From contig CAZAFV010000007.1 of the NCBI GenBank assembly GCA_964484385.1, positions 1,328-65,327 on the forward strand: a stretch of 64,000 nucleotides of DNA, in the 5' to 3' direction. The stretch's first letter is position 1; every line of letters begins with the position of its first letter. This DNA comes from an uncultured Acidimicrobiales bacterium (GTDB lineage Bacteria; Actinomycetota; Acidimicrobiia; Acidimicrobiales; Poriferisodalaceae). The translations under genes were made by a program, and so were the position numbers. The notes under the pieces were generated by a model. It worked only from the letters and a program-made list of their open reading frames with translations, did not search any database and had not been told where the DNA came from. Positions 1 to 64,000 of the stretch are shown piece by piece.

Positions 1-1
1 G

Positions 2-1078
2 CTGATCGAACGCGGCTACGACGTGACCATCCTGCACACCGGACGGCACCAGACCGAGCTGATCGGCCCCGAGGTCCGCCGCATCTACACCGACCCCTTC
101 GACGGCGAGGCCACCGCCGCAGCGCTTGGCGGCGAGTCGTTCGATCTCGTCGTGGCCATGTACGGGCGTTTGCGAATGCTGGCGCCGCTGCTGGCGGGAC
201 GCTGCGGCCATTTCGTGTCGATCGGCGGTGTTGGGGTGTACCGGGGCTTCGGCAGCCCCGACGACCTGTTCCCGCTCGGCATGCCGGTGCCGCTGCCGTA
301 CGGCGCGCCGCTGGTCGGCGACGGCGAGGAGTTCCGCAAGCTGCGGATGATTCGGGTCACTGAAGAGGCCGTTTTCGAGCACCACCCCAGTGCGATCCAC
401 CTGCGCTATCCCCAGCTCTACGGACCACGCCAGCCACTGCCACGTGAGTGGCCGCTGGTGCGCAGGGCACTCGACCGGCGGCCTCACCTCGTGGTGGCCG
501 ATGGGGGCTTGACGGTGAAGAGCCAGGGATGGATCGGCAATGCTGCGCACGCCACGCTGCTGGCGTGCGATGCGCCTGCCGCCGCGCTCGGCGGCATCTA
601 CAACGTCGCCGATTCGTCAGCGCTGTCAATCGCCCAGATCGCTGAAGTCATCGCGGACGAGCTCGGCCACAGCTGGGAGCTGGTGTCGCTCCCCTACGAG
701 CTGGCGGCACCGGCACGCCCGCTGGTGGGCAGCTGGTCCACCACGCACCGGCTGCTCGACATCGGTCCGACGGTGCGGGATCTCGGCTACCACGACGTGC
801 TGGCGCCCGTCGATGCGTGGCGGGCCGCCACCCGCTGGCTGGTTGAGAATCCGCCCGAACGCGGCGGAGCGCTCGAGCAGCGACTCGGCGATCCCTTCGA
901 CTACGACACCGAGGACCGACTGGTGGCGGCTTGGAATGACGCACGTTCTGGGTTCGAGACAGTCCTGAAGGGCATCGAGTGGTCGAGCGAGCCCAACTAC
1001 GGCAGCGCCTATGTCGGCAACCGCCCAAACCCTGGCCTCACAGAGAAGCGCGAGAGCCTGAACGCAGTCGAGTCCTAG
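2..1078 (+). CDS. NAD-dependent epimerase/dehydratase family protein (5' end cut by window edge)
   Basis: The frame is open from base 2 (LIERGYDVTILHTGRH...) with no upstream stop, so the listed start at 23 is probably internal. The ...FDLVVAMYG...FVSIGGVGVY... pattern resembles SDR-type sugar epimerases. The Rossmann GxxGxxG motif would lie outside the window. Confidence 0.6.
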   Translation: MIERGYDVTILHTGRHQTELIGPEVRRIYTDPFDGEATAAALGGESFDLVVAMYGRLRMLAPLLAGRCGHFVSIGGVGVYRGFGSPDDLFPLGMPVPLPYGAPLVGDGEEFRKLRMIRVTEEAVFEHHPSAIHLRYPQLYGPRQPLPREWPLVRRALDRRPHLVVADGGLTVKSQGWIGNAAHATLLACDAPAAALGGIYNVADSSALSIAQIAEVIADELGHSWELVSLPYELAAPARPLVGSWSTTHRLLDIGPTVRDLGYHDVLAPVDAWRAATRWLVENPPERGGALEQRLGDPFDYDTEDRLVAAWNDARSGFETVLKGIEWSSEPNYGSAYVGNRPNPGLTEKRESLNAVES

Positions 1079-1130
1079 GCAAGTCCAGCCGCCAGCTCAC
1101 CCGATCGGCGGGAACGCCCGGCAGGGTTGT

Positions 1131-2849
1131 TCAGCGGGCTAGCGGGCCTCGCAGGAGCTGACCCGGCACGGCGCCGGTCACCTTGCCGTGCTCGGTGATG
1201 ACTTCGCCGTTGACGATGGTGGCCGCGAAGCCCGTGGCCGTTTGGCGCAGGCGCGGAGCGCCCGCCGGCAGGTCGTGCACCAGCACAGGCATGTCTGGTG
1301 ACACCGTGTCGGGATCGAACACGTTCACGTCAGCCGCCTTGCCCACTTCCAGCACGCCACGGTCGTCGAAACCCCATGCCGTCGCCGGCAGCTGCGTGAT
1401 GCGGTGCACGGCGTCTTCCAGCGTGAACTCCTGGCGGTCACGCACCCAGTGCCCCAGCAGGTGCGTCTGCAGCGACGAGTCCATGATCTGGGTGACGTGC
1501 GCCCCGCTGTCGGAAAACGTCGGGATCGCCCGGGGATGCTTCAGCAGTTTCAGCACCAAGTCCTGGTCTTGGTTGGCGAGGGCCTGGACGAAGAACATCT
1601 CCAAGTCGCTGTCGAGCGCAAGATCGACGAACGCTTCCATCGGCGTCGTACCACGCTCGGCAGCGATCACGTCCATCGTGCGGAACGGCGGCAGCGGCTG
1701 CGTCAACGGGTAGATGTGCGACCAGATCGGCTTGCGGGCTTCGGGCCCGAGGGCCCTCCCGTAGTCGCCATTCTCAGCCTCGTCCACCAGCCGAGCCCGG
1801 ATCTCGGGGTCTCGGAGCGCCGACCACTGCTCGCCCCGAGAGTCGGCGCGCAGCTCGCGCCACAGCGGCAGAGCATCGAACGGCAGCGAGGTCTTGAACG
1901 ACAGCAGCGTGCCCAGGCAGCGGGAATGCGCCTGCCCCCACGAAGTGCCGCCGGCGGCGTTGATGCCGTCGAGTAGCTTGATCACCGGTTTCCAGTGGTG
2001 GTCCTCGCTGGAGGGGGCGAGCATGCCGTAGGTGATCGGCACCCGGGTACGGGCGCCCAGCTCGACGATCTTGGCGACATAGGCGTCGTTCCGTTCGGGG
2101 TCGCGTGAGCGCAGATCGCCGTGATTGGCCAGCTCGAAGATGCCAGCGCCCATGACGCCCATCTCGCTGACCAGCGCATCGATCTCCGACCATTCCGCCA
2201 GGCGCGAGGCAACCGGGCGGTCATCGGCGGTCTCATGGTTGTACGAGATGGAAGTGGTGAAGCCGATGGCGCCGGCATGCAGCGAGTCGCGCAGCTGCTG
2301 CAGCATCAGCGCGAGCTCGTCGTCGTTGGCGCCGCGGTCGAACGCAGCTTCGCCCATCGCCCACGTGCGCAGCGCGGAGTGCCCGAGGTAGCCGGCGTAG
2401 TTGATGCCCTTGGGAGTTGCATCCACGAAGTCGAGGTATTCGGGGAACGTCTCCCACGTCCAGTCGATGCCTGCAGCCATGGCTTCGGCGGAGATGTCCT
2501 CGGCCCGCTCGAGATTGCGCACCACCAGGTGGCGGGCGTCGGCGCGGGCAGGTGCCAGCGTGAAGCCGCAGTTGCCCATCACCGCCGTGGTCACGCCGTG
2601 AAAGCAGGAGCTTTCGCCCATGGGATCCCAGGCGATCTGTGCGTCCATATGGGTATGCACGTCGATGAACCCGGGTGTGACCGCATGGCCCTCAGCATCG
2701 ATGGTGCGGTCGACCCGGCGGCCCGCGAGATCGCCGGGCGACTCGCCGATCTCGGCAATCACGCCGTCGGAGATGAGCACGTCGGCCCGGCGCGGCTCAG
2801 CACCCGTGCCGTCGATCAAACTCCCGCCTGAAATCAGCAGATCACCCAT
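1131..2849 (-). CDS. N-acyl-D-amino-acid deacylase (D-aminoacylase) family amidohydrolase
   Basis: 572-aa ORF. The N-terminus LISGGSLIDGTG...DVLISDGVIAEIG and the metal-binding PGFIDVHTH motif are typical of this amidohydrolase family. Confidence 0.8.
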   Translation of the reverse strand: MGDLLISGGSLIDGTGAEPRRADVLISDGVIAEIGESPGDLAGRRVDRTIDAEGHAVTPGFIDVHTHMDAQIAWDPMGESSCFHGVTTAVMGNCGFTLAPARADARHLVVRNLERAEDISAEAMAAGIDWTWETFPEYLDFVDATPKGINYAGYLGHSALRTWAMGEAAFDRGANDDELALMLQQLRDSLHAGAIGFTTSISYNHETADDRPVASRLAEWSEIDALVSEMGVMGAGIFELANHGDLRSRDPERNDAYVAKIVELGARTRVPITYGMLAPSSEDHHWKPVIKLLDGINAAGGTSWGQAHSRCLGTLLSFKTSLPFDALPLWRELRADSRGEQWSALRDPEIRARLVDEAENGDYGRALGPEARKPIWSHIYPLTQPLPPFRTMDVIAAERGTTPMEAFVDLALDSDLEMFFVQALANQDQDLVLKLLKHPRAIPTFSDSGAHVTQIMDSSLQTHLLGHWVRDRQEFTLEDAVHRITQLPATAWGFDDRGVLEVGKAADVNVFDPDTVSPDMPVLVHDLPAGAPRLRQTATGFAATIVNGEVITEHGKVTGAVPGQLLRGPLAR

Positions 2850-2977
2850 GTCGTGCCCCCGTCATCGCCGCCGCTCCCGCACGCGACCGTGCCCGCATCA
2901 GCGTACGGCAGCGGGAGGTCGGGCACCGGCGGACGCTCGGCCCCAAACGGCCCCGCGAGGCTCCCGTCCCGCCTCAT

Positions 2978-3967
2978 ATGCTGCGCGCCGTGACACTTGA
3001 AGCAGAAGCATCCCAAGTCATCGACCAGTTGAACGCCCTGGGCCGACCGTCATTCCAAGATGTCGGCTTCGAGCGTGCCCGAGCGGGCTTCGAGGAAATG
3101 CCGCCCGCTGGCGAGTTCGTCGAGGTTGCCTCCACGGAGGACCGGATGATCCCCGGCCCCGACGGCAACGAGATCGCCGTGCGCATCTACCGGCCCGGCG
3201 ACGGCGCGGCCACTGCCGACGCAAGCGGCACGCTCGGCTGCCTCGTGTATTTCCACGGCGGCGGCTGGGTGGTCGGCAGCATCGAGACCCACGACCGCAC
3301 GTGCCGGGCGCTCACGATGCTGGCCGGAGTCGTGACGGTGTCGGTGGATTACCGGCTCGCACCCGAGGATCCGTTCCCAGCGCCTGCAGACGACTGCTGC
3401 GCCGCCACGCAGTGGGTGATCGACAATGCCAGCGAGCTGAGCGTCGATCCGGCACGGGTGGCGATCGGCGGCGACAGCGCAGGTGGCAATCTCGCCGCCG
3501 CCGTAGCGCTCATGTGCCGCGACGGCGCAGCGAACGGCAACGCTTGCGGCCAGCCGGCCCTGCAGGTGCTCATCTACCCGGTCACAGATTTCGACCGCGA
3601 TACCCATTCGATGATCGCCAATGCCGAGGGCTACCTGCTGACCCGCGACACGATGGCCTGGTTCGACGATCACTACTGCGCGCCGTCCGAGCGAGCCAAT
3701 CCCTATGCGGCCCCGCTCGCGGTGGACGATCCCTCGGGCGCCGCGCCTGCCTTCGTCATCGTGGCCGGTCACGATCCGCTGCGCGACGAGGGCGTCGAAT
3801 ACGCACAGAAGCTTGCCGATGCCGGAGTGCCCACCACGCTCATCGAGTACCCGGGCCAGTTCCACGGTTTCTTCGGCATGACCCGCTTCCTGGATCAAGC
3901 ACACGAGGCGCAGGAACTCACCGCCATTGCGATGCGGCGTGCCCTCGCAGCACCCGAGGCCGACTGA
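2978..3967 (+). CDS. alpha/beta hydrolase, hormone-sensitive-lipase-type esterase
   Basis: 329-aa ORF with the oxyanion-hole motif HGGGW, the nucleophile elbow GDSAGGNLA and a C-terminal DPLRDEG...FHGF pattern. Confidence 0.85.
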   Translation: MLRAVTLEAEASQVIDQLNALGRPSFQDVGFERARAGFEEMPPAGEFVEVASTEDRMIPGPDGNEIAVRIYRPGDGAATADASGTLGCLVYFHGGGWVVGSIETHDRTCRALTMLAGVVTVSVDYRLAPEDPFPAPADDCCAATQWVIDNASELSVDPARVAIGGDSAGGNLAAAVALMCRDGAANGNACGQPALQVLIYPVTDFDRDTHSMIANAEGYLLTRDTMAWFDDHYCAPSERANPYAAPLAVDDPSGAAPAFVIVAGHDPLRDEGVEYAQKLADAGVPTTLIEYPGQFHGFFGMTRFLDQAHEAQELTAIAMRRALAAPEAD

Positions 3968-4022
3968 CCGAAACCGACCGACGAGACCCACGCAGCGCGA
4001 TCAGCGAGGAGAGACGGAAGAC

Positions 4023-4817
4023 ATGCCATTGCGAGAGAGCCATCGGGCCGGGACGCCCTCGTGGGTCGACTTGGCGACCACCGACGTGGAGGGCGCCATC
4101 GACTTCTACGGGGCGGTCATGGGCTGGGAGTACGAGCGCGACCCCACCGGCGAGATCAACTACGTCATGGCTGTTGTAGACGGGCACCCGGCCGCCGGAG
4201 TGTTCGACATGCCCCCCGAGATGCTCAGTGAAGGCGTGCCGCCGTGCTGGAACGTCTACGTCACCGTGGATGATGCCGACGAGTTCGCCGGTCAGGTTGC
4301 GGCGGCTGGCGGAGCGGTCATGCGACCGGCCATTGACGTGCCCGAGCCTGGCCCGAACGCCGCCGGCCGCATGGTCATCGCCGCCGACCCGACGGGCGCC
4401 GTGTTCTGCACGTGGGCGCCGATTACAGCGATCGGTGCGGGCATCGTGAATGCCCCGGGTGCGTTCACCTGGGCCGAGGTCGCCACGCACGACAACGAAA
4501 CCGCAGAGGCCTTCTACTGCGAGCTGTTCGGCTGGGAAGCGGGAACGATGGAAGGCGTGCCCGACTCTCCGACAGTGTTCACACTCGGCGGAGAACCGGT
4601 GGCGAGCACGTCGGTGGCACCGCCTCCCGGTGTGCCGCCGCACTGGCGGGTGAGCTTCGGGGTGGCCGACGTCGATGCCGCCTGCGCTGCGGCGACGACC
4701 AACGGCGGCAACGTGATCGTGCCGCCCTTCGACTGGGGTCCGGGCCGCATGGCCACAATTGCTGACCCCGTCGGCGCAACCTTCGATGTCGTCACCCTCA
4801 CCGACTGGCCCGAGTAG
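4023..4817 (+). CDS. VOC (glyoxalase/bleomycin-resistance/dioxygenase) family protein, two-domain
   Basis: The in-frame ATG at 4023 (MPLRESHRAGTPSWVDLATTDVEGAIDFYGAVMGWEYE) avoids overlap with the esterase gene. A second repeat follows (FTWAEVATHDNETAEAFYCELFGWEA). This is the typical duplicated VOC fold. Confidence 0.75.
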   Translation: MPLRESHRAGTPSWVDLATTDVEGAIDFYGAVMGWEYERDPTGEINYVMAVVDGHPAAGVFDMPPEMLSEGVPPCWNVYVTVDDADEFAGQVAAAGGAVMRPAIDVPEPGPNAAGRMVIAADPTGAVFCTWAPITAIGAGIVNAPGAFTWAEVATHDNETAEAFYCELFGWEAGTMEGVPDSPTVFTLGGEPVASTSVAPPPGVPPHWRVSFGVADVDAACAAATTNGGNVIVPPFDWGPGRMATIADPVGATFDVVTLTDWPE

Positions 4818-4985
4818 CGAGGTATCTCACTCGGGCAACTGGGGGCCCTGACCTAGCTCGGTAGCACGCGATCGGTCCCATGGCGATGGCCTTGTGCGCA
4901 CCACCCGTTCGACCCGCTGTCACACGGCCCCGGTACCTTGCGAGTTGTCCCCCGCCCACTACGGGCGAAGTCGCGGGAGGGTGAT

Positions 4986-7900
4986 GTGAGTCCACGAATG
5001 GCCGAACCCGCTCTCAACTCGTTCGTCGCGAGCGCTCTCGGTGATCGCCTCGGCGGTTGGACTGTCTCAGCCGAAGCAACCAAGACCTTGACGAAAGCCG
5101 GGCTTCGGCCCGACATCGTGGTCGACACCGGCGCTGCGCCGGTTGCGATTGAGACCGAGTACTTCCCCGGGCCCCAGGTCGAAGACGACGCAATCGCTCG
5201 CATCGGCGAGGCACTTTCGTCAACTGGGCGGGTGATCGAGGTAGCTGTAGCTGTGCGACTGCCGAGTGTCCTGGGCGAGATCGCCGCGGCGGAAGTTCCG
5301 GCGGCGCTGGACATGAGCAACGACTTGGAATGGTGCGTTTGGATCGAGGGCGCCAATGCCGTGCGCTTTCCCGCATCGGGCTGGCTCCAGGGTGACCTCA
5401 ACGATCTGGCCGGTTTCGTCGAAACGGTCGCCGTGTCGGAACGTCGTATCGCAGCCGCGGCCGACGCTTTTGAAGCCGGCGTTTCGCAGGCAGCTTCAAA
5501 CCTGCGTTCAAGCCTGACGGACCGCAGCGCTCAGTCCGCCCTCGACAAGATCGCCGCCGCGTTGCACCAAGACGACAGCGAGCAAACGACGCTGATGGCC
5601 GTCGCTGTGCTCGCCAATGCGCTGGTGTTTCAGTCGGCGCTCGCCGGGGTGCACGACACGCCCTCGATCGAAGAAATGAGATCGGAAAGTGGCATATTCA
5701 CGGTTGGCGCGGTGCTTGATGCGTGGCGAGAGATCCTCAAGATCAACTACTGGCCTGTGTTCGACATCGCCTCGAGGATCTTGCGGCCCACACCCGAAGG
5801 CCCGGCCCAAGAATTGCTTGCTCAATTGGCCGCTGTTGTGGCCGAGCTGTCCGGTGCTGGCGCAACGACCGTCCAAGACCTTGCCGGCCAGATGTTCGGA
5901 CGATTGATCGCGGACCGCAAGTTCCTCGCGACGTTCTACACCTTGCCCGCTTCAGCTTCGTTGCTTGCGGAACTCGCCGTGAGCCAGCTTGATGCACGCG
6001 TCGACTGGAGCGACCTGCCCAGTGTCGGCCAGCTCAGAGTGGCCGACTTCGCGTGTGGAACGGGCGCCCTCTTGTCGGCGGCATACCGCCGGATTGCCTC
6101 GCGAGTGCGTCGGGCCAACCTCACTGACGGCACCGACACCTCCAAGCGACTGCACGCGGCATTCATGGAAGACATCTTGATCGGCTGCGACATCATGCCC
6201 GCAGCCGTGCATCTGACTGCGAGCATGCTGTCGGCCGCTCATCCGGCATCGCCCTTCGGCGATACGAACATCCACCTGATGCGGTACGGCTATCCGGAAG
6301 GCGACAAGTCGAAGCCCGCCTTCATCGGGTCTCTCGAACTGCTTGGTGACGAAACCGCTCCGTCTCTCTTCGGCACAGGCCGGACGCGCGCTGGAGGCAA
6401 GGGCGACATCGAAGACACAGAATCGGGCAGTGCGGACTTTGTGATCGACGACGCCAGTATCGATCTCGCAATCCAGAACCCGCCCTTCACGCGACCCAAT
6501 GGTCCAGAAGCCGAGAAGTTAGGTGTTCCAATTCCTTCTTTCGCCGGGTTCGACACCGACGATGACGAGCAGCAGGCAATGTCAAAGCGGCTGAAGAGCC
6601 TCTACCGGGGACGGCACGAACCGGCTGCAGAAGGCAATGCGGGGTTGGCCACGAACTTCATCGATCTCGCCGACGCAAAGCTCAGGCCAGGGGGTGTTCT
6701 GGCGCTGGTGCTGCCTGCCACGGTCGTCTCCGGTGACGGCTGGCGCGCCACGCGTCATCTGTTGGCGAGGAAGTACTGCGACATCTCGATCGTGACGCTC
6801 GCGACCGGCACAGACCGCGCTTTCTCGGCGGACACTGGCATGGCTGAAGCGCTCATCATCGCAACGAAGCGCTCGAACGAAGTCTCCGTCGACGAGGGCT
6901 TTGCCGAGGACATCGACTGGGTAAGCCTGACACACCGACCGCACAACCCCGTTGAGGCAGTCGCTATGGCTCGCAGCATGACGCGCACCGCCAAGGGCTC
7001 ACAAGCCTTCGTATCCATTGGTTCGGAAGTCATTGGCTGTCGTATTCGGGCACCGCTGTCCGAGGGTGGCTGTGCGCATGCCGCCGATGCGTCGGTGCCA
7101 GCAACAGCTAGCAAGCTGCGAAGTGGGTTACTGCGGCTGCCGAGAGTGAACGAGGTCGCCGCGCCGATCACCCACCTCGGAGAATTGGGTGAGGCCGGAC
7201 CCCAGAACCGCGTCTTCGACGATGTCCGCATCCGCATCGACAGCAAGACGGGGAAGCCTCGCACCGATGCGAACGGGAATCCCATCCACAACGGGGCCTT
7301 CGATATTTCTCGAACGCTGCCGAAGGGCAAGACAGTCGACTACCCCGCTCTTTGGGCGCACGATGCCGCTTCGGGACGCGAGTCGCGCCTAATCGTCGAA
7401 CCGGATCGGGACCTTCGACCTTGGCCCGAGCATCAGGAGCGCGCCAAGGAGATCTGGCAGACGGCGACGCGTCTCCACTACAACCGAGACTTCCAGTTGA
7501 ACAGTCAGATGCTGGGTGCATCTCTGACACCACAGCGGTGCCTCGGAGGCCGCGCGTGGCCTTCGTTCGTCGTTGATGAAGAGCGATGGGAACAGCCATT
7601 GGCGCTGTGGGCCAACACCATTTTGGGCCTCGTAGGACATTGGTGGATTGGAACGCGACAACAGAACGGTCGGGCCATGTTGAGCATCCGGCTGCTGCCC
7701 GAACTGCCTGCGTTGGACTGCCGCGCCCTCACCTCAGGCCAAACGTCCGCGCTCGAACGGGTATTCACGGAATTCGAGCACCGGCAGTTTCTGCCCGCCA
7801 ACGAGGCATGGCGCGACGCAACTCGTCAGGCTCTGGACGAAGCTGTGCTGTGCGACGTGCTGGGCCTTGACCTCGCTGCAGGCGTCAGCCGAGCCGAGTA

Positions 7901-7988
7901 CTCGGAGTCACTCGATGTGCTGCGTCGAGAGTGGTGCCAGGAGCCGTCCGTCCACGGCAACAAGCCGACAGCCCCTCCGACCGGTTGA
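4986..7988 (+). CDS. large gamma-class N6-adenine DNA methyltransferase with N-terminal nuclease-like region and C-terminal specificity-like domain (type IIG/IIL, MmeI-like layout)
   Basis: FYTLPASASLLAELAV lies upstream of motif I DFACGTG (6045-6065). Motif IV is NPPF (6477-6488), and the post-motif KLRPGGVLALVLP follows. The C-terminal LALWANTILGLVGHWW...LLPELPALD resembles Eco57I/TaqI-type C-terminal domains. An N-terminal PD...IETEY string lies at 5109-5159. A GTG at 4986 sits 5 nt after GGGAGG; the alternative start is ATG 4998. Confidence 0.8.
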   Translation: MSPRMAEPALNSFVASALGDRLGGWTVSAEATKTLTKAGLRPDIVVDTGAAPVAIETEYFPGPQVEDDAIARIGEALSSTGRVIEVAVAVRLPSVLGEIAAAEVPAALDMSNDLEWCVWIEGANAVRFPASGWLQGDLNDLAGFVETVAVSERRIAAAADAFEAGVSQAASNLRSSLTDRSAQSALDKIAAALHQDDSEQTTLMAVAVLANALVFQSALAGVHDTPSIEEMRSESGIFTVGAVLDAWREILKINYWPVFDIASRILRPTPEGPAQELLAQLAAVVAELSGAGATTVQDLAGQMFGRLIADRKFLATFYTLPASASLLAELAVSQLDARVDWSDLPSVGQLRVADFACGTGALLSAAYRRIASRVRRANLTDGTDTSKRLHAAFMEDILIGCDIMPAAVHLTASMLSAAHPASPFGDTNIHLMRYGYPEGDKSKPAFIGSLELLGDETAPSLFGTGRTRAGGKGDIEDTESGSADFVIDDASIDLAIQNPPFTRPNGPEAEKLGVPIPSFAGFDTDDDEQQAMSKRLKSLYRGRHEPAAEGNAGLATNFIDLADAKLRPGGVLALVLPATVVSGDGWRATRHLLARKYCDISIVTLATGTDRAFSADTGMAEALIIATKRSNEVSVDEGFAEDIDWVSLTHRPHNPVEAVAMARSMTRTAKGSQAFVSIGSEVIGCRIRAPLSEGGCAHAADASVPATASKLRSGLLRLPRVNEVAAPITHLGELGEAGPQNRVFDDVRIRIDSKTGKPRTDANGNPIHNGAFDISRTLPKGKTVDYPALWAHDAASGRESRLIVEPDRDLRPWPEHQERAKEIWQTATRLHYNRDFQLNSQMLGASLTPQRCLGGRAWPSFVVDEERWEQPLALWANTILGLVGHWWIGTRQQNGRAMLSIRLLPELPALDCRALTSGQTSALERVFTEFEHRQFLPANEAWRDATRQALDEAVLCDVLGLDLAAGVSRAEYSESLDVLRREWCQEPSVHGNKPTAPPTG

Positions 7989-8009
7989 TCGGCCAGCCTC
8001 GCTGCTTCG

Positions 8010-11000
8010 TCAGGCGCCGGGCTTGGTGACGTCGATGACACGGACTGCGATCTTGCGTGCCTCATCGGCGCTCAAGTTCTCCTCCAGCATCTCCGTCAGT
8101 TCCTGGGGACTGCCTGGTCGGCGACCAGAGGACGGCGGCGGAACGTCCTCGCCCCCGAACCAGAACACCAGGTAGATGCCGTAACCGTCTGTTGCCGGAT
8201 CGGTTGTGTACTGACCGATGAGCTGACGCCGCATCGCATGCCACAAGTCACGGTGCGATTCCCGCTTGATCTCGATTGGCACGTTGAATCCACCGCAGCT
8301 CGCGCGGATGTCTGCCCGTGTGCCAGCCGCGTAGCTGCCTTCAGGCTCGACCTCCAGCTCGCGCAACGATGGATGATTCCTAAGGAGTGTGAGCAGCGAA
8401 TCCCGGCATGCGTTCTCGGGTCTAGGAGCAGTTGGGCGCCCATGTGCGTCTACGTTCCAGTAGGCGCGCCACGGGTTCCCTGCGTCCCCCCGCATCTCAT
8501 CGGCGATGTCATCGAGCCGATCCAGCAGCAGTGCCGCGAGGTCGGCCGCATTCGCCGGAGCACCGCCGCTGAGGGTCCGCTGAACATCGTGGATTGTCGG
8601 ATGGCGATACTCGGCGTCTCGTTGGATTGCGCTCTGTTCCTCCCGCTTCCATCGCAAGAGGTCATGCCATTCCGTCAGATCCGGATGGTGTTCCAAGTGT
8701 CGAAGTGCCTCAGCGGCCTCGTCGTCGGGCATCTGTGCGAGCAGGTGGATCATCGCCCGTATCCGATCTGCCGCATCGATCTCAACTGTGACGAGCCCGT
8801 CGAGGTCAAGCGGTTGAAACGAGCGTCCGAGCGTCTGGATGAGCATCGCGAGCGTTCCCGGGCTCAAGCGCGCGATGAGTTCTGGCCATCGAGACCCGTG
8901 CGCATCAGGGGCCGAATGGAAGAACTCGGCAATGTGCCGGACAGCCGATCGATGACTGCCGACATGCTGGGCGAGTTCGTGGACATAGCGGTCTTCAAAA
9001 GCCAGTGCCGCAGCGGTGAGCCAGCGAGCGCGCTGCGCGACCGTCATGCTCACGAGGTTGAGCTTGCTGTCGATGAGCTCACGAAGGCCAGGTGTTTCAG
9101 GATTCGCCAAGGTGGCCAACAACAGCCGCTCAAGCAGCCGAAGCTGGGCGTTCGACCCGCGAAGGGGGAAAGACGCCAGCAGTTGCAGCGTGACGCCCTG
9201 ATCGCCGCCGAGGGTGTCAAGTTCGTTCAATCCCGGCGGGTGTTCATCGCCGCTTCGGATCGCAGCGGCTGCACATCGGGTCGCCACTTCAGTAACGAGT
9301 GACCGGTTCTCCACAAACCATCGCTCGACCCACGGCGGCAATGACGACATGTCAGTTGGAACACAGAAGACGAGCGCTAGTGCTTGGCGCTTGAGACCAT
9401 CGTCTAGCTGGTCAAGCTGCGCTGGGTCTTCATCGTCGAGCAACCGCAGCCCAACGAGCGTGGGCAGTGCGAGCCATGCATGCTTTGACTCATTGTGCAG
9501 GGTGATTGTCTCGTCAACGCTGGGAAGTTCAGGTCGCCTGACGGACTCGCGGAACGCCTGCAACACGGCCTCGACTAGGTCGGCTTCGCCACCGATGAAC
9601 TCGCTGAGACGGGTCCGCTCGTCAAGTCCGTCATCGCTGTCGGCGTACAGACCCATGTACGCGAGTGCGAGTGCATGCAGGTTCACTGATGAAAAGGTGT
9701 TGTTGCGGAGTTCGCTCTCACCTGAGCGGAGCCCGTCAGCCCATTGCTCTGCGCGGCGCCGCGTCTCGTCGACCCACGTGGCACGACGTTCGTCCCGTTC
9801 CTTGAGCCATTGCTCGACCTTGGGGTCAGGGGACACCGGGGCGAGCAGAGCTTCGACGAGTTCTGTCAGGGGATCGAAGTCGCTGACCGCTCTCCGAAGG
9901 GCATCGGCAGTAAGGCCGTCGTTCACTTCTGGGTTATCGAGTGCCCCGTGCGCAAACCGCACGAGTTCACGCGCCAAATCCAAGTCCGACTCGGCGAGTT
10001 CTGCCGCGCACTCGAGGCACCACCGGCCGAAGTCCGAGGGAAGGCTGCTCCCGTGCAACGCCAGACATCGACCGTGAAACTCAAGGGTCAGCAGATCGTT
10101 GGGGTCGCGAACTCGAAGCCAGCGCAAGAACACTTGCCGCTGGACGTCCGGCCGAGCCTCAAGCCAGTCTCGAACACGCCGGCTGGCTGCGCTTCTCGCC
10201 GGCATGACCTCAGGCTCGCAGTCACCAGTAACGCTGAGCCATGAAAACAGGCGACTCTCATCGATCTCATCGCCCAGTTCGACTAACGCCGTTGCCAAGA
10301 GTTCCACAGCTGCGCGGTCGAAATAGCGTGAGCGGAGAATCGGGAGCACTCGACTGGCGTCGCGGTGTAGAGAATCCAAGAGCTCGCCAGCTTGTGCAGC
10401 GGAAGAGTGTGCCGTCAGTTTCCGATCCCAGAATCCCTCGAAGATCCCAATGATTCGCTTGCGGCTAGGGTGCGCTGCGTATCCCCACACTTCAGCTGGC
10501 TGAATGGCGCCCGGGTACAGCACTTCGAGCAATCTGCCTGCGAGCTGACGATCGGGATCGGAAACTCGGTTCGCCGTGATGTCGTCGAGCAGTTCGCGAA
10601 GACCTCGTTGCGCTTCAGGACCTGCAGACGTGAGGTGAATCTGCGCGTCCAACGCTGCCAGCCGAGCACGCCGTGAATGACCACCGTTACGAACTACGTC
10701 TGAGACGTGCGGAACCAGTTCTCGCACGACATCGAACTGATCCTCGCCCACAACCGCCAGGCACTGGAGCAAGAACTCCGTTACACGCTCGCTCGTGATG
10801 TCTTGAGGACTACCCGCCAGCAGATCTGTGACGGTCTCAAACGTCTCAGCATCGATGATGGAACGAAATGCCCACGCTGTCGTATCGCGGAAGTCCAGGC
10901 GTCGCCCATCGCGCCGCTCACTGCCCAACAGCGGACCCTCCGCTGCGTATGACGCAAGCGCCCGCAGCAGGCGCCGCTTCTGTTCGCCGTTCAACCAACC

Positions 11001-12185
11001 GATATCGCCGTAGAGGCCGATGCCGACAGGGTCGGCGTCAACAAGTCGATCGAGCGCCTCCCGGGAATGCGCCGCGAACCAAGCTGACAAGCCACGCAGC
11101 GACGTCACGACTCGGCCGTCATGTGGACTGGCCATGAGGGCCACAAGCCGCCGGGCCGGTATTCCTTCGCCAACGAGCCGCGCAAGGAAGCGGCCACCGA
11201 GATACTCGGCAATGTGTCGATGCAGAGGAACGAACCTCGAATTGCTTGTGACTGCCGCTGCGTCTGGAACCGCTGAGAACAGCTTCGTCCGCAGGGCATC
11301 CCTCCATCCGCTAAGCCGCCGATCCGGCCCGTCAACTCCGTCGCCTTCGAGGGCGTCGAGCGCTACATAGGCCGGTTGGTCCTCTAGTCGGTTGACGGAA
11401 AAGCCCTCGTTGCCCGACAGCAGTTGAATGGCGCACAGCTCGCCGGCGGCGTCGAGCACTTCCTCCAACGCGCGGGAGGTACTTGCGGAGGCATGCTCGT
11501 CATTTCGTTCCCAAGCCATCTGGCGACAGGCCAAGTCGAAGGTGTCCAGCCGGTTCTTAGGCCACGAACTGCCGCCGTGAACAAAAGCGCGAGCGAGCAA
11601 TTCAAGTGTGAGGGGATTGATGAGCATCGCGCTGATGTCGCCGTGCGGGTCGCCGCTTGTGAAGGCCTGCAAGTCGTACTCGTCAAGGTGTAGCGCCAAC
11701 AGCTCCCGCTGTGCGGCCCCGTCGAGTGGCTCAAGCCTGAACACCGCCACTTCTTCTCCAGGGGTTGCCCTTTCGAGGCTGCGGCGGTCGTTGCTGCCAA
11801 GCCAATCGGCCTCACGGCACGAGATGCGGTACTTCGGCCAGCCAAGCTGATCCAGACGCTTGCGGATTTCATCAAGCGCTGGACGTCCGTCGGCCATGCC
11901 TGCACGGATCTCATCCAAACCGTCTATGAAGATCGTCTTGTCGCGCCACTCGGACCTGACATCGAACGTTACGAAGTCCCGAGCACTGCGTAGCAGTGCC
12001 GCATCGCCGAGTTCTTCGCACTCGTGCCGGAACTCGATCGACTTGCCAGCACCAGCGTCGCCAAGGAGTACGTAGGCGCGTTCCGACCGGAAAGTGCTGA
12101 GTGGAGCTGAACCCACTTCCCGTTGGCCACCTGATTCAACCGCGGCGAGACGGGCACAGGTGCGCTTGACGTACGTCTCGCTCAT
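8010..12185 (-). CDS. NACHT/STAND-type P-loop NTPase with long helical-repeat region and C-terminal PD-(D/E)xK (RecB/Cas4-like) nuclease domain
   Basis: 1,391-aa ORF. Walker A GDAGAGKS lies at 12039-12062. The NACHT-style Walker B IFIDGLDE lies at 11910-11933. About 1,100 aa of Leu/Ala/Arg/Glu-rich helical sequence follow. The C-terminus reads ...ADIRASCGGFNVPIEIKRESH...QLIGQY, giving D1292, E1305-x-K1307 (8265-8273) and a following QxxxY. Confidence 0.75.
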   Translation of the reverse strand: MSETYVKRTCARLAAVESGGQREVGSAPLSTFRSERAYVLLGDAGAGKSIEFRHECEELGDAALLRSARDFVTFDVRSEWRDKTIFIDGLDEIRAGMADGRPALDEIRKRLDQLGWPKYRISCREADWLGSNDRRSLERATPGEEVAVFRLEPLDGAAQRELLALHLDEYDLQAFTSGDPHGDISAMLINPLTLELLARAFVHGGSSWPKNRLDTFDLACRQMAWERNDEHASASTSRALEEVLDAAGELCAIQLLSGNEGFSVNRLEDQPAYVALDALEGDGVDGPDRRLSGWRDALRTKLFSAVPDAAAVTSNSRFVPLHRHIAEYLGGRFLARLVGEGIPARRLVALMASPHDGRVVTSLRGLSAWFAAHSREALDRLVDADPVGIGLYGDIGWLNGEQKRRLLRALASYAAEGPLLGSERRDGRRLDFRDTTAWAFRSIIDAETFETVTDLLAGSPQDITSERVTEFLLQCLAVVGEDQFDVVRELVPHVSDVVRNGGHSRRARLAALDAQIHLTSAGPEAQRGLRELLDDITANRVSDPDRQLAGRLLEVLYPGAIQPAEVWGYAAHPSRKRIIGIFEGFWDRKLTAHSSAAQAGELLDSLHRDASRVLPILRSRYFDRAAVELLATALVELGDEIDESRLFSWLSVTGDCEPEVMPARSAASRRVRDWLEARPDVQRQVFLRWLRVRDPNDLLTLEFHGRCLALHGSSLPSDFGRWCLECAAELAESDLDLARELVRFAHGALDNPEVNDGLTADALRRAVSDFDPLTELVEALLAPVSPDPKVEQWLKERDERRATWVDETRRRAEQWADGLRSGESELRNNTFSSVNLHALALAYMGLYADSDDGLDERTRLSEFIGGEADLVEAVLQAFRESVRRPELPSVDETITLHNESKHAWLALPTLVGLRLLDDEDPAQLDQLDDGLKRQALALVFCVPTDMSSLPPWVERWFVENRSLVTEVATRCAAAAIRSGDEHPPGLNELDTLGGDQGVTLQLLASFPLRGSNAQLRLLERLLLATLANPETPGLRELIDSKLNLVSMTVAQRARWLTAAALAFEDRYVHELAQHVGSHRSAVRHIAEFFHSAPDAHGSRWPELIARLSPGTLAMLIQTLGRSFQPLDLDGLVTVEIDAADRIRAMIHLLAQMPDDEAAEALRHLEHHPDLTEWHDLLRWKREEQSAIQRDAEYRHPTIHDVQRTLSGGAPANAADLAALLLDRLDDIADEMRGDAGNPWRAYWNVDAHGRPTAPRPENACRDSLLTLLRNHPSLRELEVEPEGSYAAGTRADIRASCGGFNVPIEIKRESHRDLWHAMRRQLIGQYTTDPATDGYGIYLVFWFGGEDVPPPSSGRRPGSPQELTEMLEENLSADEARKIAVRVIDVTKPGA

Positions 12186-13462
12186 GGGTTCTCAACCCAC
12201 TCGCTTGCCGGCACGGAGAGGAACTCATCCAGCGAGACACCGCCCTCGCCGACCACGAGGGTCCTCGCTTCGAATCGCTGCCTGAACTCATCAAGCCCAG
12301 GCAGCGATTCCCGTACCGCGCCCGTCTTGACCTCGATTCCGAGCAATTTCGGACCGCGTTGCAGAACAAAGTCAACTTCGACCTCGGATCGACCGTGGCG
12401 CTCCCTCCAGTACTTGACCTCTCCGCTGGACGACATGGTGTTGATGAGGTGTGCTCCAACAGCGCTCTCGACGAGGCGACCCCAGAAGGTGCGATCTGCG
12501 CGCGCCTCGTCGAACTGGTACCCCCAGACCATCGACATCAGCGCTGTGTTCAGCACGTTCAGCTTCGGGGTCGAAGCCTTGGCCGAGACTGCGCGCTCGG
12601 TGTGCTTGGACAGGCCCGTCAGCAAACCTGCGTGCGACAACAACTGCAGGTACCGCGTCAGAGTGGTGGTGTTGCCGGCATCTTGGAGCTGTCCGAGCAT
12701 CTTGTTGTAGGCAAGCACCTGACCCGAGTAGCGAACGCCCACATCGAAGAGGCGTCGCAACAGCGCTGGCTTGTCGACCCTCGTCATGGCCAGCACATCA
12801 CGCTCGATGTTCGGCTCGACCAGCACTCTTCGGACGTGTTGATGCCACTCGTCGTGCGCCTCCAGTTTCTCCGTGGCGCCGGGGTAACCGCCGTAGAACA
12901 CGTACTCGTCCAAGCTGAAGCCGAACGCCGCCGCCATCTCGGTGAAGGACCAATGAGGAGAGACGATCATCTCGAATCGGCCCATGAGGCTTTCGTTCAG
13001 GCCCTCCTGGATTTGCAACGGTGCCGAGCCGAGGACGACCACGTGCAGCGGACAGCCCGATATGCGGTCGTCATCCCAGAGGCCTTTCACGACGGTTGAC
13101 CAGTTCGGCAGCCTTTGGATCTCGTCCAACACCAACACGCAGCCATCAGACGATTTCTTCGCCCGTTCACGGCATTGCTTCCACACTTCGACCAGCCATT
13201 GAGCGTCACGCGGCGCGGACGGCAGCCGGGCTTCGCGTCCAGCAATCGCGCCTGCGTCGAACGGCCCCAAGTCGTCGGACGATTCGTCGACTCCACCCGG
13301 TTCGAACGCGACCATGCGCCAGCCATGCCGAATTGTCTGTAGAGCCTGCAGAACGGCAGTCGTCTTGCCGGACTGTCGGGGCCCGAAAACCGCGATCAGC
13401 CGCTCGGGCGGCTCGTTGAGCCGTTCTACGATCGTTGTGACCAGTGGTCGTCGATACCGCAC
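12182..13462 (-). CDS. AAA-type ATPase with C-terminal DUF4143-like (restriction-endonuclease-fold) domain
   Basis: 426-aa ORF with a GTG start. Walker A GPRQSGKTT lies at 13358-13384 and Walker B is VLVLDEIQ. The C-terminal EVEVDFVLQ...LLGIEVKTG is a D...ExK pattern. The stop TGA overlaps the ATG of the NACHT gene (ATGA at 12182-12185). Confidence 0.8.
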   Translation of the reverse strand: MRYRRPLVTTIVERLNEPPERLIAVFGPRQSGKTTAVLQALQTIRHGWRMVAFEPGGVDESSDDLGPFDAGAIAGREARLPSAPRDAQWLVEVWKQCRERAKKSSDGCVLVLDEIQRLPNWSTVVKGLWDDDRISGCPLHVVVLGSAPLQIQEGLNESLMGRFEMIVSPHWSFTEMAAAFGFSLDEYVFYGGYPGATEKLEAHDEWHQHVRRVLVEPNIERDVLAMTRVDKPALLRRLFDVGVRYSGQVLAYNKMLGQLQDAGNTTTLTRYLQLLSHAGLLTGLSKHTERAVSAKASTPKLNVLNTALMSMVWGYQFDEARADRTFWGRLVESAVGAHLINTMSSSGEVKYWRERHGRSEVEVDFVLQRGPKLLGIEVKTGAVRESLPGLDEFRQRFEARTLVVGEGGVSLDEFLSVPASEWVENP

Positions 13463-13486
13463 TACGCAGACAGCTTATCGGTTCTT

Positions 13487-13522
13487 GTAACGCTACTGAG
13501 TAATTTTACTCAATAGCGTTAC
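13487..13522. repeat. 36-bp AT-rich near-perfect palindrome (IR1) 25 bp upstream of the ATPase-NACHT operon
   Basis: GTAACGCTACTGAGTAA-TT-TTACTCAATAGCGTTAC, with 16 of 17 arm positions complementary. It lies in a roughly 43 % GC intergenic stretch. Confidence 0.85.
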
Positions 13523-13578
13523 CGGAAGCATGGAGCTTGCATCTGGATCACATCCAAGCCAATACACCCATCGGTTCC

Positions 13579-13610
13579 AACGCTATTGAGCAATTTTGCT
13601 CAGTAGCTGT
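13579..13610. repeat. 32-bp AT-rich palindrome (IR2), a diverged copy of IR1
   Basis: AACGCTATTGAGCAA-TT-TTGCTCAGTAGCTGT, with 12 of 15 arm positions complementary. 26 of 32 nt are identical to the IR1 core. The centres are 90 bp apart. It abuts and overlaps the stop codon of the molybdoenzyme gene. Confidence 0.8.
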
Positions 13611-15799
13611 CAAGGCCGCTCGCAGGCAGGCTGCGGATCGTCCGCAACCGCGGAGAGGTTGACGGGGATTCCGTTCAGGATGCTCATTCCTGCCAGCCGC
13701 TCGATGTCTTGGCCCGACGCGCTGGCGAGGATGTTGCTGTTGACGCCGCCGGCCGCGTTGGCACGGCGCCAACCCCCGTCATGACCCCAGCCGTGTGGCA
13801 GGGCCACCGTGCCTGGGCCTACCTCGTCGCTGACGGCCACCGATACCCGGACAGTTCCGGATGCGGACGTGATGTCGACATCGCTGCCGCCGGCGAGGCC
13901 GAGCCGATGAGCGTCGCTGGGATTGACGCGGGCAGTCAGGCACCTGCCTTCGGGCATGAGCCGGGGCGCGTTGTGCATCCACGTGTTGTGTGAGCGAAGT
14001 TCTCGCATGCCGATGAGCCGGAACCCGAAGCGGTCATCGTCGGTGTGCTCCCCCAGTGCGGCGAGTTCGCCGAGCACCTCGGGGGCAGCCAGGGGAATCT
14101 TCCCGTCCGGCGTCGCCAGCCTTGCGTCGATCTCGCCCGTGGGGAGTTCGTCCAGCAGCTTCTTGCCGTGCGGGAAGTCGCGTGTGAGCTTGTCGAACGA
14201 GACCCCGCGCCGGCGCAGACCGAATCGGTCGCCCGCTTTGCCAGTGCGCAGCAACAGGTCGAGCAGCCGTCGCGGCGTGATGTTCCAGCCCAGCTTGGCC
14301 AGCCATCGAAGCGGGCGCAGCACATGGGCGCCGCCGCGGCCCATGCGCTTGGCGATCTCGTTCAGAATCTGCCACTCCTGGCGCACCCCGGCAGGCGGCT
14401 CGATCACCGCCTCGGTGGCCCAGATCGCTGGGCGCAACATGTTCGCAAGCGTGGTCACGGGAACGTCGTCGCGTTCATAGAAGTGGGTCACCGGCAGCAC
14501 GTAATGGCAGTGCTTGTTGGTCTCGTTGATGTAGAGGTCGAGCGAGAAGCTCAGCTCGAGCTGTTCGAGTGCTTCCTCGAGCCAGGTGCCGCCTCCGGCG
14601 CTGCTGAGCACCGGATTGCCTCCGACGAGTGCGAGTGCCTTGATCTGGCCCTCGCCCGGTGTGACGATGTCGACCGCCAAGTCCGTCGACGGGAGCAGGC
14701 CGAATACGTCAGGGTGCTGGTTGACCCGAGTTCGCACCTTGCCGTAGGTATCGGTTCCGGCTTTGCGGGCCAGTTCAGGCAGGTCGATCGCCGCCCAGCC
14801 GAACAGCAGACCACCCGCCCTGTCGAAGTTGCCGGTGAGCAGAACCACGATGTCCTGCAGGACGTTGTTGAGCGTGCCGAAACGCTGGGTGCAGGTGCCA
14901 GTGCGGCCATAGACGACTCCGCTGTCCGCCGATGCAAAGTCCCGCGCGAGCTGCTCGATGACGGCGGCAGGAATTCCCGAGCGCGACGCGCACCGCTGAA
15001 TATCGAACGGCGCGATGACGTCGGCAAGCGTGCTGAGACCACCGACATGGCGATCGATGAAGGAATGGTTGACCAGGTCCTTGTCGATCAGAGTCCGGAT
15101 GATGCCGAGCAGCAAGAAGGCGTCGCTGCCGGGCCGCACGGAGATGTGCTCGTAGCGCTGTGCCGTCTCCGTACGGCGGGGATCCACAACGACGACCCGC
15201 CCGCCGCGCTCGATGACAGCGTCGAGCGCCTCCCGCAGGCGAGCCTCCGTGACCAATGAGCCATGCGAGACCAGTGGGTTCGCGCCGATGATGACGGCGA
15301 AGTGCGTGCGCCACAGGTCCGGCTTGGGCGCGATGGCGACCGACCCGTACAGCAGCGCGTTGGCCGCCATGCGTGCCGACGCGTCCTCGGAGTTGATGCC
15401 GTACCGCCACCTGATGCCCAGCACTTCCTGAAAGCCGGCCAGTGCCATGGACGTGGCGAAGCTGAACAACGGCGGGTTGCCGCAGAAGGTGGCGAGTGCG
15501 TCGGGGCTGCTGTCGGTACGGATACGGCCAAGGCGCTGGGCGATGTCGTCGAGCGCCTCGTCCCACGACACGGGTTCGAAGACGCCGGGGTCGCCCACCC
15601 GCTTCATCGGCTGAGTGACCCGATCGGGGTCGTACACAATCTCGACTGCGCCCGCCGCCTTCGTGCACACATATCCCTGAGAATGAACATGATCGGCATC
15701 GCCACGGACGCTCACGAGCCGTCCGTCTGAGATCGTCGCGACGAGACCGCACTGCGGCTCGCAGATGCGGCAGTGGGTGTATGCGGTCTTGGTTGCCAT
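13610..15799 (-). CDS. molybdopterin (bis-MGD) oxidoreductase family protein, formate-dehydrogenase-like single subunit
   Basis: 729-aa ORF. The N-terminal Fe-S cluster motif is HCRICEPQCGL...GYVCTKA. The molybdopterin-binding and C-terminal dinucleotide-binding layout is present (...VALPHGWGH...). Confidence 0.85.
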   Translation of the reverse strand: MATKTAYTHCRICEPQCGLVATISDGRLVSVRGDADHVHSQGYVCTKAAGAVEIVYDPDRVTQPMKRVGDPGVFEPVSWDEALDDIAQRLGRIRTDSSPDALATFCGNPPLFSFATSMALAGFQEVLGIRWRYGINSEDASARMAANALLYGSVAIAPKPDLWRTHFAVIIGANPLVSHGSLVTEARLREALDAVIERGGRVVVVDPRRTETAQRYEHISVRPGSDAFLLLGIIRTLIDKDLVNHSFIDRHVGGLSTLADVIAPFDIQRCASRSGIPAAVIEQLARDFASADSGVVYGRTGTCTQRFGTLNNVLQDIVVLLTGNFDRAGGLLFGWAAIDLPELARKAGTDTYGKVRTRVNQHPDVFGLLPSTDLAVDIVTPGEGQIKALALVGGNPVLSSAGGGTWLEEALEQLELSFSLDLYINETNKHCHYVLPVTHFYERDDVPVTTLANMLRPAIWATEAVIEPPAGVRQEWQILNEIAKRMGRGGAHVLRPLRWLAKLGWNITPRRLLDLLLRTGKAGDRFGLRRRGVSFDKLTRDFPHGKKLLDELPTGEIDARLATPDGKIPLAAPEVLGELAALGEHTDDDRFGFRLIGMRELRSHNTWMHNAPRLMPEGRCLTARVNPSDAHRLGLAGGSDVDITSASGTVRVSVAVSDEVGPGTVALPHGWGHDGGWRRANAAGGVNSNILASASGQDIERLAGMSILNGIPVNLSAVADDPQPACERP

Positions 15800-15808
15800 C
15801 GAAAGCGC

Positions 15809-18271
15809 TCAGCGCAGGGCGCCTGCCGCCTCGAGCGCTGCGATCTCGTCGGGGTTGAGCCCGAGCAGGCCGGTGAGCACCTCGTGCGTGTGCTGGCCGA
15901 GCGTGGGAGCGGGCGAGCGCACGCCATTGGTGCCGTCGGAGAGAAGCCACGGGATGCCGACGTGGCTCATCTGGCCCACGACCGGATGATCCAGACGCTC
16001 GATCAGCCCGCGCTCGGCGAGGTGCGGGTTGACTTCGAGTGAGCGTGAGCTGAGCGAGGGGAAGGCGGGCACGCCGGCAGCTTGCAGCAGCTCGGTGATG
16101 TCCCACTGGTCACGCTCACGGGTCCACGCGCCGATGAGCTTGTCGAGCTCAGCCTCGTTGGCCTTGCGGTCGGCGGCTGTGGCGAATCGCTCATCGTCGG
16201 GATCGATGCCGGTAATCCTCGCCAGCGCAGCCCACTCGGCTTCGTCGACGCAGCAGACGGCAATCCAGTCGTCGTTGCCGGCACAGCGAAACAGGTTGTG
16301 CGGAGACCACAGTGGGTCGAGGTTGCCCATCGGATCTGGCTGCGTGCCCCGCATCACCCATTCCATCCAACCCTCGACGGTGCACGCCGTGGTGGCCTCC
16401 CACATCGACGTGTCGATGAACTGACCCTCGCCGGTGCGCCGCCGCGCCACCAGCGCGGCGACCAGCGCGTACGCCGTGGCAATCCCGGCCGCCGGGTCGC
16501 CGAGCGACACGCCGAGCTCGTCTGCGTCCGCTCCGGGGTAGCCGGTCATCGATGCGAGGCCCGACAGCGGCCCGGTGGTGGGTCCGTAGCCCATGTACGA
16601 CTGGTACGGCCCATGGTGGCCGTAGCCGCTGATGGCGCCCACGATCACGTCGGGACGCTCTGCGGCCAGCGCCTCGTAGCCGAGACCCCATCCGTCCATG
16701 ACGCCGGTGGCGTAGTTGGACACCACCAGGTCGCACGACAGCGCCAAGCGCTTCGCCAGTGCACGCCCCTCGGGAGTGCCCAGGTCGATGGTGATGCTCT
16801 GCTTGCCTTGGCCGTACTGGTTGAAGTAGCCGTTGGTGTCGAGCGTTGGCGTGTGACGGCCCGACTGCGTCGGCAGACGGCGACCGAGATCGGGCCGGGC
16901 CGACGACTCCACCTTGATCACTGTGGCGCCGAGGTGTGCTAGGTGCAGCGTGCAGTAGGGGCCCGCCCAGACCCAGGTGAAATCCGCCACCGTGACGCCG
17001 TCGAGCGGGCGGCTCGACGGTGTGGCCGAAGATGCAGGCGCAGGTGCTGGCAGTGATGCCGTCGCTGTGTCGGTCGCGGCAAATGAAGGACCGCTGTGCT
17101 CGCCCAGCGACGGTGCCGGTCGGCGGATGGACCACCACGAATTCGTGAGCCGCGACGGCGCGCCCGGCACGGTGATGTCTCCCAGCCCCGGCTGTTCGTA
17201 GGTGACGAGGAAGTCACGGGCTGCCAGGTGCGGGTCGGCGGCCATCTGCGCCACCGTGTTCACCGGGGCAAACGCCAGCCGCTCTGCCTGGCCCCGATGA
17301 AACAGCTCCGTCACCGGCTGCGCAGCGATCCACTCGCCGAGCCACATGCGCAGCAGGTCTTCGTTCTCGAAGCGACCCTCGAGCGTCTCGAAAATGTCCA
17401 TGTCGGCCCACTCCGGCCGGCCCATGAAATCTTTCAGCCGCTCCCACTGGTCGGCTTCGACGCACACGAGGAAGATGTGCCCGTCGCTGGTCGGGAAGAT
17501 CCCCCACGGGTTGAGAATGCGAGCACCGAGGCGGCTGGGGTTCTCGCCCCGGTACGACCAGCTGATGAACGCTGCTTCCAGCATGCCGACGACGTAGGAC
17601 ATCTGGGCGAAGTCGATGTGCTCGCCGCGACCGGTGCGCTGTGCACGGTCGACAGCGGCGAGCGATGCGCATGCAGCCGCGAAGCCCGACTGGAAGGCAG
17701 CTTGGTGGCCGTGGGGCTTCAGCGGGGGCAGCTCGGGATCGGCCACGCAGCCGGGGGTAAGCCAGCCCCAGCCGCCGCCGTGAACGACCTGCAGCTCGGT
17801 CGCTCGCCAGTCCGCATACGGACCGGTCTGCCCGAATGGCGTGATCGACATCGTGACCAGCGACGGATGCTGCGCCCGCAGCGGTTCTGCTGTGAGGCTG
17901 TGCGCAGCCGCTGTTGCCGGCGCCAGATCGTGGATGAACAGGTCTGCGTCGGCGAGCAGCTGTTGCAATGTTGCGCGGCCGTCTGGCCGGGCGAGGTCCA
18001 CCACGATGCCGCGCTTGTTCGTGTTGATGGCGGCAAACAGGCCGCCCGTCAGCTCAGAGCCGGTGCCGGATCCGGTACCGAGGTCGACTTCGGCGTTGGG
18101 GTGCCCACTGCCAGCAGCGAATGGCCCGCGACGGCGCGCAGCGTCGCCCGCCGGCGGCTCGACCTTGATGACGTCGGCGCCGAGGTCGGCGAGCAGCTTG
18201 GCCGTCCACGGAGCCGCCACCATCTGTCCCAGCTCGACGACACGGATGCCGTCAAGACCGCGCGCGGTCAT
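15809..18271 (-). CDS. fused double family III CoA-transferase (CaiB/BaiF type)
   Basis: 820 aa with two complete CoA-transferase modules. The first begins GIRVVELGQMVAAPWTAKLLADLGADVIKVE and the second GVTVADFTWVWAGPYCTLHLAHLGATVIKVE. An Ala/Ser/Pro linker at about 17009-17095 joins them. Confidence 0.85.
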   Translation of the reverse strand: MTARGLDGIRVVELGQMVAAPWTAKLLADLGADVIKVEPPAGDAARRRGPFAAGSGHPNAEVDLGTGSGTGSELTGGLFAAINTNKRGIVVDLARPDGRATLQQLLADADLFIHDLAPATAAAHSLTAEPLRAQHPSLVTMSITPFGQTGPYADWRATELQVVHGGGWGWLTPGCVADPELPPLKPHGHQAAFQSGFAAACASLAAVDRAQRTGRGEHIDFAQMSYVVGMLEAAFISWSYRGENPSRLGARILNPWGIFPTSDGHIFLVCVEADQWERLKDFMGRPEWADMDIFETLEGRFENEDLLRMWLGEWIAAQPVTELFHRGQAERLAFAPVNTVAQMAADPHLAARDFLVTYEQPGLGDITVPGAPSRLTNSWWSIRRPAPSLGEHSGPSFAATDTATASLPAPAPASSATPSSRPLDGVTVADFTWVWAGPYCTLHLAHLGATVIKVESSARPDLGRRLPTQSGRHTPTLDTNGYFNQYGQGKQSITIDLGTPEGRALAKRLALSCDLVVSNYATGVMDGWGLGYEALAAERPDVIVGAISGYGHHGPYQSYMGYGPTTGPLSGLASMTGYPGADADELGVSLGDPAAGIATAYALVAALVARRRTGEGQFIDTSMWEATTACTVEGWMEWVMRGTQPDPMGNLDPLWSPHNLFRCAGNDDWIAVCCVDEAEWAALARITGIDPDDERFATAADRKANEAELDKLIGAWTRERDQWDITELLQAAGVPAFPSLSSRSLEVNPHLAERGLIERLDHPVVGQMSHVGIPWLLSDGTNGVRSPAPTLGQHTHEVLTGLLGLNPDEIAALEAAGALR

Positions 18272-18341
18272 CGAAGCGTGCGGCCTTCGCGGGCTCGGTT
18301 CCCGAGCGTGCCTGATGACCGCCCGCTAGCGCTGCGGCGGC

Positions 18342-18551
18342 TCAAGGCGACTCGTGCTTGAACGACAGCCGCACCTTGGTACGGAAGGCTGCGATCGCGC
18401 CGCCCTCGATCACGACGTCCTGCTCGACAACCTCGGCTACCCGGAGATCTCGCAGGGTCTTGGAGGCCTCAGTGATCGCGTTCTGCGTCGCCTTCTCCCA
18501 CGACTCCTCGCTGGTGCCGATCAGCTCGATCACGTTGTAGACGCTGCTCAT
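18342..18551 (-). CDS. dodecin family flavin-binding protein
   Basis: 69 aa from the internal ATG at 18551, preceded by GGAGGAG. MSSVYNVIELIGTSEESWEKA...FRTKVRLSFKHE matches the dodecin pattern (VxELxGTSxxSxExA ... VxFxL). Confidence 0.8.
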   Translation of the reverse strand: MSSVYNVIELIGTSEESWEKATQNAITEASKTLRDLRVAEVVEQDVVIEGGAIAAFRTKVRLSFKHESP

Positions 18552-18671
18552 TGGATTCTCCTCCGGCGGCGCGCTGTGTGCCGCACGAACGCGGTGTGCC
18601 CTACAGTCTGCCCCACCGGAGCACACTGGATCGCTCGCAGGAACGAGCCCCACACCGAACAGGTCGCCATC

Positions 18672-19436
18672 TTGAACGAATCACCTCAGCGCAACCGCAA
18701 CGCTGTCGAGAAGGTCATCACGCTGGTCGCGGCGAGCCGGATTTCTTGGGAGGATGCGGCACGTCGAGGAGTTGCTGAGGCCACCAAGACGATCCGCGAT
18801 CTGTCGGTGGCCCACGTCGAAGAGCGCGACGTGATGATCGTGGAAGGCGAGATCGCCCTCTACCGCATCAAGCTGCGGGTGGCGTTCCGCGTCGACCGGA
18901 TGCGGCCTGGCCTGACGCCGGGCGCGCCCGATGTGGAGGTGACGCGCTGGCTCATCGTGGCCAACCAGACGCTGGGCACCGGCGAGGTCGTTGCCGAGAT
19001 CGACCGGCTGAATTCCCACGGCCCGTGCGAGTTCCACCTGCTGGTGCCGATGACGCATTCGAAGAGCTACGCGCGGGCGCGCCGGCTCTCGATGCTGGCT
19101 GCCGACCCCGTGACGGGGATCCCGTCTGAGCACGTGCCTGCTGCGGACTACCTGGGGCCCGACACTCTGGGCATGGAGCAGGCGCAGAAGCGTCTCGACG
19201 CCCAGCTTGCGAAGATTGCAGCTGCGTCCTACGCCGCCACCGGCGAGCTCGGCGACCCTGATCCGCTGCGGGCGATCCAGGCGGTGCTGTCACGCTCCAG
19301 CTTCGACGGGATCATCCTGTCGACCCTGCCGGCGGGGGCATCACGACTGGTCGGCGCCGACCTGCCGTCGCGGGTGCGCCGCCTCACGAACCTGCCGGTC
19401 ACGTACCTGCCCGGCAAGGAGCCCGGCGAGCTCTAG
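18672..19436 (+). CDS. dodecin-like domain fused to an uncharacterised C-terminal domain of about 180 aa
   Basis: VEKVITLVAASRISWEDAARRGVAEATKTIRDLSVAHVEERDVMIVEGEIALYRIKLRVAFRV is dodecin-like. It is followed by TRWLIVANQTLG...FHLLVPMTHS...FDGIILSTLPAGASRLV. The start is uncertain (TTG 18672 is a guess). Confidence 0.55.
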   Translation: MNESPQRNRNAVEKVITLVAASRISWEDAARRGVAEATKTIRDLSVAHVEERDVMIVEGEIALYRIKLRVAFRVDRMRPGLTPGAPDVEVTRWLIVANQTLGTGEVVAEIDRLNSHGPCEFHLLVPMTHSKSYARARRLSMLAADPVTGIPSEHVPAADYLGPDTLGMEQAQKRLDAQLAKIAAASYAATGELGDPDPLRAIQAVLSRSSFDGIILSTLPAGASRLVGADLPSRVRRLTNLPVTYLPGKEPGEL

Positions 19437-19563
19437 TAGCGCGATCGGCTCGCCTTGAAAAGCGGGCTGGCTGTTGAATGCCTGCAAGTCGGGCACGACG
19501 GGCGCGATCGCGGCGATGATGACGGGCGCTGGCACGAGGACGATGCAGCGCAGGGAGGCAACG

Positions 19564-20394
19564 ATGTCGACGACGGGATCACGCACACACGCCGAGCGGC
19601 GGGCCGCGGCATTCGAGGTATACGAGCGATTCACCAACGGGGAAGTCGATCCCGAGCGGGCGCAGCGGTCGATGACCCGGCGTCTCGGCGCTTTGGGCAC
19701 GTTTGCCTTCGACGTGGTGATGGGCGACGTGTGGGCGCGGCCCGAGCTGTCGCGTCGCGACCGCAGCCTGATCGTGATCACGGTGCTCGCGACGATCGGT
19801 TCAAGCGAGGAGCTGTCGCTTCACACCGAGGTCGGCCTGAACCACGGCCTGACGCGCACCGAGATCGAAGAGGTCCTGATCCAGGTGGCCGCCTACGCCG
19901 GCTTCCCGATGGCAATGGCGGCGTCCCGGGTTGTTGACGAGAGGTTCCGAACGCTCGACGGCGTCGATCGGCTGCCCGAACGTTCAGGTGCCGATGAGCT
20001 GGACGACGACGAGCGGGAGCGCCGTGCGGCTGAGGTACGCAGCACGCTCACTGCTGGCCGCGCGTCGAGTGATCCTTCCGACGACATGGCACGTCTCGTC
20101 GAGCACCTCGGTGAGGTCGGGCGCATCGCCTATCACTGGGCCTTCGGGGATCTCTGGTCACGGGACGAGCTGTCCCGACGAGACCGCAGCATCGTGGTCA
20201 TCGCGATCCTGACTGTGCTGAGCCGCACCGACGAGCTGGCGTTCCACGTGCCGGCGGGCCTCAACCACGGGCTGACACGCACCGAGATCGAAGAGATCAT
20301 GGTGCAGATGACCATCTACGGCGGCATCCCCCGCGCCGTCGAGGGCTACCAAGCGATGAAAAGGGCCTACGACAAAATCGACGCCCGCAGCTGA
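19564..20394 (+). CDS. carboxymuconolactone decarboxylase (CMD/AhpD-like) family protein, tandem CMD domains
   Basis: An ATG at 19564 follows GGGAGG. There are two repeats of ...W.R.ELSRRDRS..VI..L......EL..H...GLNHGLTRTEIEE...Q...Y.G.P. Confidence 0.8.
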   Translation: MSTTGSRTHAERRAAAFEVYERFTNGEVDPERAQRSMTRRLGALGTFAFDVVMGDVWARPELSRRDRSLIVITVLATIGSSEELSLHTEVGLNHGLTRTEIEEVLIQVAAYAGFPMAMAASRVVDERFRTLDGVDRLPERSGADELDDDERERRAAEVRSTLTAGRASSDPSDDMARLVEHLGEVGRIAYHWAFGDLWSRDELSRRDRSIVVIAILTVLSRTDELAFHVPAGLNHGLTRTEIEEIMVQMTIYGGIPRAVEGYQAMKRAYDKIDARS

Positions 20395-20449
20395 GGCTGG
20401 AGGAGTCTCATGCCCACAGCTGAGGCAGCGGCGAAATCGACGCCCGCAG

Positions 20450-21232
20450 CTAGAACGTGCCGAAGCGAGCTTTGGCATCGTCACTGACGATGGAGCGCGC
20501 GGAGGCGTCGCCGTCGAACTCGGACAGGTCGCCGAGCCGCGTGACCTGGGCGTAGCCACGCAGTTGGTGCTTGGCCATCTGCACAGACAGCGACGGCAGG
20601 TCCAGCAGCCGAGCCACCCACCGCTCGACGGCGGCATCCAGCTCGTCATCGCCTTCGCACACTTCGTGCGCCAATCCCCAATCGGCGGCCCGCCGCCCGT
20701 CAATGCGCTCACTAGTCATCACGAACTGTCGCGCACGTGACATGCCAAGTTCTGCGATCAGCCGGGGCGTGGCACCCCACGGCAGCGGCACGCCCAGCTC
20801 CACCTCGGGCACGTACCACATCGCATCGGCCTCGCTGATGCGGAAGTCGCAGCTCGTAGCGAAGCAGCACCCGCCGCCGATGGCATGCCCGTGCACCCGT
20901 GCGATGGTCACGACCTCGCAGTCCTCGATGGCACGGGCTGCACGCCTGCCCAACTGGTTGATGTAGCGAGCCTCCCGGTCGTTCGCAGCAGTCGGCGGCT
21001 GCTCCTTGCGATCAGCGCCGGCGCAGAACGACTTCCCCCGCCCGCCCAGCACGACCACCCGGTGCTGCGTCTGCCCGTTCAGGGCCAGGAACAGATCCCC
21101 CACCTCGCGGATCATCAACTGGTTGTGCGCATTGCGCGACTCCGGCCGGTTCAACCAAGCCCGAAGCGTCTCCCCATCAGGCTCCAGCTCAATCGTCTCC
21201 AACGAAGGCAGCTCAAACGACAACAAACTCAT
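20450..21232 (-). CDS. enoyl-CoA hydratase/isomerase (crotonase) family protein
   Basis: 260 aa with the crotonase signature region VVVLGGRGKSFCAGAD...VHGHAIGGGCCFATSCDFRI. Confidence 0.85.
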   Translation of the reverse strand: MSLLSFELPSLETIELEPDGETLRAWLNRPESRNAHNQLMIREVGDLFLALNGQTQHRVVVLGGRGKSFCAGADRKEQPPTAANDREARYINQLGRRAARAIEDCEVVTIARVHGHAIGGGCCFATSCDFRISEADAMWYVPEVELGVPLPWGATPRLIAELGMSRARQFVMTSERIDGRRAADWGLAHEVCEGDDELDAAVERWVARLLDLPSLSVQMAKHQLRGYAQVTRLGDLSEFDGDASARSIVSDDAKARFGTF

Positions 21233-21348
21233 CCCGCCATCCTTGCCGACTCTCCAACGCAGCGCCGTGACAACGTCGATGTGTCAATGACGATGCCGAT
21301 TCGGAACAGTGCGATCTAGGCGAGCCAACGAATGCCGCGAAGGCCAGA

Positions 21349-22377
21349 ATGTCGGCCATGAGTGAGAGCCATGGCACTACTGCACCTGATCTTTCTGGAG
21401 TGAAGCACTACGACGTGGATGCGCTGGGCACGCGGATTCATGTGGCGGAGGTGGGCGAGGGACCGATGGTGCTGTTCGTCCATGGCTTTCCGGAGTCGTG
21501 GTACTCGTGGCGGCACCAGCTGCCTGCGGTGGCTGCAGCCGGATATCGAGCGGTGGCGATCGACGTGCGGGGCTATGGGCGCTCCTCTGCGCCCGCCGCT
21601 GTCGCCGACTACCGCATGGTGCGCCACGTTGCCGACAACGTGGGCGTCGTACGGGCCCTCGGCGAGGACACGGCCGTCATCGTGGGCCACGACTGGGGCG
21701 CACCGATCGCTTGGAGCTCGGCCCTGCTGCGGCCCGACATCTTCACCGCGCTCGGCCTGGTGAGCGTGCCCTACAACGCCCGCAGCGACTTCAAGCCCAG
21801 CGCCGCCTTCCGCATGATGGGCGGCGACAAGGAGTTCTACATCGAGTACTTCCAGGAGCCTGGCCGCGCAGAGGCCGAGATGGAGGTTGACCTTCCCCAC
21901 TGGCTGCTGGGCATGTACTTCGCCGCCTCGGGAGACGGCGTGCGGGCCCGGCAGGCATCGGGCGACTCATCCGGCGGGGGCTTCGGCGTCGCGCCCGGCG
22001 GCAAGCTGTCGGACAACTTCATCTGGCCCGAGAAAGGCTCCTGGCCCCACTGGATGTCGGAGGCCGATTTTGCCTACTACACCTCGGAGTTCACCCGCAC
22101 CGGCATGTCGGGCGGGCTGAACCGCTACCGCAACGTGGACCGCGACTGGGAGGACATGGCCGCCTTCGACGGCGCAGCCATCACCCAGCCGAGCCTGTTC
22201 GTCGGCGGCGAGGTCGACGGCCCGACCGTGTGGGGCGCCGGCTCCATCGCCAAGTTCGGCGAGACCATGCCCAACCTGCACAAGTCAGTGATCCTCGACG
22301 GCATCGGGCACTGGGTCCAGCAGGAAGCCGCCGACGAGCTCAACGCCGAACTGCTCGACTTCCTCGCAGCGCTCTAA
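21349..22377 (+). CDS. alpha/beta hydrolase, epoxide-hydrolase-like
   Basis: HGFPESWYSWRHQ motif, nucleophile GHDWGA, and the lid and C-terminal GHWVQQE pattern typical of epoxide hydrolases. Confidence 0.85.
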   Translation: MSAMSESHGTTAPDLSGVKHYDVDALGTRIHVAEVGEGPMVLFVHGFPESWYSWRHQLPAVAAAGYRAVAIDVRGYGRSSAPAAVADYRMVRHVADNVGVVRALGEDTAVIVGHDWGAPIAWSSALLRPDIFTALGLVSVPYNARSDFKPSAAFRMMGGDKEFYIEYFQEPGRAEAEMEVDLPHWLLGMYFAASGDGVRARQASGDSSGGGFGVAPGGKLSDNFIWPEKGSWPHWMSEADFAYYTSEFTRTGMSGGLNRYRNVDRDWEDMAAFDGAAITQPSLFVGGEVDGPTVWGAGSIAKFGETMPNLHKSVILDGIGHWVQQEAADELNAELLDFLAAL

Positions 22378-22426
22378 CGCACTGCGTCATTGCCGGCCAG
22401 TCCGACGGTGACGCCAGCGTGACCCG

Positions 22427-23998
22427 CTAACCAGCGCGGATGGCGCGCCGGGTGGCGAACAGGGGCGCCACAAAGCCGATCGCCGCCACTGCGGCGCCGA
22501 ACAGGAACGTGGCTCGCAGCCGGCCCAGCGAGGGATCCTCGCCGGTGAAGGCCAGCATCGACTGGATCCCCAGGATGATGCCCATCCACATGACCGTCTG
22601 GTTCATGCCGTTGGCCATGCCGAGATCTTTGTCTTCGACCGAGTTGGCGACCAGCACCTGGTAGGCGGGCGAGCCGACGCCCGCCGACACACCCGACAGC
22701 ACCAGCCCCACCATGACCGCCGCGAGGCCCCAGCCCACGGGCTTGGCGCCCAAGGCAAAGGCGATCATCGAGCCGATCATCGCGGAGGTGCCGAAGAACA
22801 TCGGGATCCGGGCGCCGATCTTGGTCACCAGCGTGCCGCCCAGCGGCGAGGCCACGGCAAACGCGCCGGGCCGGGGCACCATGAGCATCGCAGCGACGCC
22901 TACGGAGAAGCCGTATCGCTCCTGCAGCACCCAGGGCACCACCATGAAGCCGCCCATGTACGCGAACTGATTCGCCGGCGCCGACAGCAGCGGCAAGGTG
23001 AAGCTGGCCCGGCGGAACAGGCGCAGATCCAGGAAGGGGGCGGGTGCGCGGCGCTCCCACAGCACGAACAGCACGGAGCAGATCACCGCCCCGCCGAGCA
23101 TCAGCATGAGCGTCTGATCTGACAGCAATCCGTCACCTGCCCGCAGGAGCATCGGCAGCCGGGTGATCGCCCACAGCACCAGCAGCGTTCCGCCCGCGAG
23201 CAGCAGCGCCCCCAGGATGTCGATCGGCACCCGCTCGCCCCGGGGAATCGGCTTCACGACGACGGCCGCGAAGATCAACGACACGAGGCTGATCACGCCG
23301 AACAGCAAGAAGATGCCCCGCCAGCCGAACACGTTCAGCAGCGGTCCGCCGACGACGACGCCGATCGTCGGCGCACCGGTCATGGCGAATTGGAACCAGC
23401 CGACGGCTCGCGCCCGCTCGGCGGGGCCGAATGCATGCATGAGCAATGCCATGCCCGAGGGCATGAGCAGACCGCCACACAGCCCGAACACCACCCTCAC
23501 GGCGATGAACGTGCCGATGTCGGGCACCCAGTAGTTGGCGATCATCGACGCGGTCATCCCGACGATGCCGATGAGGAAGATGCGACGGTGCCCGAACCGG
23601 TCGGCCAGCTTGCCGCCGGCGGGAGTCGAGACGGCCATGGCCAGCATGAGGCCGGTGATGACCCAGCCGGCGGTGGGCAGGGTGGTTCCCAGGTCTTCGG
23701 AGATCGGCGTCAGCGAGACACCCACCAGGGTCATCAGCGAACCGAACCCGAGCACTGCCAGCCCGATTACGCCGAGCAGCCGCCACCGGTAGCTGTCTGA
23801 CGGGGGCGCGTCGGCAGCAGTTACAGGACGATCGGTGGGAGCAGCGGGCGACGGGGCCGTGCGCGGGGCGGGGGGTGCCACCGCTGGAGCGAGCGGCCGA
23901 CCGCCCGCATCGAGAATCTGCGGTACGACGGTGAAGACCGACGGCCGCCTCGCAGCCAGCCGTGCTTGCGCGCGCACGCTCCGGCCTGCGGGCTTCAC
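22427..23998 (-). CDS. MFS transporter (DHA2-like, about 14 TM segments)
   Basis: 523-aa hydrophobic ORF with MFS motifs (GKLADRFGHRRIF). It has a long Pro/Ala-rich N-terminus, so the true start may be further downstream. Confidence 0.8.
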   Translation of the reverse strand: MKPAGRSVRAQARLAARRPSVFTVVPQILDAGGRPLAPAVAPPAPRTAPSPAAPTDRPVTAADAPPSDSYRWRLLGVIGLAVLGFGSLMTLVGVSLTPISEDLGTTLPTAGWVITGLMLAMAVSTPAGGKLADRFGHRRIFLIGIVGMTASMIANYWVPDIGTFIAVRVVFGLCGGLLMPSGMALLMHAFGPAERARAVGWFQFAMTGAPTIGVVVGGPLLNVFGWRGIFLLFGVISLVSLIFAAVVVKPIPRGERVPIDILGALLLAGGTLLVLWAITRLPMLLRAGDGLLSDQTLMLMLGGAVICSVLFVLWERRAPAPFLDLRLFRRASFTLPLLSAPANQFAYMGGFMVVPWVLQERYGFSVGVAAMLMVPRPGAFAVASPLGGTLVTKIGARIPMFFGTSAMIGSMIAFALGAKPVGWGLAAVMVGLVLSGVSAGVGSPAYQVLVANSVEDKDLGMANGMNQTVMWMGIILGIQSMLAFTGEDPSLGRLRATFLFGAAVAAIGFVAPLFATRRAIRAG

Positions 23999-24137
23999 GT
24001 GCTCAGAACCGACAGGGCAGCGCTTCGGGCAAACCTTTTGCTCTTCGCGGCGCAGTCGGTGTCACGGGCTCAGTAAACGCCCTCCCGGGCCGATTGCCTC
24101 AGCGTCGCCACGCATGGCGGCGACACGCGGTGGGCGC

Positions 24138-24962
24138 TCAGCGCGTGAGATGACCGTCCTCGAGCATGGCATCGGCCTGGTAGCGGGCGATCTTGCCCAT
24201 CTCGGGATGCGTCAGCACCCAGAATCGGTCGGTGCGCACGGCGTCCAGCACCATCGGCCCCACATCGGCCGGGTCCATGCCCTCGGCTAGGTAGCCCTTG
24301 AGCATGTCCCAGAACTTGTCGCCCTGATCGGTGCGCACATGGTGGGCAGCATCTTCGGGGTCACGATTGCGCTGGCTGTACACGATGTTGGTGTTGATCG
24401 GCCCCGGGCACAGCACCGAGGCATGCACCAGCGAGTTGCGCAGCCGCAGATCCCGCTCCAGCGTGGCCATCAGCGCCACCACACCATGCTTGGACACGTT
24501 GTATGCGCCCAGCGAGGCACCGCCGTACAGCCCGGCCACCGACGCAGTCGAGTTGATGTGGCCCTCGCCGGCCGCCTCGATGATCGGCAGGAATACGTGG
24601 CAGCCGTAGATCGGACCCCACAGGTTGATGTCGAGCGTCCAGCGCCAGTCCTCGAGCGACATGTCCCCCACCGGTCCGGGGATGCCGACGCCGGCGTTGT
24701 TGCACAGCACATGCACCGCTCCGAACTGCTCCACGGCAGCCTCGGCGAGCGCCTCGATCTGCGCCAGCTGCGATACGTCGGTGCGCACCGCGATGGCTTC
24801 CGCCCCAGTCGCACGCACCTCGGCCGCGGCATCGTTCAGCGGTGCTTCCTCGATATCGGCCAGCACCACCTTCATGCCTGCCGCCGCGAACGTGTCGGCC
24901 ATGGCACGACCCATGCCGCTCGCGGCGCCTGTCACCACGGCAACTCTGCCTTCGACCTCCAT
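24138..24962 (-). CDS. SDR family oxidoreductase
   Basis: TGAASGMGRA cofactor motif, NNAG, and the catalytic YNVSKHG (YxxxK). Confidence 0.85.
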   Translation of the reverse strand: MEVEGRVAVVTGAASGMGRAMADTFAAAGMKVVLADIEEAPLNDAAAEVRATGAEAIAVRTDVSQLAQIEALAEAAVEQFGAVHVLCNNAGVGIPGPVGDMSLEDWRWTLDINLWGPIYGCHVFLPIIEAAGEGHINSTASVAGLYGGASLGAYNVSKHGVVALMATLERDLRLRNSLVHASVLCPGPINTNIVYSQRNRDPEDAAHHVRTDQGDKFWDMLKGYLAEGMDPADVGPMVLDAVRTDRFWVLTHPEMGKIARYQADAMLEDGHLTR

Positions 24963-25021
24963 GGCTCCTCACTTGCTGGTTGTTGGATTGATGCGGCCCG
25001 CCCCAGTGCCGGGCACACCGG

Positions 25022-26113
25022 CTAGTCGAAGTCGATGACGGTACGGGTGCCCACGCGCTGGCGCATCTGCTCATAGCCCACGTTGATGTCCTCCAGCGGC
25101 ATGTGCGCCGAGATCATCTCGTCGAGCATCAGGCGGCCGTCGAGATACATGTCGACGTAACGGGGCATGTCCACCCGGAAGGCGTTCGAGCCCATCATCG
25201 AGCCCTGCAGCCGCTTCTCGAGCATGAACACCTCATAACCCGTGATCTCGATCTTCTCGCCGAACGGCATCATGCCGACGATGACCGTGGTGCCGCCGGC
25301 TCGCGACGACGACCAAGCCTGCTCGCAGGTCTGCTTCAGCCCGATGCACTCGAATGCGTAGTCGACACCGCCGCCTGTCAGCTCCTTGATCGCCTCGACA
25401 GGATCGCCCTCGGAGGCGTTGACCGTGTCGGTGGCGCCCACCTGGCGGGCCGTTTCCAGCTTGGAATCTTCGACGTCCACCGAGATGACCCGGCCGGCTC
25501 CGGCGATGCGGGCACCTTGCACTGCCGACAGGCCGATGCCGCCCGCGCCGTACACGGCCACGGTCGCGCCTGGCTCGATTCGAGCGGTCTTGAACACTGC
25601 ACCCAGGCCCGTGGTGACGCCGCAGCCGATGAGCGCCGCACGATCGAGCGGCATGTCGTCGCGAATCTTCACGACAGCGTTCTGGTGGATCAGCATCTCC
25701 TCTGCGAATCCGCCGAGACGGGCGAACTGCCCTACCTCGGTGCCGTCGGGCTTGGCCAGCCGTGGTGCGGTACCGGAAGGCCGTGCAACGGCAGCGGGAT
25801 TGGCGCAGATATTCGGACGACCGGTCAGGCAACGCTCGCAGTGACCGCAGAAGACCGACAGGCAGCTGATGACGTGGTCGCCGGGCTTCACATAAGACAC
25901 GTTCTCGCCGACCGCTTCGACCACACCGGCACTCTCGTGACCCATGACAGCGGGGAGCTGGTACGGCCAGTGGGCATCCATGAAGTGCAGATCGCTGTGG
26001 CACAGACCCGCGTGCACCACCCGCAACAGGACCTCGTCGGGAGCGGGTGCATCGACGGAGATGTCCTCGATCTCGAGTTCGCCCGGAATCTCGTTGAGCA
26101 CTGCAGCTTTCAT
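25022..26113 (-). CDS. zinc-dependent alcohol dehydrogenase family protein
   Basis: GLCHSDLH and GHESAGVV zinc ligands, a structural-Zn Cys cluster CGHCERC...C, and the Rossmann motif VYGAGGIG. Confidence 0.85.
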   Translation of the reverse strand: MKAAVLNEIPGELEIEDISVDAPAPDEVLLRVVHAGLCHSDLHFMDAHWPYQLPAVMGHESAGVVEAVGENVSYVKPGDHVISCLSVFCGHCERCLTGRPNICANPAAVARPSGTAPRLAKPDGTEVGQFARLGGFAEEMLIHQNAVVKIRDDMPLDRAALIGCGVTTGLGAVFKTARIEPGATVAVYGAGGIGLSAVQGARIAGAGRVISVDVEDSKLETARQVGATDTVNASEGDPVEAIKELTGGGVDYAFECIGLKQTCEQAWSSSRAGGTTVIVGMMPFGEKIEITGYEVFMLEKRLQGSMMGSNAFRVDMPRYVDMYLDGRLMLDEMISAHMPLEDINVGYEQMRQRVGTRTVIDFD

Positions 26114-26199
26114 GGCCGGCTTCCCCTCTCGTCACGCACGTCGGCGGCGCGACTCGGCATCGCCGCAGCGTACTCACCCTCAGAATGCGGCAGGAAACC

Positions 26200-27579
26200 T
26201 CACGGCGTGGGGCCTCCGCGCCGCAGTACCTCCGGTCTGATCAGCAGCCACAGCGTCATGCCGGCGAGTCCCAATGAGGCCATCAAGATGACCGCGGTGC
26301 GGGCGCCGAGCTGCTGCGCCACCTCGCCGAGCACGTAGGTGCCCACCGGCAGTGCGCCGATCGCCATGCTCAGCAAGCCCATCGCACGGCCCCGCATCTC
26401 CTCCGACACGGTGGTGAGCACCAAGGTCGACTGCGTTGCAGCGAAGAGCCCGCTGCCGCAGCTGGCGACGTACAGCGTGATAACGGCGATCAGCACGTTC
26501 GGCGACAGCGCCCACACGATGAGCATCGCCATCGCCACGAAGACTCCGAACGAGTAGGCGATCCCCCAGCGACCGTCGCCCCACTTGGCGGTGACCAGCG
26601 ATCCGGTGATCATGCCGAAGCCGGTCATCGAGCCGATGATCCCGATCTGCGATGCCGTGGCATTGACCTGGTCGCCGATGAGCTGGACGGCCGGGAAGTA
26701 GGCGAACATGAAGAAGTTCGCCATCACGGTGACACCCAGGATGCTGAGCAGACTGCGATTGGTCCGCGCCAAGCGCAAACCAGCCCGCAGCTCCGCGAGC
26801 GTCGAGGTGCGGTCTCGGCTGTGTTGTTGTGCCTCGCCAGCTCGGCCGTGTTGCTGCGCCTCGCCGGCTCGGCCGATCGGCACAACTTCGAAGATCCGGT
26901 CCCGGAGCGCGTCGGACCATCGATCAGTCGCTGTCGTCACAGGCCGGGCCGGCGGTACGTGCGGTACCCACATGAGGAGCACCAAGCCGAGGCCCAGCAT
27001 GACGGCCACCCCCAGGAAGGCTGCCCCTACGCCAGCCCGGTCAGCAAATGCGCCACCCAGCAGCTGCCCCGCCGCTACGCCTGAGGCGAGCGCCATCGTC
27101 TCCCACGCCATTGCCTTGTGCAGCCGATGCGGCCCCACGATGTCGAGCACCAGAGCTCGACGGCTGGTCATGTCCACCACCCAGCCGATGCCCGCGAACA
27201 ACAAGAACGGATACAGCAGTGCGATGCCCAGTTGCCCAGCCCGCTCGGCCAGCCCTACCACGGCCACGAACGGCACCAGAAGCGCCGTCTGCAATCGCAC
27301 GGTGCGCCGACGGTCGAAGCGATCCGAGATCACCCCGCCGATGGCCCCGCCGAGCAGCAGAGGCGCCCACATGATGGCCCCAGTCAGCTGCACCATCCGT
27401 GGCGAGCCGGTGATCTGGTTGACGTGATAGCTGGCCAGGAACGCAATCGCCCAGCGTCCCCAGTGCCAGCACAGCCCGCTGAACCACAGCGGGGCGAAGC
27501 CGCGGGCCGAGAATGCACCGCCGCCGCGGACCTCGGGCTCAAGGCGCGGCGCCTCAGCGGCCGCCGCCCCCCTGCGCAT
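26200..27579 (-). CDS. MFS transporter
   Basis: 459-aa, 12-TM-like hydrophobic ORF with a central loop carrying a duplicated GRAGEAQQH nonapeptide. The start is uncertain. Confidence 0.75.
   Translation of the reverse strand: MRRGAAAAEAPRLEPEVRGGGAFSARGFAPLWFSGLCWHWGRWAIAFLASYHVNQITGSPRMVQLTGAIMWAPLLLGGAIGGVISDRFDRRRTVRLQTALLVPFVAVVGLAERAGQLGIALLYPFLLFAGIGWVVDMTSRRALVLDIVGPHRLHKAMAWETMALASGVAAGQLLGGAFADRAGVGAAFLGVAVMLGLGLVLLMWVPHVPPARPVTTATDRWSDALRDRIFEVVPIGRAGEAQQHGRAGEAQQHSRDRTSTLAELRAGLRLARTNRSLLSILGVTVMANFFMFAYFPAVQLIGDQVNATASQIGIIGSMTGFGMITGSLVTAKWGDGRWGIAYSFGVFVAMAMLIVWALSPNVLIAVITLYVASCGSGLFAATQSTLVLTTVSEEMRGRAMGLLSMAIGALPVGTYVLGEVAQQLGARTAVILMASLGLAGMTLWLLIRPEVLRRGGPTP
26821..26874. 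repeat. 27-bp in-frame tandem duplication inside the MFS gene
   Basis: gtgttgttgtgcctcgccagctcggcc / gtgttgctgcgcctcgccggctcggcc, 24 of 27 identical. It encodes GRAGEAQQH twice on the minus strand. Confidence 0.85.
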
Positions 27580-27638
27580 CAGCGCGGCATCCTACGAGGG
27601 CGCTCTGGCCGGCGTATCTTCCTCTGACCGCTGACAGA

Positions 27639-29849
27639 TCAGGCGGGAACCGCAGATGCCGGGGCGACGGTCACCGGCACGCCATTGACGGCGGCGTTAC
27701 CGGACGGAACGTCAACGAAGTCGGGCGGGACGAGCAGGTTGTAGTTGACACCGGCGTACCTGCTCGCCACTGATTGGCGGGTGCCTGGCTTGTCGTGCCC
27801 CCATCCGTGGGGCAGCGACACGACGCCCGGGTACATCTGATCGCTGACTTCCACAGGCACCTCGACGGCACCGCTCGACGACGAGACCCGGGCCAGTTCA
27901 CCGTCGGTCACACCCGCGTTCGCGGCATCGTCGGGATGGATGAGCAGCGTGCAGCGATCCTTGCCGCGCACCAAGACCTCGACGTTGTGCATCCACGAGT
28001 TGTTCGAGCGCACATGGCGTCGGCTGGTGAGTACCAGCGATGCGTCGGACCGTTCGAGGCTCGCCTCCAAGCGCTCGACATCGGAGGTGATGCGCCCAGG
28101 CGCCAGGTCGATCTTGCCGTCGGGGTTCACCACGATGTCGTCGACTTGGGGGACCATCGGACCCATGTCGAGCCCGTTCGGCAGCTCCTTGAGCTTGTCG
28201 AGGTTCAAGCCGTCGGGATTCTCGCCGTAGCGATCGCCCCACGGACCGGTGCGGATGGCCAGATCGTTCAGCCGCTCGGGCCCGGGTTCGGGCGATGCCT
28301 CCAGCGCCATCGCCGGGTCAACGCCGGCCAGCTCAGCGAGCGCCGAGAAGTAGAGGTCGTCGAACTCGGCCGCATTCACGTCTCCCATGCCGGCACACAT
28401 TGCTCCGAGCCGAGTGAGGATCTCCCATTCGTCGGGTCGGTCGTCGGCAGGCGGGAACAGCGGGGGCGCATATTTCGCCGCAGAGCGCTTGGCCCAGCCC
28501 CACAGCATCTCGGAGTAGAAGTGCTGCTCCAGCGCGGCCAGCCCCGGCAAGACGACGTGGGCGTGGCGGGAGGTCTCGTTCAGCGCATTGTCCACCGAGA
28601 TCATCGCCTCCAGCAGCGGCAATGCCCCATCGAGGCGCTCGGAATTGGGGGCCGACAGCACCGGGTTGCCGCCCACCACGATCAACCCTTTGAGCTGCCC
28701 CTCGCCGGGCGTGTCGATCTCCTCTGCGAGGCACCCCATCGGGAACTGGCCGAGCACCTCGGGAATGTCGCGAACCCTGCTCCGCCAGCGGTCGAACCCG
28801 CCCTCGAAGCCCCAGTCCTGCTGCAGCATCGACCACGCCACCGGCTTCGCCCACATCATCCCGCCGACCGCGTCCAGGTTGCCGGTGAGCGCGCAGATGA
28901 CGTCGGGCAGCCACGACGCCAGCGTGCCGAACTCCTGGTTGCAGGTGCCGATGCGGGCGTACCACACAGCGCGCTCGGCGGCGGCGAACTCGCGCGCGAG
29001 GGTGCGGATCGTCCCGGCGTCCGCACCGCACGCGTCGGCCACTCGCTCCGGCGGGAACTCAGCAGCAATGGCCCGCACCTCGTCCACACCCTTGAGCCGA
29101 TCAGCCAGGTGCCCTAGTCGCACGAGCCCTTCGTCGAACAGCACGTTCACTACGGCGAGCTGCAGCAGCGCATCGGTGCCCGGCCGAACCGGCAGCCACT
29201 GGTCGGCATGGGCGCAGGTTTCGCTGCGGCGAGGGTCGATCACCACCACCTTGCCGCGCTCGCGCACCAAATCCAGCGCACCTGGAACATCGGGGCAGCC
29301 CATAAAGCTGCCCTGGCTGGCGGACGGGTTGGCGCCCTGCACCACCATGAAATCGGTGCGGTCGATGTCGGGCACCGGGATGCGCCACGAGTGCCCGTAC
29401 ATCAGCTGACACGCCACGTTTTTGGACCACGTGTCGACGGTGCCAGACGAGTACACCGTGGGTATCCCGGCGAGCTGCAGGAACATGCCGGCATAGCGGC
29501 TGATGGAGTAGTTGAAGCCAGTGGCGTTGCCGAGGTAGGCGGTGATTGCCTCGACGCCGTACTTGTCCCGGACGCCGCCGAGCAGCTCGGCGCAGCGCTC
29601 CAAGGCCGCATCCCAGCTGGCCTCGACCAGATCGCCGGCTGCGTTGCGGACCAGCGGCCTGCGCACTCGATCGGGATCGGCGTACATGTGCCCGAGCACG
29701 GTGCCCTTGGGGCAGATGTAGCCCTTCGACCAGACATCGTCGCGATTCGGTCTGATCAGCTTCACTTCGCCGCCGGCGTGATGCACCTCGAGCCCGCACA
29801 TCGCTTCGCACAATGAGCAGCTTCGGATATGAATCTGGCGATCGGTCAT
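27639..29849 (-). CDS. molybdopterin (bis-MGD) oxidoreductase family protein, paralogue of 13610-15799
   Basis: 736 aa with the N-terminal SCSLCEAMCGL...GYICPKG Fe-S motif. It is colinear with the first paralogue through to ...VSLPHGWGH. Confidence 0.85.
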   Translation of the reverse strand: MTDRQIHIRSCSLCEAMCGLEVHHAGGEVKLIRPNRDDVWSKGYICPKGTVLGHMYADPDRVRRPLVRNAAGDLVEASWDAALERCAELLGGVRDKYGVEAITAYLGNATGFNYSISRYAGMFLQLAGIPTVYSSGTVDTWSKNVACQLMYGHSWRIPVPDIDRTDFMVVQGANPSASQGSFMGCPDVPGALDLVRERGKVVVIDPRRSETCAHADQWLPVRPGTDALLQLAVVNVLFDEGLVRLGHLADRLKGVDEVRAIAAEFPPERVADACGADAGTIRTLAREFAAAERAVWYARIGTCNQEFGTLASWLPDVICALTGNLDAVGGMMWAKPVAWSMLQQDWGFEGGFDRWRSRVRDIPEVLGQFPMGCLAEEIDTPGEGQLKGLIVVGGNPVLSAPNSERLDGALPLLEAMISVDNALNETSRHAHVVLPGLAALEQHFYSEMLWGWAKRSAAKYAPPLFPPADDRPDEWEILTRLGAMCAGMGDVNAAEFDDLYFSALAELAGVDPAMALEASPEPGPERLNDLAIRTGPWGDRYGENPDGLNLDKLKELPNGLDMGPMVPQVDDIVVNPDGKIDLAPGRITSDVERLEASLERSDASLVLTSRRHVRSNNSWMHNVEVLVRGKDRCTLLIHPDDAANAGVTDGELARVSSSSGAVEVPVEVSDQMYPGVVSLPHGWGHDKPGTRQSVASRYAGVNYNLLVPPDFVDVPSGNAAVNGVPVTVAPASAVPA

Positions 29850-30013
29850 ACGGGCCCTTTTCTCGCGGCGTGCCCGAGGTGCCCCGGGGTCTCCCGAGAT
29901 TACGTCCCAAGCACGGGCAACCGCCCGCTCCCGCTGTTGACTGCCAAGCAGTCGGCGATAGTTCTGGCGGAGGCGCTGATCGGGATTTTGCGCCTGCGGC
30001 TACTATCGAGGCG

Positions 30014-30295
30014 GTGACATCGACTGATCCGGCGCCTGCGCAGGCAGACGCCGGCACCGAGCCGCAGCCCGTCCTGACTGATGTCTGGCAGGGAGACGAC
30101 GGCGCCGGCTTCGACGCTGAGCGCAGCAACGTCAAGATCTGCCGCAACGCGCGCCATTTCACCTTCGACGGCTTTGCTGAAGGCGACGAGGACATCGCCA
30201 CGTCGTGGCGGAGACTGCTCGAGCGCGAAGGCAAGGCATCCCCCGACGGCACCTCGGTGCGCGACCTGGTCCTCGGTCCCACTTCAGGCGACTGA
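30014..30295 (+). CDS. hypothetical small protein (93 aa)
   Basis: GTG start. GC3-rich codons run through ...CRNARHFTFDGFAEGDEDIATSWRRLLEREGK.... It ends 26 nt before coxD. I recognise no family. Confidence 0.3.
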   Translation: MTSTDPAPAQADAGTEPQPVLTDVWQGDDGAGFDAERSNVKICRNARHFTFDGFAEGDEDIATSWRRLLEREGKASPDGTSVRDLVLGPTSGD

Positions 30296-30321
30296 GGCCG
30301 GCGGCGTTCCGGGCTCCAACG

Positions 30322-31215
30322 GTGAGCGACCAGCCCCGCAACGAGACACCGGCGAGCGTTGCCGACCTCCAGGCACAGCTTCGCTCAGCCGGCTATCTCG
30401 CGAGCCGAGGCCTGGCCACCGCAACGCTCATCGGGATGCGGTTGGGCCGGCCAATCCTGCTCGAAGGCGAGGTCGGAGTAGGCAAGACCGAGATGGCCAA
30501 GTGCCTCGCGCATATCGGCGGGCGGGAGCTGATCCGCCTGCAGTGCTACGAGGGCATCGACACCTACCAAGCGCTCTACGAGTGGGACTACGCGCGGCAG
30601 ATGCTGCACGTCAGGGCGCTGTCGGAGAGCGAGCTGACTGACGCCGAGGCTGTCAGCGGGCTGTACGGCCCTGAATTCCTCATCGAGCGGCCGCTGCTGT
30701 CGGCGATCAAGGCCGGCAGCAGTGCGGTGCTGCTCATCGACGAGGTCGATCGTGCCGACGACGAATTCGAGGCCTTCCTGCTGGAGCTGCTGTCGGACTT
30801 CCAGATCACGATTCCCGAGATCGGCACCGTCACCGCGGCCAGCCGGCCGATGGTGGTGGTGACCTCGAATCGCACCCGGGAACTGCACGACGCCCTCAAG
30901 CGCCGATGCCTCTACCACTGGATCGGTTACCCCAGCTTCGAGGAGGAGATCGAGATCGTGCGCTTGCGTGCGCCCGATGCTGTCGCAACCCTCGCCCACA
31001 AGGTGGTTGCTGCCGTTCAGCGCCTGCGCGACATGGATCTCGCCAAGCCGCCGGGTATCGCCGAGACGCTGGACTGGGTGGATGCGCTCGGCGTGCTGGG
31101 CACCGACGATCTCGATGCGGCGGCCGCAGCCGACACGATCGGCGCGGTCATCAAGGACCGTGACGACCTCGAATTGATCGAAACCGAACTCGACAGGGTT
31201 GTTGCCGATGCCTGA
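30322..31215 (+). CDS. coxD: MoxR-type AAA+ ATPase, CoxD-like CO-dehydrogenase maturation factor
   Basis: GTG at 30322. Walker A is LEGEVGVGKTEMAK and Walker B is VLLIDEVDRA, with a MoxR-type layout. It lies next to a VWA protein and the coxMSL genes. Confidence 0.8.
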   Translation: MSDQPRNETPASVADLQAQLRSAGYLASRGLATATLIGMRLGRPILLEGEVGVGKTEMAKCLAHIGGRELIRLQCYEGIDTYQALYEWDYARQMLHVRALSESELTDAEAVSGLYGPEFLIERPLLSAIKAGSSAVLLIDEVDRADDEFEAFLLELLSDFQITIPEIGTVTAASRPMVVVTSNRTRELHDALKRRCLYHWIGYPSFEEEIEIVRLRAPDAVATLAHKVVAAVQRLRDMDLAKPPGIAETLDWVDALGVLGTDDLDAAAAADTIGAVIKDRDDLELIETELDRVVADA

Positions 31216-31229
31216 CCGCGGCGCCGCTG

Positions 31230-32396
31230 ATGCCTGACGTGGGTCGGGCACCCGAAGCTGTGGCCAACACGCCGCCAATGGAATTCGTAGCGAGGCTCGT
31301 CGGCTTTGGCCATGCGTTGCGGGACGAGGGCCTGCCGGTGGGCTCCGACGACGTGGTCACGTTCTGCTCTGCGGTTTCCGAACTCACGCCGAGCGATCTC
31401 GAAGACGTCTACTGGAGCGGCCGCACGACGCTGGTCCATCGCCGGGACCACCTGCCGCTCTACGACGAGGTGTTCCGCCGGTACTTCTTGGGACACCGGG
31501 CCCCGGCCAAACCCCAGCCTTCCGAATCCGAACCGATCGCGCAGGGCCAGAGCGGCACCCTGAACGTGCCAGACAGCGAGCCTGGCACTCAAACGGGTGA
31601 CGACCGGCCGATGGTGCTCGGGCGTCAGGCCTCTGGGGTCGAGTTCCAGCGCGACAAGCGCTTCGCGGAGTGCACGCCCACCGAGCTGGCTGCGCTGCGG
31701 CGCATCATGGCGCAGGTTCGACTCGAACCGCCCCGCCGTCGCACCCGGCGGCGTCGCACCGACCCGTCGGGGGCACGCCTCGACATCCGCCGCATAGCCC
31801 GCGACGCCATGCGTCTCAGCCACGCCGCCCCGGTCCTGCATCGCGTGACGCGAGCCGAGCGGGCTCGCCCGCTCGTGCTGATCCTCGACATATCGGGGTC
31901 GATGGCCGACTACTCCCGGAACCTGCTGCAGTTCGCATACTCGATGCGCAGGGCGGCCCAGAAGGTGGAGGTGTTCTGCTTCGGCACCCGGTTGACGCGC
32001 ATCACCCCAGCGCTCGACCGACGCAACCCCGACGACGCGATGAAGCTGGCGGCTGCCCGCGTCCTGGACTGGGACGGAGGCACCCGGATCGGGGCATCGC
32101 TGGACAGCTTCATCCGCAGGTGGGGCCGCAAAGGACTCAGCCGTGGCGCCACCGTCGTCATCTGCTCCGACGGGCTGGATCGGGGCGAGCCTGCCGCCCT
32201 GGCGAGCGCGATGGAACGCCTGAGCCGGCTCTGCCACCGGATCATCTGGATGAACCCGCTGGTCGGCGACCACCCGGACACTCCGCCCAGCACACTGGGC
32301 ATGATGGCCGCCGGCCCGTTCATCGACACGCTTGAATCGGGCCACGACTTGGCGAGCCTGGAACAGTTCGCCGCCAAGCTGGCCCACGTCGGGTGA
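31230..32396 (+). CDS. coxE: VWA domain protein, CoxE-like
   Basis: 388 aa. The C-terminal VWA domain has the MIDAS-type LILDISGSM motif. It immediately follows the MoxR ATPase. Confidence 0.8.
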   Translation: MPDVGRAPEAVANTPPMEFVARLVGFGHALRDEGLPVGSDDVVTFCSAVSELTPSDLEDVYWSGRTTLVHRRDHLPLYDEVFRRYFLGHRAPAKPQPSESEPIAQGQSGTLNVPDSEPGTQTGDDRPMVLGRQASGVEFQRDKRFAECTPTELAALRRIMAQVRLEPPRRRTRRRRTDPSGARLDIRRIARDAMRLSHAAPVLHRVTRAERARPLVLILDISGSMADYSRNLLQFAYSMRRAAQKVEVFCFGTRLTRITPALDRRNPDDAMKLAAARVLDWDGGTRIGASLDSFIRRWGRKGLSRGATVVICSDGLDRGEPAALASAMERLSRLCHRIIWMNPLVGDHPDTPPSTLGMMAAGPFIDTLESGHDLASLEQFAAKLAHVG

Positions 32397-32423
32397 TCCT
32401 GGGGTCCTGATGAGCCGCGAACG

Positions 32424-32708
32424 ATGAGCCGGTGGAGCGTTTCCATCCAAGCCGAAGGCGACCGCCCCATCGAATTGGATGAGGTGGTCGCGCTGGCCGA
32501 TGCTGTCGCACCGCTCGAAGGCATCGCATCCGGCGTCGGTGCGATGGCATACGGCGCCCAGATCGTTGTGGAGGCTGAGAGTTCCGACCAAGCCGTCGAA
32601 GCGGCCATGGCGGCGTTCGCTGCTGCTGTCGAGACCGCAGACCTCCCCGCCTGGCCGATGACCCGAGCCGAGGTGATCGGCGAGGACGAGTTGGACTTCG
32701 ACGAATGA
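32424..32708 (+). CDS. hypothetical acidic protein (94 aa)
   Basis: ATG start and GC3-biased codons. It lies 27 nt after coxE. I recognise no motif. Confidence 0.45.
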   Translation: MSRWSVSIQAEGDRPIELDEVVALADAVAPLEGIASGVGAMAYGAQIVVEAESSDQAVEAAMAAFAAAVETADLPAWPMTRAEVIGEDELDFDE

Positions 32709-32732
32709 CGCGGCCCCAGTGATTCGGCCCCA

Positions 32733-33200
32733 ATGATTCGACTTGGCTCGCTTGCCGGCTACCCCTTCGAGGGACCACGGGTGCTCGGCGGTTGGACGCC
32801 GCCGAGGGGTGCAGCCGTGTTCGCGGTCCTGTACCGGGCCGACCCCGACGGCAAGCCGTACGACTACGCCGTGCTCGACGTCGACCACGCGGACAACCTG
32901 GCAGCGGCCGGACTGCCGTTCGGCCACCCCCGCGCCAAGTGCTGGGAACGGCGCGCTGGCAACAAGTGGAACCTCCACATCTGCACCTACGAGGTACCGG
33001 GCGGGCTGCGCTCACATCGCGAGCAGATCGTCCAGGAGCTCGTCGCCATCTATCGGCCCGGCTGCGCGCCCGACCAGTTCGACCGGGTGTGGGAGGACGA
33101 ATGGATCGGCAGCTACCGAGCCCCCACTGCGGGCCCGCTCACGACCACGCGAGACCCCAGCGGTTCGACCGGACCAACCTCTGAGTCGGGCTCGAGCTGA
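32733..33200 (+). CDS. hypothetical protein (155 aa)
   Basis: ATG start and coding-like codon bias. There is faint GIY-YIG-like spacing (AVFAVLY-x11-YAVLD...REQIVQELVAIYRP) but the canonical catalytic residues are absent. Confidence 0.45.
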   Translation: MIRLGSLAGYPFEGPRVLGGWTPPRGAAVFAVLYRADPDGKPYDYAVLDVDHADNLAAAGLPFGHPRAKCWERRAGNKWNLHICTYEVPGGLRSHREQIVQELVAIYRPGCAPDQFDRVWEDEWIGSYRAPTAGPLTTTRDPSGSTGPTSESGSS

Positions 33201-33210
33201 CTGCCGGCGG

Positions 33211-33573
33211 CTATTCGGGGTGGTAGCCGACTGCGTCGTGAAGCCGGCTGCGGCGCGTGCCCATCGCGGGCCGGGCCGGCGACGGCTCGCGAGGCTCGGG
33301 TTCAGGCTCGTAGGTGGCACCGGTCACGATGCCTTCGGCCATGCCGTACAGCAGTGGCAGAGCGCCGGCGATGACGCCGGCCGTGTTGTTGATGCGCTCG
33401 ACGCCCGGCTCGACGGCCTCAGCGTCGGACTTGATCTTCCAGACGATCTGCGAGCACTCCTCGAGCAGGCCGGCGATCCGGGTGAGCTGGCTGCCCACCA
33501 CGAACAGGTAGAACGCGAGCCCGGCAATGAACAAGCCGATCAGGATGACGGAGAGAACAACGAGTGTCGTCAT
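33211..33573 (-). CDS. small single-pass membrane protein, paralogue 5 (120 aa, Pro/Glu-rich tail)
   Basis: N-terminal TM helix TLVVLSVILIGLFIAGLAFYLFVV followed by a helical domain. The ATG overlaps the stop of the upstream paralogue (ATGA). Confidence 0.6.
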   Translation of the reverse strand: MTTLVVLSVILIGLFIAGLAFYLFVVGSQLTRIAGLLEECSQIVWKIKSDAEAVEPGVERINNTAGVIAGALPLLYGMAEGIVTGATYEPEPEPREPSPARPAMGTRRSRLHDAVGYHPE

Positions 33574-33860
33574 GAGCGCACCTTGTCGAGTACTCGGCCC
33601 AGGAACAGGTGATGTTCGAGACCTTCGGTCAGCACCGCGTCCACCCCGTCGGCAGTTTCGGCGATCAGGGCGGTGTCAGACGTGTTGGCGGCGGCTCGTT
33701 CGAGCGTGCCTTTGATGGTCTCCACCCGGCGCTCGATCGTGCGCACCAGAAGCACCAGCATGGTGAGCAGCACCACCACGGCCACGATCACCACGAATCC
33801 GCCGATGATGACCCCCCACCAGAGGTTCTCTTGGGTGTCGGTGAGAGCCAGCAGGTTCAT
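33570..33860 (-). CDS. small single-pass membrane protein, paralogue 4 (96 aa)
   Basis: TM helix WWGVIIGGFVVIVAVVVLLTMLVLLV followed by a helical region IERRVETIKGTLERAAANT.... It starts 1 nt after the stop of paralogue 3. Confidence 0.6.
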   Translation of the reverse strand: MNLLALTDTQENLWWGVIIGGFVVIVAVVVLLTMLVLLVRTIERRVETIKGTLERAAANTSDTALIAETADGVDAVLTEGLEHHLFLGRVLDKVRS

Positions 33861-33861
33861 G

Positions 33862-34140
33862 TCAGCCTCCTAACCGGTTCCGGCCACGCTTGAGGCCGTC
33901 GACGATCACCGTTGCCGCCGCGATCGTCGTGTTCAGTTCCCCGAGCGCCGCCGTGTTGGTGACGGCGTCTTCCAGTCCGTCGTTGATCTCGGTGGCCCGA
34001 TTGCCGATCGAACGGGCCAGCATCAGGATGGGCACGACGAGGGCGACCACCGCGATCACGACGACGATGCCGATGACGTAGCCGATGACCCATCCGGTGG
34101 TGGATCCGGCGTCCGAACTCTGGGCGAGTAACTGCAGCAT
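33862..34140 (-). CDS. small single-pass membrane protein, paralogue 3 (92 aa)
   Basis: TM helix WVIGYVIGIVVVIAVVALVVPILML followed by IGNRATEINDGLEDAVTNTAALGELN.... Confidence 0.6.
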   Translation of the reverse strand: MLQLLAQSSDAGSTTGWVIGYVIGIVVVIAVVALVVPILMLARSIGNRATEINDGLEDAVTNTAALGELNTTIAAATVIVDGLKRGRNRLGG

Positions 34141-34153
34141 GGCGGTGCCTCCC

Positions 34154-34384
34154 TCAGATCGATTCGCAGAAGTCGTGGACGGGCATCAGCGTCGAGTTGA
34201 CCGACGGCAACACAGTGGGCACCGTCGAGGTCTGTTCGGCGATGACGCGAACGCCGCCGGCCACTTGGGTGAGCGTGCGGTGCACCGCAACCAGGTGCAG
34301 CACCACGCGGAGCAGCCCGACCGCAGCCGCCAAGATGATCAAGCCGCCGATGATGACAGTGACCCAGGCAACAACAGGCATCAC
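34154..34384 (-). CDS. small single-pass membrane protein, paralogue 2 (76 aa)
   Basis: TM helix VVAWVTVIIGGLIILAAAVGLL followed by VHRTLTQVAGGVRVIAEQTS.... Confidence 0.55.
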   Translation of the reverse strand: MMPVVAWVTVIIGGLIILAAAVGLLRVVLHLVAVHRTLTQVAGGVRVIAEQTSTVPTVLPSVNSTLMPVHDFCESI

Positions 34385-34392
34385 GTCCCCTT

Positions 34393-34644
34393 TCAGCCCA
34401 GGAGCTTTCCGACCGAACCGGCGTAGCGGACCGCACCGTCCGCCACTTCTTCGATCGTCTCGTCAGTAGTTGCGAGCAAGTCCTGCGTCGTGTCGAGCTC
34501 GCCGATGATCCCCACGCCGCCGGCCAGGATGTCGTCGCTGGCTTTGCGAATGCGCTCGATTGCGGCGAGCACCCGGTTCAGCAGCGCGAGCGCGACCGGC
34601 ACGACCACCACGAGCAGTATCAGGTTTCCAATCCACCAGAGCAC
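34393..34644 (-). CDS. small single-pass membrane protein, paralogue 1 (83 aa)
   Basis: GTG at 34644 is preceded by GAGGAGG, which overlaps the coxG stop. TM helix WWIGNLILLVVVVPVALALL followed by IERIRKASDDILAGGVGIIGELD.... Confidence 0.6.
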   Translation of the reverse strand: MLWWIGNLILLVVVVPVALALLNRVLAAIERIRKASDDILAGGVGIIGELDTTQDLLATTDETIEEVADGAVRYAGSVGKLLG

Positions 34645-34654
34645 GGGTTCCTCC

Positions 34655-35239
34655 TCAGACAGCCTCGGGTCGGTACGGCAGGACAAGTCGACGCACGACG
34701 CGGGCGAGCCCCATCTGTGCGGCGCGCATGCCGATGGTGACGCCACCGGCGGCTCGGACTTGGCCGACGTCGTCGGGGTCGCGGCCCACAGCAACCGCTG
34801 CCAGCCGGTTCTGGACGTTGGCAGCGAAGTCGCTCAGCAGCACCGCGGTGATGTCGCTCACCAGGCCACGCCCGTACTGTGCTGCGGGCCCGGAGAGCTG
34901 TAGGTCCATGGCCACCTCCACGCTCGTGCCGCCCGCAGCGTCAGCGAGGCTGGCGTTGAGTTCGAGCGTGGCTTGGCCCCGGCCCTTGCGATCGGCGCCG
35001 CTGGCAGCGACAGAGATCGTCCGGTTCTCCTCGTCCCGCTGCGTGATCTCGGCACCGCCGTCGAAGTCGAGCTTGATGGGGCCGAGGCCGATGGACACGG
35101 TGCCGCCGTAGCGGTCGTCGCCTAGCTCGGTGGTCAGCTCGGTGCCCGGCAGACACGCCGCCACCTGCGGCACGTCGCCGAAGAAGCTCCACACAGCCTC
35201 CAGCGGCTGCGCGACCTGGAACTGGTTGGTGATCTGCAT
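34655..35239 (-). CDS. coxG: SRPBCC-fold CO dehydrogenase subunit G (CoxG) family protein
   Basis: MQITNQFQVAQPLEAVWSFFGDVPQVAACLPG... is the typical CoxG/SRPBCC N-terminus. The gene sits in the cox operon. Confidence 0.8.
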   Translation of the reverse strand: MQITNQFQVAQPLEAVWSFFGDVPQVAACLPGTELTTELGDDRYGGTVSIGLGPIKLDFDGGAEITQRDEENRTISVAASGADRKGRGQATLELNASLADAAGGTSVEVAMDLQLSGPAAQYGRGLVSDITAVLLSDFAANVQNRLAAVAVGRDPDDVGQVRAAGGVTIGMRAAQMGLARVVRRLVLPYRPEAV

Positions 35240-36201
35240 CAGGCGACTCCCCGCTCACGTGCGAAGGTTGTGCGGCACCCCGCGCAGCAGAAGTAGAAGA
35301 CCTCGTCGCCGATCTCCAGCGACGGCGTCGCCGGATCGATCTGGACGGTCATGCCGCAGACAGGGTCGACGGCCGTCGGCATCGCCGACGCTTGGGCGCT
35401 GGCTGTCGCTGCGAACACACCCTGGGCACGGAGCTGCACCAGCTCGGCCAGGATCGACACTGCAACCTCTTTGTGCGAGGTGCTGCCGAGATCCAGGCCG
35501 GCAGGGGCTCGCAATGCGCCGAGCTGGGTCTCTTCCACGCCTTGATCAGCAAGCAGAGCCCGGACGCTGCGGCCTCGTCGAGCCGATGAGACCAGACCCA
35601 CGTACGCCGGATCGGCCTTGAACGCAGCGTTCAGCACGTCCTCATCGCCGTGCCCTTGGGTGGCAACCACCACCATCGACTGCGGCGTGAGCAGCCCCTC
35701 GCTGAACTCGGCACGATCCACCAGCTCGACACGCCAGTCGAGCTGGGCGGCCAGCACCGACAGGGTGGTCGCCATGGGCGAGCTTCCGACGATCACGAGG
35801 TGGGGTGCGGCCACGACGGGCTCCAAGTAGATCTGCAGGGCGCCTTCGCTCTGGCACGACATGGGCACCGCAGTGGTGCCCTGGGGCAGGTCGCCGAATC
35901 GGTCGCTCGCGCCGAGCGCCAGCAAGCGCGGCGTGCCCGCCTCGAGCGTCGCGATGGCCTCCCGGATGAATACCGGCTCCGCACAGGCGCCGCCGATCCA
36001 CCCGTACATCTCTCCCGCGGCCGTGTAGATGGCGCGAGAACCGCGCTGCCCCGATGTCGGACCTTCGCGCCAGACAACCGTGGCCAGCACGAATGCCTCG
36101 CCGCTGCGTGCCAGTTCGGTGGCGCGCTCGAGCACACCCCAGCCCTCGACGGCCCCTTGTCCGACCGGTTCGGGCCCGACGGCGCCGGAGCTGCTCATCA
36201 T
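35239..36201 (-). CDS. XdhC/CoxF-family molybdoenzyme maturation protein fused to a C-terminal YHS/TRASH metal-binding domain
   Basis: XdhC_CoxI-like N-terminus (FVLATVVWREGPTSGQRGS) and a Rossmann-like middle (HLVIVGSSPMA). The C-terminal DPVCGMTV...VFYFCCAGCRTTF lies at about 35242-35373. The start overlaps the coxL stop by 4 nt. Confidence 0.8.
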   Translation of the reverse strand: MMSSSGAVGPEPVGQGAVEGWGVLERATELARSGEAFVLATVVWREGPTSGQRGSRAIYTAAGEMYGWIGGACAEPVFIREAIATLEAGTPRLLALGASDRFGDLPQGTTAVPMSCQSEGALQIYLEPVVAAPHLVIVGSSPMATTLSVLAAQLDWRVELVDRAEFSEGLLTPQSMVVVATQGHGDEDVLNAAFKADPAYVGLVSSARRGRSVRALLADQGVEETQLGALRAPAGLDLGSTSHKEVAVSILAELVQLRAQGVFAATASAQASAMPTAVDPVCGMTVQIDPATPSLEIGDEVFYFCCAGCRTTFARERGVA

Positions 36202-38576
36202 TCGGTCTTCACCGGCGGGGCACCGGAGACGTCGTGGCCCTGGGTGAGGGCTTCATAGACCCGATCGGGCAGCAGCGGCATGTCGATATTGCGAACGCCG
36301 GTGTCACCGATGGCGTCGATCACGGCGTTGACGAACGCTGCCGGTCCGCCCACGGTGGCGCACTCGCCGATGCCCTTCGCACCGATGGGATGATGCGGGC
36401 AGGGTGTCACCACTTCGTGGAGCTCGAAGCCCGGTGTCTCCCACGCGGTCGGCAGCAGGTAGTCCATGTAGTTGGAGCCGATGCAGTTGCCGTCCTCGTC
36501 GAAGGTGATGAACTGCATGTTGGCCATGGCGTAGGCCTCAGTGAGCCCGCCCATGATCTGGCCCTCGACGATCATCGGGTTGATACGCACGCCGCAGTCG
36601 TCCACCGCCACCACCCGCAGCACGTCCCACACGCCGGTCTCGGGATCGACCTCGACGGTGGCGATGTAGCAGGCGAACGGCCACGTCAGGTTCGGTGGGT
36701 CGTAGTAGGCGTTGTTCTCGAGACCTGGCTCCATGCCGTCGGGCATGTTGCTGTAGGCGGCAATCGCGCATTCCTGGATGGTCACGCCCCGGTCAGGTGC
36801 GCCACGCACCGAGAACCGGCCCAGCTCCCATTCGATGTCCTCCTCGGACACCTCGAGCAGGTGAGCGGCGATCTTGCGGGCCTTTGCGCGGATCTTGCGC
36901 GACACCATGGCCACGGCCGCTCCGGCCACCGGTGTGCTGCGTGACGCGTAGGTGCCCATGCCGAATGGGGCCGTGTCGGTGTCGCCCTCTTCGACCAGCA
37001 CATCCTCGGCCGGTATGCCCAGCTCGTGGGCGACGATCTGCGCCCAAGTGGTCTCGTGGCCTTGGCCCTGTGTCTTGGCGCCGGTGCGCAGCAGCGCCTT
37101 GCCGGTCATGTGGACCTTCAGCTCGGCGGAGTCGAACATCTTGATGCCCAAGATGTCGTACTCCCGGCTGTTGCCCGCCCCGAGGGGCTCGGTCATGGTC
37201 GAGATGCCGATGCCCAGCAGCCGGCCGCGCTGGCGCGCCTCTTCCTTCTGGCGCAGGAAGTCCTCGTAGCCGATCGCTTCGAGCCCGAGGTCGAGGCACT
37301 TGCCGTACTGGCCGGAGTCGGTCAGGAACCCCCAGGGCGTGCGATGGGGGAAGTCGTCGTCGCGCACCAGGTTGATGCGGCGAAACTCGGCCTGGTCCAT
37401 GCCGAGATCAGTGGCGGCCGTCTGCACCATGCGCTCCTGGAAGTACATGGCCTCGGTGACCCGGAATGAGCAGCGATACGCGACGCCGCCGGGTGCCTTG
37501 TTCGTGTAGACGCCCTGAGCGGTGAGATGCGCTGCCGGAATGTCGTAGCAGCTGAAGGCCGAGTGCATCAGGCCGATCTTGAACTTGCTCGGCTGGGCAT
37601 CGGAGAAGAAGGCGCCGTGGTCGGAGTCGGTGTGCATGCGCACGCCGAGAATCCGGCCGTCGCGTCGCAGCGCCATCTCGCCCTTGAGGTAGATGTCGCG
37701 GCCGAACCCTGTCGAGATGAGGTTGCCGCTCTTGTCCTCGATCCACTTGACGGGGCACTCGAGCAGGATCGACGCCAGGATCGACACGACATAGCCCGGG
37801 TACACCGGCACCTTGTTCCCGAAGCCGCCGCCAAGGTCGGGGGACACGATGCGGATCATGTGCTCGGGCAGCTCGGCTACCAGCGCCACCGCGGCGCGGA
37901 TGATGTGCGGCGCCTGGGTGGTCATGTACACAGTGAGCTTCGAGGTCGCCCGGTTGAAATCGGCGATCGAGCCGCACGCCTCGATGGGCGACGGGTGCGA
38001 GCGCGGGTAGTGCATGTCGATGGTCGAGACCACATCGGCCTCGGCGAAGGCCCGATCGGTGCCCTCACGGTCGCCGACCTCCCAGTCGAACACGACGTTG
38101 GAGTCCTGGCCGGTCTTGTCGTCGCGGATCAGCGGGGCGTCGGGCGCCTTTGCCTGGGTCGGGTTGACGATGGGCGGCAGCGGTTCGTAGTCGACCACGA
38201 TCGCCTCGCAGCCGTCCTTTGCGATGTAGGGGTCGTCGGCGACGACGCAGGCCACTTCCTGGCCCTGGAATCGGACCTTGTCGGTGGCGAGGACGGCTTG
38301 GGTGTCGTATGACAGCGTCGGCATCCAGGCCAGGTTCCGGGCGGCCAGCATGTCGCCGGTGAGCACCATGCGAACGCCGGGAATGGCCCAGGCAGCGCTG
38401 ACGTCAATGGAGCGAATGCGGGCGTGAGCGAGCGGGCTGCGCAGGATCTCCATGTGCAGCATCCCGGGCAGGGCGATGTCGTCGATGTAGTTGCCCTTGC
38501 CGCGGATGAAGCGGTTGTCCTCCACCCGCCGCCGGCTGGCGCCGAGGCCGCCGATCTTGATCTCGTCGAGCGCCAT
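36198..38576 (-). CDS. coxL: form I aerobic CO dehydrogenase large (Mo-Cu) subunit
   Basis: Xanthine-dehydrogenase-family molybdopterin subunit. The active-site loop VAYRCSFR is encoded at 37461-37481 and I verified the codons. An ATG at 38576 lies 1 nt after the coxS stop; the listed ORF extends to a TTG at 38630. Confidence 0.9.
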   Translation of the reverse strand: MALDEIKIGGLGASRRRVEDNRFIRGKGNYIDDIALPGMLHMEILRSPLAHARIRSIDVSAAWAIPGVRMVLTGDMLAARNLAWMPTLSYDTQAVLATDKVRFQGQEVACVVADDPYIAKDGCEAIVVDYEPLPPIVNPTQAKAPDAPLIRDDKTGQDSNVVFDWEVGDREGTDRAFAEADVVSTIDMHYPRSHPSPIEACGSIADFNRATSKLTVYMTTQAPHIIRAAVALVAELPEHMIRIVSPDLGGGFGNKVPVYPGYVVSILASILLECPVKWIEDKSGNLISTGFGRDIYLKGEMALRRDGRILGVRMHTDSDHGAFFSDAQPSKFKIGLMHSAFSCYDIPAAHLTAQGVYTNKAPGGVAYRCSFRVTEAMYFQERMVQTAATDLGMDQAEFRRINLVRDDDFPHRTPWGFLTDSGQYGKCLDLGLEAIGYEDFLRQKEEARQRGRLLGIGISTMTEPLGAGNSREYDILGIKMFDSAELKVHMTGKALLRTGAKTQGQGHETTWAQIVAHELGIPAEDVLVEEGDTDTAPFGMGTYASRSTPVAGAAVAMVSRKIRAKARKIAAHLLEVSEEDIEWELGRFSVRGAPDRGVTIQECAIAAYSNMPDGMEPGLENNAYYDPPNLTWPFACYIATVEVDPETGVWDVLRVVAVDDCGVRINPMIVEGQIMGGLTEAYAMANMQFITFDEDGNCIGSNYMDYLLPTAWETPGFELHEVVTPCPHHPIGAKGIGECATVGGPAAFVNAVIDAIGDTGVRNIDMPLLPDRVYEALTQGHDVSGAPPVKTE

Positions 38577-38577
38577 C

Positions 38578-39159
38578 TCAGCCCTCCCCGCCTGCGTCAT
38601 CGCCGGCATCGTCCGCACCGTCGCTCTCAACGTTGGCGCCTAGCTTCTCGGCCGCCCACATCACGGCCTTGACGATGTTCTGGTAGCCGGTGCAGCGGCA
38701 GAGATTCCCCGACAGCGCCCAGCGGATCTCGTCCTCGCTGGGGTTCGGGTTCTCTTCCAGCAACGCCTTCGCGGCGAGCATCATGCCCGGGGTGCAGAAA
38801 CCGCACTGCAGGCCGTGCTCGTCCTTGAAGCCCTCCTGGATCGGATGCAGCTCGCTCGCGGTCGCCAGGCCTTCGACGGTGAGCACCTCGTGGCCGTCGG
38901 CTTGGACGGCGAACATCGTGCAGCTCTTGACGGGCACGCCGTCGTACAGCACGGTGCATGCGCCGCAGTTGGTCGTGTCGCAACCGGTGTGAGTTCCCGT
39001 CAGCCGGAAGCCGTTGCGCAGCAGGTGCGCCAGCAACAGCCGCGGCTCCACGTCGGCCGCACGCCGCTCGCCGTTCACGGTCAGCTCCACACGGCGAACC
39101 GGTACTGCGTCGCCGGCGCCGCCGTCGCTCGGACGGACCTCTTCGAACAATGTGCTCAT
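38578..39159 (-). CDS. coxS: CO dehydrogenase small subunit, [2Fe-2S]
   Basis: ATG at 39159 (MSTLFEE...). The two 2Fe-2S motifs are [11 protein letters not shown] and CGFCTPG...CRCTGY. Confidence 0.9.
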
Positions 39160-39160
39160 G

Positions 39161-40036
39161 TCAGGCCGCCTCGTGTTCTGATCGCTGGATCTGAGCGCCG
39201 ATGCGCCGCACGAAGGTGGCGACGACGTGGCGCTTGTAATCGGCGCTTCCCCGGTGGTCAGAGCGTGGCTGAGCCGCCTCGGCCGCGAGCTGGGCTGCCG
39301 CGTCGACGGCATCCGAATCGAGCGCCGTGCCGACCAGCGCCGCTGCGGCGTCGGAGGCGTTGATGGTGGCAGGCCCGACAGCGGTGAGCCCGATGCCCGC
39401 ACGCGCAACGCTGCCGCCCGACATCTCGACCGAGACCGCGACGCCGACGGTGGCGAAGTCACCGACCCGACGTTCGAGCTTGAGATAGCCACCCGCCCGG
39501 GCGCCGCGTGCTGCGGGAATCACTGCCTCGACGGCGATCTCGTCGGGAGCGAGCACCGTTTGGAACGGGCCGTCGATGAGATCGGCCACCTGAATGCTCC
39601 GGCGCCCATTCGGGCCTTGAGCCACGACGGCGCCTTCCAGCGACACCATCACCGAGGCCCAGTCGCCTTGCGGGTCGGCGTGACACACCGAGCCCACGAG
39701 CGTTCCCCGTGTGCGCACCAAGGGGTCGGCCACGTCAGGGGCTGCCGCAGCGATGGTCGGTTGGGCATCGGCGAGCGCAGCGGATTTCTCGAGATCAGCG
39801 TGCCGGCACAACGCCCCGATGCGATAGGTGCCGTCGGGATCTGCCCGGTGGTAGTCGAGGCCGCCGATGCCGTTGATGTCCACGATCATCGCGGGCGCCG
39901 CGAATCGCAGCTTCATCATCGGGATGAGGCTCTGGCCGCCCGCCAGGATCTTCGCCTCGCCGTCTGCTGCGGCGAGCATCGCAACTGCCTCGGCGACGGT
40001 CGAGGGCGCTTCGTAGCGGAAGCGAGATGGATACAT
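39161..40036 (-). CDS. coxM: CO dehydrogenase medium subunit, FAD-binding
   Basis: 291 aa with an FAD_binding_5-type N-terminus (...[16 protein letters not shown]...). The stop lies 1 nt before the coxS start. Confidence 0.9.
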
Positions 40037-40039
40037 GCG

Positions 40040-40294
40040 TCAGCCCCCTGTCGACGGCCCGCCGGGACCTTGCGGATCCGGCACAGCTCGCGGCAACGAC
40101 TCGGCGTCGGGATCGGGCCGTCGCTCCTGGTGTGGCGGCCAAGGCCCCTGAACTGGCTGACCAGCGACTTTGAGATAGTCGATGATTTGCGGCCAGGCCC
40201 AAATCGTCGGGCTGGCGCCTTCCTTGGGCGCACCCTCGATGACCTCGTACAGCCTCGGGTTGCCTGCGCTATGGCCTGATGACTCGATCGGCAT
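40040..40294 (-). CDS. hypothetical small protein (84 aa) coupled upstream of coxM
   Basis: ATG at 40294 follows a GGGGAAGGGG purine tract. The stop lies 3 nt before the coxM ATG. I recognise no family, and the Pro-rich C-terminus lowers confidence. Confidence 0.3.
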   Translation of the reverse strand: MPIESSGHSAGNPRLYEVIEGAPKEGASPTIWAWPQIIDYLKVAGQPVQGPWPPHQERRPDPDAESLPRAVPDPQGPGGPSTGG

Positions 40295-40408
40295 GGATTC
40301 CCCTTCCCCCGGAGATCCGGCCGTGTCTCTGCGGCACAGCGAACTTACCACTGCCCGTCGCGGCGCTCCGAACGAAGTCACTGGTCGCACCGGTTTGGTG
40401 CGCCCGCT

Positions 40409-40482
40409 GTGGCGGCGGCAGGGGATTCAGCGACCAGCGATCCAGCAGGTCGCAACGTCGCTGAATCCCCTGCCGCCGCCAC
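40409..40482. repeat. 26-bp perfect inverted repeat with 22-nt spacer
   Basis: GTGGCGGCGGCAGGGGATTCAGCGAC (40409-40434) and its exact reverse complement GTCGCTGAATCCCCTGCCGCCGCCAC (40457-40482). It lies in the divergent intergenic region and ends 4 nt before ATG 40487. Confidence 0.9.
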
Positions 40483-40486
40483 CGCT

Positions 40487-41029
40487 ATGGCATCCGTGCG
40501 TTTGAGGGCGATACTCGCGGGCATGGCGCTTGGCTTCGGAGATTCCCTGGTGGCGGCCAGCTTCAACTCCGGCTGGTACCAGGCTGTGCTGGTCGTTCAC
40601 TTGGCGAGTGCGGTGGTGGGATTCGGCGGCAGCGCCTTGGGCACCGTCATGCTGAGACGGGCATGGACCGACGGCGCTGATGCCACTGCTGCTGTGCGGC
40701 GGGCGTTTGAGTTTGCGTCGAACCGGCTGACGGATATGGCTGCCTACCTCGCCGGCGTCGCCGGCGTGGTCGCGGTGCTCATCGATGACCGTTGGACGTT
40801 CCGGCAAGGCTGGGTGACGACTGCGTTCATTCTGTACTTCGTCTGGTTAGGCATCGCCCACGGCGCACTGCGGCCGGCCAGCGCCAAGCTTGCCGAAGCC
40901 ATGGACGCGGGACCTGAACGGTCCGACGATGCGGAACGGCTGCGGAGGCGGACCGAGCTGTGGTCGATGGCAAACAACCTGGTGATCGTGGCGGCCATTG
41001 CCGTAATGGTGACCAAGCCAGGCTTGTAA
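40487..41029 (+). CDS. integral membrane protein (about 4 TM segments), function unknown
   Basis: MASVRLRAILAGMALGF... followed by further hydrophobic segments. ATG 40487 is preferred over GTG 40409, which would translate the palindrome. Confidence 0.6.
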   Translation: MASVRLRAILAGMALGFGDSLVAASFNSGWYQAVLVVHLASAVVGFGGSALGTVMLRRAWTDGADATAAVRRAFEFASNRLTDMAAYLAGVAGVVAVLIDDRWTFRQGWVTTAFILYFVWLGIAHGALRPASAKLAEAMDAGPERSDDAERLRRRTELWSMANNLVIVAAIAVMVTKPGL

Positions 41030-41078
41030 GGCTGCGCAGCCACGCGGATCTCGGTGCCGCGGCGTAGCGTCGGCGCGC

Positions 41079-42134
41079 ATGATCGAGCAGCGGCGGCACC
41101 GAGTGTGCGTGATTCCGGGTGACGATGCGGCGCCCGAAGCGATGGCTGCCTCACTTCGCGTGCTCGACGCGCTCGACCTGCCCATCGACTGGGACCACGT
41201 GCCGGTGGGCGACGAGCTCGCAGCGCTCACGCCCGACGAGCGGGAAGCGCTGGTCGGCGAGCACATCGATGCTGCCGACACGGTGCTGTTCGGCTCGTCG
41301 AACGGCACGACTCCTGGCGCCGGCTTCATGCGCTGGGGCAAGCGCACCTACGCCAACGTGCGACCCGTGCGCTGGCGGCCGGGCTATGCCTCGCCGCTGG
41401 CCCGGCCCGAGGGGATCGACTACGTGATCGTCCGGGAGAACCTCGAGGACATGTACGTCGGCGTCATGGGGCCGGCGCAGCGGCTGCTCGATGCGGGACT
41501 GACCGAGGGCCGTTCTCGCGTCCCGCCAGATGCCGCCAACGGACGCTTCGCTGCGAAGATCATCACCCGCCCCGGCACCGAGCAGGTCACCCGCTTCGCC
41601 GCCGAGCTGGCGCTGAGCCGGAGCGGCAAGCTCACCGTCTCGGCCAAGACCAACATGCTCCCTGCGACCGACAGGTGGTTCTGCGACATTGCTCGGGAGG
41701 TAGCCCAGGAGTACCCCGGCCTGAAGTACGAGCAGTTCATCATCGACGACATGGCGCACCGGCTGGTGGTGCGGCCCCACGACCTCGACGTGCTGCTGCT
41801 GCCGAACCTGTACGGCGACATCCTGTCCGACCAGGGCGCCGGCACGATCGGCGGCATGGGCCTGGCGCCGTCAGGCTGCTACGGCGACGACTGGGCGTAT
41901 TTCGAATCGGCCCACGGCACGGCACCCGACATCGCCGGGCAGGGCATCATCAACCCGACCGCCACGCTGGAGTCGGCCGAGATGATGCTGCGCCACTTGG
42001 GACTCGACGCTCCGGCTGAACGGCTGGACCGGGCCTTGGCCCAGGTGTACGAACACGGCGAGAATCTGACGCCGGACCAGGGCGGCACCTCGGGCACCGA
42101 GGACTTCGCCACCGCCGTCGTCGACGAGCTGTAG
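41079..42134 (+). CDS. isocitrate/isopropylmalate dehydrogenase family protein
   Basis: 351 aa with VCVIPGDDAAPE... at the N-terminus and NLYGDILSDQGAG..GG.G.APS, the family signature. Confidence 0.85.
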   Translation: MIEQRRHRVCVIPGDDAAPEAMAASLRVLDALDLPIDWDHVPVGDELAALTPDEREALVGEHIDAADTVLFGSSNGTTPGAGFMRWGKRTYANVRPVRWRPGYASPLARPEGIDYVIVRENLEDMYVGVMGPAQRLLDAGLTEGRSRVPPDAANGRFAAKIITRPGTEQVTRFAAELALSRSGKLTVSAKTNMLPATDRWFCDIAREVAQEYPGLKYEQFIIDDMAHRLVVRPHDLDVLLLPNLYGDILSDQGAGTIGGMGLAPSGCYGDDWAYFESAHGTAPDIAGQGIINPTATLESAEMMLRHLGLDAPAERLDRALAQVYEHGENLTPDQGGTSGTEDFATAVVDEL

Positions 42135-42200
42135 CGGCCGTACAGCGCGTCTGCGGGTAGAAACACGCATCGAACCCAACGGAGGGGTGAGCGATCGGAC

Positions 42201-43331
42201 ATGAGCGACCAAAGCACACGCAACGAGACACTGCCTCGGGGAATTCCTGACGACCGTCCCTCAGATGGCGATGACAGTGCACCCGTGTCGTTTCGCCTCG
42301 ACGAGCTCCGGCCCTGGGGCATCGCGGCGTACGTGGCGGCCGGCATGGCTGCCGACGACGCTGCAACCGTCGTCGACAACCAACTCTGGTCGGACCGGCG
42401 CGGCGTCGACACACACGGCTTCCAGCGGGTGAGCTGGTACGTCAATTGGTTCCGCGACGGCACGACTGACCCGACTGCACAGTGCGAGATCGTCACCCGC
42501 ACGCCGTCAGTTCTCGTAGCCGACGGGCATCACGGGCTCGGCCAGCTCGTGATCACCCGGTTCATGGAGCAGCTCATTGAGGCCGCCCGCGAGAGCGGTC
42601 TGGTGGTTGGCGTGATCCGCAATTCCAACGACTGGGGCTGCGGCGCGAACTACCCGTACCAAGCCGCCGAGGCCGGATTCGTCTGCTACGGCACCACCAC
42701 GTCGGTGCCGAACCTGGCACCGTTCGGCAGCCGCCGGAAGCTGTTCGGCAACAACCCGATCGTGTGGACGTTCCCCCGCCGCGCCCAGCCGCCGATCGTG
42801 CTCGACATGGCCATCACGCCCGTCGCGCTCGGCAAGGTGCTGCGGGCCCGCTCCGAGGGCTCGGAGATCCCGGTGGAGTGGGGATTTTTGGACCGCGACG
42901 GCAATCCCACGGTCGATCCCGACGTGGCGATGCGGGGCATCGTGCCGGCGATCGGCGGCTACAAGGGCATCGGCATGATCACGGCCTCGAACATCGCCGC
43001 AGGGATTCTGGGCGGCTCGGCCCACACCGGCGATGTGGCCGTGGGTCGGCGGGGGCAGTTCTTCCTGCTGATGGATCCGGGTGTGTTCCGCGACCGCGAG
43101 GGTTACTACGACGACATCGAGGACATGGTCGCCCAGATCCGCGCAGCCGGCGAAGAGGACGTGCTGCCGGGCCAGACCGTGTACCTGCCGGGCGAGCTCG
43201 AACAACTTGAGATGGATCGGCGGACTGCGGCTGGCACCGTCAGCTACCCCGCGTCGGTCGTCAGGTCGCTGGGCCGGGTCGGCAACGAGCTGGGCGTGCA
43301 GTTCGAATGCGAGCCGGTGACGTCGACATGA
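42201..43331 (+). CDS. Ldh_2 family (malate/L-lactate/sulfolactate dehydrogenase-like) oxidoreductase
   Basis: 376 aa with GVDTHGF, ...FGNNPIVWTFP... and GGYKGIGM patterns typical of the Ldh_2 family. Confidence 0.75.
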   Translation: MSDQSTRNETLPRGIPDDRPSDGDDSAPVSFRLDELRPWGIAAYVAAGMAADDAATVVDNQLWSDRRGVDTHGFQRVSWYVNWFRDGTTDPTAQCEIVTRTPSVLVADGHHGLGQLVITRFMEQLIEAARESGLVVGVIRNSNDWGCGANYPYQAAEAGFVCYGTTTSVPNLAPFGSRRKLFGNNPIVWTFPRRAQPPIVLDMAITPVALGKVLRARSEGSEIPVEWGFLDRDGNPTVDPDVAMRGIVPAIGGYKGIGMITASNIAAGILGGSAHTGDVAVGRRGQFFLLMDPGVFRDREGYYDDIEDMVAQIRAAGEEDVLPGQTVYLPGELEQLEMDRRTAAGTVSYPASVVRSLGRVGNELGVQFECEPVTST

Positions 43332-44503
43332 GCGACAAGATGCTGGCGCTGGCGGCGGAGTGGATTCCGACGCTGCGGGAGCGCAGCGTTGAGATCGACT
43401 CGTTGCGGCAACTGCCGCAGGACCTGGCCGAGGCGCTGGCGGCCGATGGCTTCTACCGGACGCTGGTGCCGCCCGAACTGGGCGGGTTGGGGCTTCCACC
43501 GGCGGTGGTCGCTGAGATCGGTGAAGTGCTCGCCAGGGGCAACGCCTCGGCAGCGTGGTGCACGTTCATCGGCGCAACCTCGCAGATCATGTTCGCCGCG
43601 CTCGAGCCGGCCCAGCTCGCAGAGTTGCTGGAGAACCCCGATGTCATCACGGCCGGCGTTTTCGCACACTCGGGGACAGCCACGGCTGCACGCGGGCCCG
43701 ACGGCGACGACGGGTACTTGGTGAGCGGGCGCTGGGCATGGGCCTCGGGTTCGCACAACGCGGCGTGGATCTCCGCAGGCGTGCAGATCGTCGATGGCAA
43801 TGCAGCTGATCGCGGTGGCGACGGCCCCCAGTCGGCGCTCGGCCGGGCGTTCTTCCGGCCCGACGACATCGAGCTGCACGACGACTGGTACACCAGCGGG
43901 CTGCGCGGTTCGGGTTCGAGCACGTTCGAGGCTCACAATGTCTGGCTGCCTGCATCGCGCATCGCCTACGAGCGCTCGATCCTGAAGTCGTCGTACGCCG
44001 CTGAGCCGCTGTACCGCATGCCGCTGTTCGGCCTGCTGGCGCTGCCCATCGGCGCGATCGCGCTGGGGATGGCCCGGGCGAGCGTGGACGAAGTGATTGA
44101 CGTCGCCGGGTCGAAGGTGCCCCAAGGCTCGCGCCGCACCCTGGGTCAGCGACCGGCGCTGCACTCGGCCGTGGCAGTGGCAGACACTGAGGTGCGGGCG
44201 GCCCGGACGCTGCTGTACGCGTGCATCGATGCCGCGTGGGAGCGCGCGCAGCACGGCTTGTCCGATTTGGAACTGCGCCGTGACCTGCGCACCGCAACCA
44301 CCCATGCGATGCAGACCAGCCTGCGAGTGATCAGCTCGATGAACTCGGCCGTCGGCGGCACGGCGGTGTTCGAAGCATCGCCACTGCAGCGTCACCTTCG
44401 TGACGCCCAGACCGCCTCGGCTCACTTCATGGTCGCGATGCCGGTGATGGAGTTGGCCGGCCGCACCTTCTTCGACCCCGACGCCGACACCTCCGGCCTG
44501 TAG
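43328..44503 (+). CDS. acyl-CoA dehydrogenase-fold flavoprotein (possibly monooxygenase-type)
   Basis: ATG 43328 overlaps the upstream stop (ATGA). It has the ACAD N-terminal, middle and C-terminal layout (...VSGRWAWASGS..., ...RDAQTASAHFMV...). Confidence 0.75.
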   Translation: MSDKMLALAAEWIPTLRERSVEIDSLRQLPQDLAEALAADGFYRTLVPPELGGLGLPPAVVAEIGEVLARGNASAAWCTFIGATSQIMFAALEPAQLAELLENPDVITAGVFAHSGTATAARGPDGDDGYLVSGRWAWASGSHNAAWISAGVQIVDGNAADRGGDGPQSALGRAFFRPDDIELHDDWYTSGLRGSGSSTFEAHNVWLPASRIAYERSILKSSYAAEPLYRMPLFGLLALPIGAIALGMARASVDEVIDVAGSKVPQGSRRTLGQRPALHSAVAVADTEVRAARTLLYACIDAAWERAQHGLSDLELRRDLRTATTHAMQTSLRVISSMNSAVGGTAVFEASPLQRHLRDAQTASAHFMVAMPVMELAGRTFFDPDADTSGL

Positions 44504-44521
44504 ACCGTCGGCCAGCAGCGC

Positions 44522-46204
44522 TCAGTCGTCGCGACGGCGCTGGTGGGCGGGGAGCGGGAACGTGATCGGGATGAGTGCGGTCTGGTCGATATCGATCAGT
44601 GACGGTCCCACGGGGCCTGATTCGCCGCTGGCACGGGCCACCGCGTCGCCGAAGGCAGAGTCGAACTCGGCGACGCTGCGCACGCGCTGGGCGGGCACGC
44701 TCATGGCCTCGGCCACCGCGACGAAGTCGATGCCGCCGATCTCGGTGCCGTGGTGGGAGTCCCAGAGCGCGTCCTGGATGATGCGCAACACGCCGTAGCC
44801 GCCGTCGTTGAAGACGCACACGATGACGGGCAGGCCGTGCTCGGCGAGCGTCGAGATCTCTCCGACCGACAGCATCAGCCCGCCGTCGCCCTGAATCACG
44901 ACGGTCGGCTGGCCGGAGGCGAGCGCCGCACCGACGGCCATCGGCACGCCGGGGCCGATGGCGGCATTGGCCGCCCGGATGGACGTGCGCGGCGCCACGA
45001 TCGGCAAGAGCCGGTTGCCCCACATGTACCCGGGCACGGTGGTGTCACGAACGATGCGGGCATCATCGGGCAACATCCGGCGGATTGCGTCGCAGATCGC
45101 CGCGTGGTCGGGTCCGATCTCGTCCCGCATCGCCTCCATGTCGGCCGAACGGTGCTTGCGGGCCCGCTCGACGTAGCCGTCGTCGATGGTGGGCGCCCCA
45201 TCGCCCAGCCGTTCGAGCAGACCGGCCAGGCTGAGCTTCGCGTCCCCCACAACGGCCAGCGACGCCGGGTAGTTGAGACCGATCACGCCAGGGTCAGCGT
45301 CGAGATGGATCAGCTCGTCGGGCAATTGCAGCGCCCACACCCGGGTCGCGTAGTTCTGGAACCGGGTGCCCACGGCCAGCAGCAGGTCAGCCTCGGCGAA
45401 GACGTCGGCCATCTGGGGACGGTCCGAACGGAAGCCCAGCGACAGCGGGTGCAGTTCGCTCAGGGCACTGCGGCCCTCGATCGTCGTCACCACCGGCGCA
45501 CCGAGCCGCTCGGCCAACGCAGTGAGCTCGGCTGAGGCATCGGCGCTGACGACGCCACCGCCCGCCCAGATGAGCGGCCGCTGCGCGCTGGCGAGACGCT
45601 CGGCTGCGTCGTCGAGCAGCGATGCATCCGGTCGAATGCGGGGCACCTCGGGCGAGCCGGTTATGGGCCCGTCGCCGACCTTGGCGTACTGGAAATCGAT
45701 CGGAATTTCCACAGCGCCGGGCTGGGGGCGACCGGTGCGGATGTCGTCGGCGACACGGGCGATCTCGGCAGAGATCTCGCCGGGATGCCGCACGGAGGCC
45801 ACGCTGCGACACACCGAGCGAAGCATGTCGGCCTGCTGATCGTTCTCGTGCAGGAAGCCCTTCCCTTTGCCATAAAACCGTGACTCCGTCTGGCCGGTCA
45901 CCATCAGCACGGCCGAACTGGTGAACGACGCCTCGTAGAGGCCGGGCACAGCATTGGCGGCGCCGGGGCCGGTGGAGGTGAGCAGCACGCCCATCTCTCC
46001 GGTGGCGCGGTAGTAGGCATCCGCAGCATGTGCAGCCGCCTGCTCGTGGCGGACCTTGACGACCTCGATGTCGTCGCGCACCGACAGCGCCTCATACATC
46101 GGCAGGTTGTGCACGCTGACGATCCCGAACACGTGCCGCACGCCCAGGCGCGCCAGCGTCGCCGCGACGGCCTCGCCCCCGGTCATTTCACTCATGGCAG
46201 TCAC
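44522..46204 (-). CDS. thiamine-pyrophosphate-dependent enzyme (acetolactate-synthase-like)
   Basis: 560 aa. The N-terminal TPP-Pyr domain has GGEAVAATLARLGVRHVFG. The C-terminal TPP-binding motif is GDGGLMLSVGEISTLAEHGLPVIVCVFNDGGYG. Confidence 0.85.
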   Translation of the reverse strand: MTAMSEMTGGEAVAATLARLGVRHVFGIVSVHNLPMYEALSVRDDIEVVKVRHEQAAAHAADAYYRATGEMGVLLTSTGPGAANAVPGLYEASFTSSAVLMVTGQTESRFYGKGKGFLHENDQQADMLRSVCRSVASVRHPGEISAEIARVADDIRTGRPQPGAVEIPIDFQYAKVGDGPITGSPEVPRIRPDASLLDDAAERLASAQRPLIWAGGGVVSADASAELTALAERLGAPVVTTIEGRSALSELHPLSLGFRSDRPQMADVFAEADLLLAVGTRFQNYATRVWALQLPDELIHLDADPGVIGLNYPASLAVVGDAKLSLAGLLERLGDGAPTIDDGYVERARKHRSADMEAMRDEIGPDHAAICDAIRRMLPDDARIVRDTTVPGYMWGNRLLPIVAPRTSIRAANAAIGPGVPMAVGAALASGQPTVVIQGDGGLMLSVGEISTLAEHGLPVIVCVFNDGGYGVLRIIQDALWDSHHGTEIGGIDFVAVAEAMSVPAQRVRSVAEFDSAFGDAVARASGESGPVGPSLIDIDQTALIPITFPLPAHQRRRDD

Positions 46205-46317
46205 TCACCTCGGGCCTCGCTCATCGCACGCACGGTAGCCCTGCGGTGGCGCCAGCCGCCCGGCGTGCAGCACGGCGCGGATTCGGCGCCGATGCCGACC
46301 GCCGCCGGTCTGATGGA

Positions 46318-46902
46318 TCAGGCGTCGAGGCTGAACGGCGGGTACTGATCGGTCAGCAGGTGCAGATACGCGTTCATGCGCAGGTTCACGCCAAACCACG
46401 AGACGACCCACCCGCGCATTCCGTCGGGCCATCGGCCGGTGAACAGCACTGCGAAGAAGCCGAGCACGACCAGAACCGCTGTGATGAGACCGGTGACCGC
46501 CGTGAACACCACGGCCGGAATCACCAAGATCAGCCGGAACGCGACCGTGAGCCGGTTGCGGTCGGTGAGCTGAGGCTCGATGTCGACGGCGACCGGAGTG
46601 CCTCCGGGCTCGGGTGCAGACATGTCGAACTCGAACGGTGGGTAGCGCTCGTGCAGAAAGTCGAAGTAGGCGTACAGCCGGATGCTGTAGCGGAGGTACA
46701 TGGACTGGAAGTCGGCCAAGCCCTTGGGCATCTTGCCGGTGAACACGATGGCGATCCAGCCGAACACGTTGAGCAGCCACGCGATGTGCTGCAGGATCTC
46801 GAAGATGATCAGGTGCGGAATCAGCAGCAGCCAGTGCACCAAGGGTCGCCAGTTGGCGATCCGCTCCGGTGACTCGACGGTGACGGAAGCCGGGTAAGCC
46901 AT
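46318..46902 (-). CDS. DUF4389-like membrane protein
   Basis: 194 aa with RIANWRPLVHWLLLIPH...FTGKMP...ERYPPF repeated twice within the protein. This matches my recollection of DUF4389. Confidence 0.7.
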   Translation of the reverse strand: MAYPASVTVESPERIANWRPLVHWLLLIPHLIIFEILQHIAWLLNVFGWIAIVFTGKMPKGLADFQSMYLRYSIRLYAYFDFLHERYPPFEFDMSAPEPGGTPVAVDIEPQLTDRNRLTVAFRLILVIPAVVFTAVTGLITAVLVVLGFFAVLFTGRWPDGMRGWVVSWFGVNLRMNAYLHLLTDQYPPFSLDA

Positions 46903-46968
46903 GCCGCCGAACCTACTTGGAGGCTCGGAACCCTCCGGGCATCGCCCGGCGAAGGGCGGGGGTTGGGC

Positions 46969-47553
46969 CTATTCGGCGGTGCTGAAGGGCGGGTACTTGT
47001 CGGTCAGCATGTAGATGAAGGTCAGGTAGCGCGCGTGGACCCGGTAGAACCCGATCACCAAATCGCGCATGCCTGCAGGCCAGCGGCCGGTGAACAGGAT
47101 GATGAAGTAGGCGATCGTCACCACTGCGACGACGAGATACGAGTAGACGGTGACGAAAACGATCTGCGGTAACCCGTAGATCGGACGGAACAGTGCTGCC
47201 AGACGATTGCGGTTCCCCGGCTCCACTTCGACATTCACCGCCACCGGCGAACCGCCCGGATCCTCTGCCGACGAAGGGAAGTCAAACGGCGGGTACTGAT
47301 CGTGGATGATGTGCACGAACGACAGCACACGGGGGTAGTAGCGGATGTACATCACCTGGAAGCTCGCGATGCCTGCGGGCACCTTGCCGGTGATGACGAC
47401 CGCGAGCATGGTCACGATCGCGAGCAGCCAAGCCACTATGTGAAACACGGCGAGGATCACGAAGTGCGGGATCAGCATGATCCAGTGGACCAGCGGACGC
47501 CAGTTCGCCACGCGCTCTGAGGGTTGGACGGTAAGAGACGCTGGATAGCCCAT
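46969..47553 (-). CDS. DUF4389-like membrane protein (tandem paralogue)
   Basis: Same length (194 aa) and colinear with 46318-46902 (MGYPASLTVQPSERVANWRPLVHWIMLIPH...). Confidence 0.7.
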   Translation of the reverse strand: MGYPASLTVQPSERVANWRPLVHWIMLIPHFVILAVFHIVAWLLAIVTMLAVVITGKVPAGIASFQVMYIRYYPRVLSFVHIIHDQYPPFDFPSSAEDPGGSPVAVNVEVEPGNRNRLAALFRPIYGLPQIVFVTVYSYLVVAVVTIAYFIILFTGRWPAGMRDLVIGFYRVHARYLTFIYMLTDKYPPFSTAE

Positions 47554-47712
47554 ACCCCGAACCTACTCGCACCCTCGGCGGAGACTGTGACCCATTCGAC
47601 GATGGCAGGCGCTCTACACAGCGACGAACGGAGCCGTCCCGCCGTGCTCGGCCGAAGGGAATCCAAAAACCTGTGGACCCGCACGTCGCCGTGCCGATTG
47701 AATGGGCAGTTC

Positions 47713-49116
47713 ATGCTCGTCTCGCTGACCTCGACGACACCTGATGCGACCGATCTGGGATTCCTGCTGCACAAGCATCCCGACCGGCTGCGATCGGTCG
47801 ATGTCGGCTTCGGGCGCGCCCATGTCTTCTACCCCGAGGCGACGCCCGACCGCTGCACGGCCACGCTGTTCGTGGAAGTGGATTCGTTCGCAGCGTCCAA
47901 GCGGCACCCACGACGGCAGTCGTTCCATCTGGGAGGACTCGAGCCCTACGTGAACGACCGGCCGTACGCGGCATCGTCAATGCTGAGCGTCGCCATCGGC
48001 CGGCTGTTCCGAACCGCGCTGGCCGGCACGTGCGATGCCCGGCCCGAACTCGTCGATCGGCCGCTCGATCTCGCCGTCGAGCTGCCGGCGCTGGGGGTGC
48101 GGGGAGGGGCGGATGTGCTCCGGCGGCTGTTCGAACCGCTGGGCTACGACGTCGAGTGCGCCCCCATCCCGCTCGACACGCAGTTCCAAGACTGGGGCGA
48201 CAGCCGCTACTGCTCGGTCCGGCTGGCGGGCCAGCACACCGTCCGCCGCACACTGGAGCATCTCTACGTGATGCTGCCGGTGCTTGACGACCGCAAGCAC
48301 TACTGGATCGGCCCCGACGAAGTCGACAAGCTGATGCGGCGCGGAGGCGAGTGGCTGGCCACCCATCCCGAGTCGGACCTGATCACACGCCGCTACCTGC
48401 GCTTCGGCACCCTCGCCCGGGAGGCGCTGGCGCGCCTCGCTGAAGCCGGCGAGGACGTCGAACGGGCCGACCAGCGCAATGACGACGCGGAGCAGGCGAA
48501 CGAGCGCCGAATGAACCTGCGGGAGTTGCGTCTGGATGCGGTTATGGACGCCGTGCGGGGAGCGGGCGCCGGGCGAGTCGCCGACCTAGGTTGCGGCGAA
48601 GGACGGCTGTTGCAGCGGCTCATCGACGAACCTGCCGTGACAGAGGTGCTCGGCATGGACACTTCGATCGGGGCACTCGAACGTGCCGAGCGGCGCCTCG
48701 GTCTCGATGAGATGTCCGAGCGTCGACGGGAGCGCATCTCGCTGGCACAGGGCTCCCTCACCTACACCGACGAGCGCCTGCGCGGCTTCGACGTGGTCAC
48801 GCTGGTGGAAGTCGTCGAACATCTCGATCTCGAGCGCCTCGACGTGTTCGCCGATGTCGTGTTCGGCCGCGCCGCCCCTTCGGCGGTCGTTCTGACGACG
48901 CCGAACCGCGAATACAACGTCAGCTTCGAACACCTCGGCCAGTCCGGGCTGCGCCATGGCGACCACCGCTTCGAATGGACGCGCGGCGAATTCTCGGCGT
49001 GGGCAGGCACCATCGAGGACCAGTACGGCTACGGCTGCGAGATCAGCGGCATCGGACCTGACGATCCCGCGTGCGGGCCGCCGACCCAGATGGCGGTCTT
49101 CCGCCGGGCACCGTGA
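47713..49116 (+). CDS. hen1: bacterial Hen1, 3'-terminal RNA ribose 2'-O-methyltransferase
   Basis: ATG 47713. The N-terminal MLVSLTSTTPDATDLGFLLHKHPDR... is typical of bacterial Hen1. The C-terminal SAM-binding motif is VADLGCGEGRLL and ...VTLVEVVEHL follows. It lies adjacent to pnkp. Confidence 0.85.
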   Translation: MLVSLTSTTPDATDLGFLLHKHPDRLRSVDVGFGRAHVFYPEATPDRCTATLFVEVDSFAASKRHPRRQSFHLGGLEPYVNDRPYAASSMLSVAIGRLFRTALAGTCDARPELVDRPLDLAVELPALGVRGGADVLRRLFEPLGYDVECAPIPLDTQFQDWGDSRYCSVRLAGQHTVRRTLEHLYVMLPVLDDRKHYWIGPDEVDKLMRRGGEWLATHPESDLITRRYLRFGTLAREALARLAEAGEDVERADQRNDDAEQANERRMNLRELRLDAVMDAVRGAGAGRVADLGCGEGRLLQRLIDEPAVTEVLGMDTSIGALERAERRLGLDEMSERRRERISLAQGSLTYTDERLRGFDVVTLVEVVEHLDLERLDVFADVVFGRAAPSAVVLTTPNREYNVSFEHLGQSGLRHGDHRFEWTRGEFSAWAGTIEDQYGYGCEISGIGPDDPACGPPTQMAVFRRAP

Positions 49117-49126
49117 GCAGCGTCCG

Positions 49127-51670
49127 ATGAGGCCCACGCTGACCGAGATCGAGATTGCCGAACCGGGGCTGGTCGTGCTGTGCGGCGCGTCGGGATCCGG
49201 CAAGTCCACCTTCGCCCGGCGGCACTTCGCTTCCACCGAGGTCGTGTCAAGCGACCAGTGCCGGGCCATGGTCGGCGACGACGAGACCGACCAGACCGTC
49301 ACTGCCGAGGCCTTCGACCTGCTGCACACGATCGTGCGCAAGCGCCTCGAGATCGGTCGCCTCACCGTCGTCGACGCCACCAATACCAAGCCGCCCGACC
49401 GCAAGGCGCTAGTTGAGATTGCTCGCCGGGCCGACCTGATGGTCACGGCCATCGTCTTCGACCTGCCGCTCGCATGGTGCGTTGAGCGGAACAGTTCACG
49501 CGACGACCGCCAGACGCCGCGCCATGCCATCAAGCGCCAGCACGAAACACTGCGCCGCAATGCCCGGCGCCTGCGCAAGGAGGGCTTTGCCCGCGTCCAC
49601 ACGATCGGCACTGCCGACGAGCTGGACGCGGTGGGCATCGTGCGCACCAGGCTCTGGTGCGACCGCCGAGACGACGTCGGGCCATTCGACATCATCGGCG
49701 ACGTTCACGGCTGCCACACCGAGCTCGTCGAGCTGCTCGACCGCTTGGGCTACGACGTCGCCGCGCGCCCTATCACCCACCCGGACAATCGACGGGCGGT
49801 GTTCGTGGGCGACCTTGTCGATCGTGGGCCCGGCGTTGCCGAGGTGCTCGAGGTGGCCATGTCGATGGTCGATTCCGGCAGCGCGCTGTGCATCGCGGGC
49901 AACCACGAGAACAAGCTGGGTCGAGCCTTGGCGGGACGGCAGGTGCAGATGACGCACGGGCTGGCCGAGTCGCTCGCCCAGCTCGAGCAGCGCAGCGCCG
50001 CCTTCCGCGATCAGGTGGCCTCATTCGTCGGCGGGCTCATCAGCCACTACGTGCTCGATGGCGGCCGCTTGGTGGTCGCCCATGCGGGCCTTCCCGAGCG
50101 GTACCACGGGCGGGCGTCGGCTCGTGTGCGAGACATCGCGCTCTATGGCGACACTGACGGCGAGAGCGACGAGTACGGCCTGCCGGTCCGCTACCCGTGG
50201 GCCGCCGACTACCGCGGCGACGCGGCTGTGGTGTACGGCCACACGCCGGTGATGGCCGCGGAGTGGGTCAACAACACGATCTGCGTGGACACCGGCGCCG
50301 TCTTCGGAGGCGAGCTGACCGCGCTGCGCTGGCCCGAGCGCGAGCTGGTGTCTGTACCGGTGGCCGAGGTGTACTACGAGCCCATCCGACCCCTCAACGC
50401 CGAGCCTCCCGCCGAGGATCGGGCACACACCGCACTCGACATCAGCGATGTGGCGGGCAAGCACATCGTGGACACGTCCCTCGCCGGCCGCGTGACGATT
50501 GAGGCCGAGCAGTCCAGCGCTGCGCTGGAGGTGATGAGCCGCTTCGCCGTCGATCCCCGCTGGCTTGCCTACCTACCGCCCACGATGGCACCGGTCGCCA
50601 CCAGCACCCGTGACGGGTACTTGGAGCATCCCTACGAGGCCTTTGCCTACTTCCAGCGTGCCGGCGTGCGCGAGGTCGTATGCCAGGAAAAGCACATGGG
50701 CTCGCGGGCCGTGGTGGTGATGGCACGCGACGCGGGTGCCGCAGAGGCCCGGTTCGGCATCGTCAACGAGGCTGGTGGCGTCATCGTGACCCGCACCGGA
50801 CGGGCGTTCTTTGCCGAACCCGCGGCGACTGCTTCACTGCTGGCACGACTGCGTGCTGCGGCCGAACGCACCGGGCTGTGGGATCGCCTCAAGACCGACT
50901 GGCTGGTGCTCGATGCCGAGCTGCTGCCGTGGTCGGCGAAGGGCGCCGAGCTGATCCAGGGCCTGTACGCCTCGATGGGTGCAGCGGGCACAGCAGCCTT
51001 GGGCACAGCGAGCAGGCTGATCGCCGACGCATCCGAGCGCGGCGTAGCGCTCGACGATCTGGCATCCCGCACTGTCGAGCGGGCTTCCCATCTCGAATCG
51101 TTCATCGACGCATACCGGCAGTACTGCTGGGACACCGACGGGATCGAGGGTGTCGAGATCGCACCGTTCCAGATCTTGGCAGCACACGGCGAGGTGCTCG
51201 CCCGCCGTCCGCACGCGTGGCACCTCGACGAGGTCGATGCGCTGATTGCCGAGGCTCCCGATGTGCTGCGTCGCACCGATCGCCGGCACGTCACGATCGA
51301 CGACGCTGCGTCGATGGCCGATGCGACCGACTGGTGGCATTCGATGACCGAGCGTGGCGGCGAGGGCATGGTGGCGAAGCCCGCCGATCCCGTCACGGTC
51401 AGCGACAAGGATCTCGTGCTGCCCGGCGTCAAGTGCCGCGGCCGGGAGTATCTCCGCCTCATCTATGGAGCCGAGTACCTGGCGCCAGCGAACCTGCAAC
51501 GGCTCCGCCAGCGATCGCTCAAGCGCAAGTCGTCACTGGCCCGGCGGGAATTTGCGCTCGGCATCGAGGCCCTTGACCGATTCGTAGCCAATGAGCACCT
51601 GTCGCGAGTGCACCAGTGCGTGTTCGCCGTGCTCGCGTTGGAGAGCGAACCCGTCGACCCCCGGCTCTAG
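49127..51670 (+). CDS. pnkp: polynucleotide kinase-phosphatase/ligase Pnkp
   Basis: 847 aa from ATG 49127. The kinase P-loop GASGSGKST lies at 49184-49210. The metallophosphoesterase motifs are GDVHGC...GDLVDRGP...GNHE. The C-terminal nucleotidyltransferase (ligase) motif is CQEKHMGSR. Confidence 0.9.
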   Translation: MRPTLTEIEIAEPGLVVLCGASGSGKSTFARRHFASTEVVSSDQCRAMVGDDETDQTVTAEAFDLLHTIVRKRLEIGRLTVVDATNTKPPDRKALVEIARRADLMVTAIVFDLPLAWCVERNSSRDDRQTPRHAIKRQHETLRRNARRLRKEGFARVHTIGTADELDAVGIVRTRLWCDRRDDVGPFDIIGDVHGCHTELVELLDRLGYDVAARPITHPDNRRAVFVGDLVDRGPGVAEVLEVAMSMVDSGSALCIAGNHENKLGRALAGRQVQMTHGLAESLAQLEQRSAAFRDQVASFVGGLISHYVLDGGRLVVAHAGLPERYHGRASARVRDIALYGDTDGESDEYGLPVRYPWAADYRGDAAVVYGHTPVMAAEWVNNTICVDTGAVFGGELTALRWPERELVSVPVAEVYYEPIRPLNAEPPAEDRAHTALDISDVAGKHIVDTSLAGRVTIEAEQSSAALEVMSRFAVDPRWLAYLPPTMAPVATSTRDGYLEHPYEAFAYFQRAGVREVVCQEKHMGSRAVVVMARDAGAAEARFGIVNEAGGVIVTRTGRAFFAEPAATASLLARLRAAAERTGLWDRLKTDWLVLDAELLPWSAKGAELIQGLYASMGAAGTAALGTASRLIADASERGVALDDLASRTVERASHLESFIDAYRQYCWDTDGIEGVEIAPFQILAAHGEVLARRPHAWHLDEVDALIAEAPDVLRRTDRRHVTIDDAASMADATDWWHSMTERGGEGMVAKPADPVTVSDKDLVLPGVKCRGREYLRLIYGAEYLAPANLQRLRQRSLKRKSSLARREFALGIEALDRFVANEHLSRVHQCVFAVLALESEPVDPRL

Positions 51671-51681
51671 CCCTGCAATCG

Positions 51682-52533
51682 CTACGCGGCGACGAGGGGG
51701 AACTTCTCGTTGTCGCCAGGATACTCGCCGGCGACCGAGGTTGTGTCGTCGTCGCCCACGATGGGATCGCACCCCGCATGCGGGTACCACACCGCGTCGT
51801 CGCCGAGCCAGCGGGTGGACAGCGCCACGCGCCGGTGGTCGCCGGCATTGCCCGGCGAGCCGTGGATGATCCACGACGAGAAGAACAGCGCATCGCCGGG
51901 CTCGACGTCGAAGCCGACGATGTCGTACGCAGCCCGGTCGGCCTCGACATCGGGCATCTTCTCGCCCTCGAAGTCCGCCATGAAGCCCTTCTTGCCGTCG
52001 AAGGACTCGGGTGCGTAGTAGGCGTCCCAGCTGTGCGAACCTCGCACAAACTCGAGCGAGCTCTCCGCCACGGTCACCGGCGTCATCGCCACCCACGCCG
52101 AGCAGATCTGCTTGCCCAAGAAGGGCCAGTAGGGGATGTCCTGGTGCCACGGCGTGGGATTGGCAGTCCGCGGCTCCTTGATGAGCAGGTGATCGAAGTA
52201 GAAGCGGGCAGTGTCCGAACCCATCAACGCCGCGGCCATTTGCGCCATGCCCGAGTTGAAGACGAAATCACCGATGACCGGGTCGATCTCCCACCGGTAC
52301 CGGCTCGTGAACAGCCGGTTCTCCGGCGCTCCTGGATTTGTGTCTGACACCCACTTGCCGGGCTCGCGCAACTGCTGGTCGGCCACGTCGAGCACCCGTT
52401 CGACCCACGCGTCCGACACCGCATGGGTCACCTTCACCACGCCGTCTGCCGCGAACACCGCCTTGTGCTCGTCGGTGATGCGCTCGGCGGCATGCGAGCT
52501 GGCCTGGATCGGGTGGCCGTAGGGGCGACTCAT
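51682..52533 (-). CDS. phytanoyl-CoA dioxygenase (PhyH) family Fe(II)/2-oxoglutarate oxygenase
   Basis: 283 aa with a WHQDIPYW metal-ligand region and a downstream ...HGSPGN... segment. Confidence 0.8.
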   Translation of the reverse strand: MSRPYGHPIQASSHAAERITDEHKAVFAADGVVKVTHAVSDAWVERVLDVADQQLREPGKWVSDTNPGAPENRLFTSRYRWEIDPVIGDFVFNSGMAQMAAALMGSDTARFYFDHLLIKEPRTANPTPWHQDIPYWPFLGKQICSAWVAMTPVTVAESSLEFVRGSHSWDAYYAPESFDGKKGFMADFEGEKMPDVEADRAAYDIVGFDVEPGDALFFSSWIIHGSPGNAGDHRRVALSTRWLGDDAVWYPHAGCDPIVGDDDTTSVAGEYPGDNEKFPLVAA

Positions 52534-52570
52534 GGCTCCTCCTCGACGAGAACGCCGGGTTTGGCTGCGG

Positions 52571-54181
52571 CTAGGGGGCGTCCGCTGACGATTCCGATGC
52601 GAGAGAGTCTGCCAGCGCTTCGGCGTCGGCTTGCGCGCCGTCTGCCGTACGGGCGCTCACCGCCTCCAGCAGGCCGGCGATACGGGCTGGGCTGTGGGTG
52701 CGCTCGGGGGTCACACCGAATGCATGATGCGCCGGGATGAGGTCGCCGAAGGGGCTCACCACGTTGACGTTGTCGCCCCCGATGAGGCCCGGGTGCTCGA
52801 CGCCGCAGGCATCGGCCAGCCTGAACAGCTCCTTGCGCAACCCGATGACGTAGTTCGCGAGTCGCACGCTCTTGAGCGTGGGGTCGAGGCCACGAGAGAG
52901 CCAGTTGTTCTGCGTCGCCACGCCGGTGGGGCAATGGTCGGTGTGGCAGCGCTGCGCCTGGATGCAGCCGATCGCCATCATCGGCTCACGCGCCACACCG
53001 ATCATGTCGACGCCGATGTTGAACGCCAGCGCCGACGGGGCCGGAAAGCCGAGCTTGGCCGAGCCGATCATCACGATCTCGTCGGTCAGGCCAGCCTCGC
53101 CGAAGGCACGGTGCACGACCCCGAACGCCCGCCAGAACGGCAACGCCACGTGATCGGTGAACACCAGCGGCCCAGCACCCGTACCGCCCTCGGCACCGTC
53201 CACCGTCACGAAATCGGGCCCCCTGCGAGTCTCGGCCATGTGCTGGGCCAACTCGGTCCAGAACGCCTCCTGGCCTACCGCTGATTTGATGCCCACCGGC
53301 AAACCGGTCGCAGCGGCCACTTCCTCTACGAAGTTCACCAGCTCGGCGACGCTGCCGAATGCGGAATGGCGGCTGGGGCTCACTACGTCTTTGCCGACCG
53401 GGACGCCGCGCGCCTCTGCTATCTCGGGGCTCACCTTTGCCGCGGGCAGCAATCCCCCGACACCGGGCTTCGCCCCCTGGGACAGCTTCACTTCGATGGA
53501 GCGAACCGGCGCCCCCTCGACGGTTTCCAGCAGGCGGTCCATCGAGAACGTGCCGTCGGGGTTCCTGCACCCGAAGTAGCCGGTTCCCATCTGGAAGACC
53601 AGGTCGCCGCCGCTGCGGTGGTACTTCGAGATGCCGCCCTCGCCCGTGTTGTGCATGCAGCCGGCCATCTTCGCCCCACGGTTGAGCGCCTCGATCGCCG
53701 TGCCGGACAGCGAGCCGAAGCTCATTGCCGAGACGTTCACAATCGACGCCGGGCGGAACGCCTTGGCCCGGCCGCTCCACGCGCCCATGACCTTGCCGCA
53801 CGGCAGCGGGGCATCGGCTGGCACGGTGCGGCCCAGCGGGAACGGACTGTGACGGAACGTGATGTGACCGGGCTTGTCGATCTCGTCATCTGTGCCGAAG
53901 CCGAAGTACGTGTTCTGCTCTTTGGCTGTCGAGTACACCCAGCGTCGCTCGTCCCGGTTGAACGGACGCTCCTCCTCGTTGTGGGCGACGATGTACTGCC
54001 GCAGCTCGGGGCCGATCTTCTCCAGCAGGAATCGGAGATGGCCGATGACCGGGTACGTGCGCAGGATCGAGTGCCGCTTCTGAATGCTGTCGTGAATGAA
54101 CACGATCCCAAGAAAGGCCCCGATGCTGATCAACAACCACAGCCACCACGGCACGCACCCGAACCTACCGCGAGCCCGCAC
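52571..54181 (-). CDS. FMN-binding glutamate-synthase-family protein (GltB domain-2-like), membrane anchored
   Basis: 536 aa with an N-terminal TM helix. YPVIGHLRF..., ...ISAMSFGSLS... and ...GEGG...KLSQGAKPG.GG.LP... are patterns of the family. Confidence 0.85.
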   Translation of the reverse strand: MRARGRFGCVPWWLWLLISIGAFLGIVFIHDSIQKRHSILRTYPVIGHLRFLLEKIGPELRQYIVAHNEEERPFNRDERRWVYSTAKEQNTYFGFGTDDEIDKPGHITFRHSPFPLGRTVPADAPLPCGKVMGAWSGRAKAFRPASIVNVSAMSFGSLSGTAIEALNRGAKMAGCMHNTGEGGISKYHRSGGDLVFQMGTGYFGCRNPDGTFSMDRLLETVEGAPVRSIEVKLSQGAKPGVGGLLPAAKVSPEIAEARGVPVGKDVVSPSRHSAFGSVAELVNFVEEVAAATGLPVGIKSAVGQEAFWTELAQHMAETRRGPDFVTVDGAEGGTGAGPLVFTDHVALPFWRAFGVVHRAFGEAGLTDEIVMIGSAKLGFPAPSALAFNIGVDMIGVAREPMMAIGCIQAQRCHTDHCPTGVATQNNWLSRGLDPTLKSVRLANYVIGLRKELFRLADACGVEHPGLIGGDNVNVVSPFGDLIPAHHAFGVTPERTHSPARIAGLLEAVSARTADGAQADAEALADSLASESSADAP

Positions 54182-54287
54182 AACGCTTGAGCAGCGCCAT
54201 GGCGAACCTCTCCCGACGGCTCCGGGAACGACCGCTCGGCGCAGAGTTCATCGGGCCCCAGCCAGAACGGCTTCCTATGCTGGCCCG

Positions 54288-55382
54288 ATGGCAGCGGCAC
54301 CGGAGGGAACAGTGTCCCGACTGGCGCAGCCGACCGTGGGGACCCTGCCGCCGCTTGAGCCCGATGTGCTGGCGCTGCTGCCGGCTTCCGACGAGGCGCC
54401 GCGCTGCTCCGCGCACGCTGCCGGCATCGGCACAGACCCTGGCGGGACCGCCATCAGCGCCCAGGCGGTAGCGCTGGTCGAGACACCGCTGCCCTGGCCA
54501 AAGCCGGTCTTCGCCTCCGGCCTGCTCGAAGGGTTCAGACCGATGATCGATCTGGCGACGGGCCCGACGCGCGTCCTCGCCACGGTGCCGCCGGACGAGC
54601 GCACGAGGTCCGATCGGATTCCCGTTGTGCTCCATTCGCGCGCCGGTGCCGGGATCCACTCCGCGTACTTCGAAGCCGCCGACTCCGCCGGACTGCGCCA
54701 GCTCTTCGCACACCTGGAGCGCAAACTGCCATCCGATCCGATTCCAGACGGGCAGGGATTCGCATCGTTCGGCTGCACCGAAGACGAGCGGGCAGTGCTG
54801 ATCTGCACCCAGGGGAGCCACGACGTGTGCTGCGGCAGCGAGGGCACCCGCCTCGCAGCCGACTTCGAAGGAGTTCTGCGTGCGTACCGCCGCGCAGATG
54901 TCAACGAGCCCTATCCGGGCGCGCCGACAGCCAGCGGACGGATCTCCGTGTACCGGGTCAGCCACACCGGGGGGCATCGATTTGCCCCCACCGCAATGAC
55001 GCTGCCGGACGGCCGCATGTGGGCCGGCATCGAGGCCGGGGAGCTGGCCTCGATCTTGGACCGGACCGCAGACGTATCCGCCTTGGCGCCACGCTGTCGC
55101 GGCTGGTGGGGGGCTGCAACCGGGCCGGCCCAGGTGGGCGAACGGGCCGTGTTGGCCGAGATCGGGTGGTCGCTCGAATCGATCGCGCGTGAGGTGCGCT
55201 TCCGACGCACCCCTGACGCCTGGGCAGTCGACGTGATCGCAGCATCCGCGGGACGTTCCTGGACCGTGACAGTGCACGAAGGGCGGACTGTGCCGACCAT
55301 TGCGTGCCGTGCGATGGGCGGTTTGCCCGCCAAGCCGGCGACCGAGTTCATCGTTACCGACATTCAGGAGCAACGAAGATGA
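54288..55382 (+). CDS. sucrase/ferredoxin-like (thioredoxin-like [2Fe-2S]) family protein
   Basis: ATG at 54288. CTQGSHDVCCGSEG and ...SHTGGHRFAP... motifs are present. The upstream part of the listed ORF overlaps the neighbouring gene. Confidence 0.65.
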   Translation: MAAAPEGTVSRLAQPTVGTLPPLEPDVLALLPASDEAPRCSAHAAGIGTDPGGTAISAQAVALVETPLPWPKPVFASGLLEGFRPMIDLATGPTRVLATVPPDERTRSDRIPVVLHSRAGAGIHSAYFEAADSAGLRQLFAHLERKLPSDPIPDGQGFASFGCTEDERAVLICTQGSHDVCCGSEGTRLAADFEGVLRAYRRADVNEPYPGAPTASGRISVYRVSHTGGHRFAPTAMTLPDGRMWAGIEAGELASILDRTADVSALAPRCRGWWGAATGPAQVGERAVLAEIGWSLESIAREVRFRRTPDAWAVDVIAASAGRSWTVTVHEGRTVPTIACRAMGGLPAKPATEFIVTDIQEQRR

Positions 55383-56602
55383 CATCACCCCTCGAGGGCA
55401 TCCGCGTCACCGAGTTCGCCAACTTCGCGGCTGCGCCGTCCGCCGTGGCGATCATGGCCGACCTCGGTGCCGACGTGATCAAGGTGGAGGCCATCGGCGG
55501 CGATCCGATTCGCGGGCTGATGAAGCAGGCCAAAGTGCCCGAGGGCGTCCACAACCCTGACGTGGCGTTCCAGTTCATCAATCGGGGCAAGCAGTCGATC
55601 CAGTTGAACCTCGAAGATCCCGATGGCTCAGCGATCGCCCGTCGCCTCGTCGCTGCGTCAGATGTCGTCGTGATGAACCTGCTGCCCGAGCGCCGTGACC
55701 GGTTCGGTCTCAACACTGACGATCTGCTCGCGATGAAGCCCGACTTAGTGATCGGCTTGCTCTCGGGCTATGGCGAGGTCGGCGAGGAGATCGACCGGCC
55801 CGGCTATGACGTGACGGCGTTCTTTTCCCGGTCAGGCCTCTACGGCGCCTCGACGCCACCTGGCGGTGCCCCGCCGCATGCTCGACCCGGTCAGGGAGAC
55901 CACACCACGAGCCTGGCGTTCTTCGGCGCGATCATGTCCGGGCTGCGGGCCCGAGACGTGACCGGCGAGGGCCAGATCGTGGAGTCCTCGCTGCTGCGCA
56001 CAGCGACATGGACCATCGCCATCGACATGGCCACGTCGCTCGTGGACGGTCGCCCCAACACAGAACGGCCCCGCGAGAGCGGCCTGTCGCCGATGCTCGA
56101 AGCCTTCGAGTGCGCAGACGGGCGCTGGCTGCACTTCACGATGCCCGACACCGGTGATGCGTGGGAGCGCTTCTGCAAGGCCATCGAGCGGGAGGATCTG
56201 CTGTCCAACCCCGACTACCAGACCGGCCGGCAGCGCTTCAGGGCCATGCGCGCCCTGCTCGCTGACATCGACGACACGCTCAAGTCGCAGCCATCGGACT
56301 ACTGGATGCCCCGCCTCGACGAACACCGCTGCATCTGGGCGCCCATCAACGACACAGCCCAAGCAGCACAGGATCCGCAGGTGCGCGCTACCGGCGCGTT
56401 CGAGACCATCCACCATCCCGAGACCGGCGATTTCGAGACGGTTGCTGCGCCGTTCCGGATGCACAACTCGCCCGACGTGGGCGTGCGCGGACCGGCCCCG
56501 CGAGCCGGTGAGCACACCGCAGCGGTGCTGTCCGAGGTACTGGGGCTCGGCGATGACGAGATTGCGGACCTGACCGAGCGGGGCGTCGTCGCCTCGGACT
56601 GA
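55379..56602 (+). CDS. family III CoA-transferase (CaiB/BaiF)
   Basis: ATG 55379 overlaps the upstream stop (ATGA). GIRVTEFANFAAAPSAVAIMADLGADVIKVE is the family N-terminus. Confidence 0.85.
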   Translation: MTSPLEGIRVTEFANFAAAPSAVAIMADLGADVIKVEAIGGDPIRGLMKQAKVPEGVHNPDVAFQFINRGKQSIQLNLEDPDGSAIARRLVAASDVVVMNLLPERRDRFGLNTDDLLAMKPDLVIGLLSGYGEVGEEIDRPGYDVTAFFSRSGLYGASTPPGGAPPHARPGQGDHTTSLAFFGAIMSGLRARDVTGEGQIVESSLLRTATWTIAIDMATSLVDGRPNTERPRESGLSPMLEAFECADGRWLHFTMPDTGDAWERFCKAIEREDLLSNPDYQTGRQRFRAMRALLADIDDTLKSQPSDYWMPRLDEHRCIWAPINDTAQAAQDPQVRATGAFETIHHPETGDFETVAAPFRMHNSPDVGVRGPAPRAGEHTAAVLSEVLGLGDDEIADLTERGVVASD

Positions 56603-56658
56603 ACGTGCCGCGGTGCCTCGCCGGCCTTCGGCCGCCGAGGGAACCGCGCTGTCTCAGG

Positions 56659-57180
56659 TCAGACCCCGAGGCGTTCGATGATGTCTGCCGCTATGTCCCG
56701 TGGTGGACGGCCCGTTGTGCGGACTTGCTCGAACTGCCCGTAGCCAGCCGCCCGCTCGTCCAAGAGGCGAGCGACTGCGGCAGCCGGATCGTCGCCCGAG
56801 AGCAGCGGCCGCACAGGTCCATCGACATCGGCTCGCAAGCGGCGGATGATCTCATCCGTACTGGCGACGAGGCAGAAGACCCGACCTGCGACGGTCAGCG
56901 CATCGGCATTTGCCCGATCGAGCAGCATCCGGCCGCCGGTGGCGATGACGTGGTGCCGGCTGCGGGCAACTTCGGCAGCCACCTCCCGCTCAATTGCTCG
57001 GAAACCACTCTCGCCCTGCTCGGCAAAGATGGCGTCGATGGGCCCATGCCGGGCCACGATCACGTCATCGGTGTCCACGAACGCCCAGCCCAGCTCGCGC
57101 GCAATGAGCCGGCCCACGGTCGTCTTGCCCGTTCCCATGAAGCCGGTCAGCACCACGTTCTGATCGGAGGCTCGTGTCAC
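56659..57180 (-). CDS. aroK: shikimate kinase
   Basis: 173 aa. VVLTGFMGTGKTTVGRLIARELGWAFVDTDDVI carries the P-loop and shikimate-binding DTD. It is not next to other aro genes. Confidence 0.75.
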   Translation of the reverse strand: MTRASDQNVVLTGFMGTGKTTVGRLIARELGWAFVDTDDVIVARHGPIDAIFAEQGESGFRAIEREVAAEVARSRHHVIATGGRMLLDRANADALTVAGRVFCLVASTDEIIRRLRADVDGPVRPLLSGDDPAAAVARLLDERAAGYGQFEQVRTTGRPPRDIAADIIERLGV

Positions 57181-57331
57181 GGGTTCACGCTAGAGACGGT
57201 CGGCGCCATGGCGGCGACGCAGCGAAGCTCAACGCGAACATCGCGCAAACATCGGCCAACGATGCCGCGACATCGCTTGATCCCTCGCACGGCCGCCGCT
57301 TACCTACGACGCTGAGCCGGATGCCGCGCCG

Positions 57332-58069
57332 GTGCCGATGCGCGGTCGTAGCCCAGGAGCGCCCTTGTCCACCAACTCGACCCCGGACGGCACCGCGCCG
57401 CACAACTTCACTGCGGAAGATCACGAGATCGGCTTGCCGGAATTCACGACCGAGCAGCTGCTGCTGATCAAGCAGGGCGCGGCCAGGCTTCGCGACGAGT
57501 TCGAAGGCGTCTTCAACGCCGAGACCATCGAGCGCTACATGGTTGATTCGCGAACCAAGCTGAAGGCCGGTGCCCGGTTGCTGGACTGGCTGCCGCTGCT
57601 GATCGAGCGCTTCACGCGCGACCGGCTGCGTGCGCTCAAGCGGCTCGAGGTCGGATCGCTGGACGTGCCAGCGGTGCTGTTTCTGTGCACCCACAACGCC
57701 GGCCGGTCTCAGATGGCGGCAGGTTGGTTGCGGCACCTCGCCGGCAGCCGCGTCGACGTGTTCTCCGGCGGTTCGGATCCCGGGCTCGAGACCAACGCTG
57801 CCGTCATCGAGGCCATGGGCGAGATCGGCATTGACATCACCGGTGAGTACCCCAAGCCGTGGACCGATGAGATTGCCCGGGCCGCCGACGTCATCGTCAC
57901 GATGGGCTGCGGCGATGCCTGCCCCATCTTTGCGGGCAAGCGCTACGAAGACTGGGAACTCACCGACCCCGCCGGCCAGCCGATCGAGGTCGTACGCGGG
58001 GTACGCGACGACATCGGCCAACGTGTCGGCGCGCTGCTCGCAACGCTGAATATCCCTGCGGCGGCCTAG
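57332..58069 (+). CDS. arsC: LMW-PTP-type arsenate reductase with N-terminal helical extension
   Basis: CTHNAGRS (CX5R-S) loop and ...VTMGCGDACP.... The N-terminal extension of about 100 aa is as seen in actinobacterial ArsC proteins. The start codon is uncertain. Confidence 0.75.
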   Translation: MPMRGRSPGAPLSTNSTPDGTAPHNFTAEDHEIGLPEFTTEQLLLIKQGAARLRDEFEGVFNAETIERYMVDSRTKLKAGARLLDWLPLLIERFTRDRLRALKRLEVGSLDVPAVLFLCTHNAGRSQMAAGWLRHLAGSRVDVFSGGSDPGLETNAAVIEAMGEIGIDITGEYPKPWTDEIARAADVIVTMGCGDACPIFAGKRYEDWELTDPAGQPIEVVRGVRDDIGQRVGALLATLNIPAAA

Positions 58070-58099
58070 TCACTGCGCCAGGCGGCGCACGTCGCAGCG

Positions 58100-59698
58100 C
58101 TACGAGGCGACTGCAGTAGTCGAAGGGCCTTGCGGCTGCAGGCCGATCGGGAAGGCGTCGCGGACGGCGGCGTCGATGGCGGGGCTGATGTGCGACGGCC
58201 AGTGGCTCTCGAGCGTGGCCACCACATGGTCGTGGGCCACATCGTGCGCGGCCCGGCTGCCCGCCTCGGTCCAGTCCTCGGGAGTGTCCCGGTTGGACAC
58301 CAGCGGGTAGAGGTACTCGGTTTCCATGAGCTCGAGTGTCTGCGGCGAGCCCAGGAAGTGGCCCGGCCCGGCGATGACCTCGCCGATGAGCTCAGCCGAC
58401 AAGGTGTCAGGGTTCACCTCGATGCCGCGCACCGTGCGGTTGATGGCACCGAGCATGTCGTTGTCGATCACCAGCGCCTCGTGCGAGCACGCCAGCAGGC
58501 TCGCCAGCATCCCCGCCGACTCATAGACGATGTTCGCTCCCGCATGGCCGGCCAGCCCTACGTTCAGGCCCTTCTCATAGCCGGCCTGGGCGTCGTTCAC
58601 CTTGGAGTCGGTCATTCCCGCCGCCACGCCGGTGGGCAGCCCGAGCCAGTGGCCCACTTCGGCCGCTGCGGCATTGAGGATTCCCTCCTCGCCCGATCCC
58701 CCGCTCATGGCACCGGTGCGCAGGTCGGACACGAACGGCCACAAGCCCAGCAGGCAGGGATGGCCCGGCGACAGCAGGTTCACGAAGGTCAACCCCCCGA
58801 GACACTCGGCCACCGCCTGCGCCAGAGCGCCAGCGAGCGCCGCAGGCGCAGTGGCACCGGCCTGCAGCGCCGACAGCAGGTTGATAGGCATGCCCGTTAT
58901 CACCTGCGCGAAGAGGCATATCGCAGAGTCGTATTCAAAGCGCAGCGGTGGCACGACGAACGTGTTGTTCGCCGCGATGAACGGGCGCTTCGCGAACTCG
59001 CCCTCGCCTCCCAGCACGAGGTCGAACATCTCGACCGACTCGTACACCCACTCGGGCTCGAACCACGACGATCCGCCCGGCTTGGTGGTGCTGCACATCA
59101 CTGCGTACGCAGTGGTCATGTCGAGGTCACGGGTCTCGACCATGTCGCGTGCCACCACCGTGCGCACGTAGAAGTGCAGGTTGTCGAGCGTGTCGACCAA
59201 GCGGCCGCAGTCGTACACGTCCTGCGCGAGCGAATCGCGGAACGTGCCGGTCTCGTGGTCGTACATCATCACCGCAGCGCCGGACGTGCCGAAATAGACA
59301 TGCTCGCCGCCCACGTGCACCGACTGATCGTCGTCGAAGCCGTGCCAGATCCACTCCTTGGCCGCCGTCTCGATGGCGCGTTCCACGACACCGCGAGGCA
59401 GGTGAATGCGTCCGTTGTCGTCGACCCACCCGCCCACAGGCGTCGCCGCCTCGACGAACTCGTCGAGGGGATCGCCCATGCCGACGTCTTCGAGCAGCCC
59501 GAGTGCGGTGTCGTACACCTGCTGCATGTCGCTCTCGGTCAGCGGTTTGAATCGACCCGCGGGCAGGCCGGGGCGAACTGGCCTGCGATCGCGCTCAGGT
59601 GCTGCTTCGCGGACGGCGATGCGGCCGGCGCGGCCGCCGCCGCGGCGCCGGCGGGGTGCCTCAGCAGTCTCGGGTGACGGTGCAGCCGTGTCAGACAT
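58100..59698 (-). CDS. MttB-superfamily methyltransferase, non-pyrrolysine (glycine-betaine-type candidate)
   Basis: 532-aa uninterrupted ORF with no in-frame TAG. It has the MttB family layout (...LTESDMQQVYDTALGLLEDVGM...). It lies next to a dimethylglycine-dehydrogenase-like gene. Confidence 0.8.
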   Translation of the reverse strand: MSDTAAPSPETAEAPRRRRGGGRAGRIAVREAAPERDRRPVRPGLPAGRFKPLTESDMQQVYDTALGLLEDVGMGDPLDEFVEAATPVGGWVDDNGRIHLPRGVVERAIETAAKEWIWHGFDDDQSVHVGGEHVYFGTSGAAVMMYDHETGTFRDSLAQDVYDCGRLVDTLDNLHFYVRTVVARDMVETRDLDMTTAYAVMCSTTKPGGSSWFEPEWVYESVEMFDLVLGGEGEFAKRPFIAANNTFVVPPLRFEYDSAICLFAQVITGMPINLLSALQAGATAPAALAGALAQAVAECLGGLTFVNLLSPGHPCLLGLWPFVSDLRTGAMSGGSGEEGILNAAAAEVGHWLGLPTGVAAGMTDSKVNDAQAGYEKGLNVGLAGHAGANIVYESAGMLASLLACSHEALVIDNDMLGAINRTVRGIEVNPDTLSAELIGEVIAGPGHFLGSPQTLELMETEYLYPLVSNRDTPEDWTEAGSRAAHDVAHDHVVATLESHWPSHISPAIDAAVRDAFPIGLQPQGPSTTAVAS

Positions 59699-59800
59699 CT
59701 CCTGCCGGCACCTCCTGGGGCAATCTGTGTTGTGAGTGGCGGTGTACGCCGGGTCCTTGTGGTTCAGGGTCAGCGATGCGACAGCGCAGCCATGTCGGGT

Positions 59801-62311
59801 TCAGGCGCGCAGCGCCGCATTGCGTGGGTCGTAGGCCGCTTCGGCGAGCACTGTCGCGGTGCGCCGTTCGCCGAGCAGGTCAAGCTCGAAGGTGCTGCCG
59901 GGGGCTTCGAACCCGGGGTCGACGTACACGAAGGCCAAGCTGCGGCCCACGGTGTGTCCCCAGGCACCGCTCGTGCCGATGCCCATGGGCTCGTCGCTGC
60001 CCGGCGCAAAGGCCGGCTCGTTGCCGCGGACGTCGTTGCCCATCGGGCCCATCTCGGTGTCCACCTCGCAGTACACGAGCACCATGGACAACGGCTCGCC
60101 CTGCTGCTCAGATTCCCGGCGAGCCTGTGCCGCGTCACGACCGAGGAAGGGACGGCTGTAGTCCACGAAGCGCCCGAGTCGGGCCTCAACCGGCGTGATC
60201 TCGGTGGTCAGCTCGCTGCCCCATGCCTTGTAGGCCTTCTCGATGCGCATGACGTTCATGGCGTAGCTGCCGAAGTGCACCAGGCCGTGGGGCTCGCCGG
60301 CTTCGGCGACCGCGTCATACACGCGGGCCAGTTCGCCCATCGGGCAGTGCAGCTCCCAGCCCAGTTCGCCGACGTAGGACACCCGCAGCGCGATGACGGG
60401 CACGCCTGCCACCGAGATCTCCTGGGCAGTCAGCCAGCTGAATGCGTCGTTGCTGAGGTCGGCGTCGGTCACCGGCGACAGCACGTCACGTGCACGCGGG
60501 CCGGTCACCCCCAAGATGGCGGTGCTGTCGGTGGCGTCGCGCACACTCACCTGCTCGTCGGCCTCGACGTGATCGCGCAGCCAGTCCAAGTCGTGGCTCT
60601 GGCCCATGATCGCGGAGGCCAGCCAGAACCGGTCCGGCGCCAGCCGTGCAATGGTCATCTCGCACTCGATGCCGCCCAGCTCGGTGAGCATGTGGGTCAG
60701 GCGGATGCCGCCGTCGCGCCCGGGCAGGCGGTTGGCCGACAGCCGATCCAGCAGGGCGGCCGCATCGGGCCCGGTCACCTCGAACTTGGCGAAGGCGCTG
60801 AGGTCGGCCACTCCGACGCGCTCGCGAACGCCGCGCACCTCGGCGCCGACGATGTCATGCGCGTTGGAGCGACGGAACGAGTGCGCTTCAGGCGTGCCGC
60901 CGGGCGAAAAGTACTGGGGGCGCTCCCACCCGTAGATCTCCTGCCACTGCGCGCCCAGCGCGTCGAAGCGGCCCCATAGCGGCGTGGTTTTGACCGGCCT
61001 GCCAGCGGCTCGCTGCTCCCCCGGCAGCCGCACTTGGTACATCTCGTGGTACTCGTCGAGCGCCTTCTCCAGCGCGAACTGCGACTTGGGGCCGGTGTGG
61101 TCGCCGAAGCGGCGCGGATCCATGGCGCGCACGTTGATCTCGGTCTGGCCGTGAACCATCCACTGCGCCAGGAACTTCCCGGCACCCGGGCCTTGGGTGA
61201 TGCCGATGGATGCCCCGTTGCAGTGCCAGTAGTTGCGCACCCCCGGTGCGGGCCCCATGAGATAGCCCGAGTCGGGGGTGTGGGTGATCGGTCCCGACAC
61301 AACTTGCTTGATGCCCGCGTCGGACAGCACGCCGATGCGCTGCTCGGCGAAGCCAAGGCACTCTTCGAGCACGTCGAGGTTCTCTCCGGGCAGGTGGAAG
61401 TGCAGGTCCCAGTCGATGCCGTCGACGCCGTAGGACCGGGAGCCAGACATCTCGTACGGCCCGATGAGCAGGCCGTCGATCTCTTGGCGGTAGTAGCAGG
61501 AGGCGCGGGGATCGCGCACCACTGGCAGCTCGAAATCGAGGGCTTCGACTTCGGGCACGGTCTCGGTCACCAAGTACTGGTGGATGACCGACACGATCGG
61601 AACGTCGAGCCCGATCATGGCGCCGAGCTGGGGTGCGTAGTGCCCGGCGGCATTCACGACGTGCTCGCAGTGGATGGTGTCCTGCTCGTCGCGGCCGTTC
61701 GAACCGTTGCGGCGGCGGGCCGGATCGGCACCGCCGCGCACGATCGTGACATCCCAGCTGCCGTCGGGGCGCTGGGACATGCCGGTCACCAGCGTGTGGC
61801 GCATGATGCGGCAGCCGAGGTCGCGGGCACCCTTGGCCATGGCGTTCGTGCAGCTCGACGGATCGGTCCAGCCGTCATGGGGCGTGTAGAAACCGAGTCG
61901 CACGTCGTCGAGATCGGTCAGCAGCGGGTGCCGTTCGGCAATCTCAGCAGGCCCGATCAGGTGCGACTCCACGCCGATCTGGGTGAGCATGGCGTGGACG
62001 TAGTGGTGCCAGTCGGCCTCGTCGGCCGTGCGCGCCAGCCGGATGGCGCCGCAGCCGTGCCAGCCCGCTGACAGTCCTGTCTCGGCTTCGAGGCGCGGGT
62101 AGAGCGCCACCGCCTCCTGGTGCACCTTGGCCATGTTGAGATCGCCGATGAAGTTCGGGATCAGGCCGGCCGCGTGCCAGGTGGACCCAGAGGTCAGCTC
62201 GCCTTTCTCGACCAGGATCGTGTCGGTCCAGCCTTCGTGCGCGAGGGCATACAGCAGGCCGGCCCCCATCGCGCCGCCGCCGATGATGACGCATTGCGCT
62301 TGTTCAGGCAT
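59801..62311 (-). CDS. FAD-dependent oxidoreductase fused to GcvT-like aminomethyltransferase domain (dimethylglycine/sarcosine dehydrogenase-like)
   Basis: 836 aa with the N-terminal dinucleotide fold VIIGGGAMGAGLLYALA and a C-terminal folate-binding GcvT-type domain. Confidence 0.85.
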   Translation of the reverse strand: MPEQAQCVIIGGGAMGAGLLYALAHEGWTDTILVEKGELTSGSTWHAAGLIPNFIGDLNMAKVHQEAVALYPRLEAETGLSAGWHGCGAIRLARTADEADWHHYVHAMLTQIGVESHLIGPAEIAERHPLLTDLDDVRLGFYTPHDGWTDPSSCTNAMAKGARDLGCRIMRHTLVTGMSQRPDGSWDVTIVRGGADPARRRNGSNGRDEQDTIHCEHVVNAAGHYAPQLGAMIGLDVPIVSVIHQYLVTETVPEVEALDFELPVVRDPRASCYYRQEIDGLLIGPYEMSGSRSYGVDGIDWDLHFHLPGENLDVLEECLGFAEQRIGVLSDAGIKQVVSGPITHTPDSGYLMGPAPGVRNYWHCNGASIGITQGPGAGKFLAQWMVHGQTEINVRAMDPRRFGDHTGPKSQFALEKALDEYHEMYQVRLPGEQRAAGRPVKTTPLWGRFDALGAQWQEIYGWERPQYFSPGGTPEAHSFRRSNAHDIVGAEVRGVRERVGVADLSAFAKFEVTGPDAAALLDRLSANRLPGRDGGIRLTHMLTELGGIECEMTIARLAPDRFWLASAIMGQSHDLDWLRDHVEADEQVSVRDATDSTAILGVTGPRARDVLSPVTDADLSNDAFSWLTAQEISVAGVPVIALRVSYVGELGWELHCPMGELARVYDAVAEAGEPHGLVHFGSYAMNVMRIEKAYKAWGSELTTEITPVEARLGRFVDYSRPFLGRDAAQARRESEQQGEPLSMVLVYCEVDTEMGPMGNDVRGNEPAFAPGSDEPMGIGTSGAWGHTVGRSLAFVYVDPGFEAPGSTFELDLLGERRTATVLAEAAYDPRNAALRA

Positions 62312-62460
62312 GCTCAGCGATGCCGGGCCTGCTCAGACATACACAGGTCCCCATTTGTCCGGGCCAAAGGTGAGCCGAACCCCCCGGTTCGGGCCCCGTG
62401 GCATGCCGACGTGGTGCGCGCAAATTACCACCGCTCCGCGCACCACTGCGCGCATTCTCG

Positions 62461-64000
62461 TCAGCTGGATTCAGACGGCGAGCGATACTCCAGCAGCGAG
62501 GACTGACCACGCATGGCGACGATCCTCAGGTCGCGCTCATTGCCGTGGACATCAACAAGGTTGAGTACCTCGTCGCCAACAGCGAAGTGAACTGGTTGCT
62601 GTTGGCCGCCGTTGACAGCGACGTTGGTCGTGTAGAGGTACGCCCGATCAAGATTGTCGAGAATCGGGTTCAGTCGGCCTTCGATGCCCGGTAGGTATCC
62701 GGTTTGATCTTCAAAGATCGCCGAGCCACCTTCGATGAGCGATGTCAGCTCGACACTTTGCGCACCGCTAGCTGGAATCCAGCCCGTCGAGACATGGGCA
62801 CTCAAATTCGGTCCGGCGACGAACACCGTCATGGGGAGATCGTCGGTGTACAGGTCGAGGCGCGCGACGCCCTTCGCATCCGTCGTCGCGCCCCGACGTG
62901 TGCCATTGGGGAACAGCACCAAGACGTCGGCCTCGGCGACAGGCGCGCCCTCACAGCTGACGATGACGGCCGTCTCAGTGTCGAACCGCTCGAGTGCCGA
63001 CGGAAACTCCCCGAGCGGCACTACCTCGACTTCAGTCTGTGACTGTGCTTTCTCGCCACCGAAGACAATCATCTGCGCGGTGACGCCGGGCACCGTCTGT
63101 GCGATGCGTCGAAGCGGCCGGAACCAATCCTGCGCCACGGTTGCACCCGACTTCACCTCGATGGCGCAGACTCCGCGCCCTGTCTCATAGAGCAGGTCGC
63201 ACTCCAGGCCGCCCGACTCGCGGTAGAAGCTGAACCGGGGGTGACGACCACGGTTGTAGCTGTACTTGATCGATTCGGCGACGACGATGTTCTCAACGAG
63301 TTGGCCGCGCAAGGGATGTGTCGCCACTTGACTGGCATCTCGGATTCCCAACAAGTGGCTGGCGAGGCCGACATCGTAGAAATAGAGCTTCGGTGACCTC
63401 ACCAGCCTCTTTCGAATGTTCGCGAAGTACGGCTCGAGCCGGAACGCGATGTAGCTCCGCTCCAGCACGGCGAGCCAGTGCCGGACGGTGGTGTGCGTCA
63501 CCCCGAGGTCTCCCCCGAGTGATGAGAGATTCACGAGCTGGCCGATCCGCCCCGCGCACAGCGCTGCGAACTGGCGGAACGTCGGGAGATCGCCGACGCC
63601 TCCCATCCGACGCACATCGCGCTCGACGTAGGTGTCGAAATAGTCGGCGAGCACTTCTCGGGGATCGAGGCCTTGGTCGATAATGCGCGGGTAGAAGCCG
63701 CTGTGCACCAGTTCGTTCAGCGAATCTGGGCCGCCCGCGCGGCGATGTTCCTCGAAGGAGAAGGGAAGCAGGCGAAGCTGCGCTATCCGTCCGGCCAGAG
63801 ACTCGCTGATTGCCTCGTTGAGCTTGAAGTTCTCGCTGCCGGTGAGCACATACTGGCCGTTCGCCCCGCTGTCGTCCGCCAGCTCCTTGAGATACGAGAA
63901 CAGGAACGGCACATGCTGGACTTCGTCGATCACGGCAGGCCTGCCGAGATCACGGAGAAACCCTCGTGGATCTCGCTCGGCTTGCCCCCGGACGTCAGGC
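62461..64000 (-). CDS. AAA ATPase with DUF4143-like domain plus extra C-terminal beta-rich extension (5' end beyond window)
   Basis: The frame stays open to base 64000 (…PDVRGQAERDPRGFLRDLGRPAVIDEVQH), so the Walker A motif lies outside the window. Walker B is IDEVQ. The DUF4143-type segment is ECDLLYE...CAIEVKSG. About 173 further residues follow at 62464-62982. Confidence 0.8.
   Translation of the reverse strand, partial: PDVRGQAERDPRGFLRDLGRPAVIDEVQHVPFLFSYLKELADDSGANGQYVLTGSENFKLNEAISESLAGRIAQLRLLPFSFEEHRRAGGPDSLNELVHSGFYPRIIDQGLDPREVLADYFDTYVERDVRRMGGVGDLPTFRQFAALCAGRIGQLVNLSSLGGDLGVTHTTVRHWLAVLERSYIAFRLEPYFANIRKRLVRSPKLYFYDVGLASHLLGIRDASQVATHPLRGQLVENIVVAESIKYSYNRGRHPRFSFYRESGGLECDLLYETGRGVCAIEVKSGATVAQDWFRPLRRIAQTVPGVTAQMIVFGGEKAQSQTEVEVVPLGEFPSALERFDTETAVIVSCEGAPVAEADVLVLFPNGTRRGATTDAKGVARLDLYTDDLPMTVFVAGPNLSAHVSTGWIPASGAQSVELTSLIEGGSAIFEDQTGYLPGIEGRLNPILDNLDRAYLYTTNVAVNGGQQQPVHFAVGDEVLNLVDVHGNERDLRIVAMRGQSSLLEYRSPSESS

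Follow-up and report, generated by a model that had tools for sequence, protein, structure and literature searches.

Gene organization and composition of the locus

Three large open reading frames are located between a VOC gene (stop codon at 4817) and a molybdoenzyme gene (stop codon at 13610) of the window, the whole stretch of 64,000 nucleotides analysed in this work, and their coordinates match those of the preliminary description (Table 1). A methyltransferase gene converges on two genes encoding an ATPase and a NACHT protein, and both the short distance reported between the convergent stop codons and the overlap of the ATPase TGA with the NACHT ATG, in the form ATGA, have been confirmed in the sequence. 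The real start of the methyltransferase gene is probably the ATG 4998 or the GTG 4986, which would give a protein of 996-1,000 aa; a GGGAGG motif is found ahead of the start, and the homologues have a length of 996-1,001 aa. The domains previously called by eye, namely an adenine methyltransferase with a nuclease-like N-terminus, an AAA/DUF4143 ATPase and a NACHT protein with a PD-(D/E)xK nuclease, were right, with the corresponding motifs present and conserved.

The region between positions 4818 and 13609 is lower in GC than its flanks, as had been estimated from a few lines of sequence, with a GC content of 0.622 versus 0.674 for the remaining window. The GC3 is also lowered in all three genes (0.719, 0.676 and 0.763). 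The 39 remaining called genes have a GC3 of 0.831 ± 0.045, and just two of them have values as low as 0.70-0.72. No tRNA was found in positions 1-24000 and no integrase or transposase among the three genes, in line with the earlier claim that none of these elements marks the borders. The reading of the region as a defence locus of atypical composition is supported.

Table 1. Features of the locus, numbered from the first nucleotide of the window.
Feature	Position	Strand	Details
Methyltransferase, open reading frame	4938-7988	+	1,016 aa as counted from the upstream TTG
Methyltransferase gene (module B), likely extent	4998-7988	+	ATG 4998 or GTG 4986 start
Spacer between convergent methyltransferase and NACHT stop codons	7989-8009		21 bp; read from the sequence
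Module A, whole	about 8010-13605	-	ATPase and NACHT genes with palindromes
NACHT gene (module A, gene 2)	8010-12185	-	1,391 aa; open reading frame
ATPase gene (module A, gene 1)	12182-13462	-	426 aa; GTG start
Palindrome, proximal copy	13494-13515		~31 nt before the GTG of the ATPase gene
Palindrome, distal copy	13584-13605		just past the molybdoenzyme stop codon

The NACHT protein

Judging by its profile match, the NACHT protein is related over its whole length to EruA (Erebus / Avs10 / bNACHT64), since the NCBIfam model NF058535 (antiphage_EruA) gave a score of 800.7 bits (E 3.5e-240) and was covered from position 11 to 1318 of its 1318 positions. This score is under the equivalog cut-off of the model (1,000 bits), so that the protein is to be considered an EruA homologue with the same architecture and not an equivalog; paired and solo NACHT relatives found elsewhere reach 732-979 bits against this model. 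The NACHT NTPase is N-terminal and the PD-(D/E)xK nuclease C-terminal, and the central region between them is a hypervariable sensor. The Walker A (GDAGAGKS) and the DGLDE-type Walker B (FIDGLDE) motifs are intact, with G42, G45, G47, K48 and D88-E92 invariant in 26 homologues, in which the C-terminal residues D1292...E1305-x-K1307 are invariant as well. The Pfam NACHT model did not match the protein, and the NACHT call therefore rests on the name of the NCBIfam model and on the Walker A and DGLDE motifs. When the AF2 model of the C-terminal region (pLDDT 85) was compared by Foldseek, the matches were almost all PD-(D/E)xK nucleases, with weak E-values (5e-3 or worse). The sensor region (residues 451-950) shares 36 % identity with that of the closest relative, compared with 92-96 % for the flanking proteins.

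The works on Erebus, Hypnos and bNACHT64 are reportedly those of van den Berg et al. in 2024 and Kibby et al. in 2023. These three proteins correspond to Avs10, which senses the HK97-fold major capsid protein of phages and confers protection against them (Lee et al. Nature 2026, PMC13581612). For the protein described here the same trigger is an extrapolation, as its score falls below the equivalog cut-off. Homology to Erebus/Avs10 extends from end to end and includes the N-terminal NACHT NTPase, the large central sensor, the C-terminal D...ExK motif and the setting in defence islands. Unlike a single-gene system, as Erebus/Avs10 may be, the NACHT genes of this clade are preceded by a palindrome and a translationally coupled DUF4143 ATPase gene, which immediately precedes the NACHT gene in 77 of 80 loci. 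Neither feature was found in the five proteobacterial relatives inspected, all of which are solo genes inside defence islands, beside Ppl, Abi, Thoeris or Shedu.

The ATPase, its palindrome and its association with the NACHT gene

The ATPase contains the Pfam domains AAA_14 (1.5e-17) and DUF4143 (6e-23), the latter of the PD-(D/E)xK type, and matches over its full length the PADLOC model PDLC04791, which corresponds to PDC-S01 (487 bits, E 6.5e-147). Its Walker A/B and E-V-D...E-x-K residues are 97-100 % conserved. The PDC-S01 family (COG1373-type) was picked by PADLOC because of its embedding in defence islands and is without experimental validation as a defence gene (PMC12988326). The solo members share with this ATPase the Walker A/B and PD-(D/E)xK residues and the same upstream palindrome. 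PDC-S01 is defined as a single-gene candidate and the rest of the family is solo, but the ATPases considered here form a nearly monophyletic subclade (96 linked and 2 solo proteins) in which the operon with an NLR-like gene has become fixed.

The palindrome has 22 bp, with the consensus TATTGAGTAAnnTTACTCAATA. Its two copies in the window are 90 bp apart, with none expected in shuffles, and two copies at similar spacing are also found in one related genome (L037). It is present upstream of the ATPase gene in 60 of the 77 pair loci, versus 7 matches elsewhere in 1.38 Mb. When genomes were scanned with the pattern only, 120 loci were obtained, in 84 of which a DUF4143 ATPase gene begins beside the palindrome, and at least 57 units of palindrome and ATPase have no NACHT gene. 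The palindrome is thus a mark of the ATPase family, with or without a NACHT gene behind it. It is a candidate operator: only one or two copies are present, these invariably lie 5' of the gene and their distance to the start codon is constant, as suits an operator or a promoter but not the paired ends of a mobile element.

The ATPase gene and the Erebus-like NLR gene could be two independent single-gene defence systems that share a promoter and spread as a cassette. The solo occurrence of both families, as described above, is consistent with this possibility, and so are the assignment of the palindrome to the ATPase and not to the NACHT gene, the effector nuclease carried by the NACHT protein itself and three NACHT loci of the same clade that lack the ATPase (L030, L075 and L077). 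Nevertheless, it is considered rather unlikely, because loss of either partner is rare (3 of 80 species-level loci), the linked ATPases are one clade with only two reversions to solo, and gene order and the 4-nt overlap (61 of 77 pair loci) have been kept across at least 10 phyla despite median identities of 62 % for the ATPases and 41 % for the NACHT proteins. In addition, the two proteins show a strong co-divergence, with correlated pairwise identities (r = 0.83, Mantel p = 0.001).

The methyltransferase

The product of the plus-strand gene begins with a nuclease-like domain (PD...ExE), continues with a helical linker and a gamma-class N6-adenine methyltransferase domain, and ends in a target-recognition region. 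The gamma class was assigned from the AdoMet motif I (ACGTG, with the A-C-G-T-G core invariant in 40 homologues) and the NPPF/Y motif IV (NPPF, with N-P-P invariant in the same set). The HMM matches were weak and corresponded to Eco57I (Pfam, 16.9 bits, below the cut-off), MTase_II, PglX (14.5 bits only) and MAD2 (NF047738, 23.4 bits with a cut-off of 720, so that the protein is not a MAD2 equivalog). The family has more than 4,400 matches, annotated only as hypothetical.

The AF2 model of the protein (pLDDT 81, pTM 0.84) found its best Foldseek matches in the PDB with the type IIG enzyme BpuSI (3s1s, E 7.8e-15), DrdV (7lvv and 7lo5), BrxX/PglX and LlaBIII, and further structural matches were TaqI-like and CamA methyltransferases. 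The alignment with BpuSI comprises 1,111 alignment columns with a TM of about 0.33-0.36, and the lysine of the nuclease motif is replaced by glutamate. These best matches suggest that the protein has the fold of the single-chain type IIG/IIL restriction-modification enzymes. It shares with BpuSI, DrdV, MmeI and Eco57I a size of ~1,000 aa, the order putative nuclease, helical linker, gamma-class methyltransferase (NPPF) and C-terminal recognition domain, and a solo gene, which works without R, S or M subunits encoded elsewhere. It differs from them in sequence (only 10-13 % identity), in the Pfam Eco57I match below threshold and in the presence of ExE instead of ExK.

The preliminary description had found neither BREX nor classical restriction-modification parts; the lack of PglZ/Brx partners holds, but the single-chain type IIG/IIL class had been overlooked. 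The BREX PglX/BrxX and MADS MAD2 proteins have a related methyltransferase fold, whereas no PglZ, BrxC, BrxL or MADS partners of the protein described here were found, either in the window or in 80 family loci. Membership in BREX or DISARM has been rejected, as no PglZ, BrxC, BrxL or DrmA/B/C was found in 4818-13609 and none is conserved in the 80 family loci.

Cleavage by this enzyme is uncertain, since the nuclease motif lacks the canonical lysine of ExK. Together with the low HMM scores and the structural matches to the non-cutting BrxX/PglX and the orphan methyltransferase CamA, the ExE motif would be compatible with a catalytically dead N-terminal domain, in an adenine methyltransferase that is orphan or regulatory or in a PglX-like remnant. 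This is unlikely, because P38, D39, E52 and E54 are invariant in the 40 homologues, down to 47 % identity, the best structural match is an endonuclease, the family loci are free of BREX genes, and in a related genome (L017) the same slot holds a classical type II restriction-modification pair. Furthermore, the catalytic residues of BamHI (D94, E111 and E113) are an E-x-E variant of the PD-(D/E)xK motif. A type IIG-like enzyme is thus preferred for this gene.

Comparison with related genomes

In each of the eight relatives examined, the ATPase-NACHT pair occupied this site beside the VOC gene, and none of the seven relatives with DNA aligned to the window had the molybdoenzyme gene. It is the molybdoenzyme gene, and not the pair, that is peculiar to the present genome, and the initial idea of a recent 8.7-kb insertion between native neighbours has been abandoned. 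Variation among the relatives affects only the slot of the methyltransferase gene. This slot, between the NACHT stop codon and the VOC gene, contains a KAP NTPase gene and the methyltransferase gene in L009, the methyltransferase gene with a 617-bp gap before the NACHT gene in L096, an ISL3 transposase gene in L004 and L010, genes for a C5 methyltransferase and an EcoRV-like endonuclease in L017, and a bPH protein gene in L037; it is empty in L012.

The conservation at this site also bears on whether the palindrome and the ATPase gene are a selfish or housekeeping DNA element, for instance a site-specific nuclease with its own target, behind which the NACHT gene was captured. The absence of validation for PDC-S01, the extremely wide distribution of the palindrome-ATPase unit, often alone, and the double palindromes of the window and L037 would be in keeping with such an element. 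It is nonetheless very improbable, given the low number and fixed 5' placement of the palindromes, the stable synteny of the unit in the eight related genomes and the choice of PDC-S01 by PADLOC for its embedding in defence islands.

The methyltransferase gene is separable from the pair. No methyltransferase homologue was found within 8 kb in 76 of 80 pair loci, and the pair is absent from 79 of 80 methyltransferase-family loci, where no neighbour is conserved in more than eight loci and the sole recurrent one is a tandem paralogue. The neighbourhood statistics called for previously have thus borne out the association of the NACHT and ATPase genes (77 of 80), but not that of the methyltransferase family with them. 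The methyltransferase itself is near the pair only in this lineage (window, L009 and L096), and distant homologues were found near it in 4 of 80 other pair loci. In the Chloroflexota loci L060, L072 and L088 the homologue is convergent and just downstream of the NACHT gene, and in L073 it lies at a distance of 1.8 kb. The first proposal, one immunity system of three genes in which the methyltransferase would mark self and a STAND sensor and two nucleases would attack unmarked DNA, could draw on the convergent adjacency of the genes, their common low GC3, the trio in L009 and L096 and the four loci with distant homologues, but it is largely refuted by these co-occurrence counts and is scarcely credible when the other cargo or empty slots of close relatives (one with an unrelated type II restriction-modification system), the KAP NTPase gene between the two modules in L009 and the nuclease-like domain and type IIG fold of the methyltransferase are also considered.

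Proposed function of the locus

The locus is likely a small defence island, made up of two independent modules, at a long-standing hypervariable hotspot that adjoins the VOC gene in sponge-associated Acidimicrobiia (Ca. Poriferisodalis and relatives). In module A, two translationally coupled genes form an operon that is preceded by a palindromic, operator-like site. The results given above concern gene content, assignment to families, linkage, synteny, conservation of motifs and fold matching, and all of the biochemistry is inferred. By homology to Avs10/Erebus, the central fast-evolving region of the NACHT protein would bind a conserved phage protein (the major capsid protein in the case of Avs10), NTP-dependent oligomerisation would then turn on the C-terminal PD-(D/E)xK nuclease, and degradation of DNA by this nuclease would abort the infection. 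The ATPase-nuclease is proposed here as a required partner of the NACHT protein, unlikely to be a passenger, which most likely would bind the palindrome and set the expression of the operon, and/or act on DNA as a second effector. Module B would be a stand-alone single-chain type IIG-like enzyme, with N6 methylation of adenine in its own recognition site and with cleavage of unmodified DNA by the BamHI-like PD...ExE domain at its N-terminus.

The combination had not been recognised as a named system, but its parts correspond to a relative of EruA, to PADLOC PDC-S01 and, probably, to the type IIG/IIL fold. As a broader proposal, possible though doubtful, a large clade of Erebus/Avs10-like NLRs may be a two-component system with the PDC-S01 ATPase as obligate partner (helper, regulator or co-effector), and PDC-S01 proteins may recognise the 22-bp palindrome upstream of their own gene. 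If so, this would be the first functional handle on PDC-S01, which one survey places fourth by frequency among prokaryotic defence candidates, and a bacterial counterpart of the sensor/helper NLR pairs found in plants and animals. The clade of NLRs with the ATPase is found in hundreds of species-level genomes, mostly of sponge symbionts, from at least 10 phyla.

Gene organization and nucleotide composition

The ORF calling carried out on the window confirmed the three genes of the preliminary description, including the 21 bp that separate the convergent stop codons of the methyltransferase and NACHT genes and the ATGA in which the TGA of the ATPase gene overlaps the NACHT start codon. The sequence GGGAGG precedes both candidate starts of the methyltransferase gene, giving a protein of about 996-1,000 aa, as in its homologues. 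The lower GC content reported for the region was also found (0.622 at 4818-13609 versus 0.674 in the remainder of the window), with GC3 values of 0.72, 0.68 and 0.76 for the methyltransferase, NACHT and ATPase genes, all reduced with respect to 0.83 +/- 0.045 in 39 other genes. As described, no tRNA marks the borders (none was found in 1-24000). A promoter/terminator consensus scan was uninformative, with 0 promoters and terminators rarer than in shuffles.

Coordinates of the features analyzed in the window.
Feature	Position	Strand	Remarks
Methyltransferase ORF	4938-7988	+	Probable start ATG 4998 or GTG 4986
NACHT ORF	8010-12185	-	1,391 aa
ATPase ORF	12182-13462	-	426 aa
Palindrome, copy 1	13494-13515		Upstream of ATPase gene
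Palindrome, copy 2	13584-13605		Upstream of ATPase gene
Molybdopterin oxidoreductase gene	13610-15799	-	
CoA-transferase gene	15809-18271		
ORF of MttB-family methyltransferase	58100-59698		532 aa
PYLIS_3 match	58516-58615	-	Only Rfam match in window

The ATPase and NACHT genes as a conserved unit

The antiphage systems Erebus and Hypnos reportedly come from van den Berg et al. 2024. With bNACHT64 they are classed as Avs10, a family of STAND proteins that recognize the major capsid protein of phages (Lee et al., Nature 2026, PMC13581612). Against the NCBIfam model NF058535 ("NACHT domain-containing antiphage protein EruA") the NACHT protein scored 800.7 bits (E 3.5e-240), which is below the equivalog cut-off of 1,000 bits; the match covers positions 11-1318 of the 1318 in the profile. 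The HyoA model was matched with 128 bits. Its Walker A (GDAGAGKS), NACHT-type Walker B (FIDGLDE) and C-terminal D1292...E1305-x-K1307 residues were invariant among 26 homologues. Structural comparison of the AF2 model of residues 1100-1391 (pLDDT 85) by Foldseek gave weak E-values, 5e-3 or worse, in a list composed almost wholly of PD-(D/E)xK nucleases (BstEII, PspGI, SfsA, Can2, McrC, Hjc). Neither a NACHT nor a nuclease family was matched in a Pfam search of NACHT fragments, and PDB sequence searches with the single protein or a profile yielded no useful match.

The ATPase contains the Pfam domains AAA_14 and DUF4143, and is matched over its full length (487 bits) by the PADLOC model PDLC04791 (PDC-S01); PDB sequence and profile searches gave P-loop-level matches only. 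PDC-S01, a fusion of an ATPase with a PD-(D/E)xK domain, is described as the fourth commonest prokaryotic defence candidate, without experimental validation or a known mechanism (PMC12988326).

A search of genome contigs with the single NACHT sequence gave no match, and an alignment query did find relatives. The alignment-based scan, with one genome per species, recovered at least 439 relatives, and the best 80 loci, which span at least 10 phyla and nearly all carry sponge-symbiont names, were analyzed. A DUF4143 ATPase gene was located immediately upstream of the NACHT gene in 77 of these 80 loci, with a 4-nt stop/start overlap in 61 of the 77, and in close relatives it was always 5' of the NACHT gene. 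The NACHT-linked ATPases formed one clade (96 linked and 2 solo members), their Walker and nuclease residues were 97-100 % conserved, and pairwise identities of ATPase and NACHT proteins were correlated (r = 0.83, Mantel p = 0.001), with median values among pair loci of 62 % and 41 %, respectively. The two genes form a conserved unit, which by homology appears to be a two-gene Erebus/Avs10-type system joined to PDC-S01 and to a palindromic site. In contrast, such an ATPase gene was absent from the five proteobacterial NACHT relatives inspected, which scored 775-882 bits to EruA where tested and occupy defence islands, adjoining Ppl, Abi, Thoeris or Shedu. A homologue search from an Agrobacterium relative reached no sequence named EruA. 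To our knowledge, the Avs/NLR field regards such sensors as single-protein systems, and a partner gene conserved beside them would represent an architecture not described before. A whole PDC-S01 subclade is locked into translational coupling, within one operon, to a gene from a validated capsid-sensing NLR family, which also leads to concrete experiments for PDC-S01.

According to record titles (loci L016-L175), the NACHT-ATPase pair and the methyltransferase family were found overwhelmingly in MAGs with sponge-symbiont names (Poriferisodalis, Poriferisocius, Spongiisociaceae, sponge-bin codes), the sponge link being read from these names. Since such MAGs cover at least 10 phyla and protein identity is only 36-50 %, horizontal spread of both within the sponge microbiome is suggested.

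A palindromic site upstream of the ATPase genes

Two matches to the palindrome TATTGAGTAAnnTTACTCAATA were found in the window, versus none expected from shuffles. The palindrome was present at 60 of the 77 pair loci, typically beginning exactly 38 nt upstream of the ATPase start, and outside these sites only 7 matches occurred in 1.38 Mb. Scanning the genome collection with the pattern alone yielded at least 120 loci, in 84 of which a DUF4143 ATPase gene starts about 0-160 bp from the palindrome. Among the matches listed, a NACHT gene follows the ATPase at 27 of these 84 loci and at none of the other 57, which include Bacteroidota, Eggerthellaceae, Chlorobi and Spirochaetia. A palindrome specific to the NACHT module was therefore rejected, and the site is a feature of the ATPase family. 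The 57 loci share no downstream gene, so a conserved downstream partner of the solo ATPases was also discarded. The position of the palindrome and its AT-rich centre suggest a candidate operator overlapping the promoter, and its fixed distance provides a second experimental handle on PDC-S01.

The 22-bp palindrome marks PDC-S01 ATPase genes in bacteria very distant from one another, namely Bacteroidota, gut Eggerthellaceae, Chlorobi, Spirochaetia and sponge symbionts; its end usually lies 3-21 nt before the ATPase start codon (L176-L295 and the window). No description of it was found in the searchable literature.

The methyltransferase as a separate module

Sequence searches with the methyltransferase gave only weak matches (Eco57I, MTase_II, MAD2, PglX), and PDB sequence and profile searches only marginal ones. 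The best Foldseek match of its AF2 model (pLDDT 81, pTM 0.84) was the type IIG endonuclease BpuSI (E 7.8e-15, 1,111 columns), other top matches being type IIL DrdV, BrxX/PglX and LlaBIII. Motif I (ACGTG), the N-P-P of motif IV (NPPF) and the N-terminal PD...E-x-E were invariant in 40 homologues. From its model, the protein is predicted to belong among type IIG-like restriction-modification enzymes, and the stand-alone family, in which each of more than 4,400 members is annotated as hypothetical, would constitute a sizeable unannotated type IIG-like group. BREX, DISARM, MADS and type I/III systems were rejected on profile searches and on the neighbours in 80 loci.

The three genes had been proposed to form one self-marking system, which the neighbourhood counts did not support. 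A distant methyltransferase homologue was found within 8 kb in only 4 of the 80 pair loci, the best of at least 439 NACHT loci; reciprocally, among 80 of at least 534 methyltransferase-family loci the pair was present at only one, a close relative (L096), and no conserved neighbour appeared in more than 8. Two independent modules make up the defence island in the window, and the mechanisms proposed for them are drawn from homology.

In three Chloroflexota loci (L060, L072, L088) the NACHT stop codon is followed, after an 84-bp gap, by a convergent distant methyltransferase homologue, a layout as in the window; homologues in these loci and L073, also from Chloroflexota, scored 216-230 bits. This adjacency probably reflects one or two independent events plus ordinary defence-island clustering, and a weak preference of the family for the position downstream of NACHT genes is conceivable from these loci. 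Tandem full-length copies of the methyltransferase gene were observed in L127, L131 and L150, which could provide two specificities or represent a duplicated and diverging restriction-modification gene. Three independently assembled Logan contigs (SRR8304783, SRR8304785 and SRR8304771) encode the identical NACHT protein, and all stop at one point inside the methyltransferase gene (691 codons kept, about window position 5915), which points to variation between strains or to a repeat, perhaps a paralogue.

Variation of the locus among relatives

Alignment to relatives led to the rejection of a single recent 8.7-kb insertion, as the pair sits at the same site, between the CoA-transferase and VOC genes, in 8/8 of them. 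Nucleotide identity was 84-94 % in the flanks and 68-80 % in the ATPase and NACHT genes, and the NACHT sensor region was not alignable at this level. Protein identity to the closest relative (L017) was 96 % for the CoA transferase, 92-93 % for VOC, 82 % for the ATPase, and 72 %, 36 % and 63 % for NACHT residues 1-200, 451-950 and 1151-1391, respectively. The cargo between the NACHT and VOC genes varies: a methyltransferase (window and L096), a KAP NTPase (PADLOC candidate PDC-S20; L009 14214-15620) plus a methyltransferase (L009), an ISL3 transposase (L004 and L010), a Dcm-type C5 methyltransferase with an EcoRV-like endonuclease (L017 12624-14657), a bPH protein (L037) or nothing (L012). The locus displays fine-scale immune-gene dynamics in uncultured sponge symbionts, in which the hotspot stays in place, the sensor domain is hypervariable and the restriction-modification cargo can be exchanged.

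The molybdopterin oxidoreductase gene, previously considered a native flank, was absent from all seven relatives with DNA aligned to the window, in which the CoA-transferase gene is followed by about 250 bp and then by the ATPase upstream region. This gene, located 9 bp past the CoA-transferase stop codon and with a host-like GC3 of 0.82, could have been gained in the window genome or lost in the relatives.

The PYLIS_3 match (49 bits versus a gathering score of 38) falls in an uninterrupted ORF of the MttB family (Pfam MTTB, 3.7e-99) and probably reflects coding-sequence similarity. Since this ORF has no in-frame stop, its product looks like a non-pyrrolysine MttB homologue.

Follow-up and report, generated by a model that had tools for sequence, protein, structure and literature searches.

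An Erebus/Avs10-like NACHT protein with a predicted C-terminal PD-(D/E)xK nuclease domain lies in an operon with a PDC-S01-type ATPase gene behind a conserved palindrome

The window analyzed in this study, a 64,000-nucleotide stretch of DNA from an uncultured Acidimicrobiales bacterium, carries a long gene that appears to place a NACHT-type NTPase at the N-terminus and a nuclease at the C-terminus of one protein. This locus raises two questions: whether such a domain order is a new one and whether the protein is likely to work alone. ORF finding and translation confirmed that the gene is a real ORF on the minus strand (Table 1). A search for homologues of the 1391-aa protein gave more than 1,000, and each of the 120 listed with the highest scores is full length. 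In 120 homologues, conservation is at least 95% at G42, G45, G47, and K48, D88-G-L-D-E92, E1282, D1292, E1305, K1307, Q1321, and Y1326. When proteobacterial relatives of 24-26% identity are added to the alignment, the Walker A and Walker B residues still reach at least 90% conservation. Because the conservation extends across both sets, the N- and C-terminal motifs, as judged from these alignments, are not due to chance.

Table 1. Positions of the features of the locus, counted from the first nucleotide of the window
Feature	Position	Strand	Basis or remark
Whole ORF	8010..12185	(-)	ATG start, 1391 aa; Erebus/Avs10-like NACHT-sensor-nuclease protein, distal gene of operon
NACHT NTPase module, residues 1-460	10806..12185	(-)	AlphaFold2 model, Foldseek, and invariant residues
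Walker A GDAGAGKS, residues 42-49	12039-12062	(-)	Translation
Walker B IFIDGLDE, residues 85-92	11910-11933	(-)	Translation
Variable middle region, residues ~461-1239, ~780 aa	8469..10805	(-)	Lowest conservation; collinear with EruA profile
Predicted PD-(D/E)xK nuclease domain, residues ~1240-1391	8013..8468	(-)	AlphaFold2 model, Foldseek, and invariant residues
Catalytic candidates E1282, D1292, E1305, K1307	8265-8342	(-)	Invariance
Upstream partner gene, 426 aa, AAA_14 ATPase and DUF4143 with D-x12-ExK motif	12182..13462	(-)	Pfam, PADLOC
Proximal inverted repeat, 34 bp, one mismatch	13488..13521	(-)	Core TGAGTAAAATTACTCA at 13497-13512; operator-like
Distal second palindrome copy	13582..13607	(-)	Core TGAGCAAAATTGCTCA at 13587-13602

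The original prediction had quoted a Walker A motif beginning at residue 42 and a Walker B motif, both of which are present in the translation, and had expected a structure search to recover a NACHT/STAND fold near residues 30-350 and a restriction-endonuclease fold near residues 1260-1391. The first motif fits GxxxxGK[ST], with G42, G45, G47, and K48 at least 95% conserved also in 83 operon-linked homologues, and the second fits hhhhDGxDE, with D88, G89, L90, D91, and E92 invariant. The AlphaFold2 model of residues 1-460 (pLDDT 85, pTM 0.85) takes the NACHT fold up to residue ~460, and the Foldseek search against the PDB gave 100 matches at E 1e-3 or better. The best match is NLRC4 (E 2.5e-11, TMq 0.58), followed by NOD2, NLRP3, NLRP9, and NAIP5 (E 2.5e-11 to 1e-6, NLRC4 included), and the NTPase of Avs4 is also a fold match (E 8e-6). 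The modeled module comprises a nucleotide-binding domain, a helical domain, and a winged helix as in animal NLRs, and the matching NCBIfam family is named "NACHT domain-containing," so the assignment to the NACHT-type STAND NTPases is upheld. Residues 9-28 form two strands in the model that run directly into the P-loop strand at 37-42, which leaves no room for an N-terminal effector, as had been proposed. R124 (in ISCREADW), which is the probable sensor-1 residue, is invariant in the homologue alignments, as are H322, R323, and E327 (in PLHRHIAEY) and an NPL motif at residues 190-192. R124 and the PLHRHIAEY residues are located where a sensor-1 arginine and a winged-helix histidine are to be expected, and H322 would be the latter.

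At the other end of the protein, the AlphaFold2 model of residues 1150-1391 (pLDDT 88.5) has a core with the order alpha-beta-beta-beta-alpha-beta. The D1292-x12-E1305-x-K1307 motif is present as described; in the model, D1292 is located at the start of strand 144-148, and E1305 and K1307 are within strand 151-159, which is followed by helix 168-177 (fragment numbering). With the aspartate in strand 2 and (D/E)xK in strand 3, this arrangement is that of a PD-(D/E)xK core. E1257 is in the first helix of the domain, and Q1321 and Y1326 are in the helix after the ExK strand. In the Foldseek search against the PDB, PD-(D/E)xK nucleases make up almost all of the top matches, which have probabilities of up to 0.96 but weak E-values (best 1.1e-2, none at or below 1e-3); those listed include PspGI and similar proteins besides the nearest folds, SfsA, Can2, R2 endonuclease, McrC, and Hjc. 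In BFVD, the best E-value is 2.2e-4; most of the top-scoring entries are unnamed or are zinc-finger proteins of giant viruses, and the named ones include endonucleases and restriction endonucleases. The model, the fold matches, and the invariant residues together support the predicted restriction-endonuclease-like fold with a conserved catalytic set. On the other hand, the proposed RecB/Cas4 subtype found no support. The sequence after the ExK strand is QLIGQY (Q1321-x4-Y1326) instead of the claimed QxxxY, there is no corresponding Pfam match, and RecB, AddB, and Cas4 are absent from the 50 PDB fold matches listed for this domain. C1260 is the sole conserved cysteine in residues 1150-1391, and therefore a Cas4-like cysteine cluster is absent.

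The weak E-values, the lack of any nuclease family match to the NACHT protein in Pfam and PADLOC profile searches, and the conserved D-ExK motif that the partner ATPase described below has of its own would suit a catalytically silent C-terminal domain that serves in DNA binding or oligomerization, with the partner nuclease or NTP depletion by the NACHT module as the effector. We consider this very unlikely, however: E1282, D1292, E1305, K1307, Q1321, and Y1326 are strictly invariant in the alignment with the proteobacterial relatives, down to 24% identity, which is unusual for an inactivated nuclease. Moreover, no other part of the protein is as well conserved as this domain (54% identity), and in the tested Avs families, including Avs10, mutation or deletion of the effector is reported to abolish cell death.

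The middle region is less conserved (32-36% identity) than the two ends (47-54%), which fits the expectation for a sensor, and it is presumed to be a helical one; in the literature, the sensors of Avs10 proteins, which bind capsid protein, are called TPR-like. A helical region of ~1,100 aa had been proposed here. The length has to be reduced to ~780 aa because the NACHT module takes up residues 1-~460 when its helical and winged-helix subdomains are counted, and the nuclease domain starts near residue 1240. The helical character holds for the modeled ends of the stretch, residues 323-457 and 1154-1232, which are covered by the models of residues 1-460 and 1150-1391.

The claim of a distinct, undescribed architecture does not hold. 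The protein matches the NCBIfam model NF058535, "antiphage protein EruA" (Erebus), with an E-value of 3.5e-240 and 800.7 bits, in a single alignment of residues 22-1387 to profile positions 11-1318 of 1318 that runs collinearly through the NACHT module, the sensor, and the C-terminal nuclease domain. The layout is thus that of a known family: published work treats Erebus as the same as Hypnos, bNACHT64, and Avs10, which senses the phage major capsid protein. Kibby et al. had also noted bacterial NACHT proteins whose effectors are C-terminal. The score falls below the curated equivalog cutoff of 1000 bits, and close relatives score 773-876 bits. Among proteobacterial plasmid relatives, a Bradyrhizobium protein reaches 1034.8 bits, and those of Pantoea and Vibrio reach 776-777 bits; one plasmid relative is flanked by the anti-phage gene Ppl on one side and by an Abi gene on the other. 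Like Erebus/Avs10/bNACHT64, the protein begins with a NACHT module that has no effector in front of it, continues with a long middle sensor, and ends in the same C-terminal domain, and it shares its catalytic residues with the plasmid relatives, including the one above the cutoff. This homology places it, as a diverged member, in the Erebus (EruA)/Avs10/bNACHT64 family of bacterial NLR-like antiphage proteins. The two terminal folds, as modeled, the conserved catalytic and NTP-binding residues, and the full-length homology to EruA are what sequence comparison and structure prediction establish here.

Other known systems are more distant. Residues 322-1388, which begin at the winged-helix region and extend to the C-terminus, align to positions 361-1429 of 1430 in the Hypnos model (HyoA, NCBIfam NF058534), whereas the N-terminal NTPase is outside the best alignment stretch and the score is 128 bits against a cutoff of 1200. 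Avs1-4, Avs7, and bNACHT25 follow the same logic of a sensor, an oligomerizing NTPase, and a PD-(D/E)xK-superfamily DNase, but their Cap4 or Mrr nuclease effector is N-terminal, and the C-terminal domain in this study has no Cap4 or Mrr profile match. Activation by the HK97-fold major capsid protein is known from the literature for the tested Avs10 proteins. Identity to the stand-alone proteobacterial relatives is only 24-26%, and therefore trigger specificity is not transferable from them.

The tested Erebus/Avs10 proteins act as single genes, whereas the start codon of the NACHT gene overlaps the stop codon of an upstream gene by 4 nt (ATGA). This upstream gene, which the original prediction did not mention, nor its pairing with the NACHT gene or the palindrome, encodes a protein with matches above the Pfam cutoffs to AAA_14 (1.5e-17) and DUF4143 (6e-23). 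Over its full length (residues 1-423), it matches the PADLOC model PDLC04791 of PDC-S01 (E 6.5e-147), in which, according to a published survey, an ATPase and a PD-(D/E)xK-superfamily domain are fused. Its conserved residues include Walker A G27..G32-K33-T34, Walker B D113-E114, and E362, D364, E377, and K379. The ATPase gene is upstream in 78 of 80 loci found with the NACHT protein, and the NACHT gene is downstream in 76 of 78 found with the ATPase, a reciprocal co-occurrence of ~97%. The 4-nt overlap occurs in 68 of 83 pairs, with order, strand, and ATGA kept across more than 10 phyla, and in all five gene-called homologue loci the ATPase gene ends 4 nt into the NACHT gene. Hence, the two genes form a translationally coupled operon in which the gene for the AAA_14-DUF4143 ATPase-nuclease comes first and the NACHT gene second. 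The exceptions are rare: two solitary NACHT genes within the paired clade (L021 and L059) and two solitary ATPase genes (L143 and L151). Because such genes exist, the plasmid EruA-like relatives have no ATPase neighbor, and the tested Erebus/Avs10 proteins act alone, the partner may not be strictly required.

Read directly from the sequence, a palindrome lies 34 nt before the ATPase start codon, and a second copy begins 3 nt beyond the stop codon of a molybdopterin oxidoreductase gene. No such palindrome is expected in the window by chance, and both copies are also found in identical metagenome contigs (L001-L003). In a set of 137 non-redundant loci, 109-114 have the conserved core upstream of the ATPase gene. 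It tracks the ATPase gene rather than the NACHT gene, and the stand-alone relatives of Erebus have neither the ATPase nor the palindrome. The palindrome may be an operator overlapping the promoter, although a sigma-70 scan found no promoter in this intergenic region of the window. In some defense operons, regulators such as those of the BrxR or CapW type act as repressors through an inverted repeat upstream, and a conserved palindrome just upstream of the first defense gene is common to those operons and the present one. They differ in that profile searches of this operon gave neither a separate regulator gene nor a match to a WYL or HTH family. The palindrome is most likely bound by the ATPase partner, since the site travels with the ATPase gene through more than 10 phyla, although no DNA-binding domain was found in the partner by profile search.

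When loci were seeded with the palindrome, 43 of the 66 ATPase genes with room downstream had no NACHT neighbor, as might be expected if the operon joined two independent single-gene defense systems, PDC-S01 and an Erebus-like NACHT protein working alone, that hitch-hike in defense islands. The stand-alone plasmid genes and the two solitary NACHT genes point the same way, as does PDC-S01 itself, which PADLOC catalogues as a candidate single-gene system and which is very common on its own, whereas here it forms an operon with an NLR-like nuclease. Neighbors in defense islands normally reshuffle, however, while this pair keeps its order, strand, and 4-nt overlap in 68 of 83 cases across more than 10 phyla, its reciprocal co-occurrence is ~97%, and the pairwise identities of the two proteins correlate (r = 0.82). 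The flanks of the pair differ between loci, and therefore it moves as one unit. Independent systems thus seem unlikely to us. The reading that we regard as probable is that an Erebus/Avs10-type NACHT-sensor-PD-(D/E)xK protein is coupled to a PDC-S01-type ATPase in an operon behind a conserved ~34-bp palindrome, and that the two proteins work as one unit. As in published family members, the middle sensor would bind a conserved phage protein (the major capsid protein for the tested Avs10 proteins), and binding would free the NACHT module from an ADP-bound closed state. The freed protein would then oligomerize, and the clustered C-terminal nuclease domains would cut DNA, so that the phage is stopped and the cell possibly killed.

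The operon is located between CoA-transferase and glyoxalase genes, at the same site as in related Ca. Poriferisodalis genomes, where the cargo is variable. The GC content is 0.62 over 6-14 kb versus ~0.68 in the flanks. The operon spreads horizontally as a compact cassette, and bacterial NLR-like proteins with non-immune roles are known from the literature; both would be compatible with a role other than antiviral, such as a selfish addiction or maintenance module, a mobile-element regulator, or an AfsR-type housekeeping signaling NTPase. This is the least credible reading and highly improbable. The homology to an experimentally validated antiphage family is full length, and the predicted output is a nuclease effector, not a DNA-binding domain. 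In addition, the locus is within a low-GC variable islet, beside a methyltransferase-like gene and, in one relative, beside a KAP NTPase, and the flanking genes that were checked in the window, to the left and to the right, include neither an integrase nor a transposase.

The architecture of the protein has therefore already been described, and the coupling to the ATPase gene and the palindrome is specific to the lineage presented here. A further proposal, which we put forward tentatively and with some doubt, is that the operon encodes an undescribed, obligate, self-regulated two-protein system, in which the PDC-S01-type ATPase-nuclease binds the palindrome over its own promoter and either regulates how the NLR-like sensor is expressed or joins it in an assembly, as another sensor or effector. 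If true, this would provide the first functional context for the very common candidate family PDC-S01 and would be a case of an NLR-like receptor relying on an ATPase dedicated to it as a partner.

The Walker A motif GDAGAGKS occupies residues 42 to 49 of the NACHT protein and the Walker B motif IFIDGLDE residues 85 to 92, and the translation of the C-terminal stretch contains D1292-x12-E1305-x-K1307, as the original prediction had stated. Among the best-scoring 120 of more than 1,000 homologues (42 to 66% identity), conservation is at least 95% for the Walker A and B residues and for E1282, D1292, E1305, K1307, Q1321, and Y1326. When the proteobacterial plasmid relatives, with identities of 24 to 26%, are added, the six C-terminal residues are strictly invariant and the Walker motifs are at least 90% conserved; thus, these motifs are not chance matches. 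Two details required correction: the ExK motif is followed by QLIGQY, i.e., Q-x4-Y instead of QxxxY, and the NTPase and nuclease are separated by approximately 780 residues instead of 1,100, since residues 1 to approximately 460 belong to the NACHT module and the nuclease starts near residue 1240.

Pfam and PADLOC scans of the whole NACHT protein and of its C-terminal 196 residues gave no meaningful match, and PDB sequence and profile searches returned only noise. Since these searches were uninformative, residues 1 to 460 and 1150 to 1391 were modeled with AlphaFold2 on the alignment of 120 sequences. The model of residues 1 to 460 (pLDDT = 85, pTM = 0.85) matches the NACHT modules of NLRC4 (E = 2.5e-11, TM = 0.58), NOD2, NLRP3, NLRP9, and NAIP5 in a Foldseek search of the PDB, with a weaker match to the bacterial Avs4 (E = 8e-6), in agreement with the NACHT/STAND fold predicted for the N terminus. 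Two short strands in this model (residues 9 to 28) run straight into the P-loop strand and thus leave no space for an N-terminal effector, as had been anticipated.

The model of residues 1150 to 1391 (AlphaFold2, pLDDT = 88.5) takes the shape of a helical stretch followed by an alpha-beta-beta-beta-alpha-beta core, in which D1292 opens strand 2, E1305 and K1307 are on strand 3, and Q1321 and Y1326 are on the next helix. Its best fold matches in the PDB are nearly all PD-(D/E)xK enzymes with weak E-values (best, 1.1e-2), and the matches include SfsA, the nuclease domains of Can2 and Can1, R2 endonuclease, PspGI, McrC, Hjc, Bax1, Cdn1, LmuA, PaqCI, and MUS81. Against predicted viral structures, the best E-value was 2.2e-4; most of the top-scoring entries are giant-virus proteins, either unnamed or of the zinc-finger type, and many of the named entries are endonucleases or restriction endonucleases. 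Because these fold matches and the invariant catalytic set occur together on a core of this order, the restriction-endonuclease-like fold predicted for the C-terminal domain is accepted for the model. Nothing was found in support of the narrower RecB/Cas4-type assignment, which was rejected on the Q-x4-Y spacing and the absence of RecB, AddB, and Cas4 among the 50 PDB matches listed. A stand-alone 289-residue protein on an Azospirillum plasmid (survey locus L170, 4923 to 5792) is 38.5% identical to residues 1135 to 1389, which comprise the helical lead-in and the nuclease, and a 1329-residue P-loop protein on a Rhodococcus plasmid (survey locus L171, 1512 to 5501), whose gene adjoins another NACHT gene, has only the nuclease domain in common; the C-terminal module thus appears able to move from one protein to another.

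Decisive for the identity of the NACHT protein is its match to the NCBIfam profile NF058535 ("NACHT domain-containing antiphage protein EruA"), in which residues 22 to 1387 align with positions 11 to 1318 of 1318 (E = 3.5e-240). EruA is the protein of the Erebus system and HyoA that of Hypnos; the HyoA profile NF058534 scored 128 bits over residues 322 to 1388. The EruA score of 800.7 bits is below the curated equivalog cutoff of 1000 bits, and plasmid relatives from Pantoea, Bradyrhizobium, and Vibrio score 776, 1035, and 777 bits with the same model; judged by these scores, the NACHT protein belongs to the wider Erebus family as a diverged member. The Pantoea plasmid gene has Ppl, an anti-phage gene, on one side and an Abi gene on the other. 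Since the EruA profile reaches the final residues, the C-terminal nuclease is part of the standard architecture of the family, and some bacterial NACHT effectors have been placed at the extreme C terminus (Kibby et al. preprint, 10.1101/2022.07.19.500537). The domain calls of the original prediction, NACHT and C-terminal nuclease, therefore stand, whereas its proposal of a distinct, undescribed architecture adds nothing, because the inverted layout already defines a validated antiphage family. "Erebus/Hypnos/bNACHT64" were grouped as Avs10 in a 2026 Nature paper, according to which the phage major capsid protein activates Avs10, and mutation or deletion of the effector domain abolished cell death in all tested families (PMC13581612; preprint PMC12803255). 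A literature search for EruB and HyoB found nothing relevant.

Features of the NACHT-ATPase operon and its surroundings (positions in the window)
Feature	Position	Strand	Description
Methyltransferase-like ORF	4938-7988	+	1016 aa; convergent with the NACHT gene, 21-nt gap
NACHT-nuclease ORF	8010-12185	-	ATG start, 1391 codons, read from the sequence
ATPase partner	12182-13462	-	426 aa; AAA_14 and DUF4143 (Pfam); directly upstream of the NACHT gene
Palindrome, proximal and distal copies	13488-13521 and 13582-13607	-	From sequence; core TGAGYAAAATTRCTCA
Molybdopterin oxidoreductase gene	13610-15799		Absent from relatives

The stop codon TGA of the ATPase gene sits inside the ATGA that begins the NACHT gene, and the ATPase matches the PADLOC candidate PDC-S01 across its full length (E = 6.5e-147). 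PDC-S01 is described in a published survey as a very common ATPase fused to a PD-(D/E)xK-superfamily domain, without experimental validation, and one published survey ranked it as the fourth most common defense candidate over all prokaryotes. The conserved residues of the partner include those of Walker A (G27..G32-K33-T34), Walker B (D113-E114), and the nuclease motif (E362, D364, and E377-x-K379). One public NCBI record and one ENA record give the ATPase as 377 instead of 426 residues, probably from a mis-called start, because the shorter form would lose the conserved Walker A at residues 27 to 34. The RecA matches of the partner in the PDB search were rejected as P-loop-only artifacts. Profile-profile comparison of the NACHT-protein and partner families detected no relationship (probability of 1%), so the two nucleases are not recent duplicates.

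The arrangement of the two genes is conserved. In all five gene-called homologue loci, which differ in their flanks, the end of the ATPase gene overlaps the NACHT gene by 4 nt; when species-representative genomes were surveyed with the NACHT protein as seed, the ATPase was directly upstream on the same strand in 78 of 80 loci, and the reciprocal survey seeded with the ATPase found the NACHT gene directly downstream in 76 of 78. The overlap is exactly 4 nt in 68 of 83 pairs and 1 nt in 5. The pairwise identities of the two proteins are correlated (r = 0.82), with the ATPase better conserved than the NACHT protein (mean identity of 61% versus 42%). Solitary NACHT genes (loci L021 and L059) and solitary ATPase genes (loci L143 and L151) are rare, and the stand-alone plasmid NACHT relatives have no ATPase neighbor. 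This pattern of linkage argues strongly that the ATPase is a functional partner, and not a mere neighbor, of the NACHT gene.

Upstream of the ATPase gene, an AT-rich spacer of 147 nt contains two copies of a palindrome whose core, TGAGYAAAATTRCTCA, lies at 13497 to 13512 and 13587 to 13602; no copy is expected by chance in the window. A core match of at least 13/16 occurs within 180 nt of the ATPase start in 109 to 114 of 137 non-redundant loci, and matches in coding-sequence controls never exceeded 11/16. The consensus is an inverted repeat of approximately 34 bp, with the arms TTACGCTATTGAGTAAA and TTTACTCAATAGCGTAA, in which the inner core hardly varies and changes at the outer positions of the arms occur in pairs. 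The palindrome ends 21 to 22 nt before the ATPase start codon in 70 loci and 32 to 35 nt before it in a smaller group, to which the window belongs and which comes mostly from Acidimicrobiia. The left arm has the sequence TTGAGT in most loci and is followed 17 nt on by a TAnnnT hexamer, 6 to 8 nt before the ATG; we infer that the palindrome lies between the -35 and -10 elements of a putative promoter with a very short leader or none. The copy in the window is a poor match to the -10 element. A sigma-70 promoter scan of the window found nothing, and terminator-like sites were at chance level. An Rfam scan of 7800 to 13800, palindrome included, gave no family match, and the G-T and A-C mismatches in the arms (83 versus 59) gave no clear sign of an RNA hairpin.

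The palindrome tracks the ATPase and not the NACHT gene: a perfect copy precedes the solitary ATPase genes, and none precedes the NACHT genes that are solitary or on plasmids. When the genome collection was scanned for the palindrome at the DNA level alone, at least 120 stretches were recovered, extending to further phyla, and 95 of 123 sites adjoin an ATPase-family ORF, with another 14 too near the end of the locus to judge. Fourteen internal sites in these palindrome-seeded loci (L172 to L291) have no ATPase-family ORF nearby. Of the 66 ATPase genes with room downstream in the same loci, 23 precede a NACHT homologue, and the other 43 do not; the broader unit is thus the palindrome with the ATPase, within which the coupled NACHT gene distinguishes a sub-lineage. 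The palindrome keeps a set distance 5' of AAA_14-DUF4143 ATPase genes in many phyla, with or without a NACHT gene downstream, and looks like an operator over a promoter. Its retention in hosts of so many phyla makes it most likely that the cassette carries the gene for the factor that recognizes it. The ATPase partner suggests itself for this role; a Pfam scan of its putative winged-helix segment returned DUF4143 only and no recognizable DNA-binding family. Autoregulation through the palindrome is our preferred reading of these sequence patterns.

The operon lies in a region of lower GC content (0.62 over approximately 6 to 14 kb of the window versus approximately 0.68 in the flanks), with ECH, CMD, dodecin, and CoA-transferase genes on one side and glyoxalase, alpha/beta-hydrolase, and amidohydrolase genes on the other. 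The same genes surround it in Ca. Poriferisodalis genomes, where it is situated between the CoA-transferase and glyoxalase genes. The cargo between these flanks is the two-gene operon alone in one relative, the operon with a KAP NTPase and a 1001-residue protein without a Pfam match in another (locus L004), and the operon with the molybdopterin oxidoreductase and methyltransferase-like genes in the window; the locus looks like a small variable islet or insertion hotspot. The 1016-residue ORF has weak methyltransferase matches (Eco57I-like, 0.007; PADLOC MTase_II, 5e-9; MAD2, 1.5e-8) and a PD...ExE-like stretch near its N terminus, and is possibly either a restriction-modification fusion or an orphan methylase.

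The surveyed operon hosts belong to Acidimicrobiia, Chloroflexota, Acidobacteriota, Latescibacterota, Gemmatimonadota, Nitrospinota, Spirochaetia, Bacteroidota, Verrucomicrobiota, and Alpha- and Gammaproteobacteria, the last including the freshwater and wastewater Betaproteobacteria-type genera Azonexus, Dechloromonas, and Gallionella. The paired operon is concentrated in metagenome-assembled genomes from more than 10 phyla (loci L012 to L169), which suggests wide horizontal spread. Many hosts have sponge-related names, e.g., Ca. Poriferisodalis and Ca. Spongiisociaceae, and on the basis of these organism names we infer a link to sponges. Two operon copies were observed in each of OY760734.1 (loci L054 and L079), OZ242219.1 (L105 and L114), and the Nitrospinota bin RHO1_bin_79 (L106 and L115), 30 to 50 kb apart on the same chromosome in two cases, which is consistent with duplication and diversification of sensors. 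The many symbiont phyla together with the multiple copies point to horizontal spread and sensor diversification in those communities.

An Erebus/Avs10-type receptor is the best-supported interpretation of the NACHT protein, given the predicted folds, motifs, and homology obtained here. By analogy with the family, the variable middle region would recognize a phage protein, the NACHT module would then oligomerize, and the C-terminal nuclease domains would be brought together and cut DNA. The architecture was already known, and what is added here is the coupled ATPase operon and the cis element. The potential interest lies in the conserved coupling to a PDC-S01-type ATPase-nuclease and a palindromic site: a fixed operon with a known immune sensor, together with a conserved cis element, would offer a concrete handle on the role of PDC-S01.

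Follow-up and report, generated by a model that had tools for sequence, protein, structure and literature searches.

The hand-over of electrons from soluble high-affinity CO dehydrogenases (CODH) and hydrogenases to the membrane is only partly solved, by CoxG for the mycobacterial CODH and by HucM for the hydrogenase Huc. HucM of Huc, a group 2a hydrogenase, reportedly forms a helical membrane-associated stalk that gives access to menaquinone. The form I cox cluster of Oligotropha carboxidovorans is said to encode larger multi-pass membrane proteins, CoxB, CoxC, CoxH and CoxK.

The CoxG protein of M. smegmatis is an SRPBCC menaquinone carrier with a linker and a C-terminal membrane helix (Kropp et al. 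2025, PMC12202499). In the group 1l [NiFe]-hydrogenases, five small transmembrane (TM) proteins are encoded between HylS and HylL (Ortiz et al., bioRxiv 10.1101/2020.08.06.239558). An AlphaFold3 model, which is itself only a prediction, depicts these proteins, HylTM1-5, as tube-like scaffolds through which the enzyme is attached to the membrane (PMC13554262), and the stalk proposed for Hyl would link it to the quinone pool as well. A literature search found no paper that links HylTM-type proteins to CODH; HylTM occurs in only two relevant papers, and CODH is mentioned in neither. No paper was found on Poriferisodalis.

Here, we describe five small genes, S1 to S5, on a 64,000-nt stretch of contig CAZAFV010000007.1 (assembly GCA_964484385.1) from an uncultured bacterium of the Poriferisodalaceae (Acidimicrobiales). 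The whole stretch is called the window below.

Results

Five small genes at the end of a form I cox operon

The cox operon of the window is of form I, as shown by the active-site loop AYRCSFR of CoxL (in KAPGGVAYRCSFRVTEAMY) and by the gene order coxM-coxS-coxL. The coxL gene is likely to start at the ATG at 38576, and its longest ORF begins at the TTG at 38630. An earlier note on this DNA had placed five tightly coupled ORFs directly downstream of coxG, and the coordinates and the spacing that it gave were correct (Table 1). S4 and S5 share an ATGA overlap, and the gaps further upstream are 1, 13 and 8 nt. For S2 an alternative start, the ATG at 34381, yields a protein of 75 aa that fits all orthologues better than the 76-aa version. 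The note's Shine-Dalgarno site of S1 at the coxG stop was recovered in the sequence TGAGGAGG, which links the two elements.

Table 1. Features of the cox locus, with positions in the window
Feature	Position	Strand	Remarks
coxM	39161..40036	minus	FAD subunit; first of the structural genes; FAD_binding_5/CO_deh_flav_C in the orthologues of all related loci
coxS	38578..39159	minus	[2Fe-2S] subunit, 193 aa; orthologues with Fer2_2
coxL	36198..38576	minus	form I Mo-Cu CODH large subunit; AYRCSFR loop; 85-99% identical to clade A orthologues
xdhC/coxF-like gene	35239..36201	minus	maturation factor with C-terminal YHS/TRASH domain; Pfam XdhC_CoxI, XdhC_C; TRASH/YHS matches weak
coxG	34655..35239	minus	SRPBCC quinone-carrier family, 194 aa; Pfam COXG (PF06240), E 2.9e-17
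CoxG C-terminal tail	34658..34762	minus	conserved basic amphipathic helix GxxIGxRAAxMxLxRVxRRxxLPY, not TM
S1	34393-34644	minus	83 aa, GTG start, predicted single-pass long helix
S2	34154-34384	minus	75-76 aa, predicted single-pass
S3	33862-34140	minus	92 aa, predicted single-pass
S4	33570-33860	minus	96 aa, predicted single-pass, conserved C-terminus EGLEHHLFLGRVLDKVRS
S5	33211-33573	minus	120 aa, predicted single-pass long helix
S5 tail	33214-33318	minus	clade A only; Pro/Glu-rich disordered linker, then motif RPAxGxRRSRLhDAVGY
Convergent accessory arm	30205..33200	plus	ORFs coxD (MoxR AAA+), coxE (VWA), p94, p155
p94	32424-32708	plus	conserved unknown; part of the accessory arm
p155	32733-33200	plus	conserved unknown; part of the accessory arm

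The whole series coxM-coxS-coxL-xdhC-coxG-S1-S2-S3-S4-S5 is joined by overlaps or by gaps of at most 13 nt and carries Shine-Dalgarno sites. The claim that S1-S5 extend the cox operon is thus borne out by a contiguous layout, and the synteny is kept in relatives. The distance from the end of the accessory arm to the S5 stop is 10 nt, and in all clade A loci with a sufficiently long flank coxD, coxE, p94 and p155 converge on S5. Clade A denotes the CoxL proteins that are 85-100% identical to that of the window, while clade B denotes the other AYRCSFR CoxL proteins.

The S set is tied to one clade of CoxL

Related loci were searched with the clade A alignment of S4. More than 2258 homologues of S4 were found, with identities of 76-99% among the 120 listed, and at least 546 species representatives (GTDB) possess an S4 orthologue. 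The synteny coxMSL-xdhC-coxG-S1..S5 was identical in all 80 of the best loci, which were drawn from at least 546 species. In each clade A locus for which the flank was available, coxG lies immediately upstream of S1.

Among 151 genomes of Acidimicrobiia, the S set was present in exactly six, namely those with a clade A CoxL (6/6); of the 12 genomes with a clade B form I enzyme, none had it. The linkage of the S set to one CoxL clade is therefore exclusive in this comparison, and it supports the earlier impression that the set is foreign to the familiar form I clusters. In the scan of the phylum, 12 candidates were scored per genome and absences are accordingly soft. No additional copies of S1-S5 were found in the window's own genome, and tblastn with S4 gave no match in PLSDB. 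Clade A extends from abundant Acidimicrobiia of marine and sponge habitats to Nocardioides and Micromonosporaceae of soil; one carrier, Planosporangium flavigriseum TBRC 198, is in culture.

Across clade A, the identities of S1-S5 are 54-84% (S1, 71-84%), compared with 46-64% for CoxG. The dN/dS values are 0.13-0.28 for S1-S5 (S1, 0.15; S2, 0.28; S4, 0.13) and 0.33 for coxG. S1-S5 are real, conserved genes under purifying selection within the form I cox operon, and their conservation and synteny are far beyond chance.

S1-S5 belong to two superfamilies

Searches of Pfam and NCBIfam with S1-S5 yielded nothing significant. The kinship of the five proteins was analyzed by comparison of profiles. 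Shallow profiles matched for S3 and S4 only (95%, E 2e-8; hhalign), whereas deeper profiles revealed two superfamilies, {S1,S3,S4} and {S2,S5}. S2 matched the hydrogenase-linked S5 with 90% (hhalign). All remaining pairs were at the background of the reversed-profile control (E 2e-3 or worse), and mutual paralogy of all five was rejected. The five paralogues of the earlier note are thus paralogues within each of the two superfamilies, but not across all five.

The same note had been reminded of DUF948-type proteins. The likeness is confined to the architecture, in which a helical segment comes after a TM helix at the N-terminus. Membership in DUF948 (PF06103) was rejected, because the best score in the window, that of S3, was 15.8 bits (E 0.017) and lay far below the gathering threshold of 37.2. 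A scan of 98 family members gave matches at E <=0.05 for none of 66 proteins of the S1 family and for 4 of 32 of the S3/S4 family (best E 0.0037), i.e., sporadic weak matches in one superfamily. ATP-synthase b and other families with a TM segment plus helix match members of the S set as weakly as DUF948 does.

Each S protein is predicted to be a single long helix

One N-terminal TM segment followed by a helical segment had been described for each protein, and this agrees with the hydropathy of all five and with the helices that AF2 predicted for S1 and S5. The best 19-residue Kyte-Doolittle means of the N-terminal segments are 2.65-3.30. None of the five proteins has a Lys or Arg before the hydrophobic segment, and one to four follow it. 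This asymmetry predicts an N-out/C-in topology.

AF2 was run on single chains of S1 and S5. For S1, a single continuous helix of residues 3-82 was predicted. The model of S5 contains a helix of residues 2-85 (pLDDT 84-98), a disordered stretch from 86 to 109 and a short helix of residues 110-115. The Pro/Glu-rich tail that the earlier note had seen in S5 thus appears as a disordered linker in the model. P102, R107, R108, R110 and G116 of this tail are invariant in 59 orthologues, and the tail is a candidate docking peptide for CODH. The hydrogenase-linked S5 proteins comprise 87-89 aa and are without the tail.

No conserved Cys or His was found in the membrane spans of the CODH-linked and hydrogenase-linked sets. 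The lack of universally conserved Cys/His residues fits a scaffold better than a cytochrome. The cytochrome b-type anchors of uptake hydrogenases are multi-pass proteins with haem-ligating His residues in their membrane helices. S1-S5 have neither property, and this identity was rejected for them.

Orthologues of all five proteins in [NiFe]-hydrogenase clusters

Relatives of the S set were found inside actinobacterial [NiFe]-hydrogenase clusters, as judged by Pfam annotation and the positions of the hydrogenase genes. By profile comparison (hhalign), S1-S5 are one-to-one orthologues of the five proteins encoded there. S1 corresponds to the fourth protein of the hydrogenase-type set (99.6%, E 6e-24), S2 to the fifth (98.1%, E 1e-13), S3 to the first (99.2%, E 2e-19), S4 to the second (99.0%, E 4e-18) and S5 to the third (98.2%, E 5e-14). 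The E values on the diagonal of clade A against hydrogenase-linked profiles thus range from 1e-13 to 6e-24, compared with E >=2e-3 in the reversed-profile control.

In two actinobacterial loci, L068 and L072, the set is interposed between the hydrogenase genes hydS and hydL. In L068 the order is hydS-S3-S4-S5-S1-S2-hydL, followed by genes for a NifU/Rieske protein and HypF. Neighbours in the hydrogenase-linked loci include hypC, hypD, hypF, HycI and CbiA/ParA-type ATPases; among the unknown neighbours, Pfam recognized ABM-domain proteins only. The linked hydrogenase large subunits are closest to the solved structure 5AA5, a group 1h enzyme, and their own subgroup may be 1l or 1h; 5AA5 was also the template for HylL in Ortiz et al. 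(bioRxiv 10.1101/2020.08.06.239558).

All seven sampled contigs with members of the S1 family turned out to be CODH or hydrogenase/hyp clusters, and most S-set relatives fetched from genomes sit in CODH or hydrogenase clusters. One genome, G384, has an S3-S4-S5 module that stands apart from CoxL as well as from the hydrogenase. A second CODH clade, clade C, has a CoxL that is 57% identical and contains AYRCSFR. There the set precedes coxM and has the hydrogenase order, CoxG comprises only 143-146 aa, and the S2-type protein carries an extension of about 120 aa.

The place of the set, in the window as in each of the 80 clade A loci, is after coxG and not beside hydrogenase structural genes. Seven clade A genomes were searched for PF00374. 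Four, including the window's own, had no match, and G046 and G503 had an N-terminal partial match only; G102 was left uncounted, because its row says 0, which conflicts with a tally of 20 of 28 genomes. Judged by the hydrogenase-linked orthologues, which the earlier note had missed, the S-set module is not specific to CODH.

The clade A CoxG ends in an amphipathic helix

Of 74 clade A CoxG proteins, 73 had a best 19-residue hydropathy of less than 1.6 within their last 55 residues. For the CoxG of the window the value was 1.09, and by this hydropathy rule, which was used instead of TMHMM, the protein has no C-terminal TM anchor. The last 30 residues of clade A CoxG proteins include four to six Lys/Arg. 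The tails of clade B CoxG proteins are likewise weakly hydrophobic amphipathic helices, and the comparison between a missing CoxG anchor and the presence of the S set rests on few lineages, too small a number for a test.

Discussion

A membrane stalk as the best reading

A docking or scaffold role at the membrane that is linked to CoxG is the best reading of S1-S5. By analogy with the HylTM proteins, we favour the view that they form a membrane stalk of five helices, by which cytoplasmic CODH and CoxG are docked at the membrane and the quinone pool; the bundle, the contact with CODH/CoxG and the tethering or quinone access are all inferred. S1-S5 would be five distinct accessory subunits of one form I Mo-Cu CODH clade. 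Each would consist of one alpha-helix of about 80 residues, of which the first 20 or so would span the membrane with the N-terminus outside, and the remaining 55-60 would reach into the cytoplasm. In analogy with the HylTM1-5-type set, the five helices would most likely come together as a heteropentameric bundle or stalk with its root in the membrane. With CoxMSL and its quinone carrier CoxG held by this stalk at the surface of the membrane, electrons from CO could pass to menaquinone. Contacts would probably be made by the parts that are specific to the enzyme: S5 would contribute its conserved C-terminal peptide, S1, S3 and S4 their conserved C-termini, and CoxG its basic amphipathic tail. 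In clade A, the CoxG tail would take the place of the transmembrane anchor of mycobacterial CoxG, and the membrane-spanning elements would be supplied by S1-S5.

Two alternatives appear equally unlikely to us. According to the first, S1-S5 are assembly or maturation helpers outside the mature complex, e.g., a membrane platform for the maturation or stabilisation of CODH and [NiFe]-hydrogenase prior to their release. The S set does lie amid maturation genes in both systems (xdhC/YHS, coxD and coxE; hypC, hypD, hypF, HycI and CbiA/ParA-type ATPases). However, the machineries that mature Mo-Cu and Ni-Fe sites are unrelated, and the common feature of the two systems is electron delivery to quinone. 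In addition, the set of L068 lies between two structural hydrogenase genes, that of the window is coupled to coxG and not to coxD or coxE, and the conservation of the S set equals that of structural subunits.

According to the second, the bundle ties the enzymes to a target other than quinone, being a dock for a respiratory complex or supercomplex, or a regulatory or gating element for membrane engagement. The cytoplasmic parts contain conserved polar motifs beyond the needs of a simple anchor, i.e., E79 (35/37) and H83 (33/37) of S4, NT in S3/S4 and RRSRL in the S5 tail. Nevertheless, no genes for respiratory complexes or regulators are consistently linked to the set, and the gene translationally coupled to S1 encodes CoxG, a known quinone carrier.

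That S1-S5 are generic DUF948-type small membrane proteins (stress/envelope), passengers in the operon without a tie to CODH, is largely refuted and highly improbable: the weak match of S3 (E 0.017) and the common architecture of N-terminal TM plus helix speak for it, but the scores are far under the cut-off and equally weak for other TM-plus-helix families, 80 of 80 best loci are tied to one CoxL clade, 7 of 7 sampled contigs are CODH or hydrogenase clusters, and the own genome has no further copies.

A probable common module of two trace-gas oxidases

With the membrane stalk as the preferred reading, the orthologous sets imply that CODH and the high-affinity [NiFe]-hydrogenase probably use the same membrane-docking module. 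More tentatively, and with somewhat less than even confidence, we suggest that S1-S5 represent a portable "trace-gas oxidase stalk", a five-helix heteromeric module that was swapped between [NiFe]-hydrogenases and Mo-Cu CODH. It would serve as an anchor and possibly as a quinone conduit or CoxG dock, and the enzyme-specific tails, namely the S5 peptide of clade A and the extension of the S2-type protein of clade C, would be adaptors.

Five extra conserved genes that are missing from current cox gene schemes are carried by a large form I CODH clade of at least 546 species. The presence of one five-protein module in CODH and [NiFe]-hydrogenase clusters reframes it as a modular membrane adaptor of two trace-gas oxidases. 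If the module is the membrane/quinone interface, two globally important trace-gas sinks would share a common mechanism, and the set would offer targets for structural and genetic work and serve as an improved genomic marker of membrane-coupled CODH. The cultured carrier P. flavigriseum brings the stalk hypothesis within experimental reach.

Comparison with known systems

The HylTM1-5 arrangement is already published, whereas the hydrogenase link of the CODH-associated set is new. Both sets comprise five separate genes for single-pass proteins of about 80-100 aa with predicted long helices; the likeness to the HylTM1-5 of Hymenobacter roseosalivarius is one of arrangement and published description, and the sequence comparison covered the actinobacterial hydrogenase-linked sets. 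The partner of HylTM1-5 is a hydrogenase, while that of S1-S5 is a Mo-Cu CODH. The order S1-S2-S3-S4-S5 after coxG is rotated relative to the hydrogenase order S3-S4-S5-S1-S2, and S5, unlike its hydrogenase-type counterpart, has acquired a conserved peptide at its C-terminus.

The membrane proteins CoxB, CoxC, CoxH and CoxK resemble S1-S5 in that their genes belong to a form I cox cluster, but nothing like them is present in the operon of the window. With HucM, which was compared by concept, S1-S5 share the idea of a stalk as a scaffold for a high-affinity gas oxidase in the cytoplasm; HucM reportedly oligomerises as a single protein via its C-terminal region, whereas S1-S5 are five different single-pass proteins.

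The CoxG of the window has the SRPBCC/COXG domain of M. smegmatis CoxG and would have the same task, the connection of a soluble Mo-CODH to menaquinone in the membrane, and its gene is translationally coupled to S1. It ends in a basic amphipathic helix, whereas M. smegmatis CoxG ends in a TM helix, and the gene-cluster scheme of M. smegmatis (PMC12202499) shows no counterpart to S1-S5.

Gene layout downstream of coxG

Five short ORFs, S1-S5, follow immediately downstream of coxG, head to tail on the minus strand of the window, and a check of ORFs and junctions bore out the positions and spacing described in the earlier note. The junctions from S1 to S5 consist of gaps of 8, 13, and 1 nt, followed by an ATGA overlap, and TGAGGAGG links the coxG stop codon and the S1 ribosome-binding site. 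All S2 orthologues have 75 aa, and therefore the ATG at 34381 is a more likely start than 34384. For coxL, the longest ORF (36198-38630) is probably too long, and the more likely start is the ATG at 38576, which lies one base past the coxS stop codon with GGGGAGGG in front. The close packing of coxM, coxS, coxL, xdhC, coxG, and S1-S5 shows that they form a ten-gene operon. On the opposite strand, coxD, coxE, p94, and p155 converge on S5, and this arm ends 10 nt from the S5 stop codon. Consensus scans of the region 32300-40600 yielded no promoter-like sites; terminator-like sites numbered three, lay on the plus strand in each case, and showed no excess over shuffled sequences. The XdhC C-terminus (35242-35373) has weak Pfam matches to a YHS/TRASH-like metal-binding domain, as have its orthologues in five fetched loci (L014-L018).

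Features of the window and of fetched loci; the last column compares the clade A and hydrogenase-linked profiles
Feature	Position	Strand	Description	hhalign probability, E
S1	34393-34644	minus	83 aa, GTG start	99.6%, 6e-24
S2	34154-34384	minus	76 aa as longest ORF	98.1%, 1e-13
S3	33862-34140	minus	92 aa	99.2%, 2e-19
S4	33570-33860	minus	96 aa	99.0%, 4e-18
S5	33211-33573	minus	120 aa	98.2%, 5e-14
xdhC	35239-36201	minus	with YHS/TRASH domain, upstream of S set
coxL	36198-38576	minus	form I loop AYRCSFR
coxS	38578-39159	minus
coxM	39161-40036	minus
p94 and p155	32424-33200	plus
Hydrogenase cluster	L068		hydS(437 aa)-S3-S4-S5-S1-S2-hydL(628 aa), then NifU/Rieske protein and HypF
Hydrogenase cluster	L072		five genes as in L068, directly upstream of hydL
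Hydrogenase cluster	G378		S-type match ~640 nt upstream of hydL
Hydrogenase clusters	L062, L065, L064, L069, L071, L077, L160, L163		modules adjoin hydS/hydL or hyp genes
Isolated S3-S4-S5 module	L073 8407-9292 (G384:C1)
Extended S2-type proteins, clade C	L066 8355-8963; L070 9205-9819; L076 9271-9873; L161 8270-8872
Large S2/S3/S4-type relatives	L069 4759-6875; L071 11735-13137		198-234 aa
ABM-domain protein	L063 7441-8547; L067 6967-7908; L077 9745-10614; L160 8731-9603; L161 15438-15728

Linkage to one CoxL clade and conservation

In a class-level sample of 151 genomes, the five-gene set was present in exactly 6, namely those with a CoxL 85-100% identical to that of the window (clade A), and in 0 of the 12 genomes with a 56-65% identical CoxL (clade B; Fisher p ~5e-5 for 6/6 versus 0/12). 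Clade B has the order coxMSL-xdhC-coxD-coxE, and AYRCSFR was found in 11/12 cases, with no match in L060. The window's own genome encodes 14 molybdenum-hydroxylase large subunits and one S set only.

More than 2258 S4 homologues were found, with identities of 76-99% among the 120 matches listed, and when each GTDB species was represented by a single genome, at least 546 species had an S4 orthologue. In the best 80 of these at least 546 loci, coxL matched at 86-99% and the synteny was the same (coxM-coxS-coxL-xdhC-coxG-S1..S5, with p155-p94-coxE-coxD converging); occasional S labels absent from the 80-locus table are a product of the overlap filter. The main hosts are Acidimicrobiia, i.e., Candidatus Poriferisodalis (very probably the genus of the window itself, as its locus L080 is 99-100% identical), Microthrixaceae, Ilumatobacteraceae, and Acidimicrobiaceae. 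Further hosts are Nocardioides, Micromonosporaceae, Aeromicrobium, Nanopelagicaceae, and the cultured Planosporangium flavigriseum TBRC 198 (L119).

Judged by identities across clade A, S1-S5 (54-84%) are no less conserved than CoxG (46-64%) and XdhC (50-72%). Approximate Nei-Gojobori dN/dS values, which are rough because dS is near saturation, were 0.13-0.28 for S1-S5, 0.33 for coxG, 0.18 for coxM, and 0.09 for coxL. These results mark S1-S5 as real genes under selection.

The plus-strand genes p94 and p155 are co-conserved with the S set and converge on S5 in every sufficiently flanked clade A locus, including one from another class; none were found in clade B loci, and Pfam and NCBIfam scans gave no match. 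Clade A CoxL proteins of Acidimicrobiia and Actinomycetes (Nocardioides, Micromonosporaceae, Planosporangium; L061 from G503, L102, L104, L114, L119, and others) are 86-92% identical, far tighter than the neighbouring genes, which implies either extreme constraint or horizontal transfer of the whole cassette. Two MAG contigs labelled Gammaproteobacteria (L103) and Bifidobacterium (L134) are probably mis-binned.

Orthologous sets in hydrogenase clusters and clade C

In a phylum-wide sample of 401 genomes, with 12 candidates scored per genome, an identical clade A locus was found in another class (G503, L061), together with weaker matches in about twenty other genomes. Annotation of fetched loci showed that relatives occur as the modules [S3-S4-S5] and [S1-S2] within [NiFe]-hydrogenase clusters, and that 5AA5 is the closest match to the linked large subunits. 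When the clade A and hydrogenase-linked families were compared profile against profile, a clean diagonal resulted, and by this measure the two sets are one-to-one orthologues. The gene order in clade A is rotated (S1-S2-S3-S4-S5 versus S3-S4-S5-S1-S2). The hydrogenase order also occurs in clade C, another CODH clade (CoxL 57% identical, AYRCSFR present), upstream of coxM (L066, L070, L075, L076, L161, L162). The S1 family comprised 535 clusters at 50% identity (E <=1e-3) among 1.84 billion representatives. The earlier note had asked how often homologues neighbour coxG or coxL: both genes precede the set in each of the best 80 loci, and the 7 S1-family contigs sampled from a metagenome protein search lay in CODH clusters in 4 cases and in hydrogenase/hyp clusters in 3.

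No PF00374 match was found in 4/7 clade A genomes (G000, G043, G091, G115), the window's genome included, and therefore the S set has no [NiFe]-hydrogenase to serve in the window's genome. The match in G046 and G503 was partial and N-terminal, in a 485-495-aa frame; G102 was left out, as its row shows 0 matches, yet the 20/28 tally allows only seven genomes without a match. In G384 a well-conserved S3-S4-S5 module lies apart from both enzymes, on a different contig from CoxL and hydrogenase.

The G384 module adjoins a 1604-aa DUF255-thioredoxin protein, a penicillin amidase, and a PBP, and neither S1 nor S2 was found near the coxL of this genome (74% identical; L158, G384:C17). The large relatives in L069 and L071, which adjoin complete five-gene sets, are distant; in them an N-terminal TM span is combined with long, repeated helical segments rich in Thr/Asn/Ile. 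Their host genomes belong to family f80 (Egibacteraceae, if the database name of the matching protein P0131 is followed) and also carry several hydrogenases. A protein with an ABM domain (antibiotic-biosynthesis-monooxygenase fold) recurs beside the S1-S2 pair in hydrogenase clusters and closes one CODH cluster of clade C; its role could conceivably be related to quinones.

Protein families and predicted fold

With shallow profiles, S3-S4 was the only matching pair (95%, E 2e-8). Deeper profiles gave mutual matches of S1, S3, and S4 (47-95%, E 2e-4 to 4e-8, S1-S4 being weakest) and of S2 and S5 (90-95%, E 2e-6 to 2e-8), whereas matches between these groups were no better than a reversed-profile control (best control E 2e-3). 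Two superfamilies emerge, {S1,S3,S4} and {S2,S5}, and the proposed paralogy of all five thus holds within each group and not between them. Kinship with DUF948, of which the layout had been reminiscent, has to be given up: S3 reached 15.8 bits where the cut-off is 37.2, weak matches were found in 0/66 members of the S1 family and 4/32 of the S3/S4 family, and ATP-synthase b and similar families matched equally.

All five proteins carry a single, strongly hydrophobic segment near the N-terminus (mean Kyte-Doolittle value over 19 residues 2.65-3.30), preceded by 0 and followed by 1-4 Lys/Arg; the positive-inside rule predicts that the short N-terminus lies outside and the long C-terminal part in the cytoplasm. 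AlphaFold2, with family alignments as input, modelled S1 as a single continuous helix (residues 3-82, mean pLDDT 76.5) and S5 as a helix of residues 2-85 (pLDDT 84-98), after which come a Pro/Glu-rich disordered linker (residues 86-109) and, within the conserved motif RPAxGxRRSRLhDAVGY, a second, short helix (residues 110-115). Given this topology and these lengths, about 55-60 helix residues, or roughly 8 nm, would project into the cytoplasm. E79 and H83 of S4 are kept in both enzyme contexts (35/37 and 33/37).

A putative docking bundle

We infer that the five long helices would assemble as a membrane-rooted heteromeric bundle, which probably docks CODH and its quinone carrier; the membrane docking with CoxG proposed earlier would thus be right in spirit. 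The argument starts from the trait common to both enzymes: Mo-CODH and high-affinity hydrogenases are soluble, cytoplasmic, and need access to membrane quinone. The two mature their metal sites by unrelated routes, which speaks against the rival reading of S1-S5 as a maturation platform. Docking by the bundle is also suggested by the translational coupling of S1 to coxG and by the CoxG tails. In M. smegmatis, menaquinone is extracted by a CoxG that possesses a C-terminal membrane helix of its own (PMC12202499). In contrast, clade A CoxG ends in a conserved basic amphipathic helix (GLAIGLRAARMALxRVFRRFFLPY, 4-6 K/R) with a hydropathy under the TM threshold in 73/74 cases, and clade C CoxG (143-146 aa) has no tail. 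Furthermore, enzyme-specific additions sit on the cytoplasmic ends: the C-terminal peptide of S5 is present in clade A and absent from hydrogenase-linked S5 proteins (87-89 aa), and the clade C S2-type protein (~200 aa) has a ~120-aa C-terminal extension not found elsewhere, which may be an alternative enzyme adaptor. These additions also favour the docking role; further rival readings are docking to another respiratory complex and a role in regulation or gating. Cys or His is conserved in none of the membrane spans, which argues against a cytochrome and for a scaffold or conduit. That S1-S5 are generic hitch-hiking membrane proteins is essentially excluded, with the best 80 loci all linked to one CoxL clade.

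Comparison with HylTM1-5

In group 1l [NiFe]-hydrogenases, the genes for the small and the large subunit are separated by five small transmembrane ORFs, HylTM1-5 (bioRxiv 10.1101/2020.08.06.239558). An AlphaFold3 model shows their products as intertwined helices in tube-like scaffolds, by which the cytosolic enzyme is kept at the membrane, close to the quinone pool (2026, PMC13554262). "HylTM" occurred in these two papers only in the literature searched. HylTM-type proteins in cox operons were mentioned neither in the Hyl papers nor in a combined term search, the CoxG paper (PMC12202499), or a 2026 marine CODH survey (PMC13240472), and the link to CODH is new within this literature. L068 likewise has five small transmembrane genes between hydS and hydL, a likeness by gene arrangement. 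S1-S5 would be a CODH-borne version of a five-protein stalk of the HylTM type, which has so far been known from hydrogenase gene clusters only, and by prediction only.
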